Shown: one piece after another, positions 1 through 64,000 of the stretch
Layout: every line of letters starts with the position of its first letter
Numbering within the stretch: position 1 is the first letter of the stretch
IMG/VR virus record: IMGVR_UViG_3300014204_000012
Location: 16,013 to 80,012 of that record
Source of the DNA: a virus
Taxonomy: Duplodnaviria > Caudoviricetes
Direction: 5' to 3' (one strand)
DNA: 64,000 nt
Program-made: the position numbers and the translations under genes
The notes under the pieces: model-generated
The model's database searches: none
Told to the model about the DNA's origin: nothing
Seen by the model: the letters and a program-made list of their open reading frames with translations, nothing else

Positions 1-1154
1 GATCCTATTCTTCTATAAAACTTTGATGTTTCACATAAATGACGGAAAGATGAAGAACCTGCTGCCATTTCGTCAACAGTGGATGGATGTTCTGCATAAC
101 CATGTATTAACATTCCATTTCCCTGAGACAAACAGTTCTTTATAATATCCCACCGTTTCAAAATTTCCTCAGTAATTTTCCCCTCTTCATCCAGAAGTGC
201 AAACACAAGTTTCTTCCCATCATAAAATCCCGGTGACATAGTTGTTGCATACGATATTTTAGTGTGCAATCCATCTCCTGTGTAGTCTGTCTTAGAAATA
301 TCAAACTTAATTTCATCAGAACTCCTACCAGACACAGTATATGGTTTAAAAAATATCGGCAATGAATTATAAGAAGCAAGCATTTTGGACTTGAACTGTT
401 CAGCAGAGTGATCTCCGTTATAGGACATAAAACCAAATCCATCTGTACCAATGGTTCTCGTCACAACCTCCTCCCCATCACTCATTCCCTCATTCGTAAA
501 TCCCCCTCGTCTGTTTTTGGGCATTATTGGGCCATAACAAAGTCTCCTACCAAGATGTTTCATCTTAAATGTACCATCTGATTCCGGAATTGCATAACCA
601 TCTTCATCAAGTTTTGCAAAAGTTTCATCGGTAGTATAACAATATTGCCTAAATAAGAACCTTTTTCTTCCAGCATCACGGTAATCCGGATAATAAATAC
701 CCTTGTCTGTATCCATTTTCCAGAAGTTCAAATACATGAAATGCCACCCGGTTATGTACGTGGGTTTTCCATTATTGAAAAACCAATACCCGTTTATCCG
801 ATGCCACCACATTCTTTTTATCCACGCAATTTCTGTGGTAAATTGGGATTTCCGGTCTTCAAGCATATTCCAAAACCTCTTTTGGATTTTGTAATACGTG
901 ACCACTTTGGTTTTATCTGAATCAAATTCATTCTGTAATGAAGTCAACGCCTCCTCCTCCAACAATACCAACCTACGTGGTATTTCCGTTCTCTTAAACC
1001 GCTGTTCCCTGTGTTGCAAACCAAAACCATCTATAAAAGAATACCCCGGAGGTTTTGGCAACCGGAGTACCATTGGGATAAGGTCTGGATCATTGTCATT
1101 TACGACAACGTATTTATCGGAATCTAAATACTCACTCGTCTTCGGGTGTTGCAT
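1..1154 (-). CDS. terL: Terminase large subunit, N-terminal ATPase part (truncated by window edge)
   Basis: Hand translation from ATG at 1154 is open to base 1 (absent from the ORF track because it has no stop): MQHPKTSEYL...WIKRMWWHRINGYWFFNNGKPTYITGWHFMYLNFW...PKNRRGGFT (Walker A-like)...FALLDEEGK (Walker B). This pattern is typical of Bacteroidota phage TerL. Confidence 0.85.
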   Translation of the reverse strand, partial: MQHPKTSEYLDSDKYVVVNDNDPDLIPMVLRLPKPPGYSFIDGFGLQHREQRFKRTEIPRRLVLLEEEALTSLQNEFDSDKTKVVTYYKIQKRFWNMLEDRKSQFTTEIAWIKRMWWHRINGYWFFNNGKPTYITGWHFMYLNFWKMDTDKGIYYPDYRDAGRKRFLFRQYCYTTDETFAKLDEDGYAIPESDGTFKMKHLGRRLCYGPIMPKNRRGGFTNEGMSDGEEVVTRTIGTDGFGFMSYNGDHSAEQFKSKMLASYNSLPIFFKPYTVSGRSSDEIKFDISKTDYTGDGLHTKISYATTMSPGFYDGKKLVFALLDEEGKITEEILKRWDIIKNCLSQGNGMLIHGYAEHPSTVDEMAAGSSSFRHLCETSKFYRRIG

Positions 1155-1824
1155 TTCCTACAAATCTGATTGGTTCTATTTGATAATCCCCGTATGGATT
1201 GTCTTCTTCAAGTTTACTACCGGTTAACAACCTACTGGCGTAATCCTCCGGTCTCAACTTTAATCTGGTTTCCTCAACCCGGTAATATAACTTCTGTTTG
1301 AATAATTCTGTTTCTTCGGATAAACCAAACACCCGATCCGACAACTGATCAAGTCTGTTATTTATCAAAGACACCGACTTGATTTCGTTTACATCACCGG
1401 TTCTGCCACCCAACGCATCCAACGTGTACTTTAACAGCATTTCACTCAAGTACACAATTTCTGTCCACACCGGGTTATGAACATACGCCACGTAGTCCAC
1501 AACGGCATTTACGAACTCCTCATTCTTACCCAGCAACAAACCGTCGTAACAGGATTCAAAATATGTCTTGCCGTCTTTTTCGACTGTCCTGAATCCTGAT
1601 GCCTCACCTGCCTCGTACTTCTTTGCCCACAATCCGATGTCTTTCATTTCAGCAAAGGGACTACGGGGATCATAGAGTAACACAATGAACGTGTACACAG
1701 CTTTCTTCCCCGGTAACACAAAGTCCCTCTTTAATCCCGGTATCTTCGCCTCAATGTCCCTAACAAACCAGTTTGACATCGGGTTGAATGGCAGTTTGCG
1801 TAAATCAAGGTCTTTAATGTTCAT
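1132..1824 (-). CDS. Hypothetical protein, candidate terminase small subunit
   Basis: 230 aa, helical, overlaps the terL start; the assignment is positional only. Confidence 0.45.
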   Translation of the reverse strand: MNIKDLDLRKLPFNPMSNWFVRDIEAKIPGLKRDFVLPGKKAVYTFIVLLYDPRSPFAEMKDIGLWAKKYEAGEASGFRTVEKDGKTYFESCYDGLLLGKNEEFVNAVVDYVAYVHNPVWTEIVYLSEMLLKYTLDALGGRTGDVNEIKSVSLINNRLDQLSDRVFGLSEETELFKQKLYYRVEETRLKLRPEDYASRLLTGSKLEEDNPYGDYQIEPIRFVGNATPEDE

Positions 1825-2219
1825 TTATTTAATAATTCAGGATTTTCATAAATATTTCCGATAACCTCAGCCCATTCTTCTGGTTGTAAAATCTCGTAAT
1901 CTGTTATAAAACAAATTAAGTATTTTAATTCACGCAATGCCCACCCTGCATTTTCCCAGCATACAGTAAACTTTCTTTCTTTGATAATATCACAGTCCGG
2001 GTTTCCAACAATAATATCCCCATCATAAATTTCAATTCCATTCTTGTCCTTTAATCCGGTGTATTGGCCTAAAGTATCAGTTCTTATATATTCTATTTTT
2101 TTACCATCTATACACTGAATAGAATCAATTTCATTGTCTGAATATACAGAATGTGGTAATCCAATAATCCACCTATCTGTTCCCGACATTATTGCCCTAA
2201 ACTTAATTTCTCTGTTCAT
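1821..2219 (-). CDS. YopX family protein
   Basis: MNREIKFRA...TLGQYTGLKDKNGIEIYDGDII...EVIGNIYENPELL; start refined to 2219 by ATGA overlap. Confidence 0.88.
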   Translation of the reverse strand: MNREIKFRAIMSGTDRWIIGLPHSVYSDNEIDSIQCIDGKKIEYIRTDTLGQYTGLKDKNGIEIYDGDIIVGNPDCDIIKERKFTVCWENAGWALRELKYLICFITDYEILQPEEWAEVIGNIYENPELLNK

Positions 2220-2512
2220 TTTTTGTATGTATAAGGGAACAAATAACCTACATTCGACCACCGAGAAAAACAAGAATCCACTATAAGAACCCTACCTGTT
2301 TCTGGATCAATGTCCTTAATTATTACAACAGTTTTATCACCAAGCATGTTTTTAAAATAACAACGGTCTCCAACAGATGGGTTTTTTCTCCATTTTTTAG
2401 TTTTGTAATAACGGATAGGCAACACCACAATACAATACGGAGAAGATACTACATAATAAACAAAATCTAAAAACAACCCAAACAAATTTATCAGTAATTC
2501 TATAAGTTTCAT
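2216..2512 (-). CDS. Hypothetical protein with hydrophobic N-terminus
   Basis: 98 aa ORF, stop overlaps the next start. Confidence 0.6.
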   Translation of the reverse strand: MKLIELLINLFGLFLDFVYYVVSSPYCIVVLPIRYYKTKKWRKNPSVGDRCYFKNMLGDKTVVIIKDIDPETGRVLIVDSCFSRWSNVGYLFPYTYKK

Positions 2513-2590
2513 CTTATTTATTATTAGTTGATTATATTACGTTTTAATAAATAATTATTGTAGTTAACTACACATATATCACAGTTAGCG

Positions 2591-2836
2591 TCAAGTTTGC
2601 CAGACATGATTACACTCCATGCACTGATGTACGTTCCTCCCATCTTCCTGCCATTTATCTGATTTACATTGAGGGCAAACCAGACCGATAACACTATGTA
2701 AATTTAATTCTTTAACCTTACTCTCGTGGTAAGCATTAGCATATTCTTGTATGGTCTCCCAGTAGTGTGTTGGCACAGGGCAGTCCATATACTCATTTGT
2801 TGGAAACTTTTTTAACATAAATTGATTTACTGTCAT
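2591..2836 (-). CDS. Small protein with C-terminal zinc ribbon
   Basis: CPQC...CMEC motifs. Confidence 0.6.
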   Translation of the reverse strand: MTVNQFMLKKFPTNEYMDCPVPTHYWETIQEYANAYHESKVKELNLHSVIGLVCPQCKSDKWQEDGRNVHQCMECNHVWQT

Positions 2837-2883
2837 ATTCGTTCTTTTTATTCGGTTAAATAACTAAAAGTTACATCTGTTCG

Positions 2884-3831
2884 TTAGTGTACCACTTTCC
2901 CATTTATAATCCGCATGTTCTCCACCTGAAACAACTCACCATCGGTCTCCACAATCGCAAACCCATGATTCCACTTATTATACGGATCATAGTCAGCATA
3001 CAGATTACATAAACACCCGGTTGACCAACATGTAACAACCTTTTTATCCAAGTTTGGTTCAGTGTGTGAAGATGTCCTGTGAAAATGTCCAATCAGAGCA
3101 GACTTATGAGTATAAAGATACAACGATCTTGACGGGTTAACACCACCAGACCTCATACCAAGTTCGTGACCATGCAAAATAGGAAGACTTCCTGCCTTTA
3201 TGATTCTTTTGTCCTTAACACAATCTATACCAAGTTCTGGTAATCCCAATAGGTCTTCCACGTGGAACAAATCGGTCTGAAACAACAACGGTGCATTTTG
3301 CATCATGTAGATTTCCACACGGTCGTCATGGTTACCTATCTTGTACACAATTTTTGCCTCTGGAAGTTCTGACATCAACCATTGTAAAAATTGTTTAGTG
3401 TAACCAATCTCAGCTTTCCAATCTACCCTTCGTGGGTCTTTAAGGAACTTGCTTCCAGCATACCCATCCATTATGTCACCGTTCAAAACAACAGTGTTTA
3501 CTCCAACATAATTTCCGTAATTAACAGCAAGACTTATCGCATTGTTATCATGAAACGGAGCGTGAACATCAGATAACACCAGAATTTTGTTATTCACAAC
3601 GGGAAGAACATATGGCGAATAATCACGACTTTCCTCCGGTGGCAACAATGGAACATTTACGGAATTGTGCCTACTTCTTTCACCATCCGAACCCATATAC
3701 CACCGTACTCGTTTCCTTGCGTTCTCCAAGCTAATAAACAAATCCGGCCTGTCTTTAAAAAGTTCCTTCGCAATTTTCTTCTTTGAAAGTGTAGTATATT
3801 TCTGAATGTACTCTAAAACAACTTCTCTCAT
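2884..3831 (-). CDS. Calcineurin-like metallophosphoesterase
   Basis: LSDVH, NGDIMD, GNHD, HGHE and GHFH motifs in canonical order. Confidence 0.88.
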   Translation of the reverse strand: MREVVLEYIQKYTTLSKKKIAKELFKDRPDLFISLENARKRVRWYMGSDGERSRHNSVNVPLLPPEESRDYSPYVLPVVNNKILVLSDVHAPFHDNNAISLAVNYGNYVGVNTVVLNGDIMDGYAGSKFLKDPRRVDWKAEIGYTKQFLQWLMSELPEAKIVYKIGNHDDRVEIYMMQNAPLLFQTDLFHVEDLLGLPELGIDCVKDKRIIKAGSLPILHGHELGMRSGGVNPSRSLYLYTHKSALIGHFHRTSSHTEPNLDKKVVTCWSTGCLCNLYADYDPYNKWNHGFAIVETDGELFQVENMRIINGKVVH

Positions 3832-4517
3832 ATTTTATAGTTTATCCACCGCCTCTGAACATAACCCAAACCCTTCTCAAAGGTACAATATCTTTCGTCT
3901 TCAAGTTTTGTCCATAGATTCATGCGGAAATTAACAACGTCGCCAACATTTACATCAACGGCATCTTTCGCCTTTCTGTTTACATACCGTGAGTTCATCT
4001 TACCCACATATTTAACCACACCTTTTTTAAGGTTCTGTTTCTCCGTGTTGTCGGGAACAATGATATACTTGCTTTTCTCCTTTTCACGGTATTCCCCAAC
4101 CAGAACATACCCGTTTAGCGGAATAATACGTTCCCCACGACCACGTTTTACAAATATGATTTCCTGAAAGTCCACAAGAAAATAACGAACCCCGTCAACA
4201 ATTATAACGGGGCAGTTAAAGGATTCCACAAGTCCAAAATAGACCACATCACCAACCAAAAGGGTTTGTTCATCATATGGGAACTTCCAGTCCATACCGT
4301 GTCCGTGATCACGCTTATTGAACAACCTGTCTGGTTTTACACATACCACTCCGGTTCTCACAGCATGGCCAGATTCATCCCACAAAGAATCCCCACGGAT
4401 AATACCACTTTTGTACTCATCTGGAATAAGGTCTATTCTGACAAGCACTTTGTTGTTTAGGGTTTTCGAAGGAACACGGTCTGACGTTACGATTGATCTG
4501 TCTTTGTCGCCTATCAT
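3828..4517 (-). CDS. GroES-like co-chaperonin with two tandem GroES-like domains
   Basis: TLNNKVLVRIDL...GVV... and IIPLNGYVLV...IIVPD...KKGVVKYVGK...VNVGDVV; start refined to 4517 by ATGA overlap. Confidence 0.7.
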   Translation of the reverse strand: MIGDKDRSIVTSDRVPSKTLNNKVLVRIDLIPDEYKSGIIRGDSLWDESGHAVRTGVVCVKPDRLFNKRDHGHGMDWKFPYDEQTLLVGDVVYFGLVESFNCPVIIVDGVRYFLVDFQEIIFVKRGRGERIIPLNGYVLVGEYREKEKSKYIIVPDNTEKQNLKKGVVKYVGKMNSRYVNRKAKDAVDVNVGDVVNFRMNLWTKLEDERYCTFEKGLGYVQRRWINYKI

Positions 4518-4744
4518 CTGTACACGAATAAAACATTTGCATACCGGACAATATCTTTCCCATCCAACTCCGTACACCCGACACTGTCGTAAATAACTTC
4601 GTCACCAACAAAGAACTCCGGGGTTTCCACTTCTCCGGTTGAAATAACCTTACCCTTTTTCATGGATACCTTTTTGTTCGGTATGAATATCAAACCAACT
4701 TTCTCCAAGAATGGTTCAATAAGTATGTTGTTCCCTAATATCAT
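4514..4744 (-). CDS. groES: GroES-like co-chaperonin
   Basis: ILGNNILIEP...LIFIP...KKGKVISTG...VGDEVIY; 76 aa. Confidence 0.75.
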   Translation of the reverse strand: MILGNNILIEPFLEKVGLIFIPNKKVSMKKGKVISTGEVETPEFFVGDEVIYDSVGCTELDGKDIVRYANVLFVYR

Positions 4745-5256
4745 ACGATTTCACCACATTTGTCACACACAAACCAGCCGATTGATTTATCCAGGTGTAC
4801 ATTTTTGCAACTACAAAATTCAGTTTCAGCACCTTCCAACCACTCCTTAAAACTGGCATCGGTATTCCTTCCTTCGTAAAATGCTACCTTCATGGCTTTC
4901 TTCATCGCCTTTAACGCAAGGAACCGTGGAATGTACACAACATTGTCCTCGATTCTGGTGCTGTCACCATCTAAAAAAGGATTACGGAAACCAACACCGT
5001 CCATTTCTTTATACCTGTAAAAACCTAAGGAAGTATCCCGGTAAACAACACCATCCAATATTTCACACCTGTTCACAGTTCGTTTTGGTTCTTCTTCTGC
5101 ATCTGTAAGCGGGCAAAATACCGATATATCAGCCCCACCATAACGCTTGATTGTGCAAAGATTTATAAGGCATCTACCATCAAGATCATCGTCTTCCATA
5201 TCGGAAAAAGGACACTCTTTACAACTTTTTATTTTAACATCATTAAACTTTTTCAT
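4741..5256 (-). CDS. Hypothetical Cys-rich protein
   Basis: 171 aa, CKEC near the N-terminus and CDKC at the C-terminus; coupled to neighbours. Confidence 0.6.
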   Translation of the reverse strand: MKKFNDVKIKSCKECPFSDMEDDDLDGRCLINLCTIKRYGGADISVFCPLTDAEEEPKRTVNRCEILDGVVYRDTSLGFYRYKEMDGVGFRNPFLDGDSTRIEDNVVYIPRFLALKAMKKAMKVAFYEGRNTDASFKEWLEGAETEFCSCKNVHLDKSIGWFVCDKCGEIV

Positions 5257-5296
5257 ATCATTTTTAATTCAAAGGTTTCTACAATTAAAATATACA

Positions 5297-5860
5297 CTAT
5301 GCAACTTTTATTTTACTTTCAAATAAATTTGAATTTAACGCAATGTTATGGTATTCATAACTTATTTTAATATCATCTAACATTGATTTATGTTTTTCAA
5401 CCGTATCAAGTAATTTGCCTGTTTTTTTATTAACAAACATTTTTTGATCAATATTATAAAACATAAATGTATGAAGTTTTCTGTGATCTTTAGGTGAAAC
5501 AATGAAAACATCATAGAGAAGATTATAATTCCAATGATGAATTTGTACCCCATCATCCAAACACATTTTTTTTCTTATAGTATGACTTGCTGTTTTATAC
5601 CTTGATAGAGGGATGTTCCTTTTAGCAACTAATTCGTTATGTTTATTTTTATAATTAAGTCTATGATACCTTTCTCTTGAACGAAATCTTTCAGATTCAA
5701 CCCACTCTGAATCCCTTGATTTTTCACACACATAAACATAAGAATCATTTTTAGTACATGACTTACACTTATTAAGATGTCCGTCTGCCATTTGAGGATG
5801 AACGTAAAATTCATCAAGCGGTTTAATACATCCACATTTAAAACACTTCTTTTCCATCAT
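5297..5860 (-). CDS. HNH endonuclease with N-terminal zinc finger (homing-type)
   Basis: CFKC...GHLNKCKSC plus IHHWNYN...DHRKLH; AT-richer than its neighbours. Confidence 0.72.
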
Positions 5861-5939
5861 ATAAGAGTTAAGTCGAATGTTTCAATAAGTTTACCATACA
5901 TGGTATTGTTTTTAAATAAAACATCAATTTCCGGAGGTA

Positions 5940-6305
5940 TTAAAAAGGAAGTGAATCGTCTACCTCCGGTGTCTGAAAATTTTCAACAGGGGGATTTGAC
6001 TTTGGTTCTGCCAAGAAACTACCCTGTTCCTGCCGGTACGTCTCCACCCGGAAACACTTTACATCGGTGTAATACCTTCCATTGTACTCCCGCGATTCCA
6101 CATCAACGGTACACGCCAGGTCTGTGCCGATCTTCGTGTCACCGATGAACTCAATCACCGTGGCATCAAAAGACATCACCAGGACACTACTGGGATACTT
6201 GCCCATTTTGTCAATCAGGAACTCTACTTTGTTCCACTGCTTTCCACCTTTACCGACGCCTGTTGCGACGTCAAATTTCTTTGCTAACTTTCCCTTAATT
6301 TCCAT
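5940..6305 (-). CDS. DUF3127 family ssDNA-binding-like protein
   Basis: MEIKGKL...GKQWNKVEFLI...KYP...ESREYNGRYYTDVKCFRV, acidic tail ending DDSLPF. Confidence 0.88.
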   Translation of the reverse strand: MEIKGKLAKKFDVATGVGKGGKQWNKVEFLIDKMGKYPSSVLVMSFDATVIEFIGDTKIGTDLACTVDVESREYNGRYYTDVKCFRVETYRQEQGSFLAEPKSNPPVENFQTPEVDDSLPF

Positions 6306-6308
6306 TTT

Positions 6309-6578
6309 TTAGTTATTTGTTATATATACCGTGTGGTATGATTTAAACTCTGAAATGTGTTTACGGAAATCACTCACCGTGGCGTGCCTCAAATACGATT
6401 CTATGGTTTCTGAATCACATCCCAACAACTCCTCAATGGTTGATTTTTCAACTTTGCCGTATTTGTATTCGTCAATAGCATCCGCAATGGCCGACGTGAC
6501 CTTCTCCACCGGAATGACACCGGATTCTGTCAGTCTCATTAATTCGTAAATTTTGTTTATGCAGGTAACGATGTCCAT
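6309..6578 (-). CDS. Hypothetical protein, first gene of the leftward operon
   Basis: 89 aa, directly downstream of the promoter at 6588-6595. Confidence 0.65.
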   Translation of the reverse strand: MDIVTCINKIYELMRLTESGVIPVEKVTSAIADAIDEYKYGKVEKSTIEELLGCDSETIESYLRHATVSDFRKHISEFKSYHTVYITNN

Positions 6579-6587
6579 TTTTTTTTA

Positions 6588-6612
6588 CAAAGGTAATACA
6601 TTATGTGCAATT
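6588..6612 (-). promoter_or_regulatory. Bacteroidota RpoD-type promoter, leftward
   Basis: TACCTTTG (-7 element TAnnTTTG) at 6595-6588 with TTGC upstream. Confidence 0.7.
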
Positions 6613-6746
6613 TTGCAACATGTTATAAAACACATTAATTCAGATATTCTATTTAAACCAAAAAGGGTTTTTCCCCTGATATCCCTTCTGGGCGGCAGGT
6701 GGTCTGTTAGTTTAGGAAGTACAGTACCAACAGCAGTACAGCGTTT

Positions 6747-7043
6747 TTAGCTTAATCGCCCCTGTACGACATTTACCGGATGCAACAACTCGTAAATCAT
6801 CAGCACCAAAGCAGAAACCCTAAACCACTTTGGATTTTTATTTGCATACCCCTCCCGATAAACGGCTAAAAGTGTCACCAATCTTTTTGTTGTCTGCACA
6901 CAACGGGATAAGACCTCAAACATAACCCTATGTAATGAGAAACCCCGGAAGACATTTGCCAACCGGGGGAGATATATGAATAATGGTATTAAAGCAACTC
7001 TTTGCTCTAATGTTTTTAATTCAATTTGTAACCTATATACCAT
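6747..7043 (-). CDS. Possible hypothetical protein
   Basis: 98 aa with no recognisable motif; preceded by TATCTTTG (7069-7062) and an A-rich leader. Confidence 0.3.
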   Translation of the reverse strand: MVYRLQIELKTLEQRVALIPLFIYLPRLANVFRGFSLHRVMFEVLSRCVQTTKRLVTLLAVYREGYANKNPKWFRVSALVLMIYELLHPVNVVQGRLS

Positions 7044-7114
7044 TACTCTTTTTTCTCAGTACAAAGATATAACATTTTATCGAAATAAAAAATACTTATA
7101 CAATTTTTTTTACT

Positions 7115-7159
7115 AAAAAAAACAACGCCATATTGGTCAATACCGACAATGGCGTTGTT
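7115..7159 (-). terminator. Intrinsic-terminator-like hairpin (possible small RNA)
   Basis: 11-bp inverted repeat AACAACGCCAT/ATGGCGTTGTT (7121-7131/7149-7159) followed by a U-run on the minus strand. Confidence 0.6.
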
Positions 7160-7247
7160 AAATGAATATAAAGTAATCTCCTGCAAAGGTATGTAAAAAT
7201 ATCCTAAATAAAAAATTATATTACATGTTTTAAAACATACGCAAAAA

Positions 7248-7279
7248 TTTGCACACACGGATAAAATACACGAACTTTG
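7248..7279 (+). promoter_or_regulatory. Bacteroidota-type promoter, rightward
   Basis: TTTG (7248-7251), 20 nt spacer, GAACTTTG (7272-7279), ATG at 7293. Confidence 0.6.
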
Positions 7280-7292
7280 CAGAAAAAAAACT

Positions 7293-7589
7293 ATGACAGG
7301 AGTAGAACTTATTGCCAAAGAAAGACAGGAACAAATCGAAAAACACGGAAGAACTGTTGAATATGATGTTTTCATAAACAAATCTATGCAATTATCGGAA
7401 GCAGCCGCATCCCTTATTCATCCAGACATATCAACACCAAGAAAGAGATTTAGTGTAATGCCTACAAACTGGGATGATGGTTTATCCTTAAGAATGTGTA
7501 AAAAACAATATTTAGAAAGATTGGTTATTTCCGGTGCTTTGATTGCTGCTGAAATTGACAGAGTGTTATATTTAAGTGAAAAACAATAA
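7293..7589 (+). CDS. Conserved phage hypothetical protein
   Basis: MTGVELIAKERQEQIEKHG...GALIAAEIDR pattern recognised from phage proteins. Confidence 0.7.
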   Translation: MTGVELIAKERQEQIEKHGRTVEYDVFINKSMQLSEAAASLIHPDISTPRKRFSVMPTNWDDGLSLRMCKKQYLERLVISGALIAAEIDRVLYLSEKQ

Positions 7590-8581
7590 TGGAAATAAAA
7601 TTACAAAGTCCAAAGATTTCGATGCACCTGACCCGGGATATGGCATTTATTGAAATAATAGATTCACAATCGAGTACTACATTTGTCAAAGTGAAGTTAG
7701 ACCCGAACTATTTTTTATCAATGTTATCTGGATTGTCTTATACGGAATGTGAGGCTACCGTGTATGATCTTGATAGAATTGGTAAAACCATGCAACATAA
7801 AGTGTTTGAATTTGAAATAAAACGAACAGATAAACAAAGTGATTTGGAACTTGATTGCGTGGAGTTTCTTTTTGAAAATGGCATGTACGAGTGGCTTCCG
7901 GATCATTACTATAACAGCCAGAATACATTTTTTGAAAAGGATGGTAGAAAATATGCACGTACAACCATAAGAAGGTGGGTGTGAGCAAACACGACAAAAG
8001 TTACAGTTCATTGGAAATCGATGTGGAGGAACTGGAATACCAGATGAATGAGGTAGGCATGTATTCCGTCATACAGGGGATTTGTGACTTCAACCTGTTC
8101 TGGGTGGCAACACTCCCGATGGTGTGTAGACATTGTGTCATTGATTTTCTCTTTGAACATGTCAATAAGTTCAAACGTAAATTAACACTTAGGGAGTTTT
8201 TCGTTGTGGACTTCATCATATCGAACTTTCACCCGGTGGACTTCGATGAATTTTCTGGTATGTATAAGCGGTGCAAACAGGATGTGTTTTACTATAAATC
8301 AAAAATAAATGGAAAAAGTAAAAGTTTTAGTTCCTGAGTTCTTCATCCGGTCAAGGACGGTTAGGGGAGAAAGTAGTAAACAAACCTTTGTGGTTGTAAG
8401 GACAGAAGACAATGATGCCGCCTTGTTAATCAGAAAACTGGTGTTATCTGGTGATATCAATCGTTTCGCTGACTACAAAATTCTTAAACAGTTTAAAAAC
8501 CAGTATTTGTTTGAACTGGTGTTTTCCATAAAGATAAAAACACTGGAAAAAGTTGTTTCACACATAAACGAATACAAATAA
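7589..8581 (+). other. Three coupled hypothetical CDSs (7589-7984, 7981-8337, 8309-8581)
   Basis: Overlapping start and stop codons; no motif recognised. Confidence 0.6.
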
Positions 8582-9615
8582 TGTTAAAACACGGCTCTCT
8601 TTTTACCGGTATCGGAGGTTTTGATCTTGCCGCAGAATGGGCAGGATGGAATAACTCATTTTATTGCGAAAATAACCCGTTTTGTCAGAAGGTTTTAAAA
8701 TATTACTGGTCGGAAGCGGAGAGTTTTGAAGACATAACAAAATCAGATTTTAGCAAATATGAAGGAAGAATTGATGTTATTTCCGGTGGATTTCCCTGCC
8801 AGCCTTTTAGTCTTGCCGGGAAGCGAAAAGGCACAGAAGATAACCGCCACCTCTGGCCGGAAATGCTTAGAGTTATTAAACAGGTTAAACCGCCATGGGT
8901 TGTGGGTGAAAATGTTTACGGGCTTATTAATTGGTCAGAAGGGTTGGTATTCAACCAGATCATATCTGACCTGGAAGACGCAGGGTATGAAGTACAACCA
9001 TATCTTATTCCGGCTTGTGCCGTCAACGCCCCACACAGAAGGGACAGACTTTGGATTGTTGCCCACAGTACAGGCATGGGACGGGAACCGAGGGCCACTA
9101 TCAAAGAACAGATACCAGAAGAAGTTGGGGGGGCCGAATTTAATATCAGAAATAAAACACAGGATGCTTCCGACACCAAATCAACGGGACTGGAAGGGGG
9201 AATCAGGTTATCAGAATCAATTCGATTTAAACAGGGAGATAAAGAAAATGCTTCCAACTCCAACAAATTCAATGGTAACTTATCAGGATTTCGAGCAGGC
9301 GAAATATCACAGTTCAAAACGTCCGGAGTACTCAAATATAATATTGCCAACGCCAATGCAACCATGGAACGGAGGAACGAACGGAAAAGCAAAAGCGAAG
9401 CAAATATATGGGAGCAATTCCCAACTGAATCCCCGCTTTGTAGCCGAAATGATGGGCTTCCCTCCAAACTGGCTGGAATTACCTTTTCAAAACACAGAAA
9501 CGAATCAATTAAATCCTACGGGAACGCCATAGTTCCGCAAGTCGCATATCAGATTTTTAAAGCAATTAACGAATATGAAAACATTTATAATAACATTCAG
9601 AACTGGAGCCTGTGA
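8581..9615 (+). CDS. dcm: C5-cytosine DNA methyltransferase, large (alpha) chain
   Basis: Motif I SLFTGIGGFD, IV GFPCQPFS, VI ENV, VIII HRRDRLWIVA and X SYGNAIVPQV; no motif IX in this frame. Confidence 0.92.
   Translation: MLKHGSLFTGIGGFDLAAEWAGWNNSFYCENNPFCQKVLKYYWSEAESFEDITKSDFSKYEGRIDVISGGFPCQPFSLAGKRKGTEDNRHLWPEMLRVIKQVKPPWVVGENVYGLINWSEGLVFNQIISDLEDAGYEVQPYLIPACAVNAPHRRDRLWIVAHSTGMGREPRATIKEQIPEEVGGAEFNIRNKTQDASDTKSTGLEGGIRLSESIRFKQGDKENASNSNKFNGNLSGFRAGEISQFKTSGVLKYNIANANATMERRNERKSKSEANIWEQFPTESPLCSRNDGLPSKLAGITFSKHRNESIKSYGNAIVPQVAYQIFKAINEYENIYNNIQNWSL
8759..9532 (+). CDS. Nested +1-frame ORF, probable methyltransferase small (beta) chain carrying motif IX
   Basis: 257 aa fully inside dcm; four LPT(P/V) repeats and LNPRFVAEMMGFPPNW (motif IX-like). 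Confidence 0.75.
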   Translation: MKEELMLFPVDFPASLLVLPGSEKAQKITATSGRKCLELLNRLNRHGLWVKMFTGLLIGQKGWYSTRSYLTWKTQGMKYNHILFRLVPSTPHTEGTDFGLLPTVQAWDGNRGPLSKNRYQKKLGGPNLISEIKHRMLPTPNQRDWKGESGYQNQFDLNREIKKMLPTPTNSMVTYQDFEQAKYHSSKRPEYSNIILPTPMQPWNGGTNGKAKAKQIYGSNSQLNPRFVAEMMGFPPNWLELPFQNTETNQLNPTGTP

Positions 9616-10355
9616 ACGGAAGATGAGGATTAAAAATTGTGAAACTGAATTACACGCCGGGTACAAACTAATATCCTACATAACACGGAAGGAGGGTATA
9701 AGGCCAACGTTGATTTCGTGTAAGGAAGATTCCGGTATGGGATCGTTTGGTGACATTTTTAAAGACATATTCAAATGAAAAACATTAAATTATCTAAACC
9801 ATCAACCTTCAATTCCATTCTAAGAGAATACGGACAAAGTTGGTTGGAGCAAAACAAAGAATTTGAGGATCTTGAAATAGAGATACAAACAGGTGAATCT
9901 ATCCTCAAAGACCCGGTGTGTAAAAAAATATTAAACGCCAGAAAAAAAGTACTAAACAATTGCCTTGTTAAATTCTGTTGCTTTGATTTACTTGGAATGG
10001 AAACAGAGAAACGGGAGTATTCTGTTTTTGTAAAAAAGGTAATGGATAATTTGGCGTTTATTCTAAAGGAAAGAATTAAATGCATACGATTACAAAACGC
10101 ATTCGAATGAACATTTTTGAACTCATCGGCTCCGTAAACAAACTCGTTGAAATCAATGAACGGTGTCACCGGTGTATCATGCGGAACCGGGAGACAGATG
10201 AAGACGACGACATGGAAAGCATGAGGTTGGCAAATGAGATTCTCCGCTGTGTACCAGGTGAATTGAAAGATGAACTCCGGTGTGAGTTATTCACGATCCG
10301 GGATGGTAAAAAGGCACATGAACTAGTGAAAAAACTGATTAAAATATTAAAATGA
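9575..10355 (+). other. Three coupled hypothetical CDSs (9575-9778, 9775-10110, 10107-10355)
   Basis: ATGA overlaps; no motif recognised. Confidence 0.55.
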
Positions 10356-10356
10356 A

Positions 10357-10713
10357 TCAGTCACCCTTTTTCAACAACAACCTTTTGTCAATGCGAATGT
10401 TTCCAAGACGAAGATATAAAATGTCAATGACCTCAGCCTTGAATCCAGCATCCATTGGTATCTTGTCAATGTCTTTTTCGATGGCATCAATGTATTCCAC
10501 AAATGCTTTCATTGTGATAACACCGTCGTCATGGTCGAGATAATAACCGGCACTCTGTTTCTCCCTGAAGGACTTTGTAGCACGCAAAACACTACGAAAG
10601 GTTGTCCAGCACCTTTCTATGGCAAAAGTGGCTCTACGGTCACCGTATGCCCTCACAAGGGCGATGGATGTGTCTTCGTCGGTGGACTTAATCTGATTAA
10701 TGAGTTCTTTCAT
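10357..10713 (-). CDS. Hypothetical protein, solitary inverted gene with its own promoter
   Basis: 118 aa; TAACTTTG at 10731-10724 just upstream. Confidence 0.65.
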   Translation of the reverse strand: MKELINQIKSTDEDTSIALVRAYGDRRATFAIERCWTTFRSVLRATKSFREKQSAGYYLDHDDGVITMKAFVEYIDAIEKDIDKIPMDAGFKAEVIDILYLRLGNIRIDKRLLLKKGD

Positions 10714-10796
10714 CGTTTTCTTACAAAGTTAATATGTTATACAACATATTTTGTCATAATATTTCAAAATGTATGCAAAATTTGGAAATATTAGTG

Positions 10797-10804
10797 TAAC
10801 TTTG
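10797..10804 (+). promoter_or_regulatory. -7 promoter element for the tRNA
   Basis: TAACTTTG 4 nt before the tRNA 5' end. Confidence 0.6.
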
Positions 10805-10808
10805 CAAT

Positions 10809-10881
10809 GCCGGGGTGGAGCAGTTGGTAGCTTATGAGGCCCATAACCTCATGGTCGGTGGTTCGAGTCCATCCCCCGGAA
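10809..10881 (+). tRNA. tRNA-Met(CAU), initiator (fMet)-like; CCA not encoded (CTA follows)
   Basis: Cloverleaf: G1xA72 mismatch, A11:U24, D-loop AGTTGGTA, anticodon stem TGAGG/CCTCA with loop CCCATAA, T-arm GGTGG-TTCGAGT-CCATC. Confidence 0.9.
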
Positions 10882-10961
10882 CTAACGCATACTGGGAACG
10901 GGTCGGTGAAGTTTAGTAACCGATACCTCCGTATGCAAAACGATAATCTAAAACAACAAAA

Positions 10962-11736
10962 ATGGAACATTTAACACATGGGTTACAAGGTTTGAGATCA
11001 TATGATGGAAATGAAACAAAAACACATCCTATAAATGAAAATTCAACCACAATTATTACTAAAAAAGGTGGTATTTATACGGAAACGTGGGGTACATACG
11101 AATTGTGTGATAAATGTGGTGGATTTGTTCGACAAATTAGTGGGTACAGGTATTTAACCGTAAAAGATTGCACCTGTTCTAGTGATAATACAGTAGATAT
11201 TAGATCACGTATTATCCCATTATTAGACGAATGGAATAAAACATGGTTGAAATTAGATGTAATAAAAGATGAAATAATTAGAATATCTGGTCTAAAAATA
11301 CAATAGAGATGGAAGATTCAACACAGGGTTTTCGTCGGGGTACAATAAGGGGGATAACAATATCACATGTTAATCACGGTTCAACTCCTCATGTTTGTCC
11401 GGTTTGTGGTGGTAGGGGATTAGTACCGAATGGATTTTACAATATACAGGGGTTATATTCTTCGTCAAGTGCAATACATGAACAGTGTCGTACATGCAAA
11501 GGAACCGGTGTAATATGGGGCTGATAAAATATCACAAAACATATTCTGGTTATTCTACAAACACGTATTTGTACGTTTGTGGAGTTGATGTTCTGGTTAT
11601 TTGTAAGACGGGAACTAAGTTGATAAGGTTCTTCATAAAATCAATTAACGCAGGAACCGTCTTCATTACGAAATCTGTTATTGACCCGGATAAACCCGGT
11701 GTTAAAATTAGAAACTGGTATATTGGAATAATATGA
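10962..11736 (+). other. Three small CDSs (10962-11306; 11309-11524 with DnaJ-type CxxCxGxG zinc finger; 11515-11736)
   Basis: CPVCGGRG...CRTCKGTG in 11309-11524; CDKC in 10962-11306. Confidence 0.6.
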
Positions 11737-11857
11737 AAAACAATGACATTCCCCGTGTGGAAAAGACAAATGAACAGAAGCAAAACGAACTCCATGCAAA
11801 GTACGATAATGCGTATAAAAACGTGTTGAACACAAAGAAAGCTGAAAAGAAAAAGAA

Positions 11858-12127
11858 ATGACAGATATGGGAAATACAGAAACAGCAAACGGTGTTAATG
11901 ATTTCGACACCGAATCGTATGACGACGAATATTATGATGGTCAACCCTGTGAATGTTGTCCAAAATGTGGTAGGGAATACGATGATATTGATTGAAATTA
12001 TCAGTCCTGTTCGAAATGTGGGTGGGATGCTGAAAAAGAAAGTTTCAACAATAAACTAATCCGAGAACCCACGGAAGATGATTTTATGAATGGAGACGCA
12101 GATTTCTTAACCGGTGATTGGTTTTAA
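11858..12127 (+). pseudogene. Zinc-finger protein interrupted by one in-frame TGA
   Basis: MTDMG...CECCPKCGREYDDID*NYQSCSKCGWDAE...GDWF; TGA at 11993-11995 lies between two CxxC pairs. Confidence 0.65.
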
Positions 12128-12238
12128 AAGAAATGAAAACAGACTTGCATATTGGGCAATCCATTTGGTATTTTTTGTGAGTAATTATCTATGTACGTTG
12201 TATGACAAAACGTGCGTAAACAATCATAACTGCATATA

Positions 12239-13082
12239 ATGAATGATAAAACATACAAAAAAATGACAGAACGTGATTTTGATTTGATATGGGAAGCCCG
12301 TGCTATTGCAGACACCTGCAAAATATATGAACTTCTCCAACAAGCAGAATCAACCGAGTGTCAACACAAACTCAGTGCGATGTTGGCTTTTTTAATACGA
12401 CAAAAAGAAAACGAAGTATAAACCAGTCGGTTATGCCGACACAATAAATTAAATTATGAGTGAATTTGAAGATTGTAAGCAATGTGCAAAACCAGTGTCT
12501 AAAGGTGAAAAATCGTGTCAAAGAGAGTCTGAGTTTGAAAGTTTAATCCATTCGTTCCGAAATGAATCGGGAAACATAAGACTTGTTTCTCTTGAAATTA
12601 GAAACAAAGTTGAACTGTTTAAAACAGGTGCACCGGAAGAAGTTATAAATAAATACTGTGAATCAGATGCTCCCGGTGTATTGCAGTCTCTTTACAACAT
12701 CTTACAGGATATGTCAAATACCTACATTATCCTTCAAGACACCAATGCCAAATTGCGTGAACTCGTTGGGTAAAATCACATTATCAGATGATATTTTGAT
12801 TTATCACCTATTTGAATGATAACTTAAAACAATTAAATTATGAAATGGAAAGACTTAAAACAATTTTGTGATTCCCTTGGTGAAGACCAATTAGAAAAGA
12901 ACGTAATCCTTTGGCGGGAAGATGATGCAATTAATCGTATTGGAACATGTCTGTTAGAAGAAGACCACTACATTGGAAAGGGAGAAGAAGGTTGCTATCC
13001 CGAAAGTGAAGCAAGTAAACCACTTAGAAAACTTAAAAAAGTTTACTCAAAAGGTGATGCAATTTTGTATGAATATTTTTAA
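12239..13082 (+). other. Three hypothetical CDSs (12239-12421, 12456-12773, 12840-13082)
   Basis: Co-oriented ORFs with A-rich leaders. Confidence 0.6.
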
Positions 13083-13090
13083 CAACATCT

Positions 13091-13885
13091 ATGGAAGAAG
13101 GATTACGATATAACGAAGGTAAGACCAGATACGATCTTCTGCCTCCTTTTGCAGTTGACCAGTGTGCCCGTGTGTTTACCTTCGGTGCCACAAAGTACGC
13201 CGAACGTAACTGGGAGAAGGGCATGAAGTGGAGCAACGTGTTGGCGTCTCTTAAACGCCACATTGCCGCCATTGAACGTGGTGAAGACTACGATAGTGAA
13301 ACCGGTTTGCTCCATGCCGCACACGCCATGTGTAATACTGCGTTCCTAACGGAGTACTACAAAATATACCCCCAGGGTGACGATAGGCCACATACTTATC
13401 TCCACAGGCCAAAGATAGGTCTTGACATTGATGAAATCTTGTCGGACTGGGTGAGGGCGTGGACTGATCACTTTGATATGCCTATACCAGACTCGTGGAA
13501 CTTCGACCGTGAAATAAAGGCCAAGTTCGACCAGATGAAAGATAATAAGGAATTCTGGTTATCCATACCCATAAAAACCCAACCTAAAGACATTCCTTTT
13601 GAACCACACTGTTATATTACATCTCGATCAATACCTGTTGATTGGACGATAGAGTGGCTTGATCTTAACGGGTTCCCCACGGCTCCGGTGTACTCCGTGA
13701 AGTTCGGTGAAAGTAAGATTGACGTTGCTAAGTCAAGCGGTATTGACATCTTCGTTGACGACTGCTTTCAGAACTTCGTGGAACTCAACAATGCCGGTGT
13801 GTGCTGTTTCCTGTTTGACGCACCCCACAACCAGCGTTACGCTGTTGGTTTTAAAAGAATACATTCACTTAGGGAAATTTTATGA
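13091..13885 (+). CDS. dATP/dGTP diphosphohydrolase (DUF5664-type) fused to a HAD 5'(3')-nucleotidase
   Basis: N-terminal RYNEGKTRYDLLP...GATKYAERNWEKG...SLKRH...ETGLLHAAHAMCN; C-terminal IGLDIDEIL...FVDD...LFDAPHN. Confidence 0.85.
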   Translation: MEEGLRYNEGKTRYDLLPPFAVDQCARVFTFGATKYAERNWEKGMKWSNVLASLKRHIAAIERGEDYDSETGLLHAAHAMCNTAFLTEYYKIYPQGDDRPHTYLHRPKIGLDIDEILSDWVRAWTDHFDMPIPDSWNFDREIKAKFDQMKDNKEFWLSIPIKTQPKDIPFEPHCYITSRSIPVDWTIEWLDLNGFPTAPVYSVKFGESKIDVAKSSGIDIFVDDCFQNFVELNNAGVCCFLFDAPHNQRYAVGFKRIHSLREIL

Positions 13886-14027
13886 AAACATTGATAAAAA
13901 GATTATATAGTGTTTTTTTAATGCCTTATTTGGAAAGAGACAGGTACTTTGAAGAACTTGTTAATGAAACAGAAATAGAGTGTAGTTTTATAGCAAGAAA
14001 AATATTACTTGACAAAAACAAAGGAAA

Positions 14028-14837
14028 ATGTGTAAAATCATAGCCTGGTGGAGTGCTGGTATTACTTCCTCTGTGGCTTGTAAGATTGCATTGGAATTGT
14101 ACCAAAATGTTGAGCTTTATTATATTTATATTGACACAGCACACGAAGATAATGCAAGGTTTAAAGCAGATTGCGAACGCTGGTATGGTTGCGAAATTAA
14201 AACTTTAAAAAGTAAAGAATTTAACAACCAATTTGATGTAATTGAAAAAACAGGAGCCGTAAATACTCCGACAGGTGCGCCGTGTACCTTGCATTTAAAG
14301 AAAAAAGTTCGTTTTGACTTTGAAAGGTTAAACGAATTGAGCCTTTTTAATACCCAAACTATCACGGGTCAGGTTTGGGGTTACGAATATGAACCAAAGG
14401 AAATAAACCGTGCAATTAGGCACTTACAACAATATCCAGATACAAAACCATTGTTCCCATTAATTGAAAGGGGATTGACAAAAGAAATGTGTGCTGGCTT
14501 ATTATTAAAAAATGGTATTGAATTGCCTGAAATGTACAAACTTGGCTACTCGAATAATAATTGCATTGGATGCGTGAAAGGAGGCAAAGGATATTGGAAC
14601 AAGATTAAAACCGATTTTCCACCTATTTTTAAGCGTATGGCGGATTTAGAACGCAGGGTAGGATATTCATGTATCAATGGTTTATTCCTAGATGAACTCA
14701 CGCCAGAAATGGGTAGGGCAAAGCATGAAATAATGCCAAACTGCGGAAATATCTGTGAGGTTGAATTTGCAGATATTCCAGATAAAAACTTGCAGGAAAT
14801 ATTGTCAGGTCGTAAAAGTATTTACGAAATTGCTTAG
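14028..14837 (+). CDS. PP-loop / PAPS-reductase-like adenine nucleotide alpha-hydrolase
   Basis: WWSAGITS, HEDNARF, LGYSNNNCIGCVKGGKGYW and C-terminal CGNIC. Confidence 0.72.
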   Translation: MCKIIAWWSAGITSSVACKIALELYQNVELYYIYIDTAHEDNARFKADCERWYGCEIKTLKSKEFNNQFDVIEKTGAVNTPTGAPCTLHLKKKVRFDFERLNELSLFNTQTITGQVWGYEYEPKEINRAIRHLQQYPDTKPLFPLIERGLTKEMCAGLLLKNGIELPEMYKLGYSNNNCIGCVKGGKGYWNKIKTDFPPIFKRMADLERRVGYSCINGLFLDELTPEMGRAKHEIMPNCGNICEVEFADIPDKNLQEILSGRKSIYEIA

Positions 14838-14869
14838 TATAAGAAGATACATTCGCTAAAGGAACTCGT

Positions 14870-15283
14870 ATGAAGAAAGACAGTAAATTAAGTATTGGTT
14901 TATTTCAGGAAATACCACTTTATCCCACGCTTTTTAAGGTTGATGTCTGGGTGTGCAATGACCTTGATAACCTCAGTGTTTACTTTCACAACCGCTACGG
15001 TAGAAGTGTTGAATATTACAAAGAGGAACTTACACCTAATCAAGTGTCAAGTATTGAAACAGGTGACCTGTGTGAGTTGAAGAACGAAACCCGCATCGTA
15101 ATGAACGTGTATTCCTTTAATCTTTCCATAATGGTACACGAACTGAACCACGTTGTTTATCATTTGTCAAAACACTGCGGATTGGAAACAAACTATGAAA
15201 GTCAGGAGTGGGTGAGTTATATGTTGGAATACCTTGTTGTGAGATGCAGTGATCGTGCCAACTTTAAACCGTGTGTGATATGA
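14870..15283 (+). CDS. Hypothetical protein with HExxH (zincin-like) motif
   Basis: IMVHELNHVVYH...E..SY. Confidence 0.55.
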   Translation: MKKDSKLSIGLFQEIPLYPTLFKVDVWVCNDLDNLSVYFHNRYGRSVEYYKEELTPNQVSSIETGDLCELKNETRIVMNVYSFNLSIMVHELNHVVYHLSKHCGLETNYESQEWVSYMLEYLVVRCSDRANFKPCVI

Positions 15284-15642
15284 ACCCCAAAGTAAACATC
15301 GAACAATTCTTTGTGAAAGACAACACCTGTCGTGGTGATGGCAAAATATGGGAATCCGGAACCTTATTTGCTGCCGTAAAAAACTTACCAGTTTTCGATC
15401 TTCAGTTGGCTGCGTTGAACCTCGATATTCCATTTTCCAGTTCAAGTACGTTGTCTCTTTTTCTATATCAGGCACAACGAGTAAAAGATGCAGACCTGTC
15501 TTATCCTATTATTCAGGCTCCGGATGGTTGGATAATGGATGGTCTTCACCGTGTTGCCAAAGCCATTTTAGAAGGTCACACCACCATTAAGGCAGTACGG
15601 TTGCCCGTGTTGCCCGATCCCGATAGAATCGAAAAAGAATGA
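15280..15642 (+). CDS. ParB/sulfiredoxin-like N-terminal domain protein
   Basis: YPIIQAPDGWIMDGLHRVAKAILEG...IKAV. Confidence 0.75.
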   Translation: MNPKVNIEQFFVKDNTCRGDGKIWESGTLFAAVKNLPVFDLQLAALNLDIPFSSSSTLSLFLYQAQRVKDADLSYPIIQAPDGWIMDGLHRVAKAILEGHTTIKAVRLPVLPDPDRIEKE

Positions 15643-16063
15643 ATGTTGACAAATTAGAATCAGTACTCACCGAAATCGGGTGTAAGTATGAAAAAATAAA
15701 CGAACATAGACGTTTCCCCCTAATAGAATACGATGCGTATTTAAAACTTAAAAGCGGATTTGGTAATCCTCTATATTGTAAGTTTTATTTTCTAAAAGGT
15801 AGGTTCACCGGATACGGGTGTTGGGAAGACTGATCCCCGTGTATTTAAACTAAAAACAAGTAAATATGAGTAAGATTATTTTAAAAAAGGATTTAATAAT
15901 TCCGGCAGGAACAGTTTTTGAAAACTGCGACGGATTAACAACCCGGTTTGGTTCTGATAACTTTGAGGCATTTCAAGGAACCGGTAAAGATGGTGTAATT
16001 ACCATTTATATTGATAAGGAAACTAATTCAGATAATCCCAATCAGTTTGAATTTGTTCCTTGA
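15639..16063 (+). other. Two small hypothetical CDSs (15639-15833, 15866-16063)
   Basis: ORF track, co-oriented. Confidence 0.5.
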
Positions 16064-16110
16064 TAAAACCAGTGTGTTAAAATAGTAAAGCCACAACATG
16101 AAAAAATAGT

Positions 16111-16506
16111 ATGTATACAATAAGCGAAATTCAATCCCGGCGTGATGTTAAATACATAAACATCCCCAATATATGTTTTTCCATAACAAGTAAAGATGAT
16201 TCGAGAGAAGAATCGTTTAGCATACAACGTAAAATATATGGCTTTGACGATTCCGAAACATGGAGTCTTACAGATACTTTATGTAACTTCATCTTACCCA
16301 GATTAAAACGATTCAGGGAAATTAATAACGGTTTCCCGTATGGTCTTACATTCTCGTCCTGGTGTGATATAATTGATAAAATTATTCTTTCCCTTGAGCT
16401 AATATCAAGAGACAGCGGTTCTCAAGTGTGGAACAAAGAAGAACAATCACAGATCACAGAAGGTCTTGATTTGTTTCGTGAATACTTCTTGTCTTTGTGG
16501 TGGTGA
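16111..16506 (+). CDS. Conserved phage hypothetical protein
   Basis: ETWSLTDTL..FILPRLKRF...GFP...EGLDLFREYFLSLWW pattern. Confidence 0.7.
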   Translation: MYTISEIQSRRDVKYINIPNICFSITSKDDSREESFSIQRKIYGFDDSETWSLTDTLCNFILPRLKRFREINNGFPYGLTFSSWCDIIDKIILSLELISRDSGSQVWNKEEQSQITEGLDLFREYFLSLWW

Positions 16507-16608
16507 AAAAGTAGTCGCTAATTGCAGCATGGGTGGTAAAAAAGTGGTCGGAGTGTGGGTAGTAAAAAACTGGTCGCTAAGGGGAGTTGGTAAAAAAGTA
16601 GTCGCTAA
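16502..16608. repeat. Four imperfect 20-bp direct repeats
   Basis: Consensus GGTAAAAAAGTAGTCGCTAA starting at 16502, 16535, 16561 and 16589. Confidence 0.85.
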
Positions 16609-16985
16609 GGGGACACTGGTTAACATTATCGACCGGCACCGCCCCCGGGCGACTTCCGAAACCGCGACACCGGCACATCGAATTTCAAACTTAAACAACC
16701 AGTACAAAATAAAAGCGGATCATTCATCCAGGCACCTGGACACACAATAAAGCGACACACAGAAGACGCAACTCAATCAACAACGCAAAGGGGAAATCAT
16801 TGTAATTAATCCATTCCCCGGATAGGAGAAAGCCCCACAACGTCACCGCAGACCTTACAATCAACGATCGTACTAAAGTGACACAAATACCCACTTCGTA
16901 CGTTAAAGTCGTCATACAGCCCCACAGTGCCCCCAGAATGGCGATATGTTTGACAGCATAAACACGTAAAATAGTTATTGAATTG

Positions 16986-17045
16986 TTTGCACGTGTGAAA
17001 ACTTGTTTGTTAATTTGATTCATAATTTAAAAACTTATACAAATG
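16986..17045 (+). promoter_or_regulatory. Early-type promoter and leader, copy 1
   Basis: TTTGCACGT, TTTG-to-(-7) spacer of 20 nt, TTAATTTG, then ATTCATAATTTAAAAACTTATACAAATG. Confidence 0.7.
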
Positions 17046-17908
17046 AAATGTACTGCTTACGGTTGCAAACATGAAGCAACGAGAGAAATAAAAACATTAT
17101 GGGGAAAAAAAGAGGTGATTGGATTCTGTGAAAAACACACCCCTAATTTTCTTACTGATCTTAAAATCGGTGAAATATCACAGCCGTCAACGGTGTGTGG
17201 AATTACGCAAAGTTGGTATCAAAGAGTTAAATAATCATTAAAATTTACTGATATGAAAAATTTAAGTAAACTATCAAAAAAAGCAACGGAGTTCTGCGAA
17301 CTGTCAGGGTTCGACGTTGACGCCGTGAAGTCGCATATGAGATACGGTTGTTTTAATATTCAGAAATGCGAAACGAAAAAAGAGATGAAGGACGCCGGTG
17401 TTGATTTTTCTTATCCCTATGTAATCTGGAATCCTTACAGTTTATCTTTAACCGATTAAAATAAAACAAGATGGAAACTTTTGAATTTAATGGATTGTAT
17501 TTTTATGAAGGAACGTCAGAAGGCGTAATGAAAGTTATCTGCAACAATTTACACGGGGATCGTCTCCGTATCTGGTTTGGTGACAAAGTTACCGGTAAAA
17601 GCTGGGACGAGGAGAACGATGTTTGCGGTTACATTGGAAGAACGACAGGAAATAAACCTATATCCATCCTGTTAAATAATCAACAGAGTTCCGGGGGAGG
17701 TGCGATTTTAACGAATTGTATTGTTAAGATTGTAAACACGAAGACGAAACGGGTTTTATATCAGCATCCCAACTTTTCACAGTCTTTGTTTACCGCCGTT
17801 GGTTGTTCTGTATTACAAGACGGAGACACATTTGCACCCAACTGTAAAAGCGAAGTTTCAGCTCAAAGATTAGCCGACTTTATGAACGGTAAAAGAATGT
17901 CAAAATAA
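17043..17908 (+). other. Early cluster 1: three CDSs (17043-17234, 17253-17459, 17471-17908)
   Basis: The last has the conserved phage pattern GYIGRTTG.KPI.ILL....SSGGGAIL..CIVKI. Confidence 0.65.
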
Positions 17909-17933
17909 CACAAAACAAACAACAATTTAAACG

Positions 17934-17956
17934 AGCCGGGTAATACCGGCTTTTTT
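17934..17956 (+). terminator. Intrinsic terminator
   Basis: AGCCGG-gtaata-CCGGCT followed by a T-run. Confidence 0.8.
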
Positions 17957-18755
17957 ATTGCCAAAATATCAAATTGCAATCGTTTTATACTATTTTGGTT
18001 ACATGTCGTTATCTCCGCTCGGGAGGCAAATATCAAATTGATACTTTTACCCCAGTATTTTGTTACATATTGGCAGTTGGGCATTGCGTTACTTTGATGG
18101 ATTTGTTAGAGCGGATAAATGTATGTCTTCAGGGTGAAAGTGGCCGTAAAGGGCTGTGAATAGGCTTAAATCGGCTAATTTACGTTGTCTCTTTGGTGCT
18201 CAAAAAGGTGTTTATGGCTTTTGACCCCCTGGTTTTATGTCTGCAAACTGAATGAACAAACTTTGTTCATAACTGTTAGTTTGTTGTTAGTTCGTTTTCA
18301 TTGTGAGTTGAATAATTATCTCATTGTGAACTATTAATTGAATTCTTTCCAATGTTTAGTTCATATATTAATCACTATCAAAAAGTTATCGGAGTAAACA
18401 CGGTATGCAACCCTGTTTGAGTTCATCCGACGCCCCCACCCCCTATCCTATCTGGTCTGTTTATAGTTATAAAAGGGGATGTTTAGGGAAAAATACACAC
18501 GGTGCACACTTCGCCACCTGGATAACCTCGTCAAACTTTCGAATATTTCAACAATTTTGTTTTGAGAAATGTAGCTACTATAAATATAGTAGTTCAGCAT
18601 TAGATATTAAGTAAGTAAGTAATATAATAATATATTTAAAATATAATATAAATAAATATAATATATATATATAAACACTGTATTTATTTCTTTTCTTTAT
18701 GTCACTTTCTTTTCTTTGCACATGTTTTATAACACAAAAAATAATCACCAAAATA

Positions 18756-18815
18756 TTTGCACGTTAAAAAAATTATTCATTACTTTGATTCATAATTTTA
18801 AAAACTATACAAATG
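18756..18815 (+). promoter_or_regulatory. Early-type promoter and leader, copy 2
   Basis: TTTGCACGT, 20 nt spacer, TTACTTTG, then ATTCATAATTTTAAAAACTATACAAATG; nearly identical to copy 1. Confidence 0.7.
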
Positions 18816-19034
18816 ACACGATTTAGAATTGCAGAAAGTGATATCGTTAAAGCAACGGCGTCTGGTAATAGGAGGTTAATAGCCTCCTTGTATGATTCGG
18901 GTTTCACAACTATACAGGGCGTAATTTCGTCTCTTAATCGTAAAATTCCGTATTACGGAGGAAACCGGATAGAATATAACATTACCATTCCGGAAAAAAT
19001 GAAGTCAATATATGTTACACGGAAGGTCAATTAA
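18813..19034 (+). CDS. Hypothetical early protein
   Basis: 73 aa, immediately after the promoter. Confidence 0.65.
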   Translation: MTRFRIAESDIVKATASGNRRLIASLYDSGFTTIQGVISSLNRKIPYYGGNRIEYNITIPEKMKSIYVTRKVN

Positions 19035-19251
19035 TTTAAAATAATTACTAAAATTTACGATCATGGAAAGAACTAAAACACAAATAAAAGCCCGGAAATC
19101 TTTTGATTACCAATGTAACAAGGCTTCAAAGTGCAGACATGAAAGATTTAAAGAATCCTGTTTTATTTGCCCGTTTGAAAAAACGTGTGAAATCCAAAAA
19201 GCGATTGAAACGGCAAGGAGTAAAATGTATTAATTTTTAAAATTTGATATT

Positions 19252-19650
19252 ATGAAAACCTTAAAACAAGTATTAAAAGAAAATTCTGATTACAGAGCAT
19301 TAATTAATGCTGTAATATCCCGGATCGGGATAGAAAGCGTATCGGATGTAAACAATTTCGGTATTAATGGCGGTTTTTCTGGGTTTATTTACTACTCAGA
19401 AACCCATGAATTCGCGATGAAATACCGGAAATACATTATTCCCATGTTGGAAGAAATGGCGGATCAGTTGGGAGAAGATGTTATTGAAATGGTGTCCTGT
19501 TTTGGTGTATTTCGTAATTCACCAATAGACAAAGAAGATAAAAGGGACCTATACCGTTATCTGGGCGGGTCTAAATGTGATCAGTCGCAGATAACGAATG
19601 TTATGGCCTGGTTTGCCGCTGAAGAGGTTTGCAGAATGTTTGAAGAATAG
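19252..19650 (+). CDS. Conserved phage early protein (GGFSGFIYYSET family)
   Basis: GINGGFSGFIYYSETHEF...MAWFAAEEV. Confidence 0.65.
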   Translation: MKTLKQVLKENSDYRALINAVISRIGIESVSDVNNFGINGGFSGFIYYSETHEFAMKYRKYIIPMLEEMADQLGEDVIEMVSCFGVFRNSPIDKEDKRDLYRYLGGSKCDQSQITNVMAWFAAEEVCRMFEE

Positions 19651-19726
19651 GCTTAATCTGTCAAAGCGGTGTTTCCGGGGATCGCACCCGGAAAGCCACA
19701 AGGTTTAATTTTAAAAATTTACTACA

Positions 19727-21288
19727 ATGAAAAATGAATTTAAGGAAATTGAGGGATATGTTTGTGCAACTTGCGGACAGGAATACAAACACATACCGAA
19801 TATCTGTGATTGTGGGCAAATTTCCTGTTTAGGAAATTTTAAACCCGTTTATGTTGTTCCCTTAGATGATCGTGGGTGGGAGTGTATTAATATCAATCTA
19901 TTTGATTATCCCGCATATGCCATCAAAAATGCAACAAGGGGAACATACAGTGAAGAATATGGAGATCCTAATCTTAAAAAAATATGGGTTTCATCCGATT
20001 TTAATGGTGTTATTTTGGTAAAACACAGAAATGATCTTAGCCAATGGATCAAAGTGTTTTAATCTTGTATAAAATAAAAGAATATAATATATACCCGTTA
20101 TTTTACACCTGACAGCGTTTTTAAGACACTTTTACCCAAAGTGGGTAATTTATATCATTCACCGGTGAAAGTGTCCGTAGAACGCCCACAGGGGCAAAAT
20201 TGAGGAGATGAATTGATAACTTTAAAAAATATAATCAATGAATAAATTTGTTAATTTCTTAATAGGACAAACTATCAATTTTATTGATGAGGAAAACAAG
20301 ATGAACGAAGAGTTTAAGAAGAGGGCGGAATCATCCCGCGTAAAATATTGGGATGCTTGCAAATATCCCAGGAAGAAGAAAAAGCAAATAAGAAAGGAAG
20401 CATTATTAGATTATAGTTTTTATATGGCTATGTCTAAACCCGTATTGGGTAATTTTTAAATAATTTATACAATGAAAAAACCACTATTTATTTTAACATT
20501 CATCTTTGCAGGGGCGACCCTGTATGTAACTACGCTTTTCGTTCACATTACCACAGCCGAAGCATTAACGGCGGTAGTTGGGTACGCAATTCTGTGGGCG
20601 ATGTTTTTTAAGATTGTGTCCTTTGTGGCACAGGAATACAAACCGGAAAGAAACGAACGTACATTCCCCAGACCGGGAGTGTGGAATAAAGAACTTGAAT
20701 GACAGAAAGAATCCTGGCCAACCTCCTATTAGATAGGAAGGGGGCAAATTTGGCAGTTACCTGTAATTGCAGGATGATACAGAACTTCACACCGGGGGAT
20801 TGCGTTGTGGTGTCCTCGCTGGTGTTCCCTTGCCTTACCCGTGTTGAACCCGCAAGGGTACTGAGTTGGGTACGTGAAAACTTACCACAGATAAAACCCG
20901 GTGGTTACTTCCTTATCAATAAAAACGTGTTTTATGCTGTAAAACATGTTTGAAAACTTGTATATCTGAAAGGGAATTATTTATTTTGTAAAAAAATATA
21001 ATTATGAAAAGGTTGTTAAATTTTATCAAGTCCATATTCGGCAACGATGAGCCAAAAATACAAAAACAAGAACCGATCACAAAGAGTTTCACCCTGCCAC
21101 AACGGGCTCACTTACCTGCTGTAAAACGTACTCACAACAATCTGAAGAGAACTACGGGGCGTAAAATCCAGGTGATACAGGTAGTGAAGAAACCCAGTCA
21201 CTTTTTTGATATGCCACAATTTGACGGAGAAAAGTCCGTTCCGGTGTGGGTTTCTGCTAAATTTAAAACAAAAGTAATATTTCACTGA
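19727..21288 (+). other. Five hypothetical CDSs (19727-20062, 20238-20459, 20472-20702 with two TM segments, 20699-20953, 21004-21288)
   Basis: ORF track; A-rich leaders; TTATTTTG promoter-like element at 20981-20988. Confidence 0.6.
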
Positions 21289-21305
21289 TTTTAATAGTTG
21301 TAATT

Positions 21306-22106
21306 ATGAAAACAAATAATTTCAAATTGTTTAGGGTTTTATTATTGGCTGGTTTATTAAAGGAAAATATTAGGCGTGCTGACCTGAGCGGTGCTAACCT
21401 GGGAGGTGCTAACCTGAGCGGTGCTGACCTGAGCGATGCTAACCTGAGCGGTGCTGACCTGAGCGATGCTAACCTGAGCGATGCTGACCTGGGCGGTGCT
21501 AACCTGAGCGATGCTAACCTGAGCGATGCTAACCTGAGCGGTGCTAACCTGAGCGGTGCTAACCTGGGAGGTGCTAACCTGAGCTATGCTAACCTGAGCG
21601 ATGCTAACCTGGGCGGTGCTAACCTGAGCTATGCTAACCTGAGCGGTGCTAACCTGAGCGGTGCTGACCTGAGCGATGCTAACCTGAGCGATGCTGACCT
21701 GGGCGGTGCTAACCTGAGCGGTGCTAACCTGAGCGATGCTAACCTGAGCGGTGCTAACCTGAGCGGTGCTATTTATGACGAACATACGTATTGTGTTTGC
21801 ATAAACTGTCCCGAAGAAGGTTCTTTCATTGCATACAAGAAAGCACATGAAAAAATTGTTAAGTTACTTATCCCGGAAAAAGCTAAACGTAGTTCTGCCA
21901 CCTCCTTAAAGTGCAGGGCTAGCAAGGCTACGTGTTTGGAAATTGAAGGTGGATTAACAGAGGTTTCCTCTGATTACGATTCTAATTTTATTTATAGAGT
22001 AGGGGAAACGGTTGAGGTTACTGACTTTGATGAAAACCGTTGGAAAGAATGTTCCACTGGGATACATTTTTTTATGAACCGGGAACAAGCAAGACAATAC
22101 TTATGA
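21306..22106 (+). CDS. Pentapeptide-repeat protein with C-terminal DUF5758-like domain
   Basis: 26 A[DN]L[SG][GDY] repeats; [12 protein letters not shown]...[13 protein letters not shown]...ECSTGIHFF. Confidence 0.9.
21378..21767 (+). repeat. 26 x 15-bp tandem repeat
   Basis: Unit GCT(A/G)ACCTG(A/G)G(C/A)(GGT/GAT/TAT). Confidence 0.95.
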
Positions 22107-22754
22107 TCAAAATTGATGAAAATTGGAATATTGAAACAGACTCTTACTGTTTCAAACTTATTCACACGTTTAAGTCCGGAAACATCCGTAAAAACGGTGA
22201 AGAGATAACTGGCAGGGATGAAACGTATCATCCAACACTTCGCAAGTGCCTTTTATGGTATTGTAACGAAGTAACGAAGGACTGCGACGACATTAAGGCG
22301 GTGATTAAAAAGATTGACGAACTCAACGCCAAAATCGAATCGTTATGATACAGAATCTAAGAAACGCACTCGACAGCGGATACAGCGTTGTGAGTGCAAC
22401 TATTAAGGATCGGAAATGCCGTGTAGTTGTGGAGAAGGATAATCCAACAGGAAAGGTTACACGGGTTTTCGTGGTGAGCTTGAATTATGCAGACAGACTA
22501 AAATTGATATGATGAAAAAAGTAACATTCAAAACATTTCAGAAATTTATGAAAGAACACGACGCGTGGAATAAATACGTTGCAAATTTTGAACGTAGTCG
22601 TGGCAAACTTCCGGAATGTCATTTCATAAGAAGGGCCGGTAAGGATTCGTGGATTGATGGTGCATTTATTTGGGAGGGCACACCTGAAGAAAAGGAATAT
22701 TGGAAACAAATAAATAGATTATGGCAGGATACGCTACAGTCTGTAAACGAATAG
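22103..22754 (+). other. Small hypothetical CDSs (22103-22348, a ~55 aa ORF, 22509-22754)
   Basis: Coupled starts and stops. Confidence 0.55.
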
Positions 22755-23029
22755 ACGACAGCGCAAAACAGGGTGGCCGGTGGGTGTGTTTCTTCTGTGA
22801 TCAACCACTTGGGAAACATGCTAGCCACCACCATCTAAAAGGCAGAGACGGAGACCTATTAACAGACGAAAAATACATCGTGCTTTCACATCATAGATGC
22901 CACGTTGAACTGTGGCATGGTACACCACATTCCATACTTGAAAGTTACTGGTGGTGGGATGGTTTTCAACAACGACTAAAAAAGTTACTAAATGAGGACA
23001 CTAAAGGAATCACAGGACGTGGTGTTTGA
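22721..23029 (+). CDS. HNH-like zinc-binding nuclease
   Basis: CFFC...HHHLKGRDGDLLTD...HRCHVELWH. Confidence 0.6.
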   Translation: MAGYATVCKRIDDSAKQGGRWVCFFCDQPLGKHASHHHLKGRDGDLLTDEKYIVLSHHRCHVELWHGTPHSILESYWWWDGFQQRLKKLLNEDTKGITGRGV

Positions 23030-23683
23030 AACCATAACGGAGATCAACAGACGGATTTTCAAATGCAACAACAGGGAGTTGAAAAATAAAATTATCCGTG
23101 ATGTTTGCGAACGGAATGGTATCAGCGAGAAACACATTCGGGAAGTAATGCAGATTGAATTATGAAACATTTTGTATTCGCTGTAATTCTGGTTATATTC
23201 TGGTCGTTTGGCTGGATTGACGCATTCTGTTTGTTGTTTTTTCCCTGTGTGTGGGGGTTTGGTACTTTTATTCACCATGTTTTTAAAAGCAAATGAGAAC
23301 ATACTATCTATTCCACAACGAATTGAAACGCCAGCAAAAGGAGCTTATCGAATCCATGCTTTATAATGCAATTTGGATTTACTTACTATTGTTTTTTCTT
23401 ATTGTTTGCTTTATGTTTGTTGTGGTTGTGCTTTCGTTTTCAGAGTGGATGTGGGTTAAACCGGAGTGGTGATTATTAAACATATTTTTTATAACATAAA
23501 ATTTTAAAACATGACAATTATTAACATTGGAACGAGCAAAAAAGATATCGTGAATGTAAAATTAGACAAAGAGTATAACGATATTTGTTTTAAGGATATT
23601 ATTGATGTCGTTAAAAAAGAACTGGGAGATATACGGGGTATCAAAATATTTGGATGGGGTGAGGTAAAAAACGATAGCGAATA

Positions 23684-24211
23684 ATGAATACATTCCTTTC
23701 AGACGAACAATATCAGTTGATCCTGGACATGCGACAGTTACGCACGGGCCAGGGTGGCAAATACAAGTGGCTACTCGGTGTCAATGTTTGCACCATTTTA
23801 GAATCAGAAGTGAAAGCAGATACAAACGGGAAACCATACATCGCTGTACGCTTTGTTAGAAAGCCACAGGAGGTACTTGGTCGTCGGATATACTTTTCCC
23901 CACATGAGGAGTATTTCTTCACCTACGACGATCTGAGACGCCTCTGTGTGGCTTGTGGACATGAACTAAAACCACGACCGGAAGGATACCAGGTGCTGGA
24001 TTACTTTAAGGCGGTTAGCCGTCGGATGAAAACATTTACTGCTGAGTTAAACGTGGTAATGGGCGTGGTTAGGAAGATTAAACGGGACGAGTATGGGAAA
24101 CCGGTGATTAATTTTACCTACGGATACAATCTGGAAGTGTACGATTACCGGATTTTAAACTACACGGGTGAAGTTAATTGGAAGGAAATTTACACAAAAT
24201 TGAATTATTAA
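23684..24211 (+). CDS. Hypothetical protein, possibly OB-fold-like
   Basis: 175 aa, beta-rich N-terminus (NGKPYIAVRF); weak assignment. Confidence 0.5.
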   Translation: MNTFLSDEQYQLILDMRQLRTGQGGKYKWLLGVNVCTILESEVKADTNGKPYIAVRFVRKPQEVLGRRIYFSPHEEYFFTYDDLRRLCVACGHELKPRPEGYQVLDYFKAVSRRMKTFTAELNVVMGVVRKIKRDEYGKPVINFTYGYNLEVYDYRILNYTGEVNWKEIYTKLNY

Positions 24212-24229
24212 AAACTTAAAAGTATAAAA

Positions 24230-25949
24230 ATGAAAACATTATCTTTTGAATTAACAATGCCAAATGTAGGTAGTTGGAATGGGAAATGGACAGGCGAAGA
24301 ACGCAAATATTTTGTTATTAGGAAATTTGAAAATAAAACTGCTGCTAAAATTATGCAAGATGCTAAATCGTATCCTATTTACGAGGGTGTTTTTACTCGC
24401 ACTTTAGTAGGGACAAGCGCACCAAGGAAAGGCCATTATTATAATTTTGGTGATGGTTGGGGCGCACATATTGAAATAGAACAGGTTTATGCTAAAGAAG
24501 CAAATAAACGTAGAAAAAAATCTGCTGGATTTTGTGGTTATGAATGGATGATTGATTCTATTATTCGATTTGACGAAATATTAAACTCAAATCAGATTAA
24601 GGAAAGAAATTTACGTTAAATCAGATTATTAAAATTTATAAAAATGGAAAACTTAAAAGAGCAACTACAAGAAGAAAAAAACAGGCTAAAAGCACTGTGT
24701 ACATTTGTGAAAAATGACATTCTGGAATGGACTGAAAAAGACAAAGAAGGTGAAGACACTGTAAAACGTGGTGTGTTTGGTTACTATTACGTTTCAGACG
24801 ATCTTTCAACTGCTGTAAGGATCAATCTTCCAGTTTCACACCAGTTGGCTTTCACTTCTTCATACGCATACATCAGAAATCCTGATTTGTCACGTTTTAA
24901 GGTTGTCCAGAATCCTATAAACAAATATACCATATCAAGGATAAATGATATGATTGAAATGAAGGAGTGGGAAATAAATAAGAAAACGGGGTTATTAAGA
25001 AACCAACTTAAAAAACTTCATTTTATTAAAAACAAATATCAATCAAATTGTGTGCATAATTGGTCTAGGGTTGGAGGTCTGTTTGCTGATCCAGTGGAAG
25101 TAAAAACTGATTGTCTGGGACAAGAGTGGAAATATTACAAGTGGGAATGTAAATTTTGTGGAAAAGTAATTCAAAGCACTTAAATTATTAAAAATGGCAA
25201 GCATTGACAAAACATACATTGACGGCAAGGAATATCCAATATATAGACAGTGGTGGATAGATAACTATGACAAAATGGTTAAGGAATTAGGGGAGGCTAT
25301 TTGGTTATATACCTTTTCTATATTTGAATTTGATTATAAAGGTAGATATGTAGAGGAAGAAGTAGTAGTTACTCCGGAGTTTCTTAAAAATAACACAAAA
25401 GACATTGATCATTACGTTAAATTTTATGATTTTGCTATTTGGAACACTTCGGAAAAGGAAGACAGATGGCTTGTTAAAAACTGCCCCATTGAATCATTTC
25501 GGATTAAAATGATTGAGGTGTATCCACGTGGTTGGAGTGGGTTCAAGGGACAATCGTGGGTTCCTAAGAAAAACAATAAACCAAAATGTATAAAATGAGA
25601 AAAAAGATAAAAAAGTTCATTTTAAGTTGCACAAATGATATATTTAATGTACCTTTGTGCAGCGTTAAGGGAATGACTACCAACGATGGTAAACCGTATG
25701 TGATAAAATTAAAAATTAGGTAAAATGTACAGAGAATTTAAAGCATTTTTAATTAAGCACGGGGTGTTACGGAGATACACCACAAATCTAATAAAATTTA
25801 GGACACCAGGATATCATGTATCAGACGATGAAAGGATTTATGGTGCATTTCTTTGGGATTATACCACGGAAGGAGATGGTTTTTGGTCTGAAATTAGTGA
25901 TGCTTGGGATGTGGAATACAAAAAGTTATCCAGTGGACAAGTTCATTGA
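24230..25949 (+). other. Four hypothetical CDSs (24230-24619, 24644-25183, 25194-25598, 25725-25949)
   Basis: The first has the conserved phage pattern MPNVGSWNGKWTG...YNFGDGWGA...GFCGYEWMIDSI. Confidence 0.65.
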
Positions 25950-26349
25950 AAACCACAGCGACCTGAACGACGTAATTTACAAACTTAAAGAGATGAAATT
26001 TCCGTATTTTCTAAGCACATACACCGGGAAACCCACTGAAGAAACAGAACTTCAAAAGTGGAATCGGCTTAATTCTTTCTTCCATCAGGGAGTCGTGAGA
26101 ACATATTCGGATTGCTCAGGGTTATTACCTGACGATGCCAAACAAGACCTGCAAATGCGTTTCGCTTTGGTTTCCGATGTTGAAGACTGTGCATTTGTGG
26201 AGTCCATCAGCGGGATGAGTGTAAGGCGATTAACGGATTTCATCGAGGTGTGCCAGGTGTTTCTATTACGGGAATTTGGTGTACGTGCAAACGAGTTGCT
26301 TGAAACCAATAGGATGAGATTTTTAAAACTTAAAACAATAAAGAAATGA
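25933..26349 (+). CDS. NinB-like recombination protein
   Basis: LQKWNRLNSFFHQGVV...SISGMSVRRLTDFIE...REFG; probable GTG start at 25933. Confidence 0.6.
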   Translation: MDKFIENHSDLNDVIYKLKEMKFPYFLSTYTGKPTEETELQKWNRLNSFFHQGVVRTYSDCSGLLPDDAKQDLQMRFALVSDVEDCAFVESISGMSVRRLTDFIEVCQVFLLREFGVRANELLETNRMRFLKLKTIKK

Positions 26350-26771
26350 TCAAAACAGTAAAAGGAATTGAAAAGAAAGCCGCTAAGAACGGCAGGACAT
26401 TTGCTAAAATATCGTTTGACGATTGTTCGGCGAATGTGTTTGATACAAAAATTATCGAGGCTTCCGAAACTAACATCGGCAAACAGGTGGAAGTTGAATT
26501 CAAAGAAGAAAACGGTTACAAAAACATTACTTCGTTGGTTCCCATTGGGGAAAGTGTGCCACAACTTCAAAACCGGTTACCTGTTGCTCCGGCATCCATT
26601 GATTATCCTGATTCCGTAAAGTTGAATCTGGATTGTCTGGATAAGGCAATTCAGATAACGACGGTGTGTTTGACTGTGGACAACGACGGCAACCCGGTGA
26701 AATTAAACCGGAAGACATTGTATCAGTTGGCAGAAGACATTAGGAAATGGGCGAAAGGAGAAACGGTATGA
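26346..26771 (+). CDS. OB-fold ssDNA-binding-like protein
   Basis: KNGRTFAKI...ANVFD...GKQVEVEFKEENGYKNITSL followed by a helical C-terminus. Confidence 0.55.
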   Translation: MIKTVKGIEKKAAKNGRTFAKISFDDCSANVFDTKIIEASETNIGKQVEVEFKEENGYKNITSLVPIGESVPQLQNRLPVAPASIDYPDSVKLNLDCLDKAIQITTVCLTVDNDGNPVKLNRKTLYQLAEDIRKWAKGETV

Positions 26772-27000
26772 AAACGGAATTAATTGAATGTAAAGGAAAA
26801 CATATACACGCGAGTGAAACAAAAATTGGAGATTTAATGATTCTATATTACGGAAGCGATCATGTAGGAGAAATCTTGTTACGTGTTTATGAGGGATTGG
26901 TTTCTTTGTCTAATCCACGTAATACGTGGGTTGGTGTACCATATGAACTTTTGGTCACTTTATTAGAACCCGGAGACAAAGTGACTCTAACACAGGAATA

Positions 27001-28107
27001 ATGATAGCAATTACTCAAATTTTAGACATATCGTGCAGGCTCTTCGGTGTAACCACAGAAGACGTGAAGGGTAAGAGCCGGGAGGGTACACCCCTGATGG
27101 TTCGTCATTTGGTGAGGGCGTTGGCATCCGAAAAAGGATACAAACCAACAGAGATAGCTGATGAAATTGGTGGATCGAGATATGCTGTGTATAACTCCGT
27201 GAAACTGATTTTAAAGTTCTGTCAGTTCCATGAACAATGCAACACGCTCCGTGATGCCATTGATGCGTTCGTTCCGGAAGTTCCTATTAAGCCAGTTGAG
27301 AAACCTGTTGAAATCATACAAACCCGTGACGACAGCGGTATTATCCGGGTAACACAGGAGGCGTATGATGAGAGGTTTTATGGTCACAACGAGAAGATAA
27401 ACCCACGTACCGGGAATAAGTGGTTCCCTGCCTTTCACTACCTGTGGAGTGCAGGTGCCCCGATGAGTCCGTTTCTGGTGAGTTGGTACAAAGAATACGG
27501 ACACGAGGCCGACCGAATTATGAAACATAAGGAACAGATCGGATCGTTTGTGCACGACCGGATTGAGCAAATGGGAAAACACCATATCCCCACGACCATT
27601 GAAAACATTGAAAACTTCTGCCGGGATGAAGGTGACGTTTTATTCATTAAACGCTGTCTGGACGGGTTCTTGAACTTTATGAAAGACCATGATTCCGTGA
27701 TTGTGTCTTCTGAAAAGATGATACTTGGCGAAGACTGGGGAGGCACAATGGACTTGGAACTCAGAATCAGTGACGATAAATGGAGCAAGGTCTGGTGTGT
27801 GGATTTGAAAACATCGAAGTCGGTATTCGAGGAACATCTGATTCAGGTTGAAACATACCGCCGGGTGTGCGGTGCTGATCGTGGCGGGGTGTTGATACTG
27901 GGGAACTCAACAAAGAAACGCTACACCTTTACGGAGATTCCAGTCAAGAAACAGGACTATCTTTATTCAAAGTTCCTTGCTGTTAAGGAAACAGCCTATG
28001 TGACGATGCTTGAAAGGGGAACCATAGCACCGACAGAAGAAACATTCCCCAGTGAATTTAATCTTAATCCAGAGAATTATGAAATTGGGAATAGACTTAC
28101 CACTTAG
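27001..28107 (+). CDS. DnaA domain-IV-like HTH fused to a PD-(D/E)XK exonuclease
   Basis: N-terminal ILDISCRLFGVTTEDVKGKSR...RHL...EIADEIGGSRYAVYNSVK; C-terminal GSFVHDRIE...SEK...GGTMDL...VDLKTSK...Q.ETY. Confidence 0.75.
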   Translation: MIAITQILDISCRLFGVTTEDVKGKSREGTPLMVRHLVRALASEKGYKPTEIADEIGGSRYAVYNSVKLILKFCQFHEQCNTLRDAIDAFVPEVPIKPVEKPVEIIQTRDDSGIIRVTQEAYDERFYGHNEKINPRTGNKWFPAFHYLWSAGAPMSPFLVSWYKEYGHEADRIMKHKEQIGSFVHDRIEQMGKHHIPTTIENIENFCRDEGDVLFIKRCLDGFLNFMKDHDSVIVSSEKMILGEDWGGTMDLELRISDDKWSKVWCVDLKTSKSVFEEHLIQVETYRRVCGADRGGVLILGNSTKKRYTFTEIPVKKQDYLYSKFLAVKETAYVTMLERGTIAPTEETFPSEFNLNPENYEIGNRLTT

Positions 28108-31100
28108 TTGTAAGTATTGGAAAACGATTGAGGTCAAGGTAATACCGGAACTTGGTGGTAAACATCTTGACTATTACAACTTGGGACTTCCAACATTTTT
28201 GGATGAAGAAGAATCCGATGGTGTAGTTATTGATATTCGCCCTATAAAGGATAATGGTGTTACATTAATGTGGTGTACTGTCGTTGATATAAGAACAGGT
28301 GAAGCTACGACGAGGAAAGTTGATTCAATTAAATTCGATATAAATGAAATCAGATTACGCCTCAAACGAGGAATGGTTGTTTAGTCTATGGTTGGAATCC
28401 GTTGCGGACTACATTGACCACGCGATTTACCAACCAGGATCGTATATATTATTCGCTGGTGATGGTGTGTTTAGGGAACACGTTTATACCGCCGACTGGG
28501 AGATTTTATGGCGTCCCAGTGCCGAAGGGGTACTTTATACCACCCCGGGGGAGAAAGTGGCTGTAAAACGACGTAGGGAGGTCACAGTGCCATTTGTAGC
28601 CAATCCATCTGTCATTGATGTAAAGGGCGAGTTCGTGGGAAAGAACAATTCATCTGGCATAACATTCCCGGTGAACCAAAAGTGGGTAATGGACAAGTAC
28701 GGGGTGTATGTTCACAAGGTCGTAATCAGCTTTGCAAAGAAAGGGCTGTTTTACCGAACATTTGTGCCGGAATCTGTAAAGGAAAATTCAAATTACGTAC
28801 GAAGTGGACTGACGAAGTTCAAATACGAAACACGAAGTTTTGATGAATACTTAAAATTGGTAAAATGAAAGCGCATGAATTTATAGAAAAAAACATTGGC
28901 AATAGGGTATATGTTACTGGTGATAGAGACCTTGCGTTTAATGGAGGATTGCGTGAAATTATTTTCAAAAAAACAGAATTAACTGTTGTTAAGCTAACAA
29001 GAGGAGGTTTGGCTTATTTAATGGATGATAAAAATCGTTTTTATGCAGTACCACCAAGAAATGTTCGTGAAGTAGATTCATAGGTGTTTTGTATTTATTT
29101 AATTAATCTTTAAAATTAATAATATGGAAGTGAAATTCACAAAAGAGCAAACAGACTTTCTTAATAAAATAAGTACAATCGTGCACATGACGAGTGGTAG
29201 TACTTATAGGCACATACCTTTTTGGTTTAAAGAAACAGAAGAAGAAGGTGTGTACGAGCTGTTAACATTTGAACATCTTCCTGATGAACTGACCGAAGCA
29301 CTTAAAAACATGAGAGAGTAGTATTTTTAATAATCTTTAAAATTGATATGATGAACGAAAATGAACTTAGGATTGGAAATTTGGTACACCATTTAGATAA
29401 TTGGTCTCATAGACAACCAGAACAGGATTTTAAGGAATTTGATTTTAAATGGGAAGATAGGGATTGGTATGCCATAGGTGAATGCACGATGGATTTAAAG
29501 GACATTTTACCTATTCCACTAACCGAAGAGTGGTTGGTAAAATTTGGATTTATAAATTACATAATTAATTACTATTTACCAATCCCAGAAATAAAAGCTG
29601 AAATACATTTTGAAATGTTCAGAAAGGAGTATGTCTGTATTTTATATTGTAGTACTGGCTCATTTATTCCAAATGACATTAAATACGTTCACCAACTTCA
29701 GAACTTGTATTTCTGTTTAACAGGAGAAGAACTTGTTTATGATACCGACCAACCTGCGTAAAGCAGATTCCTTTTTTGACTTCATCAATGTAAATTTGTA
29801 CGAGGGTGACGGGTATGAAGTTAAAATCGGTATGAAGTATTGGTATTGGAACGGTGAAACACTTTGGGAAAGAACAGTAACAGAACATTTATTTTATCGT
29901 GATATTGAAAAATACGTAAAAGAGGGAATGATTTATGTGGAAAAATAATACAAAAATAAAGTTCCTAGAGCAAACAAAACATGATATTATGGCATATTTT
30001 AATATGTCTCGTGTTGATGAGATAATACTAATATCTGAACATTTGAATGGGAAAGTGTCTTATAATGATAGTGAGATCGCTTTTGGTATGGCCCTGCTTG
30101 CAGAACAAAATAAACTTATAAATTAGGATTATGTGGATAAATAATAACACGGAACCGATTAGCTCCGAACAGGTGAAGGAAGTTCATAAATGGTTGAACG
30201 AATGGGAATCATTAAGACTTACTGCCATACCATTACGTTTCTTAGAAGAGTTTGGTAATATGAAACGTGGTGTTAATGTAAAAATAGACGACACAACAGC
30301 ATTTGGATGTTCTCATCACAACCATAACAGACATCGTGTTTATATAGATGGTTTGTCTTATGACGAAGCATTAATTTTACAAAAGATAATTTCAAAAATA
30401 ATTTCATGATCATGTGGAAAAACGAACAAGAACAATTAATATTTGACTATGTCTTCGCTGAGCAAATCCTAAAGAGGGATGCCGCAGGTGAAGCAACAGA
30501 GGAATTTCAGGACAAGTTGGTTAGTCTGGGTAACCAACTGAATGTTCACAACCCGGCCATTGTGAGAAAGTGTATTGCCGTATCGAAGGGGATTGTGAAC
30601 CGTAGGAACAGCATGTATAAAACGCTTGTGGAGAAAGCAATTTCACCGGAAGATGCTGCTTTCATCGAGCACTACGTTTATATGTGCATACAGAACGACA
30701 TTGAACCGGAACCGGATAGAATTTTACAAGTAAAACTACTAATATGAAAAATCACAATAAAACCACTGATGTAAAAAAGTACAGTAATTATTTGGATTTG
30801 TTTACTGATGCGATGGAGGCCTTAAATAGAGCAGAAGGACATATATTGGATCGATATGATATTGGTATCATAATGTCATTAATAGTACAGGCAAATTGGT
30901 TGGGAATCGTGTCTGGTTATAAGAAAATTTTGGATATGCAAAAGAATCCACCGAACCCTGGTTCAAGTATTACGGGTGAATTGACCATCCCGGACAGCGT
31001 GGAGAAAATGACCGATGAGTATTTACCGGAACAAAACATGCAGGACTGATGGTACGATTCCAGGGTAAAATGAATTGGTTCTCTTGTGATCAGATCATTA

Positions 31101-32121
31101 AGATTGAACCGGGTTTGGGGTCTTTATTAAAAGACTTCAAAGACGAATACATTAAGGACATTTCATTGATCCTTATTGCCCACCTGCAAAAACAGGGGTT
31201 CGTATTCTTTGACAGCGAATACCACTTTAATAAAGAGGATGAGTTCCTGGAAGACGGCATTCACTATTGCAGGTACAGTGATCCTTCCACGGAAGTCCGG
31301 TATAGGAACGTGAAGGGTGTAAAACGTGTTATTGAAATCGGTATTAACTTCAGACACATCGTATGAAAGAGTTTATAATATGTGCAGCAATCAGAATTGA
31401 TGACTCTGGAAAAGTTTATTATGGTCATAGACATAATCATTGCTTGGAAGCATTATGTGGAGAACTTTCATGGTTCATGAACAGGCAAGAGGTTTCAGGG
31501 ATAAAAAAAACACAAGGATTTATAACCAGTCAAAATCGTTTTGTTGATAGAAAAGAAGGTTTAGTTATAGCACTTGCAAATGATCAAGTTCTTGGCAAAA
31601 AAGAAATCAGAGGTGATGAGCTTTACAGCGAAGACTTATATTAAATGTATATACCATGAACTTATTTACTAAACTATTCGGTAAAAAGTGTTTCATCATT
31701 GATGCCAAGTTTGCACACATGGAATGTTCTAGTTTTCGTGTGTATGCCAAAACAGAAGATGCTGCTGTTGCGAAGTTTCTGAATGAACCGTTCGTAAGTG
31801 GGCAGCGTCTTCTAAGTATCAAGGTGTATGAAGTTGAGTGAAATGTCAATGGGTGAACAAGTGGACGTATTGGTTATGCGATTATCAAAGATCGGAATAA
31901 CAATAAAACTCCGTGCAAACTATCCGTGGATTTATTTAACACGCGTAAACGGGAATCGTGTAACAGAGATTAGTCACGGTGAACATGGGTACACTATTGG
32001 GTTTGCTCCTATAAGGAAGGATCATGTGTTTAGTTTTATAGATATTCCCGATATGTTCCGTATAATCAGAAAGTACGTTCGGTTAAAACAAACACCCAGA
32101 ACAAATAATGCTATGAATTAA
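28079..32121 (+). other. Run of about 14 short hypothetical CDSs (e.g. 28079-28384, 28865-29083, 29124-29321, 29348-29761, 29739-29948, 29935-30126, 30131-30409, 30406-30747, 30744-31049, 31049-31366, 31363-31644, 31656-31841, 31828-32121)
   Basis: 29348-29761 has ELRIGNLV...PIPLTEEWL.KFGF...IKYVHQLQNLYF.LTGEEL; 31363-31644 has ICAAI...GHRH...QGFITSQNRFVDR...SEDLY. Both are recurrent phage families. Confidence 0.65.
28344..28868 (+). CDS. PD-(D/E)XK endonuclease / resolvase-like protein
   Basis: HVYTADW...VIDVKG...F.VNQKWV..KYGVYV. Confidence 0.65.
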   Translation: MKSDYASNEEWLFSLWLESVADYIDHAIYQPGSYILFAGDGVFREHVYTADWEILWRPSAEGVLYTTPGEKVAVKRRREVTVPFVANPSVIDVKGEFVGKNNSSGITFPVNQKWVMDKYGVYVHKVVISFAKKGLFYRTFVPESVKENSNYVRSGLTKFKYETRSFDEYLKLVK

Positions 32122-32129
32122 GTGAAGGA

Positions 32130-32297
32130 TTAGTCCTTATTAATAACCTTTTTATCAACCTCCTTTTTGGAGGTTTTCTTTTTAAATACACTTTTCACAA
32201 AAACTACTATTTCGTCCCTGTTCTTCCAGATGAGATCAAGTGCCATTGTTAATAGCACACTTACCCACTTATTCCCTGTCTTCTCTTTTGTTTTCAT
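32130..32297 (-). CDS. 55-aa amphipathic/basic peptide coupled to the endolysin
   Basis: Hand translation MKTKEKTGNKWVSVLLTMALDLIWKNRDEIVVFVKSVFKKK...; ATGA overlap with the endolysin stop. Confidence 0.55.
   Translation of the reverse strand: MKTKEKTGNKWVSVLLTMALDLIWKNRDEIVVFVKSVFKKKTSKKEVDKKVINKD
32157..32180 (+). terminator. Intrinsic terminator
   Basis: AACCTCC-ttttt-GGAGGTT followed by TTCTTTT. Confidence 0.7.
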
Positions 32298-32788
32298 ACA
32301 AAATATTTAATGTATTTCTGTGGTATTTGTTTAATCAATGCTTGTCTTATTTCAGACTTTTCAATATCGGTATCTTTATTTATATCGAATAATGGATTTT
32401 GTTTCGCCACAATGTCATTGGGTATCCTGAACGAATCCGGTTTACCAACCGCAGCAGGCCAAAATATCATACAATAAAGATCAACAAAATCCTTGTATTT
32501 GTTTCTATGTGGGGAAAGATATTTTTTAACATATTCAAGTTGTTCTACGTTTGTCATTGCTTTAAGTTTGTCCGTAGTAGTTCCTAATACGATTGCTGTT
32601 TTTGGCATGAATTGGATGAGACCAGTTGCACCTATTTTATTTTGTATTGTGTGATCGAGTGTATGTGATGTTTCAAACCACATTAAAAAAAGTAAGTGAT
32701 TGGGGTCTACTCCTAAATATGAAGAAATCTGAACAACTTTATCCAGAAACTCTTTTTTATTCTCTTTTATCAATTCTTCAAATATCAT
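32294..32788 (-). CDS. Lysozyme-fold lytic transglycosylase, probable endolysin
   Basis: LMWFET (catalytic Glu)...GATGLIQFMPKTA...QLEYV.KY...DLY..IFWPAAVGK; own promoter TACCTTTG at 32805-32798. Confidence 0.82.
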   Translation of the reverse strand: MIFEELIKENKKEFLDKVVQISSYLGVDPNHLLFLMWFETSHTLDHTIQNKIGATGLIQFMPKTAIVLGTTTDKLKAMTNVEQLEYVKKYLSPHRNKYKDFVDLYCMIFWPAAVGKPDSFRIPNDIVAKQNPLFDINKDTDIEKSEIRQALIKQIPQKYIKYFV

Positions 32789-32933
32789 TTTTTATTTCAA
32801 AGGTAGGTTTTATTTCCGTAACGGGTTTAAAATGGTGCAATGTGGAAATATTTGATGTTATAAAACATAAACGCTTGCAGATGTCAAAAATTGTTTATAC
32901 CTTTGTACTGTTCTTTGAATGTCATGGTTACAC

Positions 32934-33000
32934 GCACCATATGTGTTGGTACAGGACTGAAATAATAGGTCTTCGGAACCGAAATCCGAATGGTGCACAA
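32934..33000 (+). ncRNA. tRNA-like structured RNA (degenerate cloverleaf)
   Basis: GCACCAT/ATGGTGC stem followed by ACAA, TCGGA-ACCGAAA-TCCGA arm; promoter TACCTTTG at 32898-32905. Confidence 0.45.
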
Positions 33001-33012
33001 AATACTTTCACA

Positions 33013-35096
33013 ATGGACAAAATTGACAACGCAATAAAGGCGTTAATAAACAAACAACTCGAAAAGTACAACGTGGACTTCGACTACGTTATGGATCACC
33101 AGCAAATTGATGGTAAACTTTGGTGTTATTATTTCACTTTAACGAAGGATGAAGATGAAGCATTCCGGAAGTGGGCTATTGAATATCTGCGTAAAACATT
33201 CCACTGGCAGAAACAATATGCAGAGAAGGAGTTCTCTTGGTATTACCTAATGTACGGGCTTAATGTGTCACCAGACGTTACTACAGCCCCGTAGGGACAC
33301 TTTCGCCATGGAGACGATAAATTACACCAACAGCAAAGAAAATCGCCTTAAAGCGTTTAAGGTGGCAAAAGTAAGCATCAGCGTTAAAATCAAACTTGAT
33401 AAAATATGGAGACTGTCAAAGAAGTTCGCTACTATATTCCGAAGAAGGGGTTCAACTGCTTAACGGGGTGGTACGAGAAAAAAGACCCAAAGGGCAAGGA
33501 CGATGCGATCCGGGTGGCGAAAATAGTAAGAATTAACGGTAAACAAACAATTCAATTATGAAAGAACAACTCATTGATTTAGCGAAAAAGAATGGTTTTG
33601 CAACCAAAGTGATAAATTCCATGCCTTACTCAAAGAGTGCCCCGTGGTTTCATTTAGAAGTTACACGGTATTTCCTATGGATGTGTGAAATTCAGAAATG
33701 GTTGATAGAAAAACACAACATTGTTGTCTGTGTCGAATTTGAAACCATTGACGATTCTGAAACCGCCTATACGTGGAATATTACAGAACACATAACAGAG
33801 GGTAGGGGAATGGCAAAGGATACATGGGACTTTTATAAAAGAACCGATTCTTTTTCACAACATTTTATGTGGTGGAAAACATACGAAGAATCATTGGAAG
33901 ATGGATTAATCAAAGCATTAAAACTTATAAAATGAAATTATTTAACAAGAAACTTAATTTATCCAGTGACGATGTGTTGGCGTGTGAGGACTACGCACAA
34001 CTCAAATACTGGTATTCCTGTGTGGAAATTGACATACTGGAAATGGAATTACGCCTAAAGGGTGAAGACAACGACCGGGTGTACCAAGCTATGTCCTTGC
34101 AGAAGTCGCTTTCAAAACTCATCCAACTTCAAATATCGAAAGTTGGTAAACCGGTTAGGTTTGAAAAGTACGTCATTGATGTTTGCAAGGAGTTGTTTGT
34201 TGACAAGTGGGATGTGATTATTGAACGTGCCCGTGCTAAGAAGGAATTGGAGGAACTGTAATGGATCATTTCGATAATGTTTTGATAAAGTTGCAACGGC
34301 AGTATAGTAGAGACGAAACCGTTGCGGCTTTAACGAAGAAACTTAAAGAAACTGAAACCAGAGTTGGACAACTGGAATCGGAGGTCGATTATCTAAATTC
34401 AGAATATGAGGTTGAAAAAGAAAAGAGAGAGATAATCAGGATGTCTAAAATAGAGGCACGTAAAGAAGAACTTTATAGAAGACAAAATGATAAGATTAAA
34501 CAGTATCGTTCCGCAATTAAGAAGTTAAAACAACAGCGGAATGATTTAATTGCAAAATGTATTTCATTTGAAAAAAAATAAATAATTATGGGAAAAAAAC
34601 AACTACCAGATTGGCTTGAAACATTATACAACGTGAACCCGTGTTTAGCTGAACGGGCAGAAAAACATCTGAATAAACTGTATTCGGAGGACGATCTTAT
34701 TAGTTTTGCCGCGTGGTGTATCATAAATAAATACAATAATGCCCAATATGGTCATATACCAACAGATTACGAACTTATTGAAATGTGGAAGAAATCAAAA
34801 AAAATATGAAAAAACAATCTAAAACATACAGCATTAGCAGTGGCCTGTTTGCACCAGTTGTTCGTTTTTTCGGATTAAAAGGTTCGTGGAAGTGGGCTGT
34901 AAAAGAAATGAAAAATGGTAAATTGCTTGTAAGAACGTGCGTGACAGGTGCGATAAAATACAGATTAAGCACAGACGGACAAAATAGACTCGAATGTGAT
35001 TTTCACAGAAAAGAAAGCGAAGCGAAGTGGGAAAACGCTAATTTTTTCATTTCTGACATGGAAGCTACTGATTGGGGTATTTATAATTGGGGATAA
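33013..35096 (+). other. Hypothetical CDSs (33013-33294, 33558-33935, 33932-34261, 34261-34581, 34588-34809, 34806-35096)
   Basis: Coupled ORFs; 33558-33935 matches the phage pattern QKWL.EKHNI.V...TYEE.LE.GL..AL.LI. Confidence 0.65.
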
Positions 35097-35378
35097 CTGT
35101 ATATATATGTAATTGTATTTGCTCACACATTATAGGTGTGACTTTTCATTATAAATAATATAATTAAAAATATTATGAGACCATACGGAAGAGAAAAGAA
35201 ACTACAAGGAACAGGCGTTTGGAAAAGAGACGTACACCCTCCGAAAGGATATGTAAATTGGTGGGAAAATATGTGTAATTTTCTTTCCAGAAGTAGAATG
35301 AAACAAAACTGGAAAAAAGATGTAAAATGTGAGCTATCCGATAATTACCTTTAAGTATTATATGTAATTCAAGTTATT

Positions 35379-35762
35379 ATGAAAAAACTACTATTGATAA
35401 CACTATTTTCGCTGATAACCATATTGGGTTATTCACAGAATTGGTACAAGGGATACGATCCGTGGATAGCAAAGGATAAGGGGTTACACGTGGGGATTGA
35501 GTTCTTTCTACAATTTTCTGGTACTCAGATAATATTAGGAGATGGAGGAGAAAGGAAATATGCTGAACCTGCTGTTCTTGTAGCTACTTGCCTGGCGGGA
35601 ATAGGAAAAGAGTTTTGTGTTGATTCACAACCCAGTTATAAGGATTTAACAGCAGATGCTGTAGGAATTGTTGCAGGATTTTTATTAAGTAGACAAGTTG
35701 AAAGATGGCACAAGAATAAAGCATACAGGGTACATAAAAGAATGGAAAGGAAACGGAAATGA
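35379..35762 (+). CDS. Signal-peptide membrane protein, YfiM/DUF2279-like
   Basis: MKKLLLITLFSLITILGYS|Q; KDKGLH...GIGKE..D...SYKDLTADAVG. Confidence 0.6.
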   Translation: MKKLLLITLFSLITILGYSQNWYKGYDPWIAKDKGLHVGIEFFLQFSGTQIILGDGGERKYAEPAVLVATCLAGIGKEFCVDSQPSYKDLTADAVGIVAGFLLSRQVERWHKNKAYRVHKRMERKRK

Positions 35763-38182
35763 GTATAACACAAAATTCACAATTGAATATACCTGTTAAC
35801 GTGGGTTTTTGTTTGGAGTGTAATCACTCCTTTAAAACTGATAGAAATGAATGTCTCGACATGTGTGATGATTGTCTTGATGATTTTAAAAGACGAATTG
35901 AAAAAATGAAAGATGCTAATTACATGATGAATGTTATGAGGTCTGCTGTTAGATTTGCTAATGATACCGGTAAGAGAGATGTTGCAGATCGTGCTTTTTT
36001 TGCTTGTCTTTTTCCTGAATTAAAAAATAGTCAAGTTGCTAAAATATTAGCATCTCAAAAAAAAGTTGCCTATGTACGTTCTTAATGTTATTATCAATTA
36101 TTTATAAAATGAAACAAAAATGAGTGGTGGATTTTTTGACTATTACCAGTATCACATTGATACAATAGCCGACAGTATTGAAGGTGTATTGGACAATCAG
36201 GGTAAAGAAAAACCAAGTGATGAATGGGATGGGGGCTATTTAAAGGAATATCCCGTGAAGCTCTACCCGACTTATCCCGAAGTTGTTCAGGATAAAATGA
36301 GAGAAGCCGTAAAACAACTTCGAATAGCAAGGGTTTATGCTCAAAGAATTGATTACTTTCTATCAGGTGACGATGGTGAAGAAACATTTGTTAAACGATT
36401 GGAGAAGGAATTAAAAGATATTGAAAATGAGAAAAGTATTATTTAAAAAGTGGATAACTGAAATACCACAAGGATTAAAATATCCAGATAGAATAGCAAT
36501 AGAAGGAACTAATTGTTGGGAACCTGATTTTATACATAAGGGATTATTTCATCAATGGGCAGCTGCCTATGAAGAATCAACTGCTGGATTTGGAAACTAT
36601 ACAGTTGGTTTAATTGAGTTGCCAGATGGTACAATGGCAGAAGTACTTCCATCAAACATAAAATTTATTGAACCAGTTTAAAACGAAATAAAATGACAAA
36701 TAACGAAATTAAAAATGCTTCAAAATTGAATATGTCGGGAGACCACGCTTATGAAATGGGTTTTATTGCAGGTGCTAACTTTGTCAATGAAAGACAACCA
36801 TACACTGCTGAAGACATGGTGAACGCTTTTGAATGGTTGGAAAGTAGTGGATTCAGACAAATTTTTATCAGTACATGGAGAAGTGTATACTATGAGCCAG
36901 TTTTTTCTACGAATAAACTTTTAAAACTTTGGGAGGAACAGGAATGAAAACAAGTGATGTAAAATGTGGAAGAGAATACGAATATAAAGGGGAGAAGGTC
37001 ACTGTTCTGCAAAGGATATATGGTAAAGAAACAAATAAACCAAATATGCAAAGTGGTGAGCTTTTTACTGGATTTAAGAGAAAAACAAAGAAATTTCTTC
37101 TTTCAAATGGAGAAATTGTATATTCTAAATGGTTAAGTATTTGGGAGGAAAACGAAAATGGATAAGCATATACCACGAATATCAGTTGAACCTGATCCAT
37201 TTATTTATACTGCTGAAGATATAAATAATTTCCTTGTTTGGGCCTTCAGACATTGGGAATACAATGATATTCTTAAGAAGTGGATGTGGTGTATGCCAAA
37301 AGAGGCAACTTCTAAACAAGTCACAACAATTGAACTTTTAAGAATTTGGGAGGAAAGTAAAAATGAATGAAGTAGTACAATATTTACTTGACAAAAAAGC
37401 TAATAATGATAATCAAATTGATCTAAATGCTTATGCACTTGGACTTATTGATATGTGTGTTTATATGCAGGAGTTTGCGGAGTGGACTTGTAAAACTAAA
37501 TGGGCATTTTTAGATAGTACTTGGGTTAATGCCAAGGGTGAGGAAAAAACATCAACAGAACTTTTAAGTGATTGGAAGGATGAACAGAAATGAGTAATGA
37601 AGAGTTAATTGAATATTCCATCCTTTGGTTTGAAGAAATTGTAGAAAAATGTGACAGAATGACTACGGGTAATTTTTCACATGATAATAGACAACTTAAA
37701 GGATTTGCTCAAAGATGCGCTGATTTTATTAAAATACATCATAAAGTGAAGGAGGAATAAAATATGAATCAGAAATCTGCTGATAAACAGAAAAGATTTG
37801 ATAAACTAATGTGGTTTATTATTGCTTTAGTTTACGCCATTGTCTTCGCTGTAATAATTATTTTTTGTGCAAGTATAAATTAAAACACACGGAAATGATT
37901 TCAAGAAAAGAGTATTTAAGTGCAAAATTAACAGTTGAACGGTATGAACTTCAACAGGAGAAACTAAGATTGTCAATGGATGAATGTAAGGTTAAATTTC
38001 CTATTGGATGTTTTGTCATATCGAAACTGAATACAGCAGTAAGAGGTACTGTATATGATTATACCGATTGGGATGGAACCACTCAGTTGTTATGCCATAA
38101 GGAAGATTGTGGTAAAACCAGAATACTTGTGACAAATGCAGTTGTTACATTTCCTGTTAGATTTGCTTGTGAAGTAAAATAA
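35759..38182 (+). other. AT-rich run of short CDSs (35759-36085, 36120-36446, 36421-36681, 36693-36947, 36944-37165, 37158-37370, 37363-37593, 37895-38182)
   Basis: 36120-36446 is of the MSGGFFDY...LSGDDGEETF family; several share a YTAED...W...T.ELL..W pattern. Confidence 0.65.
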
Positions 38183-38283
38183 GAATTACGTTATTGTATT
38201 TTAATTGTTAAAAGTAAAATAAAAGATTGAACCACAAATCGAATAAAACAGTTATCTTTGTATTGAATTTAAAAACAAATGAC

Positions 38284-38505
38284 ATGTCAGAAGATCGTAG
38301 GGGGTTTTTGACCCCGGAGCAAGAACAGAAACTTGACGATTTGATCGTCTTAAAAGGTATCCCGGAAGTTATTGATGGAATCGCTATCAGAATGGCCGAC
38401 AACACGGGATTAGAGAAGCTGAAAGCCAAATTGCTGGCTGAAAAACCGGAACTGCTACCGTTCATCTATGAAGTGATTGACGAGATTTTTGCAGCATTGC
38501 CGTAA
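38284..38505 (+). CDS. Hypothetical protein with its own promoter
   Basis: MSEDRRGFLTPEQEQKLD...; TATCTTTG at 38253-38260. Confidence 0.65.
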   Translation: MSEDRRGFLTPEQEQKLDDLIVLKGIPEVIDGIAIRMADNTGLEKLKAKLLAEKPELLPFIYEVIDEIFAALP

Positions 38506-38522
38506 CCCGGTTTTATCAAATG

Positions 38523-38555
38523 AAAAGAGTGACCTTAAAAAAGCCACTCTTTTTT
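38523..38555. terminator. Bidirectional terminator where the two transcription blocks converge
   Basis: AAAAGAGTG...CACTCTTTT inverted repeat with A/T runs on both sides. Confidence 0.75.
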
Positions 38556-38635
38556 GTTTTAAGACACTTTGCGACTACAATATACAAATACCCCACTTAA
38601 CGTAGATAATTGATTGTAGAGCCTCTCACACGCAT

Positions 38636-38848
38636 CTACGGGGCTTTGGGGTCTTTACTTATGAGTAGCAATAACGCCGCAATAACAGAACCCACATAGA
38701 GGATAATATCACCGGTGTCAATACCGAAGAAATCCTCCGGTTTGATACCACACAGCCGCAACACAATTACGAATATCATTGCGATACCCATTCCGGTAGT
38801 CAGTTTACTGCCACCGATGTTCCCAAGTGTTGACCTGTCCAGTTTCAT
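38636..38848 (-). CDS. Holin-like two-TM membrane protein
   Basis: MKLDRSTLG...GMGIAMIFVIVLRLCG...IILYVGSVIAALLLLISKDP; last gene of the late module. Confidence 0.55.
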   Translation of the reverse strand: MKLDRSTLGNIGGSKLTTGMGIAMIFVIVLRLCGIKPEDFFGIDTGDIILYVGSVIAALLLLISKDPKAP

Positions 38849-41829
38849 AATCCCGATGAATACCAAGTCCCAACACCACCAACCATACGATACACCAAGC
38901 GATACGCACCATAGTATCCATTTGTATCGAGTAAATTGTACACATCGAAGTTCTGTGTAGCCACATCTGGATCACCGGGATCGTCAAGGGTTATCACCAC
39001 CCGCATATATGTCGGATAGAAATAATGACGTGAAGCTATTAAATTCACATAGTCATACGTCGGACACAAGTCCAATACTTCCTCGTGCATACCGCCACCG
39101 TAGTTGGCGTACCTACCCTTATACGACACGTATGCGGTTATGCTGTCCTGAGTGAGAACAGTACGTGTCCACGAACCATCAGATAATGACCACGCACCAA
39201 CCTTAAATGTTCCATTGAAATCGGTAAGATTATAGAATGCTGTCGTATTGGGAACATCTAATGTTGACGGAGCCGTACCACAGGTATTAGCTATGGAATC
39301 GGTGTATCCGTCTACGGTCTTCTGTAACAGGATTTGTATGGTGTAATTCGGATCGTCGTAGGACACATTTGTTGTGTCGTAATGCGTGTACATCTTCGGA
39401 TACGTCACCGTTGTTCCGTCACCACAAAGTGCATTTGAAGACGCCGAGAACATCAACAGTTTGTAGTGGTTTACATTCTCCGGGTCACTGGAATACGATG
39501 TCATTTTCGTACTTGCCAATACAGTAAGCATCGAGTTCTTAAACAGATTGTAGTCGGTAAGGTTACGAGCCACCAGTTTAACCGTATCACTTGACTTGAT
39601 ATAAGAGATGGAATCGGTGAATGTCCGGCAACTATATCCCGAAGACGGAGTTTCCAACCACGCACAGTTTACATTCCTATTAAGGGATATTTTGAAGTCA
39701 TTACCCCAACGGTTAGATGTGGGAACGTAAGTCATGTTTGTTGCCCACCCGGATGTTTCAAAGATGTAATGCTGTACGTCATTCTGGATGTGTGCTGACT
39801 TATTTGAATAGGTTAAATCATAAGTCCCTGCTGAACCGTTCCACACCATCGTTATTGCTGCCGTGGTGTCAATAGTCTGGTAGTCCTTTTCAAATGGTGT
39901 ACACAGGTCGAAGTCCAGAGTGTCCAAGCATTTCCATGACAACCTCCAGTTGGTATTCGTGGAATACGGATCAATCTTGAACTTGATCTTATCCCCTGTG
40001 GCAACTGTTGGGAGTGTCGTTATCTTATTGAAGTACGATGAATATATATTGTGAAGTGGGAAGTTATAAGCACCATAAGCCGTACCCACCTGCCATGTCT
40101 CCAATAGGGTTTCAGTGGCTCCGTGGACAAAATAAACCCTTAAAGTGTCTATAACGTTCTCACCATAGAAGAACCACGGCACATAAGAAGTCGTCGCATC
40201 CAAGTCCATCGAAATCTCCCTGGTGGGGAGTTCGTCGGTATTCAACTCATAAGAATACGACACCGAATGTTCGTAGGCAATAGCTCCTTCCGTGTATCCA
40301 CTTCCGTTATCACAGATATAAGCTGCTGACACCACATCCGAGAGACAGGTGGCAAGATCTGGACTGTATGTACCCTGTTGTGTATAGGCAGAGACGTATT
40401 TCTCACCATTTACATACACCCATCTGATCACAGGGGTATAGGTTCCGCTAACTACAGGCATAGCACTCGTAAACGGCTGTAACACGTAATTGGTTATCCC
40501 TGCACCACTGGTGGCCGTGGTGAACTTAAATACGCCCCCCACATACCAGTCAATAACATAGTCACCCACCGTGGCTGTGGTGGAAGACAAGTCACCGATG
40601 TCAAGGTGTCCCACAGTCGGAACTATATCAGCGAGGTACAAGTTGGCAAAGTCACACATCTGAGCGGTAACAGTAACAGTGTCGCAAGGTGCAATAATGT
40701 CACAGATGTTCTTCCATCCAAAGTCACAGTCTGCATTGCTCAATTTGACAAGCACCTGACCTGCTAAACCACCCGGGGGAACGGGACAGCCATTGAGGGA
40801 GACGATAACACTGTCTGAACCTATCTTAATGTCTATTAAACTATCACCCTCCTCAACGTATAGCACGTGGTTATTGAACACTGTATCAATGTCGCCATCA
40901 TTCGCCACTATCCAATACACGGAATCCAGATCAGCAGTTCCACTTGACGTATTGATGTGTACCTTCCGGTGTCCTCCTGCACTCACATCGTACACGGGAA
41001 CCCAATCAAGAGTGTCGTAAGTTGAAGTGGTTAGTTCAGGAATGTCCATGTTCACAATCACGTTCCCGCTGGAGCTAAAGTAACCACCACCACCAAGTCC
41101 AATCCCTGCTGTCACACTTAGTTTAGTGGGATCAAAAGCAAGTACAATGGTGTGATCGGTGTTGTTCAGACTTATCGCCATGAAAGCCGAATCCACATCA
41201 ATTCCCCGGAAGTAGAATACATTGTCTGTGGTATTGTTCCACACCCCTATTCCTTCGTGGTTGCCATTCTGAGCATCGTAGAACCCTGCTGAATCAAACA
41301 CCTGTGTAATCGGTATCCAATATGCCTTACCGTTTATGTTTTGCAGTATATCCCCGGAGACACCGTCTGTGGCATTTAGTTTCGTTATCCTCAGTGAATC
41401 CCCGTCAAGAAAATAAAAGTTATTTGTGTTTATGGAATCCTCCACTTCCAGTGAGTTCATCACATGAACATCATACACGTTTGTATTGTATATTCCACCG
41501 TGAGTGTCCCTTTTCCACAGGGGATCGAGTAAGTCGAGAATCTTCAATACTTTCCAATTATACTTTACGTTATTGGACACTCTAATGTAGTTGTCACCTG
41601 TAACCCATAGCTTGTGCCAGTTAATTGAATCGGAACTGAACTGATGGTAGGTAACATCGAGAACCGGAATTATGGTATCCCGGTATGCAAAGTAACTTTG
41701 TGAGAACAGTGTGTCCCGTGCCATAAGGTTTCTATCATAGTCCCCTACGGTCAATGTGGATGGTGACACCACTGCCTGACCAAATCCAATCACGGGTATA
41801 AATAACAACAAAAACAAAAGTCTTTTCAT
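38845..41829 (-). CDS. 994-aa fibre-like protein with Sec signal peptide
   Basis: True start MKRLLFLLLFIPVIGFG|Q at 41829 (promoter TATCTTTG at 41851-41844); fibre motif PPGGLAGQVLVKLSNADCDFGW; 14 Cys; 21 D[ST][AILVMT]. Confidence 0.75.
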   Translation of the reverse strand: MKRLLFLLLFIPVIGFGQAVVSPSTLTVGDYDRNLMARDTLFSQSYFAYRDTIIPVLDVTYHQFSSDSINWHKLWVTGDNYIRVSNNVKYNWKVLKILDLLDPLWKRDTHGGIYNTNVYDVHVMNSLEVEDSINTNNFYFLDGDSLRITKLNATDGVSGDILQNINGKAYWIPITQVFDSAGFYDAQNGNHEGIGVWNNTTDNVFYFRGIDVDSAFMAISLNNTDHTIVLAFDPTKLSVTAGIGLGGGGYFSSSGNVIVNMDIPELTTSTYDTLDWVPVYDVSAGGHRKVHINTSSGTADLDSVYWIVANDGDIDTVFNNHVLYVEEGDSLIDIKIGSDSVIVSLNGCPVPPGGLAGQVLVKLSNADCDFGWKNICDIIAPCDTVTVTAQMCDFANLYLADIVPTVGHLDIGDLSSTTATVGDYVIDWYVGGVFKFTTATSGAGITNYVLQPFTSAMPVVSGTYTPVIRWVYVNGEKYVSAYTQQGTYSPDLATCLSDVVSAAYICDNGSGYTEGAIAYEHSVSYSYELNTDELPTREISMDLDATTSYVPWFFYGENVIDTLRVYFVHGATETLLETWQVGTAYGAYNFPLHNIYSSYFNKITTLPTVATGDKIKFKIDPYSTNTNWRLSWKCLDTLDFDLCTPFEKDYQTIDTTAAITMVWNGSAGTYDLTYSNKSAHIQNDVQHYIFETSGWATNMTYVPTSNRWGNDFKISLNRNVNCAWLETPSSGYSCRTFTDSISYIKSSDTVKLVARNLTDYNLFKNSMLTVLASTKMTSYSSDPENVNHYKLLMFSASSNALCGDGTTVTYPKMYTHYDTTNVSYDDPNYTIQILLQKTVDGYTDSIANTCGTAPSTLDVPNTTAFYNLTDFNGTFKVGAWSLSDGSWTRTVLTQDSITAYVSYKGRYANYGGGMHEEVLDLCPTYDYVNLIASRHYFYPTYMRVVITLDDPGDPDVATQNFDVYNLLDTNGYYGAYRLVYRMVGGVGTWYSSGL

Positions 41830-41855
41830 AATTCTATTTTGTACAAAGATAACAC

Positions 41856-41901
41856 AAAAAGAAATGCCCCTGTGGGCTCCTGAGAGACCCGTAGAGGCAT
41901 T
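41856..41901 (-). terminator. Long hairpin terminator
   Basis: ATGCCTCT...AGGGGCAT followed by TTCTTTTT on the minus strand. Confidence 0.65.
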
Positions 41902-42022
41902 ATCTTCTGAAGTTGATAATTTGTTCACCTGTACCCAAAAACACCCGTACAGGCGTTGTGGCGTGTCGTATAACCGCTGACTAACCATGCGGCATAGATC
42001 AATATAAGTGAACCCAGGATCA

Positions 42023-42316
42023 TCATTGCTCTTTTACTTTTACTTCTGGTGCTGACAGAATCCTTGTTACAAAGCCCACATCGGCACGACTGAATCCACT
42101 AAACACGTCAATGGCTTTCTTCACTTTCTGGTAATCCACTTCTTCAAGGAGTACGGAATCATCAGATGATTCGATCTTCTTTGCAAGTTCATCCTGAGTG
42201 ATAACATCCCTCCCGGAGAGTTTCAGTTCAGGGTTGAACAATAGGTTGACAACTGACGTCTTTACGTCATACGGTCTTTCGTCAACCTGATACGGTGTTA
42301 AATCAATCTTTCTCAA
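42023..42316 (-). CDS. Small helical protein, candidate fibre assembly chaperone
   Basis: 97 aa, TTG start, follows a fibre/spike gene; the assignment is positional. Confidence 0.5.
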   Translation of the reverse strand: MRKIDLTPYQVDERPYDVKTSVVNLLFNPELKLSGRDVITQDELAKKIESSDDSVLLEEVDYQKVKKAIDVFSGFSRADVGFVTRILSAPEVKVKEQ

Positions 42317-42449
42317 TCTGGAATGTCTTTTTTAATAATTACGGGTTCCTCTTTTTCTTTTTTCTTATCTGTTTTCATATTGAAAATGTTTTAATTGCAC
42401 AAAGTTACGGAATTGTTTTATTAAAACCGTAATTTTGCACAATATTTTA

Positions 42450-44246
42450 TCAATAATCTGCATACACGGGAATGAACCCAGGGGTACCATTCATGTCAAT
42501 CTGAATCTTAGCGATAGTTGCAGCCGCAGGACTACCGGTATCAGCGGTCAAACATCCGGCTTGTGCATTGAAATCAATCAGGTTCGTTACATTGGCAGTA
42601 CCATTGATCTGAATAGCCGCATTCACCGTTGAACCAACGTCAATGTGTAACATGGACTGCACAACTGAATTAGGTACACCCACTTCACTGACAATGGAAA
42701 CACCGTGGCACATTTGCGTTACGGTAGCACCGGCAGCACCATCAATGATAAACAATCCAGCGTTTACCCATCCCTTAGCTACGGTCTTATTTCCGGTTAA
42801 AAATGCCTTACCTGATATAGCGGTTAAGTGTGCGTTATCACCGGTTGTGCTTACATCGTCCGCAATAGTTAAATGTGATTGTAATGCGTAAGCATCCCAG
42901 ATGTTCTTACCTACACTGGCACGTGCCATTAAGGTTGCCAACTGGTGATTAGGCTGGTGTGCGGTTGTATTTGCTGTTTTAAAGTAGGCAGCACCGATGG
43001 TCTGGTCTCCACTTGTGCCCGCATCCGCAACGGAAACAATGTTCACCTGAACCGGGACAATACTGGCGGTTGGTGTTAACGACTTCGCTGTGTTAATGTC
43101 ACCGTACCCCAGAATGAAACTCCCCACACCCTGTACCATCGTGGAACTTGAAAAGTCAATACCCTTTGTTAGAGTACCGGCAAAGTTGATACCGGTTCCG
43201 ATGGTATTGGCAAACCCGATTCCCGTGGTTAAAGTTCCTGCTGAGTTCTCAATGCTTATGCCTTTTGTGGCTGTGCCATGAGTAACATCCACCAGGATAA
43301 CCTCACTAACTGTTGAACCCGTACCATTCTGTAAGGCCACAAAGACGTTATCAACAGTTCCAGCCGCATTGGTATTGTTGTTCACCGCAACGAGTACCGA
43401 ACAATCATTTGCGCCCGCCTTGGTGATCTGTCCTGAACCCTCAATGGAGAAATAACCACCAAGTAAACTACCTGTGCCAACGGTAACAGCCGCAGATACG
43501 TTCACAGAGGCGTTTAAGATAGCCGAAGATGCAACAGCATGTGCAAGGTTCTGTCTTAACTGAAGACACCCCACAGCGGCAAGCGCATTAGTGGCACCGG
43601 TGTCAACCCTCAACCGGGCAGCAGCAACATCAAATGCTACGTTCCCACTGTTCTTAATGTTGACCTGAATAGGAACCCAGTGATCACCTGCCAGCGTAAC
43701 GGCCATTGGTGCATCCCAACTACCGATGTTGATGAACGGCGTGTTTCTTGCTCCTGTACCTGCCGTGGTATAAGCAACAACAGATGGAGTAAGGGACTTG
43801 AAATTAGTGGCAGCGATAGACGCAGGAATGGCACTCGTGGTGACAAACACATTGGTTCCGGTTGGTGAACTTGCTGAACTAATAGCCGAAAACTGGTTGG
43901 CTGTTAAGTTGTAAGTAGCCACTGTACCCGCTGTCCTATATGTGGGTTTTTCAGTACTGGCCTCCACATATGCTGAACCCGTACCTGCTGAAATGCTTAA
44001 TGTCAACACCCAACTACCGGCTTCCAAATACGAATAATCGTATGGAAATTCGTAACGTGTGTTTGCTGAAGTTAGTGTCACCGTGCCCAGTGTGGTTGCA
44101 TCTTTCTTTATTGTCGCCACTGCCCCCGCTGAGGAAGACGACACAGACACCATTTTAACACAGTACCCCTCTGGTATTCTCCAAGTGGTAGATGTGGTAA
44201 AGGAATCTATTACCCTGTTTATACTCCTGTCTCTTGTTGTTTTCAT
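42450..44246 (-). CDS. Tail fibre/spike-like beta-rich protein
   Basis: Rich in A/T/G/S/V; internal duplication (VPIQVNI / VPVQVNI); C-terminus IQIDMNGTPGFIPVY; promoter TAACTTTG at 44267-44260. Confidence 0.65.
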   Translation of the reverse strand: MKTTRDRSINRVIDSFTTSTTWRIPEGYCVKMVSVSSSSAGAVATIKKDATTLGTVTLTSANTRYEFPYDYSYLEAGSWVLTLSISAGTGSAYVEASTEKPTYRTAGTVATYNLTANQFSAISSASSPTGTNVFVTTSAIPASIAATNFKSLTPSVVAYTTAGTGARNTPFINIGSWDAPMAVTLAGDHWVPIQVNIKNSGNVAFDVAAARLRVDTGATNALAAVGCLQLRQNLAHAVASSAILNASVNVSAAVTVGTGSLLGGYFSIEGSGQITKAGANDCSVLVAVNNNTNAAGTVDNVFVALQNGTGSTVSEVILVDVTHGTATKGISIENSAGTLTTGIGFANTIGTGINFAGTLTKGIDFSSSTMVQGVGSFILGYGDINTAKSLTPTASIVPVQVNIVSVADAGTSGDQTIGAAYFKTANTTAHQPNHQLATLMARASVGKNIWDAYALQSHLTIADDVSTTGDNAHLTAISGKAFLTGNKTVAKGWVNAGLFIIDGAAGATVTQMCHGVSIVSEVGVPNSVVQSMLHIDVGSTVNAAIQINGTANVTNLIDFNAQAGCLTADTGSPAAATIAKIQIDMNGTPGFIPVYADY

Positions 44247-44274
44247 TATGTGTTTTTTACAAAGTTAATTCATT

Positions 44275-44964
44275 TTAAAAATAATAATTGTATAATGATG
44301 TTTTTTCAGCAGAAGATAATTCCCTATTAAAAACATATACTTGATCTATTTTAGAATCAGATTTATAATTTAAAAGTCCACCTACTGAAAATATAGCATT
44401 AAGAGAATTGAAACTAAGAGTAGCAGCAAGCGTCGCAACACTTTCGACTCCATCATCCATTTTGAATTTCATTTGATTACTCGCCGCATCCTTGTCATAA
44501 CTTGCGCAGAAGAAATGCCAATTTGATGTATCCGAAAGGGTTATGTCTATATGGTTTGAAGATGCCCCCACCGTTGACCAATGACCACAAAAAAACCTTA
44601 TTTTACCCCCCTCGTAGATAATACCATAACCATCATTCCATAAAGCCTGATTTGTACAGCAAACAAAAGGATCATCATTTGACAATGAATCTGCTTTCAT
44701 CCAAAATGAGATAGTAAATTTACTCAGGTAGAACGGTGAAGCATCATTAACATAATAGCCAATTAAATAAGCATCATTATTGAAATCATATGCTTTATCG
44801 CTAATATCATTTCTATCTGATGTTAAATTAGCACCAACATTTTCTTTAAAATGGTACCCATTACCAGATGTATCATTAATATTACCAGTAAAATCATATC
44901 TTGCGAGTAATCCAGATGGCATTATAAAACCACCAAATCTATATGGATTTAAAATATATCCCAT
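44275..44964 (-). CDS. LamG / concanavalin A-like lectin domain virion protein
   Basis: MGYILNPYRF...ARYDFTGNINDTSGNG...FTISFWMK...HFFCASYD...IDQVYVFNRELSSAE. Confidence 0.8.
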   Translation of the reverse strand: MGYILNPYRFGGFIMPSGLLARYDFTGNINDTSGNGYHFKENVGANLTSDRNDISDKAYDFNNDAYLIGYYVNDASPFYLSKFTISFWMKADSLSNDDPFVCCTNQALWNDGYGIIYEGGKIRFFCGHWSTVGASSNHIDITLSDTSNWHFFCASYDKDAASNQMKFKMDDGVESVATLAATLSFNSLNAIFSVGGLLNYKSDSKIDQVYVFNRELSSAEKTSLYNYYF

Positions 44965-45013
44965 TTTGTATTTTTCATGTACGTTAAACAACGGATTGAT
45001 TGACCTCTCCATA

Positions 45014-45559
45014 TCAGACACCCGTTTTTTCCCATCCCTCGTCTATATTCGGTTCCAACCCTGATGTTATCTCTGCTACCTTTGTCTTTAATGCCACATC
45101 GTTCTTCCATATCTTCACAGCCAACGCCAGTATCTTATTCTTTATCTCCTGTTCACTCGTGGTAAGTTTCATTCCGGATACCTCACGAAAGATCGTTGCA
45201 ATCCCAAGTGTTATCAATTTTAACTGTTCGGTGAATGGAAAAACCTGGTTATTCGCATCATTCTCTGCGTTGATTACCGACGTCTGTATGTCTGCTGCTG
45301 GTCTCTTGGGTGTATTAAAAGTAATTTGATACTGATTCAACCAATTATATTCAGGGTGTGGAATAGATGTAATAGCCTCCACCCTGTTAAGAATGAATAT
45401 TCTTGAATCATAGTCCGGCTCTGCACAAGGTTGTGTCTTAATTAACCACTCCAAATCTGGATCAAGACCCGAAATCGGTTGCATATCTTCACGTGGATAA
45501 TCTGCGTGTTTAAGAATCTCGCCTGTACTCTTTCTAATCAAAACTGCTGGTGTTCCCAT
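45014..45559 (-). CDS. Fibre-associated hypothetical protein
   Basis: 181 aa between fibre genes. Confidence 0.55.
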   Translation of the reverse strand: MGTPAVLIRKSTGEILKHADYPREDMQPISGLDPDLEWLIKTQPCAEPDYDSRIFILNRVEAITSIPHPEYNWLNQYQITFNTPKRPAADIQTSVINAENDANNQVFPFTEQLKLITLGIATIFREVSGMKLTTSEQEIKNKILALAVKIWKNDVALKTKVAEITSGLEPNIDEGWEKTGV

Positions 45560-45578
45560 AATGTTATTTATTTTTAAT

Positions 45579-47759
45579 TTACCTGTATCCTTCTAAAAAC
45601 ACTTTTAATCCTGCACCCGCAATGGTGCTACCAATCTGATCAACGTCAAACGTCAACAGATCATTTTTGTGTAACTGATAACTACTTGCTGCACCTGTGA
45701 AAGTTGATGTCTCCGCATATGTACCAGATGCCGCAATAGTCAACACTGCATTTAATATTGTTGTTCCACCGTCTTCAATGTCAACCTGCAAGTCAGAGTC
45801 CGTAGGAGCCGTCTTACAGGTCGCATACGCCCTCGTAACCTTAAAGTCGAATGGAACATTAACCGATAGCTTTTCGCCCGTTGTAAGGGCTGTGGTCTCG
45901 TCTGACAGGCAATAACCGGTGACCTCAAGCGCTGTCTTACTTGACCTCAATGAAAGCGATGTCATGTACTTCGCATCGTCTGTTCCGGTATCTACATCGG
46001 TGTATGCCGCCTTTGTTAGTGCCGCCTGTTTGTTGTTAAACGTATTCCAATCCGTTGAAGATAAATACCCGTCTACACTCGTTGATGCCGCCTGCGTTGC
46101 TACGGTCTTCTGTGCGTCTGTAAAGTGTTGATAATTTCCACCTGCCGCATTTAACCCCGCAAGGTTATCGTGTAATGTTATAAGCGGTGTTGAAAAGTGG
46201 GTGCTGTGGGTTGTTCCATTGTAAGCAACGGTAACACTCGTGGTGTTGTTGCTCGTAATGAAACCCATTTGACCGAACTTGTCCGTTACGGCAATGGCAA
46301 AAGCACCCTGAACACTTGTCTGATCGTATTGGAGATAATTAGTTCCAGTTGATGTTATAGTAGGTGACGTTGAACCAAATAATTTGTTCCACACATTGAA
46401 CGTAACAGCATTCTCATTGGAATATCCCGTTGGAACAATTATAGTCGCTGTATTTACATCTGATATTGCTGATATTTGATATATCCCAGAAGGGGTTTGC
46501 AGATAGGAAGCCACCGTGTTCGTGGCATTAGCCGCAAAGTAAGTTCCTGCAAACTGACTGGAAGTTATTGTTGCTGTCCTTGTATTTGCACCTACTCCGG
46601 AAGTTGTCACACTCCCAGAAGCCACAGGAACAACCTGATAAATCTGTCTTGTCACTGTGGTTACCCTACCACCTACAACAGAGTTCACAGCAGCAAAGGT
46701 GGTGAAATCCCATGTTCCTGCATCTATGGTTGTCCTCCCTAATGCGGTATCATACAGCCACGCCACATAAGCACGTGTATCACTTGCCGCCTGTCCTACG
46801 ATTGTTTGTTCTGCGGTAACCACAGGTGTCTTTGAAAGCGAAGCAACCTGTATTCCATTACCTGCCGTACCGTCCTGTTTTAGTCCAGTAGGAGTTGTAA
46901 TTGAATTTATAACTGGTGTACTATTGTAAAACTCAATACCTGCACTTGCTGAACTCGTCACGGGGGCACCGTTTACCCATTCTGTTCCATTAAACCTCAA
47001 CACCTGATCCGCAACGGCAGAACTAACAACAACGTCACTTATGTCATTTAGGGTTTGCATTGGCCGTATATTAACATACACCCTACCCACTGATGGGTCT
47101 TTGATCATTACCCTACCGACACGGACTTCGTATCTACCAGCACTTATAGAAGTAGCAAGTGTACCGGCGGTGTCACCAAGATAAAGTGAATCCCCTACGT
47201 TAAATGAGTTTGTGTTTAGTCCATTTACGTGCCCCCTGATTGTCACATGACCATACACCGAATCTGCTATGGATGCCGTTGTAACAACACCCAAAACAAA
47301 TGCCTTTGACACATCTGAATTATCCGCAAGTGCAATGGTGGGATACCCCCCGGATGCCCCGCTGATATAAACAACATTACCGGCTACCAAAGGAGAACCG
47401 GTATTATTTAGGCAATACGCTTGTGTTTCCTGCCCAACCTGTATGGTAACATCGGTATCAACTTCAATACCCATTGTCCTCCATAGTGCATCAAAGAATA
47501 CCTTTCCCTCTGCAAATGTTCCCACCGTTGGTGATGTATCCAATAAAAACCCTTCTCCAAATGTGGGTCTTCCGTTTATCACTGTTTGCGGTGTGGTTTG
47601 ATCCAACAGAAGCGTTGATGCACTCGATATGGGTGTAATCATAACGGGGTCAAGACCAGAATCAAATCCCAATACTTTCCCGTTCTCCGCTAATACCGAC
47701 TTTTCATCAAAAGTTCCACCGGAGTTCTCTTTTACTAATTTATATGTTCCGTCTGCCAT
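45579..47759 (-). CDS. Tail fibre protein, no signal peptide
   Basis: LNDISDV...ADQVLRFNGTEWVNG fibre repeat; C-terminal SDETTALTTG...TAPTDSDLQVDI...GSTIAGAGLKV module. Confidence 0.75.
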   Translation of the reverse strand: MADGTYKLVKENSGGTFDEKSVLAENGKVLGFDSGLDPVMITPISSASTLLLDQTTPQTVINGRPTFGEGFLLDTSPTVGTFAEGKVFFDALWRTMGIEVDTDVTIQVGQETQAYCLNNTGSPLVAGNVVYISGASGGYPTIALADNSDVSKAFVLGVVTTASIADSVYGHVTIRGHVNGLNTNSFNVGDSLYLGDTAGTLATSISAGRYEVRVGRVMIKDPSVGRVYVNIRPMQTLNDISDVVVSSAVADQVLRFNGTEWVNGAPVTSSASAGIEFYNSTPVINSITTPTGLKQDGTAGNGIQVASLSKTPVVTAEQTIVGQAASDTRAYVAWLYDTALGRTTIDAGTWDFTTFAAVNSVVGGRVTTVTRQIYQVVPVASGSVTTSGVGANTRTATITSSQFAGTYFAANATNTVASYLQTPSGIYQISAISDVNTATIIVPTGYSNENAVTFNVWNKLFGSTSPTITSTGTNYLQYDQTSVQGAFAIAVTDKFGQMGFITSNNTTSVTVAYNGTTHSTHFSTPLITLHDNLAGLNAAGGNYQHFTDAQKTVATQAASTSVDGYLSSTDWNTFNNKQAALTKAAYTDVDTGTDDAKYMTSLSLRSSKTALEVTGYCLSDETTALTTGEKLSVNVPFDFKVTRAYATCKTAPTDSDLQVDIEDGGTTILNAVLTIAASGTYAETSTFTGAASSYQLHKNDLLTFDVDQIGSTIAGAGLKVFLEGYR

Positions 47760-47770
47760 AATCTATATTT

Positions 47771-50700
47771 TTACCACGAGGATAACGGGGTTCTTTTCCA
47801 AACACTGTCTTGTACACATACATAAAAATAATTAATATCGTATGCCATTTGTCCAGCCATACCCGGTGATGTCTTTGTTGCTGGTGCTGCCACCCACAGG
47901 GTAGGTGAAGTTGGGTCTTGTTCTACTACGTTACCACTTGCGTCAACTGCTAAGAACTTTGTGGTTATTCCAGAGAATGTACCCGATCCATATTGGTCAA
48001 GTCTCATACTTCCATCACCTCTTATTGAGAAAAATGGAACAGTACCAAGATAATTGTAAACAGATAAGGCATCCTGCAAACTTGTGTCACCTGCCAATAT
48101 TTTAACACCATTACAGGTTGCAATGTTATTAGCAAAATATCCAGTATATCCACTATCGCAATCATTTACAAAGTACCCCGCATATCCTATGCTATCTGAT
48201 CCAACCATTCCCTGTACTCCCATATACGATCCACTTGACGTTGACCCTATACCCTGTCTTCCCTTCTTGGCGGCAAAATAACCACCATACGCATTAAATA
48301 AATTAGAACTTGTGGCGTTTATGGCATAAGTAGCATCTGTTTCAACATACAATCCATTTTTTGACGTATTACTTAATATAGACACCTTGTATAAGGTATC
48401 AGCAGGAGTGCCAATACCAACATTGTGATCGGTTGGACTTAAGTCAACACTGTTTCCATAATGTATCCACCCATATGTGGTCAATGAATCATGTACCTGT
48501 TCTGGTGTTGCAAAATTCATGGTGCTATCCGATACTGCCGTTATCCTACCTTTTTTATCAACAGTCAAATGGACACTCTTTAATTTGCTACCAAATGATC
48601 CCACATTTGCATTTACACTATCGAGGGTTGTGATAATCGGAGTCCCTGTTACACCCGTTCCAGTTACGTCACCATCCAGTTCAATATCTGAGTTGGTCAC
48701 AGGTTGTATTATACCCCCCTGAAGTTTTATATAGTCCATGTAAAAACCGATATGAGTTGATGGTGATAACCCCGTCTTTGACCACCGGTATGCAATTCCA
48801 TTGAATGTATTTGAACTAAAGTTCACCGCTGTTAATGGTAGACTTATGTTCTGCCACGTGTTTGTGAGTGCCTTGTTTATAGGCAGTACATACGGCATTG
48901 ACACCGCATGACCATTATAAGTAAATGTTACGTTTATATTCTGTCCGGAATACATCGTAGCCCTTAACTTAAAGTAGCTAATCAAAGTTGTGTAGTCCGA
49001 AGATGTTAAATCACCCGTGTGCGCAAACTTAATTGAATCATTACTCCCTACATTACTTATTTTAATATCCTTAACGCCACTAAAAACACCCGTTCCATTG
49101 TTGAAATCCGATGTTACGCCAACTGTTGTTCCTGTCCACTCCACGTTTTCATCGTACACCATTTCATCCGATGTGATAACGGTGTCCATATCGGTAACAC
49201 CAGCAGGAACCAATACCACCGTTAACTCAATTTGATATGACGGGTCTATTGTGGGTTTCTGTGGGTTTGCGGCAGGAACACCGGTCACGAAGTCAACTGT
49301 ACCCGTGGTGTCCACAACGATAATATCCAATCGGGGTAAGGTTACATCTGCCGAATCCAATGTCACACTGTCTGTGGGTGACGTATATAGTTGTCCTTCG
49401 ATATAATAAGCAGCAGGACTAATGTCAAACTTAAACCCTGTTCTCCACGATACATTGCCCCCGCTTATTAACCCATTAGGTTTTATGAGTGTGGTTACAT
49501 CATAGTCAACGCTGTCCTTTGTGTATCTTAAATACTCAATAGGAAACAACGAATCTCTAACTGCAAACACATCGGTTACAGAAGCCGAATCCTGTGCAAA
49601 GTCATATATGCTTTTGTCGAACTCAAAATACAAACTATCACTATTCCACACGGGAAACTGACCATCTGTGGGTGAACCATACACATCCGATAAAAAGGTT
49701 AGTTTCTGGAATATGGCACGGGACACAAATATCTCACCATTTCCAACTCCCTTAACCTGACACACACCCACACCTACGCTATTCAACGGAGGTTCCGGTC
49801 TTGTATTTGTTAATGTTCCCATTGCAGACACAAACACCGGCAATCCCTCTGTAAGGCCACTGGTATTTATCTGGTGAACCACCCCAAGAACCGTGACAAG
49901 TCCATAATCGTTTTTTACAATGTCTTGGGTTGTCACACCAATAAAGGTCATGGACAATGTGTCACTCGATATATCCGTCTTGACAACGTCAACATGAGAC
50001 CCACTTGCACTCACAAGACTAACCGGTGTACCATCTGGTATGGTAGTACCAGTCTTATTCCTTACCCTCACTAATGTTTCTTGACCTAACTGAAGAATGA
50101 CACCATCCGGTAGTCCCAAGTCAACGGTTTCCTCTGTGTTGTTCCACGAAAACCTTCCAATATCTTTGGAACTCGTTGTCGTTGTGTCAATTTGCACATA
50201 CGAAGTCGTAATACCATTTGTGTATATCCCATTTGTGGTGACACTGTCGTTATCGGTTACAAACTGTAAGTCTAAAGTATCTGTGTTGAACTCGGTAACA
50301 TCAATAGTATGTGGACTAACATTTCTCCACGTGGAATCAATGGTGGTAAACCTCAGTAATTGTCCCTCCGATGCACTATCTGTTACAACATCGAGAAAGT
50401 CAGATAAGTTAACAGTAGAAAAGTCTATCGTTAATCCCAGTGAATCATTAGGCATAATCGCCAGATAATGTATCCACGTGCTATCCATTGTTCCCAACGC
50501 TGTAAACCCTGCTGTGTCCTTTAAGGAGTAGTTTAGGTTTTGTCTTGCACCATTAGGATACGTGGCATACAATCCTGCCACCACGTATGTCGAATCCGGT
50601 AATGGTGTGCTGAATGTTATCCTGTTGTCCCCAGGCGGCATCCACACGCGCCCTGTACGGTAAAAGTCGTTTATTCCATACACGTTGCTACCACCACCCA

Positions 50701-51685
50701 CACTATCGGGGAATAGAATTGATATTTCTCCGTTTCCCCTGTCAACGAGGTGATCGTCTGCAACCCTTATTTTATTTACGCTGGTCACATAAGGATAACC
50801 GTCTTCCTCCATAACAGTTAATGGCGACCCACTGCCACCATTACCCGCTATCCACTGATTTGTTATGGAATCCCATGTTAACACCTGTCCATCCGTGGGA
50901 AATGCGTTAACATCGAGGGCATCGTTTATGTTTATCTGTAATAAATGCGAATGAGAAGCCGCAGACACCACGTTCATACTCGTTCCCGTTATGGTATCAG
51001 GAGTACCCAAATCAATGAAAAGTGTGTCATTAAGATATGTCGGTGTCAGTCCATCCCGTGCTATTATCACAGTGGAATCACCCGCCCCGGTGCCATACAG
51101 GTCGTCCCCGGCTATCCACTTCTGCACTCCTGCACTCCACTTCAATACCTGACCATCTGTCGGGTGTGCATCCACATCCTTAATATCATTCAGATAAAGG
51201 AATACAACATGAGTGTGTATAAGTGAATCCTGATAATTTGTGGTGGTTCCCGTCAGTGTATCCGGCATGGGTATTTTGATACTCTGCACATCATACAGGG
51301 TGTCTATCTGACTGCCGTAGTCAATCACTAAAGTATCTATCCTGCCACTTCCCTGTGTGGTATCTATTTTACCATTACACGTGCAAAAGTTAAATACCCA
51401 CCACGAGGCATCCGGGTGATAATCCGGTGCATCCGAAGTGGAGTTGTCAATGTAATTATTAAACCTGATATAGCAGTCCCCGGCATGGTAATCCTTGCTC
51501 CACGTGATACTATCAGCACTGAACTCGTGATATGTAATATCCAACACCGGAACATAAATGTGCCTATAAATGAAACTATTTTCTGTTTCAGTTATGTCGG
51601 TGCTTAAAATGTGGCGTTCCACTATCCCCTGTGAGAAGGCAATAGTGGAAAGCAGTAAAAAGAATATCGTTAATATTTTTCTCAT
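47771..51685 (-). CDS. 1304-aa tail-fibre-like protein with Sec signal peptide
   Basis: MRKILTIFFLLLSTIAFS|Q; repeated L.D..DV...PTDGQVL.W motifs; C-terminal GQMAYDINYFYVCVQDSVWKRTPLSSW; 36 D[ST][AILVMT]. Confidence 0.8.
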   Translation of the reverse strand: MRKILTIFFLLLSTIAFSQGIVERHILSTDITETENSFIYRHIYVPVLDITYHEFSADSITWSKDYHAGDCYIRFNNYIDNSTSDAPDYHPDASWWVFNFCTCNGKIDTTQGSGRIDTLVIDYGSQIDTLYDVQSIKIPMPDTLTGTTTNYQDSLIHTHVVFLYLNDIKDVDAHPTDGQVLKWSAGVQKWIAGDDLYGTGAGDSTVIIARDGLTPTYLNDTLFIDLGTPDTITGTSMNVVSAASHSHLLQININDALDVNAFPTDGQVLTWDSITNQWIAGNGGSGSPLTVMEEDGYPYVTSVNKIRVADDHLVDRGNGEISILFPDSVGGGSNVYGINDFYRTGRVWMPPGDNRITFSTPLPDSTYVVAGLYATYPNGARQNLNYSLKDTAGFTALGTMDSTWIHYLAIMPNDSLGLTIDFSTVNLSDFLDVVTDSASEGQLLRFTTIDSTWRNVSPHTIDVTEFNTDTLDLQFVTDNDSVTTNGIYTNGITTSYVQIDTTTTSSKDIGRFSWNNTEETVDLGLPDGVILQLGQETLVRVRNKTGTTIPDGTPVSLVSASGSHVDVVKTDISSDTLSMTFIGVTTQDIVKNDYGLVTVLGVVHQINTSGLTEGLPVFVSAMGTLTNTRPEPPLNSVGVGVCQVKGVGNGEIFVSRAIFQKLTFLSDVYGSPTDGQFPVWNSDSLYFEFDKSIYDFAQDSASVTDVFAVRDSLFPIEYLRYTKDSVDYDVTTLIKPNGLISGGNVSWRTGFKFDISPAAYYIEGQLYTSPTDSVTLDSADVTLPRLDIIVVDTTGTVDFVTGVPAANPQKPTIDPSYQIELTVVLVPAGVTDMDTVITSDEMVYDENVEWTGTTVGVTSDFNNGTGVFSGVKDIKISNVGSNDSIKFAHTGDLTSSDYTTLISYFKLRATMYSGQNINVTFTYNGHAVSMPYVLPINKALTNTWQNISLPLTAVNFSSNTFNGIAYRWSKTGLSPSTHIGFYMDYIKLQGGIIQPVTNSDIELDGDVTGTGVTGTPIITTLDSVNANVGSFGSKLKSVHLTVDKKGRITAVSDSTMNFATPEQVHDSLTTYGWIHYGNSVDLSPTDHNVGIGTPADTLYKVSILSNTSKNGLYVETDATYAINATSSNLFNAYGGYFAAKKGRQGIGSTSSGSYMGVQGMVGSDSIGYAGYFVNDCDSGYTGYFANNIATCNGVKILAGDTSLQDALSVYNYLGTVPFFSIRGDGSMRLDQYGSGTFSGITTKFLAVDASGNVVEQDPTSPTLWVAAPATKTSPGMAGQMAYDINYFYVCVQDSVWKRTPLSSW

Positions 51686-52281
51686 TATACACGTATTACA
51701 GCGAAATATGAAAGTCTACCAGCACGGATAACATCACCCACGGTGAACCCATTTGCTGTTCTGGAAGTCACAATCAAGTTATGTTGTAACATTCCGTTTG
51801 TGGCTATTACAGTGGCATCAAGTTCGTAATCCGCAGTTGCTAAAGGCGTGGTGAATGTAACATTGTTCACGCCAACCACACAGTCCACTGTCTGTGCCCT
51901 GTAATGGTCTGCACTGGAAGGAACAACCACAGGTGTAGGCACAACAAACGGAGGCACAGGTGTCGGGTTGGGATCGGTGTCGTCTGGAGCATAGTACTTG
52001 CTTAAATCCACGTCTTCAAACATACCGTGATAATGTTCAATCTTACCAAGTATCTCTATTAAGTTAGCCTCACTATACACGGCATTGCCACACATCAAAC
52101 TTCCACCTACGATGTCACAGTTATCCACAATACCCATTAGGTAGTGTATCCTGTGGCACTCCTGAAACCACTTTTGAAACCCTCCGTTAAATGAAAAAAT
52201 GGCATCCAATACACCATTCCCCCACTCAATAGTAGTCCTGGCACAGTCGGCCTTTATAACATTAAGTGTTGCTTCATTCAT
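51685..52281 (-). CDS. Virion protein with C-terminal H-type-lectin/gp53-like beta domain
   Basis: NNVTFTTPL...Y...TANGFTV...YFAV after a Pro-rich linker. Confidence 0.6.
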   Translation of the reverse strand: MNEATLNVIKADCARTTIEWGNGVLDAIFSFNGGFQKWFQECHRIHYLMGIVDNCDIVGGSLMCGNAVYSEANLIEILGKIEHYHGMFEDVDLSKYYAPDDTDPNPTPVPPFVVPTPVVVPSSADHYRAQTVDCVVGVNNVTFTTPLATADYELDATVIATNGMLQHNLIVTSRTANGFTVGDVIRAGRLSYFAVIRV

Positions 52282-52774
52282 AATTCAGCATTTCTTTTAT
52301 CAACCCGTGCCTCATATCGAAGTCTTCCTGTTTCTGATAGGCAACGTCTATGGTTTCTATGAGGTTCATTTCACTCAGCATCACATGGCACACGTGCAGG
52401 TTCTCATCCACCAAGTATTTATGCGCATACACGTTCACCAACCCCTGTTTGCTGTAAACCTTTTTAGTGGCCTCCAGGGTGATCCCAACACCGGGATGGT
52501 CACTTACCTGTCCGTTTCCTGAACTGAAATGTACCGTGTACCACCCATCTAATACGGCATACGTGGCACCCAAAAGGTCAACAGTTAAAACATCTGTCCT
52601 GCCATTTGTAATCAATTCTGTGGGTTCTGAACCTGCCAGAGTGTAGGTATTTACCAATGTACCACCACTGTAAACCGCAGCCACAATCGGTGCTGTAATG
52701 GTCTGTGTGTCTTCCTTCTTTATGGTTACGACATCCTGTGCCCTGTTCTTCTGAAGTTTTATCTGGAAACTCAT
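52274..52774 (-). CDS. Hypothetical virion protein
   Basis: 166 aa; promoter TATCTTTG at 52796-52789. Confidence 0.55.
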   Translation of the reverse strand: MSFQIKLQKNRAQDVVTIKKEDTQTITAPIVAAVYSGGTLVNTYTLAGSEPTELITNGRTDVLTVDLLGATYAVLDGWYTVHFSSGNGQVSDHPGVGITLEATKKVYSKQGLVNVYAHKYLVDENLHVCHVMLSEMNLIETIDVAYQKQEDFDMRHGLIKEMLNYE

Positions 52775-52811
52775 ATTCTACTTTTTTACAAAGATAAGTC
52801 AGTCTATGTTT

Positions 52812-55800
52812 TTACTTTTTTAACCTGCCACGCATTTCACGTATGTCTTTAAGATCATACTGGGACATTTCAAATACCTCGGCTTTAGCAGCAAGTTTGG
52901 CAACCCTGTCAAGTGATTTTATCTCCTTAGCGTATTCTTCACCCTCGATACCCATTATTTTCATCTCATCAATTCCCTTATAGTACTTTTCACTTGTCCT
53001 TGCTCCGTTAACCAGATAGTAACCACGTCTCTCAACAAAGTAATCCCACAGTTCCGATTCCTTTTCATCGTTCACATCAATATGAACTTTAACCTCTTTC
53101 CCATCAACACTCATTGGAAGTGCAGTATTGTTTAAATCCAACCTTGCAAGTGGTGGTGCATTCTTTAAGTGATACGATAATAAATCCTCATTTTCCTCCG
53201 TCACGGATGCAAACTCTTTAAGGAAACGGGCACGACGTTCTGGTCTCCCCAACACATCACGATAAATGATACCCTCTATTTTGGTATTAAGAACAGACAC
53301 CGGATTCCGTGCTATCAACTTCTCCCATTCCGTTTCCGGAACTTCCAACTGTTTATTGGTTATGTATTCCCAAATATTGGTAATGTCACGATACAATCCC
53401 GGACTATAAAACCCTTTTATAGAAGATTGCACAGGTTGAAATAACGCCTTAACCAATCCACCTGCTTCACTTACATATTTATCCCATTCCTTTTTATCAA
53501 CATCGCTTTCCTCTCCGTCACTTCCGTCTTCGTTGTATTTAGTTTTTGTTTTTACAAATTCAAACACCTTACCGAACATATCGTTCATGGACTTTATGGC
53601 GGTCATATCAGCAAGGAATGACGGACTATTCATGTACCCAGTTGCCAATAAAGCACCAGCAGGTCTATCTTTTGATGCAGGAACATATTTCTTCTGATCA
53701 CGTGCCCAACCCATCGGAGCAAATGCAAGTATCAACGGTGTATAGCGATAGGTAATCCAAAACCTTTTACCATTGGGAAGATTAAACCCAAGTGAATACG
53801 GTCTCCAATCACCAGATGCCTCCAAGTCTTTATTCTTTTGCCAATCACCTGTTCCATTTGCGGTAATCCTGATAGGCGGATCATCGTCGTCTCCCGGTGC
53901 TGACAACGCCCAGAAAGCAGCAGCACTCAGTAATCCAACAATCTGTCTGCGTACTAATACCTCCCTTTCGTATTTGTTCAATTCAACGTAATACTGTGTG
54001 TTCTGACCACGACCACCGGGACTGGGTTTGAAAGCACCGCCATACGATTTAGCCAACACCGGTATCATACCAGCAAAAGGCACATAATCCAAAGATAACA
54101 TACCAACATTACTGACAATCTTCGTAAAGGCAGCAGTCATTTTAAACGGGTGTACATACCTCAACGAACCATCGCTTTTGTATCCAATAGGAATGGGTAA
54201 CATCTTTCTCAACAACTGGGACAACTTATCGGTAATATATCCCAAGTGACCATATACACGTGTGTTACCTGTTGAACGAACAGCGAACTTCACCGCCTGA
54301 TCAACGAGTTCCACGGGTCTCAGGGCATCAATGGCTTCCATTAAAGCAAGTTTCTTATCCATTTCGTTGTATCCAAGTTCAACGGCATCCTTTTCAACCT
54401 CTTCCCTTATTTTATCCACCTGTTCCTTGCTGACACCTAAATATTCATCAACGGCTTTGTTCACCTGTTCCCTGTATGCTTTATCAAATGCGTATTTTAC
54501 ATTCCTAACCTGTAATGCCTGATTTGCCAATACCTCAGACCAGATTTCTTTTGCACCGGTCACGTTGAACATATCAGGTGTTGCCATTATCCGACTTACA
54601 TATTTTAGATTGTTCCATATTGGAGCATATAATTGTGCAAACGCTTTTTGTCTTCTCTCTTTCTTTGTGGTGGTCGGCATTAAGGACGGTTCAATACGCA
54701 CCCTTTCAACCAACCGGGGAACTTCAATCCTCCCCTCATAAGACGAATATCCATACTTCCAAACATCTTTAGCTTTCTGTAAGGCAAATCCAGTTCCTCT
54801 TATGGCACCACGCATCACAGACGGTAACAGGAATGGATTTGTAGCCAAGTGAGAAAGTACGTTTATCCATACACCGGCACCACCACCTGCCACGTTCCTG
54901 ACTTGTGTGCTGACACCACTCAACACAAACGAGAACCATACCGATTCAGCAACCTCTTGAGCATCTATACCACCAATGGTGGTGAAGAAACCCATAAGGT
55001 CTTCAATCATTTTCAATTTGCGAATTGGTGATTTCTGCTTTTGGATTTCATCGGCCTGTCGTTTTATGGCCGCACGATCTTCTTCACTTATTTCTGGTAT
55101 TCCCCTTGCTGTGGCATACGCCTGTCTAAAGTCAGCATCTTCAAATGCACCGATATGTATAAGCTCCAATAATCTTGCTTCTGCACCACGTCTTCCGGTA
55201 CTTCTCACGGGTGAAGGGATTAACGACTTCACATATCGCTTAACCAGTTTCTTACCGGCCTCAGCCATTAAATTATCATACCGGTTTTGAATGGCAAGGG
55301 AAAGTTCTTTTGCTGATTCCGGTGACAAATCAGAGTCAATCAACAACGCCTCAGTAAGTGATCCCCTGTTCCGTGTCTGAACATCAAAATGTTCCTTTAC
55401 AATGTCGGATATGGTCATTCCCAAGTCCTTCATCTTTTCACGTATAGACCTGTCTACCTGTTTCTCTGAAAAAGTAAACGAAGTTGCACGGTCGTAGGCA
55501 TCCTGAATGGCTTGCTTCGCTAACTTCTTTTGTGCTTCTGTTAGTTTCTTACTCTTTTTGATTTTCTTATCCGCAGCAGTCTTCGCTTCTTCCCAAACTT
55601 TTGCATAGGTTTCTTTTTCACGGATCGCCTCTGCTATCTTTTCAATCATGGGGATCTTCGTTCTTTCCGGTGTCTTTATGTTGCGTTCCTGAAACTTAGC
55701 CATTAAGGTCGTAAGCATCATTCCCACCGGATCGTCTTTCTCTGCTTTGTCAATCACTGAACCGAATATCCTATTGGCAAGTCTCTTTGATGCCTTTTTT

Positions 55801-58800
55801 CTTTCCTTTTCTTCAATATAGTCGTCAAGTGAAACTACATTTTCACCTACTCGTATTTTGGTTGGTATAAGTTGTTCTGCCTGTTTTTTGCTTAACTTAA
55901 TTCCAATACTCCCAAAGTCATTAATTAAATTCTGTGTGAGTTTCTCCATTTGGTAAACACCGGCTTTGATGTACACGTTGGCAATAGATATACCGTAGGC
56001 AACTTCGGTAATGCTCATCCCTTCGATATTCGGTATTGACGCCTCATACAAAGTAGCAGGATTCTGTCTGGCACTTGCAAGTTTGCTCTTTAACTCATCA
56101 AGTAACCTGTTCTTTTCGGTCATGGCGTTCTTAAAAGACACACTAAGTTTCATGTCCCTGATTCTCTTTGATGTGTCCCCCAGTACGTCTTCAATGGCAT
56201 CAACGTGTGCTTTCTTTGCTGCACGAACAAACCTGTTCTCTTTCTTTTTGTTATGTTCAGCGTTCATCGCCCCGTCACGGGTTTCCGTAACCAACTGATC
56301 GTATTTTCTCAACCAATGTTCTGTTGGAAACAAATTCTGAATACGTGTGGAGTTATACGCCTGTAATGTTTGTCCAGCCTTAATTCCACCCCTCATAAAC
56401 TTTAAAGCAAATGACAGATATTCCTTCTTCCAGTATTCCACATCGTCAGTTCTGCCCTCTTTCTCTGCACTGGCTATTTCTCTGTCTAACCCTTCTTTTA
56501 TGTTGGCACCAATGAACATTCTAATTTCTGGATCAATCTCTACATTGTCATAAATATGAATAGATGCCACCAGTCCATTTGTACGATAAATTTCATCAGC
56601 ACTCTTTTCGGCTACATCATTTGGTAGCGTTTCATATTCTGTGAGATTCCCAGCCATGAACTCATCTTTCAACCACGTAGGCATTAACGACTGTTCTGAC
56701 ACCAACCGGATACCTGTTTTACTTGTTTTGAACTTTCCACTGCGAGGCAACTCGGTTTTGACGTGTGCAGTCATTTCGGGTATCGGTTCTTCGCCCCGTG
56801 TAGGCACCTCAGACAGCCGTATGGACACTATCGCCTCACGGATGATATCCTCATGCTCCTTGCCAAAATAAATGTTCCTTTGCGTTAAAAAATCGCGTAT
56901 TTGTGATTCCGCTTCTTTTGCTGTTTTCGCATCCTTCACCACACTCGACAACATCTTTGGTGCACGTTCACGATTCGATTCTGGTTGCTGAAATAATGTC
57001 TTTTCAACGGGTGCCTGTAACAACGTCACACCGTTTTCATCCTTCTGCAACGATGCAAAAAAGTCGTCTGCGGATTGTTCGGTAACACCGGGAACCTCCA
57101 CTTCCGCAGTTGGCACGTATTCACTTCCTAACATGGCAGAATAAATAGTCTTCATGGCATCGTTTAACTCAATGTCAATCTCCGATCCCTTAATGCCTTT
57201 GTAAATATCACCCAGCCACTTTTTAAACTTTGCAAATATCTTCTCCAAACCAGACGGTGCTTTGCCGTCTGCCAAAAACCGCTCCATACCACGGGCTAAA
57301 CTCTCACTGGTTTTAACCGTCCATACCCTTGCACCTGTCCAATTTAAAACCACCTCTCTTTCACGGGCTGTAAGTGTCTTTTCAAATACATGAACCACCT
57401 CATGTATAGGAGTACTAACATTAGGATCAGTCATAGACGTAATTACTGCCGTACCATCCTCCAGAAACGTAACAGCCCCTTGTGCCCTTCCGAGTACCTG
57501 TTGTGGAATACCAGTTTTCCTTGCGGTTTCACCACCCTTTTCCCATTTTATAGTTGAATAAACTTCTCCTTTTGTTTTACCAAGTCGTTTAGCAGCTTCT
57601 TTTACCAATAAGTCTATCACCACGGCATCGGCCAGTGTCTTTTCCTCATCCAAACCAAAAACAGATGTCAGCGTGTCAAACATCTTCCCCACCGTCCCGG
57701 CATCTGTTCCGGTTTGTTTAGCAACTTTAGCAATACGAGTGTTTAGTTTTTTTATACCCGGTTCTACTTCTTCGTGCCTTTCGGCTTGCACTTCTTGTTT
57801 TTCACTCTTAACAGGTTTTAATGGTTCTACTTTTTCTTCTTCGACTTTCCCGCCTGGCTCATTGCGATGGCCACGATCTGATCCCTCGACCTCGGATTTC
57901 CCCCCTGTCCCCTTTCCTTCCCCGACTTCTGGTTGTCCCGGTACAACTCCCGGATGTTCTCCGAGATCACTTTCTGACTTTTTCCCTTTTTCAACGGCAT
58001 TTTCTGTTCCTCCTTGCTTTTTGTAGTTTTTTATTTCATTATCTTCCACGTCATTAAACAATACATCTGCCCTCTTAATAACAATCCAACTATCTCCATC
58101 CCTCCTAACCTCTCCTGGTAAAATAGTAACAACATTTTTTATATTTTTAACCTTATTGGGATTATTCTTAAACCGTGCTATTTTATCAAACATATCCGGA
58201 TTAACCGTTTTCCCAATAAATGAAAATTCCGCAATATCTCCATTTACATTAAAAACAACAAATTCGGCATCTTTCTTATCTGATGCCGTGTGTAAATTAT
58301 CTCCAACTTTTTCTTTTAAATAAATACCACCAGTTATTCCTTCTCCTGTAATAATCTCGGGTGGAATTTCCTCACCCCCTCTTTCTGTAACTGGCTGCTC
58401 AGTTCCTTGAACCGCTGCCCGCTTCCTAATCTCTCCTTCATCCTCTTTCGCTTTTAATTGTTCTTCTGTTTTTACTTCATCAACTGGTTTTTCAACCACC
58501 TTTTCCTCCGGTGGGACAATTTGTTCACCTTCGGGAGAAAGTGGCTCTACGGGCGTCTCAGGTGCCTCCACGGGGACCTCAGCCACCGGTTTTACTTCCG
58601 TTTCTTTTGCCTTTTCAACATCGTACATCTTCCCCAATGTTTCCATATCGGTTCCATCAGGTACCACGACACCCCTAGACTTTAAATAATCAAGTTTCGC
58701 CTGTTGTTCTTCCACGGGTTCAACCTTACCCACCGTTGGCGTTGGTAATTCTTCACCGGATTTTGTGTTTTCCTCTGCTATCTTACCGGCTTCCGTGTTT

Positions 58801-60566
58801 ACATTCTGCGTCATTCGCAACACGGCATACTTAGCCGCATTGACCAACATCTCCTTTTTGTTTTCCACACTGGAAATTCCAATAACATCAGTCAATAACT
58901 GACCAACTTCCTGTGGTGATAATTCCTTATTGGAAACAATGTCATCAACAGCACCACGAATATCAGTAGGTAACACATCCCCTGCCATTTTTACCTTGGC
59001 CTCATAACTGGCTTTCGTGTAAGCACGTGCCCCCTCTTGAAGTCCACCCATCACACCTGTTATAAGCGACGTAACAGCAAGTGTACGTAGGTTCTCCTTG
59101 CCATTTACAAACTGAGTTGCAAATTCCTTAAATGTCTGTTCTCCCTGTGAAATATCTTTTACACCATGTCCAATGTCACCAAACTTCTCTTCCAAATATT
59201 CCTCACCCATCGCCTTTGCAATACCTTTCACCCCTTTTGCATTCGCCACGGCACTACCAACCTTTCGTGCCAACTGTGTAACAATATTGGTGGCTTCACC
59301 TTTATCAGGGATTGCACCCATCCACATTCTTTCTGAACCAACCTCCACAAACTGGTCGTAAAAAGCATTTCCTGTTGCTTCCGTTGCACTTTGCCCATTT
59401 GAAACATTCTCTGCTATGTTTTTATAGAAAGTTGGCATACCTACGGTTTGAACACCGGCCTGTGCCACACGAAGACCAACACCGGTTGCAAACTTGGCCG
59501 CCTTACCACTTACAGCCATCTTTGCCGCTGTTTTCAATATGGGAGTTTTAATAGCCTCAGCACCACCACCTGTCAATCCAAATTCAAGCATAAACGCCAT
59601 TGAGTTTCCAACGGCATTTCCTATCCACATGGATTCCGGTAGTTCATCGTCAATGGTCTTGGCATACTTACCAACGACCATCATTGCCTTTAACAATGAA
59701 GATTCACCCGGAGTGAGTTCTTCCCCGGTTTCGTAATTTTCAATACGTTCTAATTTTTCATTTAGTGCCGTAACCTGCCTGTTCCCTTGTAACGTCTTAC
59801 CCAAATCTGCGTATTCCTTAAAGTAATCCACAAACCCGGTTCCCACACCCTTCCCTAAGTTCTTAATGATTCCACTTTTCTTTGCTTCCTCAACTTTATC
59901 CACGGTCTTCCCCAAATTTGAAAGCAATATCATGGCGGTCTGTGAATTGTCGTCTACCTGAATACGTGATTCATATGGATCATATTTTGTAACACCCAGT
60001 GATTTTGCTTGCTCAATTTTCTCCCTGATACCAACAAGTTTATCTGCATCTGTACCAGTCTTTGAAATTTCACCGGGATACATTTTATTGAATAAATCAA
60101 CCTGTCCCTTTAAATAATTTTGATTGACAAAGGGGATTGATTCATCAACATCTTCCTTTGCTGACTTTAAAGAAACAGGTTTATTTACGGTTTCTGGTAA
60201 TTTATAGGTGCTGGGAGTTGGTTCAATACGTGCATCCGGTTTCACACTCACACCGAAAACATCCTCTTTTGCCTTTGCTATTTCTTCTTCACTTGGAACG
60301 CCACCAGAAACTTCTGTTTTTTTTTGTGTTGGTTCAACAATATTATCCCCCGTATCACTAACGGGTTCTACCATTGATATAAACGTCTGCTGATCCCCTA
60401 TCTCATCTTCTTTAAATAAATCATCCTTACGGAGATTAGAATACAGCTTCTCCGCATTTGACTTGTCTTTTAACAGGGAATCAAAAGTAGCAAAATCACC
60501 AATGTCTTCTTTGGTGATTCTTCCTGAGTTCAGTAAATTATCGTATAGTTTTTTATTGTCAGCCAT
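52812..60566 (-). CDS. Giant (2584 aa) internal virion / ejection-type polyvalent protein with zincin-like motif
   Basis: E/K/P-rich linker; QGAVTF...NVSTPIHEVVHVF...ESLARGMERFL...FAKFKKWL; helical C-terminal half; third of three ejection-type genes. Confidence 0.7.
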   Translation of the reverse strand: MADNKKLYDNLLNSGRITKEDIGDFATFDSLLKDKSNAEKLYSNLRKDDLFKEDEIGDQQTFISMVEPVSDTGDNIVEPTQKKTEVSGGVPSEEEIAKAKEDVFGVSVKPDARIEPTPSTYKLPETVNKPVSLKSAKEDVDESIPFVNQNYLKGQVDLFNKMYPGEISKTGTDADKLVGIREKIEQAKSLGVTKYDPYESRIQVDDNSQTAMILLSNLGKTVDKVEEAKKSGIIKNLGKGVGTGFVDYFKEYADLGKTLQGNRQVTALNEKLERIENYETGEELTPGESSLLKAMMVVGKYAKTIDDELPESMWIGNAVGNSMAFMLEFGLTGGGAEAIKTPILKTAAKMAVSGKAAKFATGVGLRVAQAGVQTVGMPTFYKNIAENVSNGQSATEATGNAFYDQFVEVGSERMWMGAIPDKGEATNIVTQLARKVGSAVANAKGVKGIAKAMGEEYLEEKFGDIGHGVKDISQGEQTFKEFATQFVNGKENLRTLAVTSLITGVMGGLQEGARAYTKASYEAKVKMAGDVLPTDIRGAVDDIVSNKELSPQEVGQLLTDVIGISSVENKKEMLVNAAKYAVLRMTQNVNTEAGKIAEENTKSGEELPTPTVGKVEPVEEQQAKLDYLKSRGVVVPDGTDMETLGKMYDVEKAKETEVKPVAEVPVEAPETPVEPLSPEGEQIVPPEEKVVEKPVDEVKTEEQLKAKEDEGEIRKRAAVQGTEQPVTERGGEEIPPEIITGEGITGGIYLKEKVGDNLHTASDKKDAEFVVFNVNGDIAEFSFIGKTVNPDMFDKIARFKNNPNKVKNIKNVVTILPGEVRRDGDSWIVIKRADVLFNDVEDNEIKNYKKQGGTENAVEKGKKSESDLGEHPGVVPGQPEVGEGKGTGGKSEVEGSDRGHRNEPGGKVEEEKVEPLKPVKSEKQEVQAERHEEVEPGIKKLNTRIAKVAKQTGTDAGTVGKMFDTLTSVFGLDEEKTLADAVVIDLLVKEAAKRLGKTKGEVYSTIKWEKGGETARKTGIPQQVLGRAQGAVTFLEDGTAVITSMTDPNVSTPIHEVVHVFEKTLTAREREVVLNWTGARVWTVKTSESLARGMERFLADGKAPSGLEKIFAKFKKWLGDIYKGIKGSEIDIELNDAMKTIYSAMLGSEYVPTAEVEVPGVTEQSADDFFASLQKDENGVTLLQAPVEKTLFQQPESNRERAPKMLSSVVKDAKTAKEAESQIRDFLTQRNIYFGKEHEDIIREAIVSIRLSEVPTRGEEPIPEMTAHVKTELPRSGKFKTSKTGIRLVSEQSLMPTWLKDEFMAGNLTEYETLPNDVAEKSADEIYRTNGLVASIHIYDNVEIDPEIRMFIGANIKEGLDREIASAEKEGRTDDVEYWKKEYLSFALKFMRGGIKAGQTLQAYNSTRIQNLFPTEHWLRKYDQLVTETRDGAMNAEHNKKKENRFVRAAKKAHVDAIEDVLGDTSKRIRDMKLSVSFKNAMTEKNRLLDELKSKLASARQNPATLYEASIPNIEGMSITEVAYGISIANVYIKAGVYQMEKLTQNLINDFGSIGIKLSKKQAEQLIPTKIRVGENVVSLDDYIEEKERKKASKRLANRIFGSVIDKAEKDDPVGMMLTTLMAKFQERNIKTPERTKIPMIEKIAEAIREKETYAKVWEEAKTAADKKIKKSKKLTEAQKKLAKQAIQDAYDRATSFTFSEKQVDRSIREKMKDLGMTISDIVKEHFDVQTRNRGSLTEALLIDSDLSPESAKELSLAIQNRYDNLMAEAGKKLVKRYVKSLIPSPVRSTGRRGAEARLLELIHIGAFEDADFRQAYATARGIPEISEEDRAAIKRQADEIQKQKSPIRKLKMIEDLMGFFTTIGGIDAQEVAESVWFSFVLSGVSTQVRNVAGGGAGVWINVLSHLATNPFLLPSVMRGAIRGTGFALQKAKDVWKYGYSSYEGRIEVPRLVERVRIEPSLMPTTTKKERRQKAFAQLYAPIWNNLKYVSRIMATPDMFNVTGAKEIWSEVLANQALQVRNVKYAFDKAYREQVNKAVDEYLGVSKEQVDKIREEVEKDAVELGYNEMDKKLALMEAIDALRPVELVDQAVKFAVRSTGNTRVYGHLGYITDKLSQLLRKMLPIPIGYKSDGSLRYVHPFKMTAAFTKIVSNVGMLSLDYVPFAGMIPVLAKSYGGAFKPSPGGRGQNTQYYVELNKYEREVLVRRQIVGLLSAAAFWALSAPGDDDDPPIRITANGTGDWQKNKDLEASGDWRPYSLGFNLPNGKRFWITYRYTPLILAFAPMGWARDQKKYVPASKDRPAGALLATGYMNSPSFLADMTAIKSMNDMFGKVFEFVKTKTKYNEDGSDGEESDVDKKEWDKYVSEAGGLVKALFQPVQSSIKGFYSPGLYRDITNIWEYITNKQLEVPETEWEKLIARNPVSVLNTKIEGIIYRDVLGRPERRARFLKEFASVTEENEDLLSYHLKNAPPLARLDLNNTALPMSVDGKEVKVHIDVNDEKESELWDYFVERRGYYLVNGARTSEKYYKGIDEMKIMGIEGEEYAKEIKSLDRVAKLAAKAEVFEMSQYDLKDIREMRGRLKK

Positions 60567-62149
60567 TATTGAAACATTGACGGTTTATTACTTTTTGTTT
60601 TGGGAGGTGTACCACCTGGTTTCGGTCTATATGGATTGGGTGCTGGTCTGTTTAAAATATCAGACCACGTTTCGTTGCCTATTTTATGTTTTAATAATTC
60701 AGCACCCAACACATTTGCCCCAAAAGTCCTAAGCGGTAAACTATAATATGTTACTTCTTCCCCACTTGTGGGTTGAACGAGTTCTGTTTCGGTAGGTGGC
60801 AATAATTCCTTTTCTTTTTTGCTTTTAGGGAATATACCCAATGTTTTTTCACCGGTACTCACATTTTTTTCAACGCCCCAATATCCCTGAACCGCCAACT
60901 TACCATCTTTCCTAACAACTTCCGAATGATCAAATACAGCACCTTCAGGTAAATCTACCGGTTTGTTTAACTTCGCTATTTTATCACCTTCTACGCCTTT
61001 TAACTCCTCAATGGTTTTAGCCTCTGCCATGTTCGCCTTTTCATCAACACCAACCTTACCTTTTGCCAAAAAAACATCATTACCACCTTTTTTCATCAAA
61101 CCACCGGTTCTCTGTACGAATATTTCGTCTGTATCTGGTGACATACTCACAACCCTCACCCCTTCTTTACTTGTAACACGTTCATCTTTGCCGGTATTAA
61201 GATTTAACATTTTATCCGGTAAAATGAAATCGGATGCCTGTGATCCACTAAAGTCAACTACATTTACAGTCCTACCATCTGGTAAGGTTATTGGTCTTGG
61301 GTGACTTTCTGGTATGCGGGTAAGATTAACACCACCACCACCACTACCACCAGGTGTTGAAACCGGTTTCACTCCTTCCGTTGTCTTTTGTATATTCGGA
61401 ACAATCTCATCAACCTTTGCCTTTATTTCTTCCGGACTTTTGTTTTTATACTCCGGCATATTCAGAACATCGTTACGAACCATGTCACTTATGGCATCAT
61501 AAGACTGTTGTGTCTTTGTGACAATATAAACCCTCCCTGTCTTTTCATCCCTTTTATACTCAGCATCAGCATACTCATCCACCTGTTTTAAGGTTAAAGG
61601 ATTACGCATTAATATAACCTCTGTTTCACTTGGCGGAATAACACTTTTAGCAAGAATAACATTTGGTCTCTCTACGTTTTTTTCACCATTTAATACCCGT
61701 TTGTAGTTCTCACTAATCTGAGTAAATGTATCACGTGGAAATAACGTGTATGAATTTTTATTATACGCCACTTTTTGTGCATCAGAATATTCCCTTAATT
61801 CCAACGCAGACGCTTTCATATTTGCAGTTAACCGATTGTACTCCTTTTCAATATTCATACGGTCTTCAAAGGTCAGTTCCCCGTTTGTCTTCTTAAACCG
61901 ATCAACTATCTTACCACGCAATCCCTGTATCTCCGTATTATATACATTACGAAGTTTATCGTCTAATTCAGGAATGGCGTTCATACTCATAAACTGAGCC
62001 ACCGCCTTACCACTTTCGGTTAATCGTGCCTTGCGTGCATTTATCTCCTCCAATTTCGTTTGAAGTGCAGATTTCATAAAGGAATTAGCCGCACCACTAA
62101 AATCAATGGGCGTCGTCGCTACTCCTGTTGGATATTGTGTATATGCCAT
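60566..62149 (-). CDS. Internal virion / ejection-type protein
   Basis: MAYTQYPTGVATTPIDFSGAAN..., coiled-coil N-terminus; position between the small and giant ejection genes. Confidence 0.55.
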   Translation of the reverse strand: MAYTQYPTGVATTPIDFSGAANSFMKSALQTKLEEINARKARLTESGKAVAQFMSMNAIPELDDKLRNVYNTEIQGLRGKIVDRFKKTNGELTFEDRMNIEKEYNRLTANMKASALELREYSDAQKVAYNKNSYTLFPRDTFTQISENYKRVLNGEKNVERPNVILAKSVIPPSETEVILMRNPLTLKQVDEYADAEYKRDEKTGRVYIVTKTQQSYDAISDMVRNDVLNMPEYKNKSPEEIKAKVDEIVPNIQKTTEGVKPVSTPGGSGGGGVNLTRIPESHPRPITLPDGRTVNVVDFSGSQASDFILPDKMLNLNTGKDERVTSKEGVRVVSMSPDTDEIFVQRTGGLMKKGGNDVFLAKGKVGVDEKANMAEAKTIEELKGVEGDKIAKLNKPVDLPEGAVFDHSEVVRKDGKLAVQGYWGVEKNVSTGEKTLGIFPKSKKEKELLPPTETELVQPTSGEEVTYYSLPLRTFGANVLGAELLKHKIGNETWSDILNRPAPNPYRPKPGGTPPKTKSNKPSMFQ

Positions 62150-62150
62150 A

Positions 62151-62912
62151 TTATCCCCCGATTATATTTTGATATGGATTTGAACTGTTAAAATCAGAAT
62201 AGTTATAACCTACCTGATTGTTCGGCGAAGAAACACCCGGCATATAAACACCAGTTGATGGTGCGGTTAATCCAACTCCCCCTTGTCCACTCGTCCCTCC
62301 AACTCCATAATAATTCTGCGTTATTCCCAGTTGTTTGTTCGCCGCCTGTCCCTGCATGTATGTACTTGCCGCATTCGACAACGTCCCCATACCTGCGTTT
62401 ATCTGCGATGCCCCACGGTTGCCATAATCAGTTGCCTGTCCCAACATCAATGCGTATGGGTTTTTAACATTTTCCTCCCACTTCTTATCCTCCAACTGAG
62501 CCATGTTCCCCAACACACCGCTCAAAAACTGCTGACGTTGCCGGTAATCCTGTGCTGCCGCAAGTCCTATTCCTTTCTGTTGTGTCATTTGAGTTCCATA
62601 CACCTGTGACAGCATTCCCAGAACATCACTCCCCGTCATGGCTGCATTTTTCGCCTCCTCAACGCCCTGTGCCGTAGTACTGCCAATGTTCTCCTCCATG
62701 ATGTCCTGTCCGGGTAAACGTAATCCTGCCGCACTACGTTCTGCTAACTGTAATTGTTCTTTTGCAGATTCAGGAATCTCATACTTGTTTTTCTCCCAAA
62801 AAGACTGTGCCTCTTTCTGTTTCTTCGCTGCCTTTATTTTGTCTGCGATTCCAATGCCCACCTGTGCGAGACCGGAAACCCCACCGGTTATTGCCCCTAT
62901 TAATGCTGCCAT
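62151..62912 (-). CDS. Small ejection (pilot)-type protein
   Basis: Gly/Ala-rich hydrophobic N-terminus MAALIGAITGGVSGLAQVGIG followed by a Q/A-rich coiled coil. Confidence 0.6.
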   Translation of the reverse strand: MAALIGAITGGVSGLAQVGIGIADKIKAAKKQKEAQSFWEKNKYEIPESAKEQLQLAERSAAGLRLPGQDIMEENIGSTTAQGVEEAKNAAMTGSDVLGMLSQVYGTQMTQQKGIGLAAAQDYRQRQQFLSGVLGNMAQLEDKKWEENVKNPYALMLGQATDYGNRGASQINAGMGTLSNAASTYMQGQAANKQLGITQNYYGVGGTSGQGGVGLTAPSTGVYMPGVSSPNNQVGYNYSDFNSSNPYQNIIGG

Positions 62913-62916
62913 ATTA

Positions 62917-64000
62917 TTATCGTACTGGTAAAAATTCTATTTCTAATAACCTATATTCTAATCCACCGGGAACAAACGTAAACGTAATATTGAACGCATG
63001 TCCTTTCATTTTTAATCCATTATGTAACAAAGATAAATCATCTCCGCTTACCGTCTTGATATTATTAAACACCGGGCTTACATACCTGCCCTCCCTTGCT
63101 CTGAATGTCCCCGGATACAACGCTGTCTTTTGCTTTATGTTCAACGTGGGTGATTCATCCGATTCAATAACCACACTCGGGGCCACCGTGCTATCAAGAG
63201 AAATATTGGTTATGTTCTTTTCTAAACTTGCGGTTTCATTAAACACCTGTTCGATAACCGCATTGTACACGACACCATAAAATGAATTTAGTGTTGCATT
63301 GGTTTCATGTTCCCACAATTCCCCTGACATGCAACTATACAACACATTTCCAATGTTACCCCAACAATCTGCCGGTAACTGAAAATGTACATTATTATAG
63401 TTTACCCATCCTTTCCAATAATCCACAAATGTTACCCACTCGTTCATACCCTCTTTGAACAACACGGTTTCGGACACCCCGTCTACATAAAACGTAATCC
63501 CATATATGTCATTTTTCCTATCATAATGTGCAATCACATCAACATCTGTTCCTGCATCCAACTCTAATTTCTTCCCATAGAAATAAGATTTCATCTTATA
63601 ACCTGAAATTTGAAACTGTCCATTCGGGGATGACCTGATAATTTCACCACGATCACCATCCCAATAATATAAATCCCTGTTATTACTTACTGCACTTCTT
63701 TGATATTTTGTCCCATATTCCAGCTCGCTGGGATTAACCTGACCTATGAATGTACCCGTCATTACAGTAACCAAGTTTCCATTAGCGTCTGTTATTGTTG
63801 ATTTGCCAATGTACATAGCTGTTTCCTTGTTTTCCTGCAACACCTTTAACACATCACCAACCAGAAACATTCTCGATATTACACCATCTGCCTCATTAAG
63901 CTGAATACGATCCAATGGTTCAAAGAACGATAAGTTGTTTATGTTTGTATTGTCGAAATATTTTCCACCCCAGCAAATATCCTGTATTTCAACTTCACCA
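62917..64000 (-). CDS. Tail stabilisation / tubular protein, C-terminal part (truncated by window edge)
   Basis: The frame is open to base 64000 (…NTNINNLSFFEPLDR); YYWDGDRGEIIR...QISGYKMKSYF...WVTFVDY...F.E.EG-type C-terminus. Confidence 0.7.
   Translation of the reverse strand, partial: GEVEIQDICWGGKYFDNTNINNLSFFEPLDRIQLNEADGVISRMFLVGDVLKVLQENKETAMYIGKSTITDANGNLVTVMTGTFIGQVNPSELEYGTKYQRSAVSNNRDLYYWDGDRGEIIRSSPNGQFQISGYKMKSYFYGKKLELDAGTDVDVIAHYDRKNDIYGITFYVDGVSETVLFKEGMNEWVTFVDYWKGWVNYNNVHFQLPADCWGNIGNVLYSCMSGELWEHETNATLNSFYGVVYNAVIEQVFNETASLEKNITNISLDSTVAPSVVIESDESPTLNIKQKTALYPGTFRAREGRYVSPVFNNIKTVSGDDLSLLHNGLKMKGHAFNITFTFVPGGLEYRLLEIEFLPVR

Follow-up and report, generated by a model that had tools for sequence, protein, structure and literature searches.

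Fiber-like proteins of an uncultured tailed phage carry predicted Bacteroidota-type export leaders and an excess of O-glycosylation sequons

Tailed-phage particles are taught to be built wholly in the cytoplasm. In the known case of a glycosylated phage, that of mycobacteriophage virions, phage-encoded enzymes modify capsid and tail-tube proteins in that same compartment. We know of no tailed phage documented to add periplasmic parts, and our literature searches on exported or host-glycosylated tail fibers found no paper on the subject. In bacteria, the Q-rule is specific to Bacteroidetes substrates of signal peptidase I (SPI) (PMC5837995, PMC10653852). The sites of O-glycosylation require D, slightly prefer S over T, and are then followed by L, I, V, T, or A; motifs introduced into exported proteins by engineering are glycosylated, and occupancy of the sites is almost complete (review PMC12871550). 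The MAT fibers of Bdellovibrio bacteriovorus show that fiber folds are able to mature after Sec export (PMC10769870).

The DNA studied here, a stretch of 64,000 nt that we call the window, belongs to the complete 80-kb genome of an uncultured tailed phage. It contains a gene for a leader-bearing tail-fiber protein of 1304 aa that we call fiber A (47771..51685, minus strand). The start of this gene overlaps by 1 nt the stop of an upstream gene encoding a leaderless protein of 198 aa (51685..52281, minus strand; 0 of 1 sequons), placing A inside a tightly packed late operon. In related phages the 198-aa gene is always directly upstream of the putatively exported fiber (synteny in L004-L008 and L013), and a gene for a leaderless protein of 166 aa (52274..52774, minus strand) is conserved in the same block. 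Fiber A begins with MRKILTIFFLLLSTIAFS followed by QG. Its first 19 residues (51629..51685, minus strand) form a predicted signal peptide with the n-region MRK, a 14-aa hydrophobic core, and the junction A-F-S↓Q, and the leader and the Gln at +1 are retained in relatives. From residue 20 to about residue 100 (51386..51628, minus strand) there is a conserved domain with a conserved DS(I/L/V) sequon. This N-terminal domain is common to A and a second protein, fiber B (37% identity by BLASTP, E 1e-14), and is a candidate docking module. A central fiber domain (residues 497-682; 49640..50197, minus strand) matches annotated tail-fiber proteins by tblastn, including the tail fiber of Pseudomonas phage Rollin (42% identity, E 7e-24) and proteins from Nitrincola and Roseobacter phages. 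The leaderless 726-aa neighbor (45579..47759, minus strand) carries a paralogue of this domain. The C-terminal tip of A (residues 1180-1304; 47771..48148, minus strand), which has the final motif ..YD.NY.Y....W.RTP....W, has matches at the C-terminal ends of cyanophage proteins that carry structural annotations, such as syn9 gp108 ('structural protein; putative fiber'). Look-alikes of residues 1-300 of A in the ESM Atlas were uninformative. Neither A nor B had a match in Pfam, including to Peptidase_S74, and PHROGs gave a single weak match on A, to a tail-fiber connector, and none on B.

Fiber B (38845..41829, minus strand) is a leader-bearing protein of 994 aa with 21 sequons and 14 Cys that begins with MKRLLFLLLFIPVIGFG followed by QA. 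A longer ORF reaches position 41988, yet seven orthologues begin at the same MKRLLF. The predicted signal peptide (residues 1-18; 41776..41829, minus strand) is comprised of MKR and a 13-residue core and ends in G-F-G↓Q. All seven orthologues keep the leader and have 12-22 sequons each, and 12 of the 21 sites in B are common to at least six of eight close homologues. In an AlphaFold model of B, residues 1-388 had a pLDDT below 50 and the distal part (residues 390-994; 38845..40662, minus strand) is predicted to form several β-sandwich, CBM-like domains (pLDDT about 80). Foldseek searches with this multidomain model returned generic β-sandwich folds only (CBM, MAM, and reelin-type, with a TM of about 0.1), and no homology between B and known fibers was found apart from the N-terminal domain. 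Leaderless homologues of B adjoin large unannotated proteins on another phage contig, in a neighborhood that we read as a fiber module. B is outside the operon, beyond a gap of 620 nt, and is beside a holin-like gene. This gene overlaps the end of B and encodes a protein of 76 aa (38636..38866, minus strand) with two hydrophobic segments that, from its sequence, is a candidate holin; it had no family match. A leaderless SLT lytic transglycosylase of 164 aa (32294..32788, minus strand), with Pfam SLT and PHROG matches, is a candidate cytoplasmic endolysin. Such a leaderless endolysin fits with a large-hole holin, which would allow the compartments to mix.

Leaders were called with a hydrophobicity and charge rule (Kyte-Doolittle cut-off 2.2) and inspection of the residues at -3, -1, and +1, which is a heuristic and not SignalP. 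By this rule the leaders of A and B are tripartite, with a basic n-region, an uncharged hydrophobic core, and a short c-region. Neither contains acidic residues, and the 10-residue maximum was 2.8 for A and above the cut-off for B. The only leader-bearing ORFs in the genome with Gln at +1 encode A, B, a protein of 164 aa, and a protein of 127 aa (0 of 1 sequons), and the four junctions are A-F-S↓Q, G-F-G↓Q, S-L-G↓Q, and G-Y-S↓Q. An [A/G/S]-Q junction was present in every one of the 30 homologue clusters (under 50% identity). The exported 164-aa candidate is encoded outside the window beside a capsid-protein candidate, and 4 of its 4 D-(S/T) sites are sequons. A pattern scan found no close relatives of it; relatives were found by synteny beside the capsid-protein homologue, and the same leader and sequon behavior was seen in six phages. 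Its model had generic jelly-roll or CBM-like fold matches (TM up to 0.5), and fold searches with this model and that of B gave no specific decoration-protein or fiber match. We considered two other export classes for A and B and rejected both. Lipoprotein processing by SPII was rejected because Gln rather than Cys follows the leader and there is no lipobox, and type IX secretion was rejected because no CTD (TIGR04183 or TIGR04131) was detected in A or B by NCBIfam or Pfam. The two fiber-like ORFs with signal peptides that had been proposed in a sequence-only reading of this DNA stand with the same starts, and their leaders are textbook Bacteroidota SPI leaders by our heuristic. Judged from these features, A and B are very likely to be exported.

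That reading also assumed a Bacteroidota host, and this is very probably correct, with Flavobacteriia-type relatives. All 87 phage records matched by TerL are from Flavobacteriia hosts or are uncultured, a tail protein matches crAss-like phages of Bacteroidota, and the Q-rule leaders of the phage genes point in the same direction. Neither the capsid-protein candidate nor the tail protein had a sequence match in the PDB. Searches of the complete genome for glycosyltransferases, which covered the GT2 (PF00535) and GT4 (PF00534) families alone, found none, and the positive controls matched.

The sequence-only reading rested on a hand count of D-(S/T) dipeptides followed by A, I, L, V, M, or T, and our counts reproduced it exactly. 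Such sequons made up 57 of 61 D-(S/T) sites in the two fibers (36/38 in A and 21/23 in B) versus 5 of 20 in six leaderless neighbors (4/10, 0/3, 1/4, 0/1, 0/1, and 0/1). These neighbors include the 726-aa paralogue, an internal control with 4 of 10 where 4.8 were expected, and module proteins of 181, 248, and 598 aa (42450..45559, minus strand; 0/1, 1/4, and 0/3, respectively), of which the 248-aa protein has a Laminin_G_3 lectin fold. Comparison with composition-preserving shuffles (n=2000), a check named in that reading, showed that the excess is real (z about 9 for A and about 6 for B). The shuffles predict 9.6 ± 2.8 sequons for A (maximum 22) and 6.3 ± 2.4 for B (maximum 14). Together A and B have about 3.6 times the shuffle expectation, or 2.1-2.8 sequons per 100 aa, a density that looks high against chance. 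Only D was enriched at position -1 (z 10.8, with the other 19 residues between -2.6 and 0.7) and only S (z 10.7) and T (z 5.0) at position 0. At position +1, L (z 9.5), I (5.8), V (4.9), A (3.0), and T (2.6) were enriched and all others were depleted. The reversed motif had no excess (z 0.1), and no other ORF of at least 120 aa in the 80-kb genome had a z above 3.4. This residue fingerprint is the same as the published site preference, which supports glycosylation, and from the sequence we think it likely that the sequons of A and B are modified. Cysteine content, used as a marker for periplasmic folding, was not discriminating.

We also followed the enrichment across homologues, the other check that had been named. 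A search of 1.84 billion representatives with the N-terminal domain of A yielded 43 clusters, containing proteins of about 450-2000 aa in which the N-terminal domain is conserved and the distal parts are variable. In thirty leader-bearing clusters (under 50% identity) the leader, the Gln, and the sequon excess were kept (341/446, 2.4 times expected), and in leaderless homologues the excess was gone. A leaderless orthologue (P0039) in the same syntenic slot of L013 had 0/3 sequons, leaderless homologues of B (P0051-53) had 2/4, 4/6, and 2/4, and leaderless fibers of other Flavobacteriia phages (phi38:1 and Panino) had no excess. Fiber synteny is kept in six phages. In a pool of six related phages, 16 leader proteins had 172/217 sequons (2.9 times expected) and 105 leaderless proteins had 104/290 (0.79 times expected), giving a Fisher odds ratio of 6.8 (p 5e-23), although homologues are non-independent samples. 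The sequon excess is confined to leader-bearing proteins. Querying 50,697 phage records with the N-terminal domain gave no match at E values up to 1, indicating that this family has no cultured member. A scan of a genome collection with the domain alignment gave 1 match, on a contig that had been placed in a Thermoplasmata MAG and that we judged to be a mis-binned or chimeric phage fragment with no value for host assignment.

From homology and from a cultured relative, we lean toward A and B being attached to the virion. A conserved N-terminal domain with a variable distal part is the architecture of receptor-binding proteins, which supports this role. Homologues of TerL, the portal, and gp114/115 are common to the 80-kb phage and to Cellulophaga phage phi18:3 (NC_021794.1, Pachyviridae), which is in culture. 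In phi18:3, gp085-087 have Q-rule leaders and are annotated in GenBank as 'structural/tail protein, experimental MS/MS proteomics', and gp086 ends with the same terminal motif as A. These three proteins are sequon-poor (1/5, 1/7, and 1/3, or 3/15 versus about 10 expected), suggesting that export and dense glycosylation are separable traits.

The strongest competitor, which is possible but on the unlikely side, is that A and B undergo export and O-glycosylation without becoming part of the virion, and that they work instead in the infected-cell envelope or, once lysis has released them, as free factors. They might then function in receptor masking or superinfection exclusion, in adhesion of the infected cell, or as soluble fiber-derived proteins that bind or degrade glycans, comparable to the MAT adhesins of Bdellovibrio. 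Sec by itself leaves proteins in the periplasm, and B and its analogues adjoin lysis genes, whereas A is translationally coupled in a tail-gene operon and is homologous to known fibers. The annotation of the phi18:3 leader proteins as found in virions argues for attachment, but their MS/MS detection could come from co-purifying envelope material. The 80-kb phage also encodes leaderless fiber candidates, and those of 726, 598, and 248 aa could be the real receptor binders. However, in a 92% complete relative (G004) the large fiber-like proteins, located in the fiber region downstream of the tail and giant-protein genes, are all leader-bearing, and without them this phage would have no obvious variable receptor binder. 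The distal domains of B and the exported 164-aa candidate are modeled as CBM-like β-sandwiches, and the layout of the Bdellovibrio MATs is identical to that of A and B (signal peptide, conserved β-rich domain of about 130 aa, fiber, and variable tip; PMC10769870), both of which are compatible with an envelope role, as are the Q-rule leader proteins of P. gingivalis prophages that were interpreted as envelope modifiers (PMC10367356). Against this, the leaderless orthologue in the same slot of L013 suggests that the basic job of the protein is independent of the envelope.

It is improbable that A and B are exported virion parts with sequons that are unglycosylated or sparsely glycosylated, either because the host has no such system or because the sites are buried, and that the excess of D-(S/T)-hydrophobic motifs is structural in β-rich fibers folded in the periplasm. 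The exported virion-annotated proteins of phi18:3 manage without sequons, the Bacteroidota host is a predicted one, and the sequons of the Rollin tail fiber are in mild excess (11/16, z 2.3) although this phage is not one of Bacteroidota. However, the excess goes with the leader and not with the fold, being absent from the 726-aa paralogue and the leaderless homologues. The residue preferences also equal the glycoproteomic logo at each position, down to the favoring of S over T and the ranking L, I, V. At -1, neither E nor N nor any further residue besides D is in excess, and such sites in exported proteins have near-complete occupancy (review PMC12871550). It is highly improbable that the N-terminal stretches are not functional leaders, that the fibers fold in the cytoplasm, and that the motif excess is an artefact of repeats or composition; our leader calls are heuristic rather than from SignalP and A has short internal repeats, some with IDTL/PDT motifs, but leader and Gln are kept in all 30 clusters under 50% identity, sequons are distributed along the entire length of A and B, the shuffles never reached the observed counts, and the cytoplasmic proteins encoded in these genomes have 0.79 times the expected number of sequons.

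The host secretion signal and the sequon excess on A and B suggest that these fibers probably mature and become glycosylated outside the cytoplasm, and the sequence-only reading is in this way partly borne out in silico. We propose a scheme of five steps that, taken as a whole, we regard as evenly poised between right and wrong; the first three steps draw on strong sequence features and the last two on homology and the cultured relative. A and B would be late products bearing Sec/SPI leaders of the host type and would cross unfolded into the periplasm, as would the small 164-aa jelly-roll protein. Signal peptidase I would then cut before the Gln, which a host glutaminyl cyclase would convert to pyroglutamate. 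A general O-glycosylation system presumed for the host would modify the D-(S/T)-(L/I/V/A/T) sites, of which there are 36 in A, 21 in B, and 4 in the 164-aa protein. The fibers would fold in the periplasm, probably as trimers, and the N-terminal domain would dock them on cytoplasm-assembled particles once the inner membrane has been opened by the holin or lysis has taken place. The benefit, although speculative, is probably stabilization or shielding of the most exposed parts of the virion. More tentatively, and with somewhat less than even confidence, we suggest that a wide set of Bacteroidota phages has a periplasmic branch of tailed-phage morphogenesis. In the phage studied here, the outermost parts of the virion, two fibers and a small jelly-roll protein, would be Sec-exported, capped with pyroglutamate, coated with host O-glycan, and joined to cytoplasmic particles only upon breaching of the inner membrane by the holin, so that every new virion would be clad in the glycan of its own producer cell.

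If the proposed scheme is correct, phage assembly has an unrecognized extracytoplasmic step that needs Sec, signal peptidase, glutaminyl cyclase, and the O-glycosylation locus, all of which become possible host resistance or dependency factors. Virions of Bacteroidota phages may bear a glycan coat specific to the host strain that could influence stability, protease resistance, and adsorption and, in gut relatives, immune recognition. Fibers that are sequon-rich and leader-bearing would serve as a simple marker, readable from sequence, that an uncultured phage has a Bacteroidota host, and producing recombinant receptor-binding proteins of this type in native form would require export and glycosylation. 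The cultured phage phi18:3 is a system suited to the export question.

The closest described system is the general O-glycosylation of Bacteroidota acting on Q-rule Sec/SPI substrates (PMC12871550), with which A and B share the leader form, the Gln at +1, and the exact three-residue sequon with its preferences. The known substrates are envelope proteins of cells, whereas here they would be phage fibers, and that review does not mention phages. Like A and B, gp085-087 of phi18:3 are large tail-region proteins with Q-rule leaders beside lysis genes, and gp086 shares the tip motif of A. Unlike A and B, they are poor in sequons and lack the N-terminal domain that defines this family; we found no published discussion of their leaders. 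The MAT fibers of B. bacteriovorus (PMC10769870), with a layout that we compared from its description, also combine a signal peptide, a conserved β-rich N-terminal domain, a phage-like fiber that is trimeric in the MATs, and a variable tip. However, they are cellular proteins on the surface of the predator itself, many have an S74 chaperone of the kind that Pfam did not find in A or B, and no glycosylation signature has been reported for them. Host general secretion is also used by other phage products, such as secreted endolysins (for example fOg44 Lys44; PMC6116005) and the Q-rule proteins of P. gingivalis prophages (PMC10367356), but these are lysis enzymes or small function-unassigned proteins rather than large fiber homologues from a tail operon, and no sequon loading has been reported for them. 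Glycosylation of mycobacteriophage virions likewise places sugars on exposed virion proteins of a tailed phage. In contrast to that type, the genome studied here has no GT2 or GT4 gene, and the route to glycosylated fibers would be Sec export followed by the periplasmic system of the host.

Fibre A (window 47771-51685, minus strand, 1304 aa) and fibre B (38845-41829, minus strand, 994 aa), two fibre-like proteins of the late virion module, are encoded where a sequence-only reading had placed them. Its counts were reproduced exactly: 36 of 38 Asp-Ser/Thr sites in A and 21 of 23 in B have the form D-(S/T)-(A/I/L/V/M/T), the sequon of Bacteroidota general O-glycosylation, versus 5 of 20 in six leaderless neighbours. 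The proposed enrichment also held against 2000 composition-preserving shuffles, in which the expected numbers of sequons were 9.6 +/- 2.8 for A and 6.3 +/- 2.4 for B and the observed counts were never reached. The sequons are distributed along the whole of both proteins. Asp was the sole enriched residue among 20 at position -1 (z 10.8), as were Ser (z 10.7) and Thr (z 5.0) at the middle position, and the +1 position was enriched in Leu, Ile, Val, Ala and Thr, in that order, with all other residues depleted. The reversed tripeptide occurred as expected by chance (z 0.1). These preferences agree with the known glycoproteomics site logo, in which Asp is near-obligatory and Ser slightly preferred, followed by Leu, Ile, Val, Thr and Ala (PMC12871550).

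Both fibres had also been predicted to start with signal peptides. Using a rule for hydrophobicity and charge together with inspection of the cleavage region, we found a putative Sec leader followed by Gln at +1 in both. Fibre A begins with MRK, 14 uncharged hydrophobic residues and A-F-S before the Q, and fibre B with MKR, 13 such residues and G-F-G before the Q. A Gln at this position follows the Q-rule known for signal peptidase I substrates of Bacteroidetes (PMC5837995; PMC10653852). Type IX secretion was rejected because neither protein has a T9SS C-terminal domain, and lipoprotein status because neither leader has a lipobox. The genome encodes two further proteins with Q-rule leaders, one of 164 aa outside the window (4/4 sequons) and one of 127 aa (35379-35762, plus strand; G-Y-S before the Q). 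The latter lies in the plus-strand non-structural region, contains no sequon (0/1) and weakly matches YfiM-type and phage lipoprotein families. An ORF of Maribacter phage Panino annotated as a DNA polymerase (L028:19341-21899) has a leader-like start, MKFIKILILFVSLNCFS followed by Q, that probably reflects either a wrongly called start codon or fusion to an exported ORF upstream.

Similarity between A and B is confined to the first ~80 mature residues (37% identity). Searching 1.84 billion representative proteins with this N-domain, leader removed, returned 43 clusters in which every full-length member has a leader ending in (A/G/S)-Q. The sequon excess extends to these homologues, with 341 of 446 sites in 30 pooled leader-bearing clusters (2.4 times expectation). 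Five related IMG/VR phages keep the gene order giant protein, ~165 aa, ~170 aa, ~195 aa and exported fibre, and their exported fibres are also sequon-rich (13/16, 15/26, 18/24, 26/28 and 26/28). Sequon counts in seven leader-bearing B orthologues range from 12 to 22, and 12 of the 21 sites in B recur in six or more of eight close homologues. P0039, an A-family orthologue in the same syntenic slot, has no leader, starts in alignment with the mature N-terminus and has 0/3 sequons; three leaderless distant homologues of B have 2/4, 4/6 and 2/4. These natural controls agree with a link between leader and sequons. In the combined data from six phages, 16 leader proteins had 172/217 sequons (2.9 times expected) versus 104/290 (0.79 times) in 105 leaderless proteins, an odds ratio of 6.8 with a p of 5e-23 that overstates the evidence because homologues are non-independent. 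No sequon excess was found in leaderless fibres of Cellulophaga phage phi38:1 and Panino or in cyanophage syn9 gp108, and the Pseudomonas phage Rollin fibre had a mild one (z 2.3).

Two other loci were observed in these comparisons. The 199-aa gp084 of phi38:1 (L011:44184-44783), encoded after an amidase, carries a hydrophobic segment at its N-terminus and has 3/4 sequons (z 5.4); it may act in lysis as a spanin-like periplasmic protein and be glycosylated too. On a 79-kb JGI contig (L021), a leaderless B homologue is preceded by an unusual pair of proteins (1133 and 1519 aa) with exceptionally high cysteine content (119 and 131 residues), in a region that we read as a fibre module.

The gene for the 164-aa leader protein (L010:9334-9828 in genome coordinates, minus strand) directly follows that of a 468-aa protein, which is a candidate major capsid protein by position, after the genes for the portal and a scaffold-like protein, and not by any family match. 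The pair is present in 5/5 relatives, where all 164-aa homologues (30-42% identity) have a Q-rule leader and 3/4 to 5/7 sequons, one of them invariant. Thus, the pattern extends beyond the two fibres. The structural model (pLDDT 80) is a jelly-roll resembling carbohydrate-binding modules, and the protein may be exported to decorate the capsid.

The window spans positions 16013-80012 of an IMG/VR virus record that is 80,012 bp long, complete and flanked by direct terminal repeats. PHROG matches to a large terminase, a portal, a tail protein and a virion structural protein identify a tailed phage. All 87 of 87 phage records matching the terminase are Flavobacterium, Cellulophaga, Tenacibaculum or Maribacter phages or uncultured, and the tail protein has matches in crAss-like phages that infect Bacteroides, Polaribacter and Porphyromonas; the host is thus very probably a member of the Bacteroidota. 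A homologue of PHROG 14478 and gp114-115 (virion structural protein) of Cellulophaga phage phi18:3 occurs in two places, a 5'-open ORF at the window end (62917-63999, minus) and an 843-aa ORF (genome 1-2531, minus). A single gene may thus have been split by the record ends, and what looks like a terminal repeat may come from assembly overlap in a circularly permuted genome.

The start of fibre A overlaps the stop codon of the preceding gene, in a stretch of late genes that overlap or lie close together. Residues 497-682 of A have matches in annotated tail fibres, and its last 125 in cyanophage proteins with a structural annotation, syn9 gp108 ('structural protein; putative fiber') among them. 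Cultured phi18:3, which has terminase, portal and two structural proteins in common with this phage, has Q-rule leaders on gp085 (G-Y-S before the Q), gp086 (V-S-A) and gp087 (L-N-A). Its record annotates these as 'structural' or 'tail protein' from experimental MS/MS proteomics analysis, and the gp086 C-terminus is the terminal motif of A. In the related genome G004 (92% complete), the fibre region after the tail and giant-protein genes holds only leader-bearing large fibre-like proteins. These observations argue for a virion role and against the alternative that A and B are not virion parts. That alternative draws on gp085-087 (NC_021794.1: 32891-38583), which may have contaminated the virion preparation and are sequon-depleted (3/15 sites, ~10 expected), the opposite of the A/B family. 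It also draws on the 620-nt non-coding gap (41830-42449) between the 598-aa gene and B, the holin-like gene adjoining B, the leaderless fibre candidates of this phage, and Bdellovibrio, which displays fibre-like proteins of the A/B layout on its own cell surface (PMC10769870). We lean towards A and B being attached to virions.

A 2584-aa protein (52812-60566, minus) has no cysteine, an HEVVH zinc-peptidase-like motif and no family match. It parallels phi18:3 gp123, is conserved in all relatives at 2500-2880 aa and is depleted in D-S/T sites (6 versus 17 expected).

We propose that the fibres would be exported by Sec, cleaved before Gln, O-glycosylated by the host and folded in the periplasm, and would dock via the shared N-domain once the inner membrane is opened. 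Judged from sequence, export of A and B is very likely and glycosylation likely; the whole chain to virion docking has roughly an even chance. No GT2 or GT4 genes were found in the phage genome, so any sugar would be host-derived. The candidate endolysin, an SLT-domain lytic transglycosylase (32294-32788, minus), has no leader, which fits a large-hole holin through which particles and periplasmic contents would mix while the outer membrane is still intact. A 55-aa hydrophobic ORF (32130-32297, minus) follows it, both within a plus-strand gene block. The holin-like ORF (38636-38866, minus; 76 aa) has two hydrophobic segments and no family match and overlaps the 3' end of B. Exported fibres adjoin the endolysin in relatives and phi18:3 too.

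Searches of the literature gave no account of tail fibres that are exported or carry host glycosylation, and a 2025 review of the Bacteroidota glycosylation system never mentions phages (PMC12871550). The closest mention in print is of P. gingivalis prophage proteins that have Q-rule leaders and no known function (PMC10367356). Contributed by this window are a distinct fibre family built on the shared N-domain, natural controls in leaderless orthologues, an exported protein adjoining the capsid-protein candidate, a tip motif that ties A to an MS/MS-annotated virion protein, and a sequon-rich family in contrast to the sequon-poor exported proteins of phi18:3.

Follow-up and report, generated by a model that had tools for sequence, protein, structure and literature searches.

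A signal-peptide-bearing, sequon-rich fibre-like phage protein as a candidate substrate of Bacteroidota O-glycosylation

Introduction

Capsid cement and decoration proteins attach to the outer face of capsids that are already complete, and for some of them this can happen at a late stage. Virion proteins of mycobacteriophages are glycosylated, with phage-encoded glycosyltransferases acting in the cytoplasm, and there are known cases of exported phage proteins with an activity in the envelope. To our knowledge, every tailed phage studied so far assembles in the cytoplasm, and we know of no route by which a periplasmic protein enters a tailed-phage particle.

The general O-glycosylation system of the Bacteroidota recognizes the motif D-(S/T)-(A/I/L/V/M/T), here called the sequon. 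It acts only on non-cytoplasmic proteins, its motifs are almost fully occupied and engineered motifs are glycosylated as well; the known substrates are periplasmic, membrane and surface proteins of the host, and the review of O-glycosylation mentions phages 0 times (PMC12871550). Substrates of signal peptidase I (SPI) in Bacteroidetes also follow the Q-rule, a trait specific to this group in which a glutamine stands directly behind the leader (PMC5837995, PMC10653852). That phages of Bacteroidota encode Q-rule proteins has already been shown for P. gingivalis phages, in the form of five genes of unknown function for which envelope modification was proposed and glycosylation was not mentioned (PMC10367356). 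The cultured Cellulophaga phage phi18:3 (KC821620.1), a phage of Flavobacteriia with a portal distantly related to the one here, encodes three proteins with Q-rule leaders (gp085-087, 547-785 aa), annotated as 'structural protein, experimental MS/MS' in a GenBank note that is silent on leader removal. By description, a likeness also exists to the MAT fibres of Bdellovibrio bacteriovorus, trimers resembling phage tail fibres in which a signal peptide is directly followed by a conserved beta-rich domain and the tips are variable, some carrying an S74 chaperone domain; they are, however, bacterial proteins for the predator's recognition of prey, and the main text contains 'glycos' 0 times (PMC10769870). 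Our literature search for phages in connection with Bacteroidota O-glycosylation, or for signal peptides on tail fibres, found no report. Here, we describe a phage protein, P0001, that combines a Q-rule leader with a strong excess of sequons. In contrast to the P. gingivalis phage genes, the proteins considered here are fibre-like products of 1000-1300 aa from a structural module.

Gene context and host

The window, i.e. the whole stretch of DNA analysed, comprises 64,000 nucleotides (positions 16,013 to 80,012 of IMG/VR record IMGVR_UViG_3300014204_000012) of a complete 80-kb phage genome with direct terminal repeats. The following genes of the window are considered.

47771..51685, minus strand: gene of P0001, a 1304-aa leader-bearing, sequon-rich fibre-like protein (open reading frame translation)
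51685..52281, minus strand: leaderless 198-aa protein, directly upstream of the fibre gene and kept in all related loci
52274..52774, minus strand: leaderless 166-aa protein, a conserved syntenic neighbour
45579..47759, minus strand: leaderless 726-aa fibre-like protein with a copy of the beta-tulip region
38845..41829, minus strand: second leader-bearing protein, 994 aa, with the same N-module (leader MKRLLFLLLFIPVIGFG, followed by QA)
38636..38866, minus strand: 76-aa holin-like ORF with two hydrophobic helices (sequence only), overlapping the end of the 994-aa gene

The start codon of P0001 overlaps the stop codon of the upstream gene (TAATG). Judged from this overlap, its translation is coupled to that of the upstream tail-module gene. 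P0001 is a late gene of the structural module. The order giant protein, ~170 aa, ~195 aa and leader-bearing fibre is kept in 5 related viral contigs. P0001 resembles tail fibres in that it is encoded in the tail module and in that its N-terminal 450 aa are conserved among relatives while the C-termini vary. Searches of Pfam and NCBIfam assigned no family to P0001, and the sole match in PHROGs was a weak one to a tail connector (PHROG 677, E = 2e-4). The 994-aa protein is encoded behind an upstream region of its own, immediately ahead of the holin-like ORF; in related loci, the second leader-bearing gene adjoins a lysozyme-like gene.

Portal relatives were found only in phages of Flavobacteriia, and a leader-bearing homologue is present in a prophage of Sunxiuqinia indica (Bacteroidota). 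Together with the Q-rule, these observations suggest that the host is a member of the Bacteroidota.

A Q-rule leader precedes a conserved N-module

The N-terminal part of P0001 contains the following elements.

51632..51685, minus strand: Sec-type signal peptide, residues 1-18 (MRKILTIFFLLLSTIAFS), with n-h-c pattern
51446..51631, minus strand: N-module, residues 19 to ~80, seen only directly behind a leader
50306..51445, minus strand: remainder of the conserved N-terminal part, reaching to residue ~460; it contains two PTDGQVL.W repeats and family-conserved sequons

Leaders were called by eye and with a crude hydrophobicity rule. In P0001, cleavage by SPI is predicted before Gln19, behind an A-x-S sequence (AFS before the cut, QG after it); in the 994-aa protein, GFG is followed by QA. 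The N-module is common to both proteins, with 40% identity over residues 13-79. Among the 43 members of the N-module family, 4 of which look truncated by gene calling, all 43 have a leader with Gln at +1, and small residues occupy positions -1 and -3. This is the same glutamine as in the Q-rule substrates of SPI (PMC5837995, PMC10653852). The pattern is kept although the leader sequence itself is divergent, and conservation of the family starts exactly at the predicted mature N-terminus. The signal peptide, which was absent from the initial annotation, is the feature that makes glycosylation of P0001 possible at all.

A tblastn search of 50,697 phage records with the first 115 residues of P0001 returned nothing, which indicates that no cultured phage has the N-module. 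A look-up of residues 19-135 in the ESM Atlas gave no usable match. For a type IX secretion C-terminal sorting domain, no CTD family in Pfam or NCBIfam was matched (E <= 0.01), and no lipobox was found, as there is no Cys in or directly after the leader and the first Cys is residue 71.

The third position behind Asp is fixed beyond composition

The initial annotation had counted 36 sequons of the form D-[S/T]-[AILVMT] among 38 D-[S/T] dipeptides of the fibre. Exact recounting gave the same figures (2.8 sequons per 100 aa) and the same two exceptions, DSG at residue 1177 and DTS at residue 1200. The sequons are indeed spread over the protein, from residue 58 to residue 1293, and none is contained in the three PTDGQ(V/F)..W repeats (residues 175-183, 263-271 and 672-680). 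In 5000 shuffles of the whole protein, 9.6 ± 2.9 sequons were obtained with a maximum of 21 (binomial p = 2e-12). The permutation of the third residue proposed in the initial annotation was carried out over 273 [ST]-X contexts; 0 of 200,000 permutations reached 36, the maximum being 29, and the hypergeometric p for the third position is 1.1e-13. Relative to expectation, X-[ST]-[AILVMT] occurs 3.8 times as often for X = D and at most 1.4 times as often for any other residue. For the reversed motif, the count of 10 agrees with the 9.5 expected, variants with Glu or Asn are not enriched, and D-[ST] followed by a non-permitted third residue is depleted (2 versus ~14 expected). As the initial annotation had supposed, a Thr/Ser/Asp-rich composition cannot account for this fixed third position: the shuffles, the permutation and the specificity for Asp rule out such an artefact.

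P0001 shares with the Bacteroidota system the motif, the non-cytoplasmic requirement and, with L>T>V>I>A, a ranking of third residues that resembles the published preference (PMC12871550). It differs from the host proteins known as substrates in being a late phage protein encoded in a virion module, and its motifs number about 3.8 times the expectation.

The sequon excess is confined to leader-bearing proteins

The four leader-bearing proteins of this phage have sequons at 61 of 67 D-[ST] dipeptides (2.3 per 100 aa), compared with 49 of 125 (0.26 per 100 aa) in the other 70 ORFs (Fisher p = 4e-13). The excess includes a leader-bearing protein of only 164 aa and the unrelated sequence of the 994-aa protein, which has 21 sequons among 23 D-[ST] dipeptides and 14 Cys. 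Across the N-module family, 558 of 701 D-[ST] dipeptides are sequons (80%), versus 445 of 959 (46%) in 112 leaderless proteins with fibre repeats (p = 4e-44). The leaderless 726-aa neighbour, with 29% identity to fibre residues 506-671, shows no enrichment (4/10).

Versions of the same domain with and without a leader allow a paired comparison. In 13 leader-bearing proteins, the domain at residues 338-418 contains a total of 40 sequons, compared with 0 in its 6 leaderless paralogues; homology between the two groups was detected by hhalign with a probability of 97.6%. One sequon-free paralogue of residues 338-412 is the C-terminal domain of the 198-aa protein encoded next to the fibre (its residues 123-197). 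In the C-terminal half, leaderless homologues, with 34-44% identity in the alignment, have 0.1-0.7 sequons per 100 aa and leader-bearing ones 2.0-2.8. At site 711, leader-bearing proteins have DS[ILV], whereas leaderless ones have D[GVP]x or HPx. Sequons at residues 117, 128, 142, 153, 414 and 450 are conserved in the N-terminal region of the family. Sequons of the family are kept at 30-50% identity, vary at the third position only among the residues allowed there and are gained and lost from lineage to lineage, which indicates current selection on them.

The initial annotation had named a structural repeat, also present in fibres from phages outside the Bacteroidota, as the finding that would speak against glycosylation. 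Homologues from Pseudomonas, Nitrincola, Synechococcus and Acinetobacter phages lack a leader and show no clear excess (z -1.1 to 2.3), and the same lack of a clear excess was seen in leaderless fibres of this phage, phi38:1 and Gundel_1. The proposed link to Bacteroidota O-glycosylation is thus upheld at the level of sequence, as the excess is specific to Asp, restricted to leader-bearing proteins and missing from leaderless homologues.

Domain architecture

Behind the N-module, the following domains were recognized.

50450..50671, minus strand: small beta-sandwich (lectin-like) domain, residues 339-412, pLDDT ~90
49700..50092, minus strand: beta-tulip domain spanning residues 532-662, folded like capsid cement/decoration proteins of phages, pLDDT ~71-93
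48716..49153, minus strand: jelly-roll domain of carbohydrate-binding-module type, residues ~845-990, from a structure match
47774..48148, minus strand: C-terminal tip, residues 1180-1304, resembling the ends of cyanomyovirus fibre/structural proteins

Two AlphaFold models have mean pLDDT values of 55 and 50; their quality is low except in three or four domains, and the N-module reaches only 28-48. All 6 sequons in confidently modelled regions are predicted to lie in loops or turns, at loop-to-strand junctions, and the 3 sequons of the beta-sandwich in inter-strand loops or turns. The jelly roll matches 7t7y (Z 14.8, rmsd 3.0, 141 aligned residues) and many CBM families with Z 10-13. The tip is weakly similar, over the last 35 residues, to the end of phi18:3 gp086.

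The beta-tulip domain has the same fold as cement/decoration proteins and head fibres, with Z from 11.3 to 5.6 (Pam3 8hdt_G, Z 11.3, rmsd 3.1, 126 aligned residues; HFTV1 8qsy, Z 10.7; T1 9kzj, Z 10.2; lambda gpD 1c5e, Z 5.6; also phi29 gp8.5, 6qyy). Unlike decoration proteins, the P0001 domain lies in the middle of a 1304-aa leader-bearing chain, and since an autochaperone fragment of phi29 gp12 has the same fold (Z 7.9), the beta-tulip is no proof of capsid binding. The region around it (residues ~497-692) has tblastn relatives in Pseudomonas phage Rollin, Nitrincola 1M3-16 and Roseobacter CRP-6, where the name 'tail fibre' is a database annotation. With one domain of cement/decoration fold and a Sec leader that obscures the route to the virion, P0001 is only a candidate virion tail fibre.

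Proposed route and alternative explanations

P0001 is a modular fibre-like protein consisting of a Sec signal peptide, the conserved N-module, fibre repeats, a lectin-like sandwich, a beta-tulip, a CBM-like jelly roll and a tip. Based on these signatures, the unfolded pre-protein would pass SecYEG and be cut by SPI before Gln19, where a host glutaminyl cyclase may form pyroglutamate. In the periplasm, the general O-glycosylation machinery of the host would then glycosylate Ser/Thr in up to 36 D-[S/T]-[AILVMT] sequons. Judged from sequence comparison, the signatures underlying these three steps are under strong and specific selection, and it is probable that P0001 is exported by Sec, processed by SPI and O-glycosylated by the host. 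The following steps are speculative and were guided by gene position and one cultured relative. P0001 may fold in the periplasm, probably as a trimer, and meet the particle built in the cytoplasm only once the holin or lysis mixes the compartments; docking could then involve either the N-module common to both leader-bearing proteins or the domain of decoration type. That P0001 joins the virion is slightly favoured by us, the alternative to docking being a free extracytoplasmic protein. A wider possibility, to which we give slightly less than even odds, is that one lineage of tailed Bacteroidota phages completes its particles outside the cytoplasm: fibre-like and decoration-like proteins would undergo Sec export and SPI trimming, receive a coat of host O-glycans in the periplasm and dock onto the DNA-filled particle only upon holin action or lysis. 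As in mycobacteriophages, the virions concerned are those of tailed phages, but the route suggested here uses a periplasmic system of the host instead of phage glycosyltransferases; no glycosyltransferase was found among the scanned proteins of this phage.

P0001 could also be exported and glycosylated without entering the virion and work free in the periplasm, at the surface or after release, for example by masking or binding host receptors or glycans against superinfection, by keeping progeny off debris or by aiding lysis and release. The restriction of the N-module to proteins with a leader fits a job in the envelope as well as docking, the second leader-bearing gene is a neighbour of the holin-like ORF here and of the lysozyme-like gene in related loci, and there has been exchange of C-terminal tips with leaderless fibres (P0172), as expected of a soluble receptor-binding mimic. 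The role suggested for the Q-rule proteins of P. gingivalis phages (PMC10367356) and the action in the envelope of the Bdellovibrio fibres with their conserved N-terminal domain (PMC10769870) point in the same direction. On the other hand, the gene sits within a virion module of conserved synteny and is coupled to it in translation, neither a type IX sorting domain nor a lipobox for reaching the cell surface was found, the leader-bearing proteins of phi18:3 are annotated as structural proteins detected by MS/MS, and two long proteins with a common N-terminal module are the usual pattern of receptor-binding proteins docked on virions. A free protein therefore seems rather unlikely to us.

The remaining explanations concern the signatures themselves. 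If the hydrophobic N-terminus were an assembly leader or membrane tether cut by a phage protease rather than a Sec signal, the sequons could be relics of captured host secreted domains. Cleavage by a prohead protease has been suggested for predicted signal peptides of major capsid proteins in P. gingivalis phages (PMC10367356), and the cytoplasmic assembly of all studied tailed phages fits this reading. It is nevertheless improbable, given that Gln at +1 in every family member and small residues at -1/-3 are the signature of host SPI and cyclase (PMC5837995), that maintenance and lineage turnover of the sequons indicate current selection, and that leaderless versions of the same domains lost sequons or never had any. 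Likewise, D-[S/T]-hydrophobic could be a structural element of beta-rich fibres unrelated to glycans, such as a turn followed by a strand. The predicted position at loop-to-strand junctions agrees with this idea, leaderless homologues likewise read D[ST][IV] at site 883, and some sequons of the N-domain do not vary within the family (e.g. IDT[IL] and PDT[ILV]) and could also be structural. As an explanation for the excess as a whole, however, a structural cause is extremely improbable and largely refuted by the paired leaderless domains without the motif; leaderless fibres of this and the other phages compared lack a clear excess, unrelated leader-bearing sequences have one, and reversed and Glu/Asn variants are not enriched.

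Export and host glycosylation of P0001, if correct together with docking, would yield a virion with host-type glycans on its host-recognition appendages, in parallel to the use of the secretory pathway by enveloped eukaryotic viruses. P0001 would link two fields, since tailed phages are thought to assemble wholly in the cytoplasm and Bacteroidota O-glycosylation has been described only for host proteins. Phage appendages glycosylated by the host are predicted, which would affect stability, host recognition and possibly the way in which gut or marine Bacteroidota and animal immune systems see such phages, and the question arises how an exported protein reaches the particle. The family is also a natural set of heavily sequon-loaded candidate substrates for work aimed at finding the O-oligosaccharyltransferase. 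As regards annotation, P0001 shows that a signal peptide seen on a structural gene of a phage is not to be discarded as a mistake.

Distribution among relatives

No fibre that is both leader-bearing and sequon-rich is encoded by phi38:1 or Gundel_1, two cultured relatives, and the trait is therefore not general among phages of Flavobacteriia. Leader-bearing relatives without a sequon excess also occur (P0014, P0017, P0018 and phi18:3 gp085-087), so the leader alone does not imply selection for glycans. The three phi18:3 proteins differ from P0001 in their sequon counts (1/5, 1/7 and 1/3 of D-[ST]), in the lack of an N-module and in that no homology was detected beyond the last 35 residues. A scan of one genome per prokaryote species gave just one relative, whose contig had been assigned by binning to a Thermoplasmata archaeon; we rejected this as a host assignment and take it as a mis-binned phage contig, uninformative on the host. 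Another relative, P0004, carries PF13884 (S74 chaperone domain).

Sequon excess in the fibre

The IMG/VR virus record is 80,012 bp long, carries direct terminal repeats and is estimated to be complete, the window being its bases 16013-80012. The fibre-like protein is encoded by the following gene:

47771..51685, minus strand, fibre gene, 1304 residues

On recount, the 36 sequons (D-[S/T]-[AILVMT], the O-glycosylation motif of Bacteroidota) among 38 D-[S/T] dipeptides claimed in the initial annotation were exact, and the two exceptions were located at residues 1177 (DSG) and 1200 (DTS). Shuffling of the protein yielded 9.6 ± 2.9 sequons with a maximum of 21 (n=5000). The third-residue permutation that had been proposed as a check was run over all 273 [ST]-X contexts; none of 200,000 trials gave 36, and the maximum was 29 (hypergeometric p = 1.1e-13). 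Among X-[ST]-[AILVMT] tripeptides, enrichment was observed for X = Asp only (3.8-fold), the reversed tripeptide occurs at expectation, and fewer D-[ST] than expected have a third residue outside the permitted set (2 versus ~14). The third residues rank L>T>V>I>A, which resembles the published preference (PMC12871550). The sequon excess is confirmed and is highly non-random.

Signal peptides and genome-wide contrast

The initial annotation overlooked the signal peptide of the fibre. The N-terminus, MRKILTIFFLLLSTIAFS followed by QG, is a textbook Sec signal peptide (leader), and the predicted cut exposes a Gln, as in the Q-rule of Bacteroidetes (PMC5837995, PMC10653852). Neither a type IX sorting domain nor a lipobox was found in the fibre. 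Only one further ORF in the window is rich in sequons (38845..41829; 21/23 D-[ST]). Its likely start, MKRLLFLLLFIPVIGFG followed by QA, is a Q-rule leader as well, and its first residues are 40% identical to fibre residues 13-79. Genome-wide, 61 of 67 D-[ST] sites are sequons in the four proteins with a convincing leader (2.3 per 100 aa), compared to 49 of 125 (0.26 per 100 aa) in the remaining 70 ORFs with a length of 100 aa or more (Fisher p = 4e-13).

The protein encoded at 38845-41829 (minus strand) contains 14 cysteines, all past residue 347 and many closely paired, an arrangement that would be compatible with disulfide formation in the periplasm. Over residues 409-972 it shares 28% identity with part of a 735-kb uncultured phage record (LR756501.1). 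The stop of its gene is overlapped by a 76-aa ORF with two hydrophobic helices that is holin-like (38636-38866, minus strand), and in the related contigs L010 and L011 the equivalent large leader-bearing gene comes after a lysozyme-like gene. A 164-aa protein encoded 6.2 kb before the window start (G000:C1:9334-9828, minus strand; locus L004:9334-9828) carries the Q-rule leader MRKVLFSLIFVLSALISLG followed by Q, and 4/4 of its D-[ST] sites are sequons. Its gene lies between 468-aa and 354-aa head-module genes, and its start directly adjoins the 468-aa gene's end. PHROGs, Pfam and NCBIfam gave no family match; the protein could be a candidate exported decoration-type protein. A 127-aa protein (35379-35762, plus strand) has a leader ending in ILGYS before Gln, has no sequons (0/1 D-[ST]) and shows a weak, sub-threshold likeness to YfiM-family lipoproteins.

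The N-module family

Relatives were searched among 5.8 billion proteins and, exhaustively with HMMER, among 1.84 billion representatives. The family is small, with 21 clusters at E < 1e-30. Its members have in common the N-terminal ~450 residues or only the first ~80 (the N-module), and their C-termini are variable, including an S74 chaperone domain, C1q and collagen repeats. All 43 members carry a leader followed by Gln, four of them being shortened by gene calling, and family conservation begins exactly at the predicted mature end. Pooled, 558 of their 701 D-[ST] sites are sequons, 2.7x expectation, whereas 112 leaderless proteins that match the fibre repeats only have 445 of 959, 0.9x expectation (Fisher p = 4e-44). 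The order giant protein, ~170 aa, ~195 aa, leader-fibre is kept in five related viral contigs, which also encode a second large leader-bearing protein that adjoins a lysozyme-like gene in two of them. Among 185,579 species genomes, the sole N-module relative is on a 21-kb contig (L017, JAWOAU010000067.1) of a MAG labelled Thermoplasmata archaeon, probably a phage contig put in the wrong bin.

Leaderless paralogues and homologues as controls

Directly upstream, a leaderless 198-aa protein is encoded whose C-terminal domain is a homologue of fibre residues 338-412 (hhalign probability 97.6%, E = 4e-12). In fibre region 338-418, 40 sequons were counted across 13 leader-bearing proteins and none in 6 leaderless paralogues. 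Among homologues of the fibre's C-terminal half with an alignment identity of 34-44%, leaderless ones have 0.1-0.7 sequons per 100 aa and leader-bearing ones 2.0-2.8, the latter including one from a prophage of the Bacteroidota species Sunxiuqinia indica. Aligned site 711 reads DS[ILV] in leader-bearing proteins and D[GVP]x or HPx in leaderless ones; at site 1053, DS[TLI] stands against TES, END, NVA and similar. Site 883 alone looks structural, with D[ST][IV] in both groups. In phages of Pseudomonas, Nitrincola, Synechococcus and Acinetobacter, the homologues carry no leader and show no clear sequon excess; nor is a clear excess seen in the fibres without a leader from Cellulophaga phi38:1 and Tenacibaculum Gundel_1. 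The initial annotation had raised the alternative of a structural repeat shared with fibres of non-Bacteroidota phages; since these controls lack the motif excess, a structural cause of the sequon excess is very unlikely.

P0172, a metagenome protein, starts like the leaderless 726-aa neighbour of the fibre (window 45579-47759; MAEGTYKLIKENS...) and continues as a homologue of the fibre C-terminal half (47774-49615). This leaderless version is sequon-poor. Its architecture indicates that tips are exchanged between leaderless and leader-bearing fibres. The S. indica prophage (L018, WVEM01000016.1, 93544-113338) has a tape-measure gene and an integrase and encodes a leader-bearing 841-aa fibre homologue (15/21 sequons), then a 389-aa protein whose leader is of the lipoprotein type. 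Another type of Bacteroidota phage, a temperate one, thus has leader-bearing fibres too.

Gene position and domain anatomy

In the sequence TAATG, the start codon of the fibre gene and the stop codon of the preceding gene overlap; the fibre gene is part of a long minus-strand block of virion genes. The block comprises terminase and portal (just outside or at the window edge), then 2584-aa, 166-aa and 198-aa proteins, the fibre, and 726-, 181-, 248- and 598-aa proteins. Relatives of the portal were found only in phages of Flavobacteriia (Cellulophaga, Flavobacterium, Tenacibaculum, Maribacter) at 19-24% identity. The 248-aa tail-module protein (44275-45021, minus strand) has a concanavalin-like Laminin_G_3 lectin domain (E = 3e-10) and has neither a leader nor a sequon excess.

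AlphaFold models of the fibre are poor overall (mean pLDDT 55 and 50), with confident domains within them. Residues 339-412 are modelled as a small beta-sandwich-type domain that looks like tailspike and pyocin fibre tips as well as H-type lectins (Z about 7). The beta-tulip fold of capsid cement/decoration proteins is predicted for residues 532-662 (Z: Pam3 8hdt_G 11.3, HFTV1 10.7, T1 10.2, phi29 head-fibre base 6.7, lambda gpD 5.6), and a jelly roll of the carbohydrate-binding-module type for ~845-990 (Z 10-14.8). The six sequons that fall in confident regions (364, 390, 401, 575, 883, 1293) are placed in loops between strands, in turns or at the starts of strands.

Export, glycosylation and fate of the fibre

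The general O-glycosylation system acts on non-cytoplasmic proteins only, its motifs are occupied almost fully, and engineered motifs are modified (review PMC12871550). It seems quite likely that the fibre pre-protein would be exported by Sec, cut by signal peptidase ahead of Gln19 and given O-glycans at its sequons in the periplasm by the general system of the host, a reading that rests on sequence signatures apparently under specific selection. The glycosylation proposed earlier is supported as far as sequence reaches, and the signal peptide together with the paired controls makes the proposal sharper.

As to what follows export, we lean slightly towards attachment of the fibre to the virion after holin action or lysis. 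The location of the gene, its translational coupling, the conserved synteny, an N-module common to two long proteins and the decoration-type domain all argue for a virion role, as do gp085-087 of the cultured Cellulophaga phage phi18:3, which have Q-rule leaders and are annotated as structural from MS/MS; gp086 also has the fibre tip motif. On the other hand, the N-module is never found without a leader, the second leader-bearing protein sits in the lysis region, and we know of no path from the periplasm onto a tailed-phage particle. That the fibre acts as a free extracytoplasmic protein appears rather unlikely.

For host proteins, both the Q-rule and the glycosylation system have been described in detail, whereas here the candidate substrate is a phage fibre. 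One paper on P. gingivalis phages reports Q-rule proteins whose function is unknown and says nothing of glycosylation (PMC10367356). The MAT fibres of Bdellovibrio are similar in being leader-bearing, phage-fibre-like trimers with a conserved N-domain, and are able to work in the bacterial envelope (PMC10769870). In the literature searched, whose coverage is incomplete, no phage fibre was reported to carry the Bacteroidota sequon or to be routed through Sec.

Other genes in the window

A dATP/dGTP diphosphohydrolase N-terminal domain (PF18909, E = 8e-33) adjoins a PAPS-reductase-like protein (13091-13885 and 14028-14837, plus strand); the pair may be a module for DNA base modification or for the nucleotide pool. 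The gene at 21306-22106 (plus strand) encodes a pentapeptide-repeat protein that carries DUF5758 at its C-terminus (E = 2e-49 and 1e-35). The C-terminal part of a 249-aa protein (3828-4577, minus strand) is a Cpn10 co-chaperonin domain; Cpn10 is also encoded by Cellulophaga phages phi38:1 and phi18:3.
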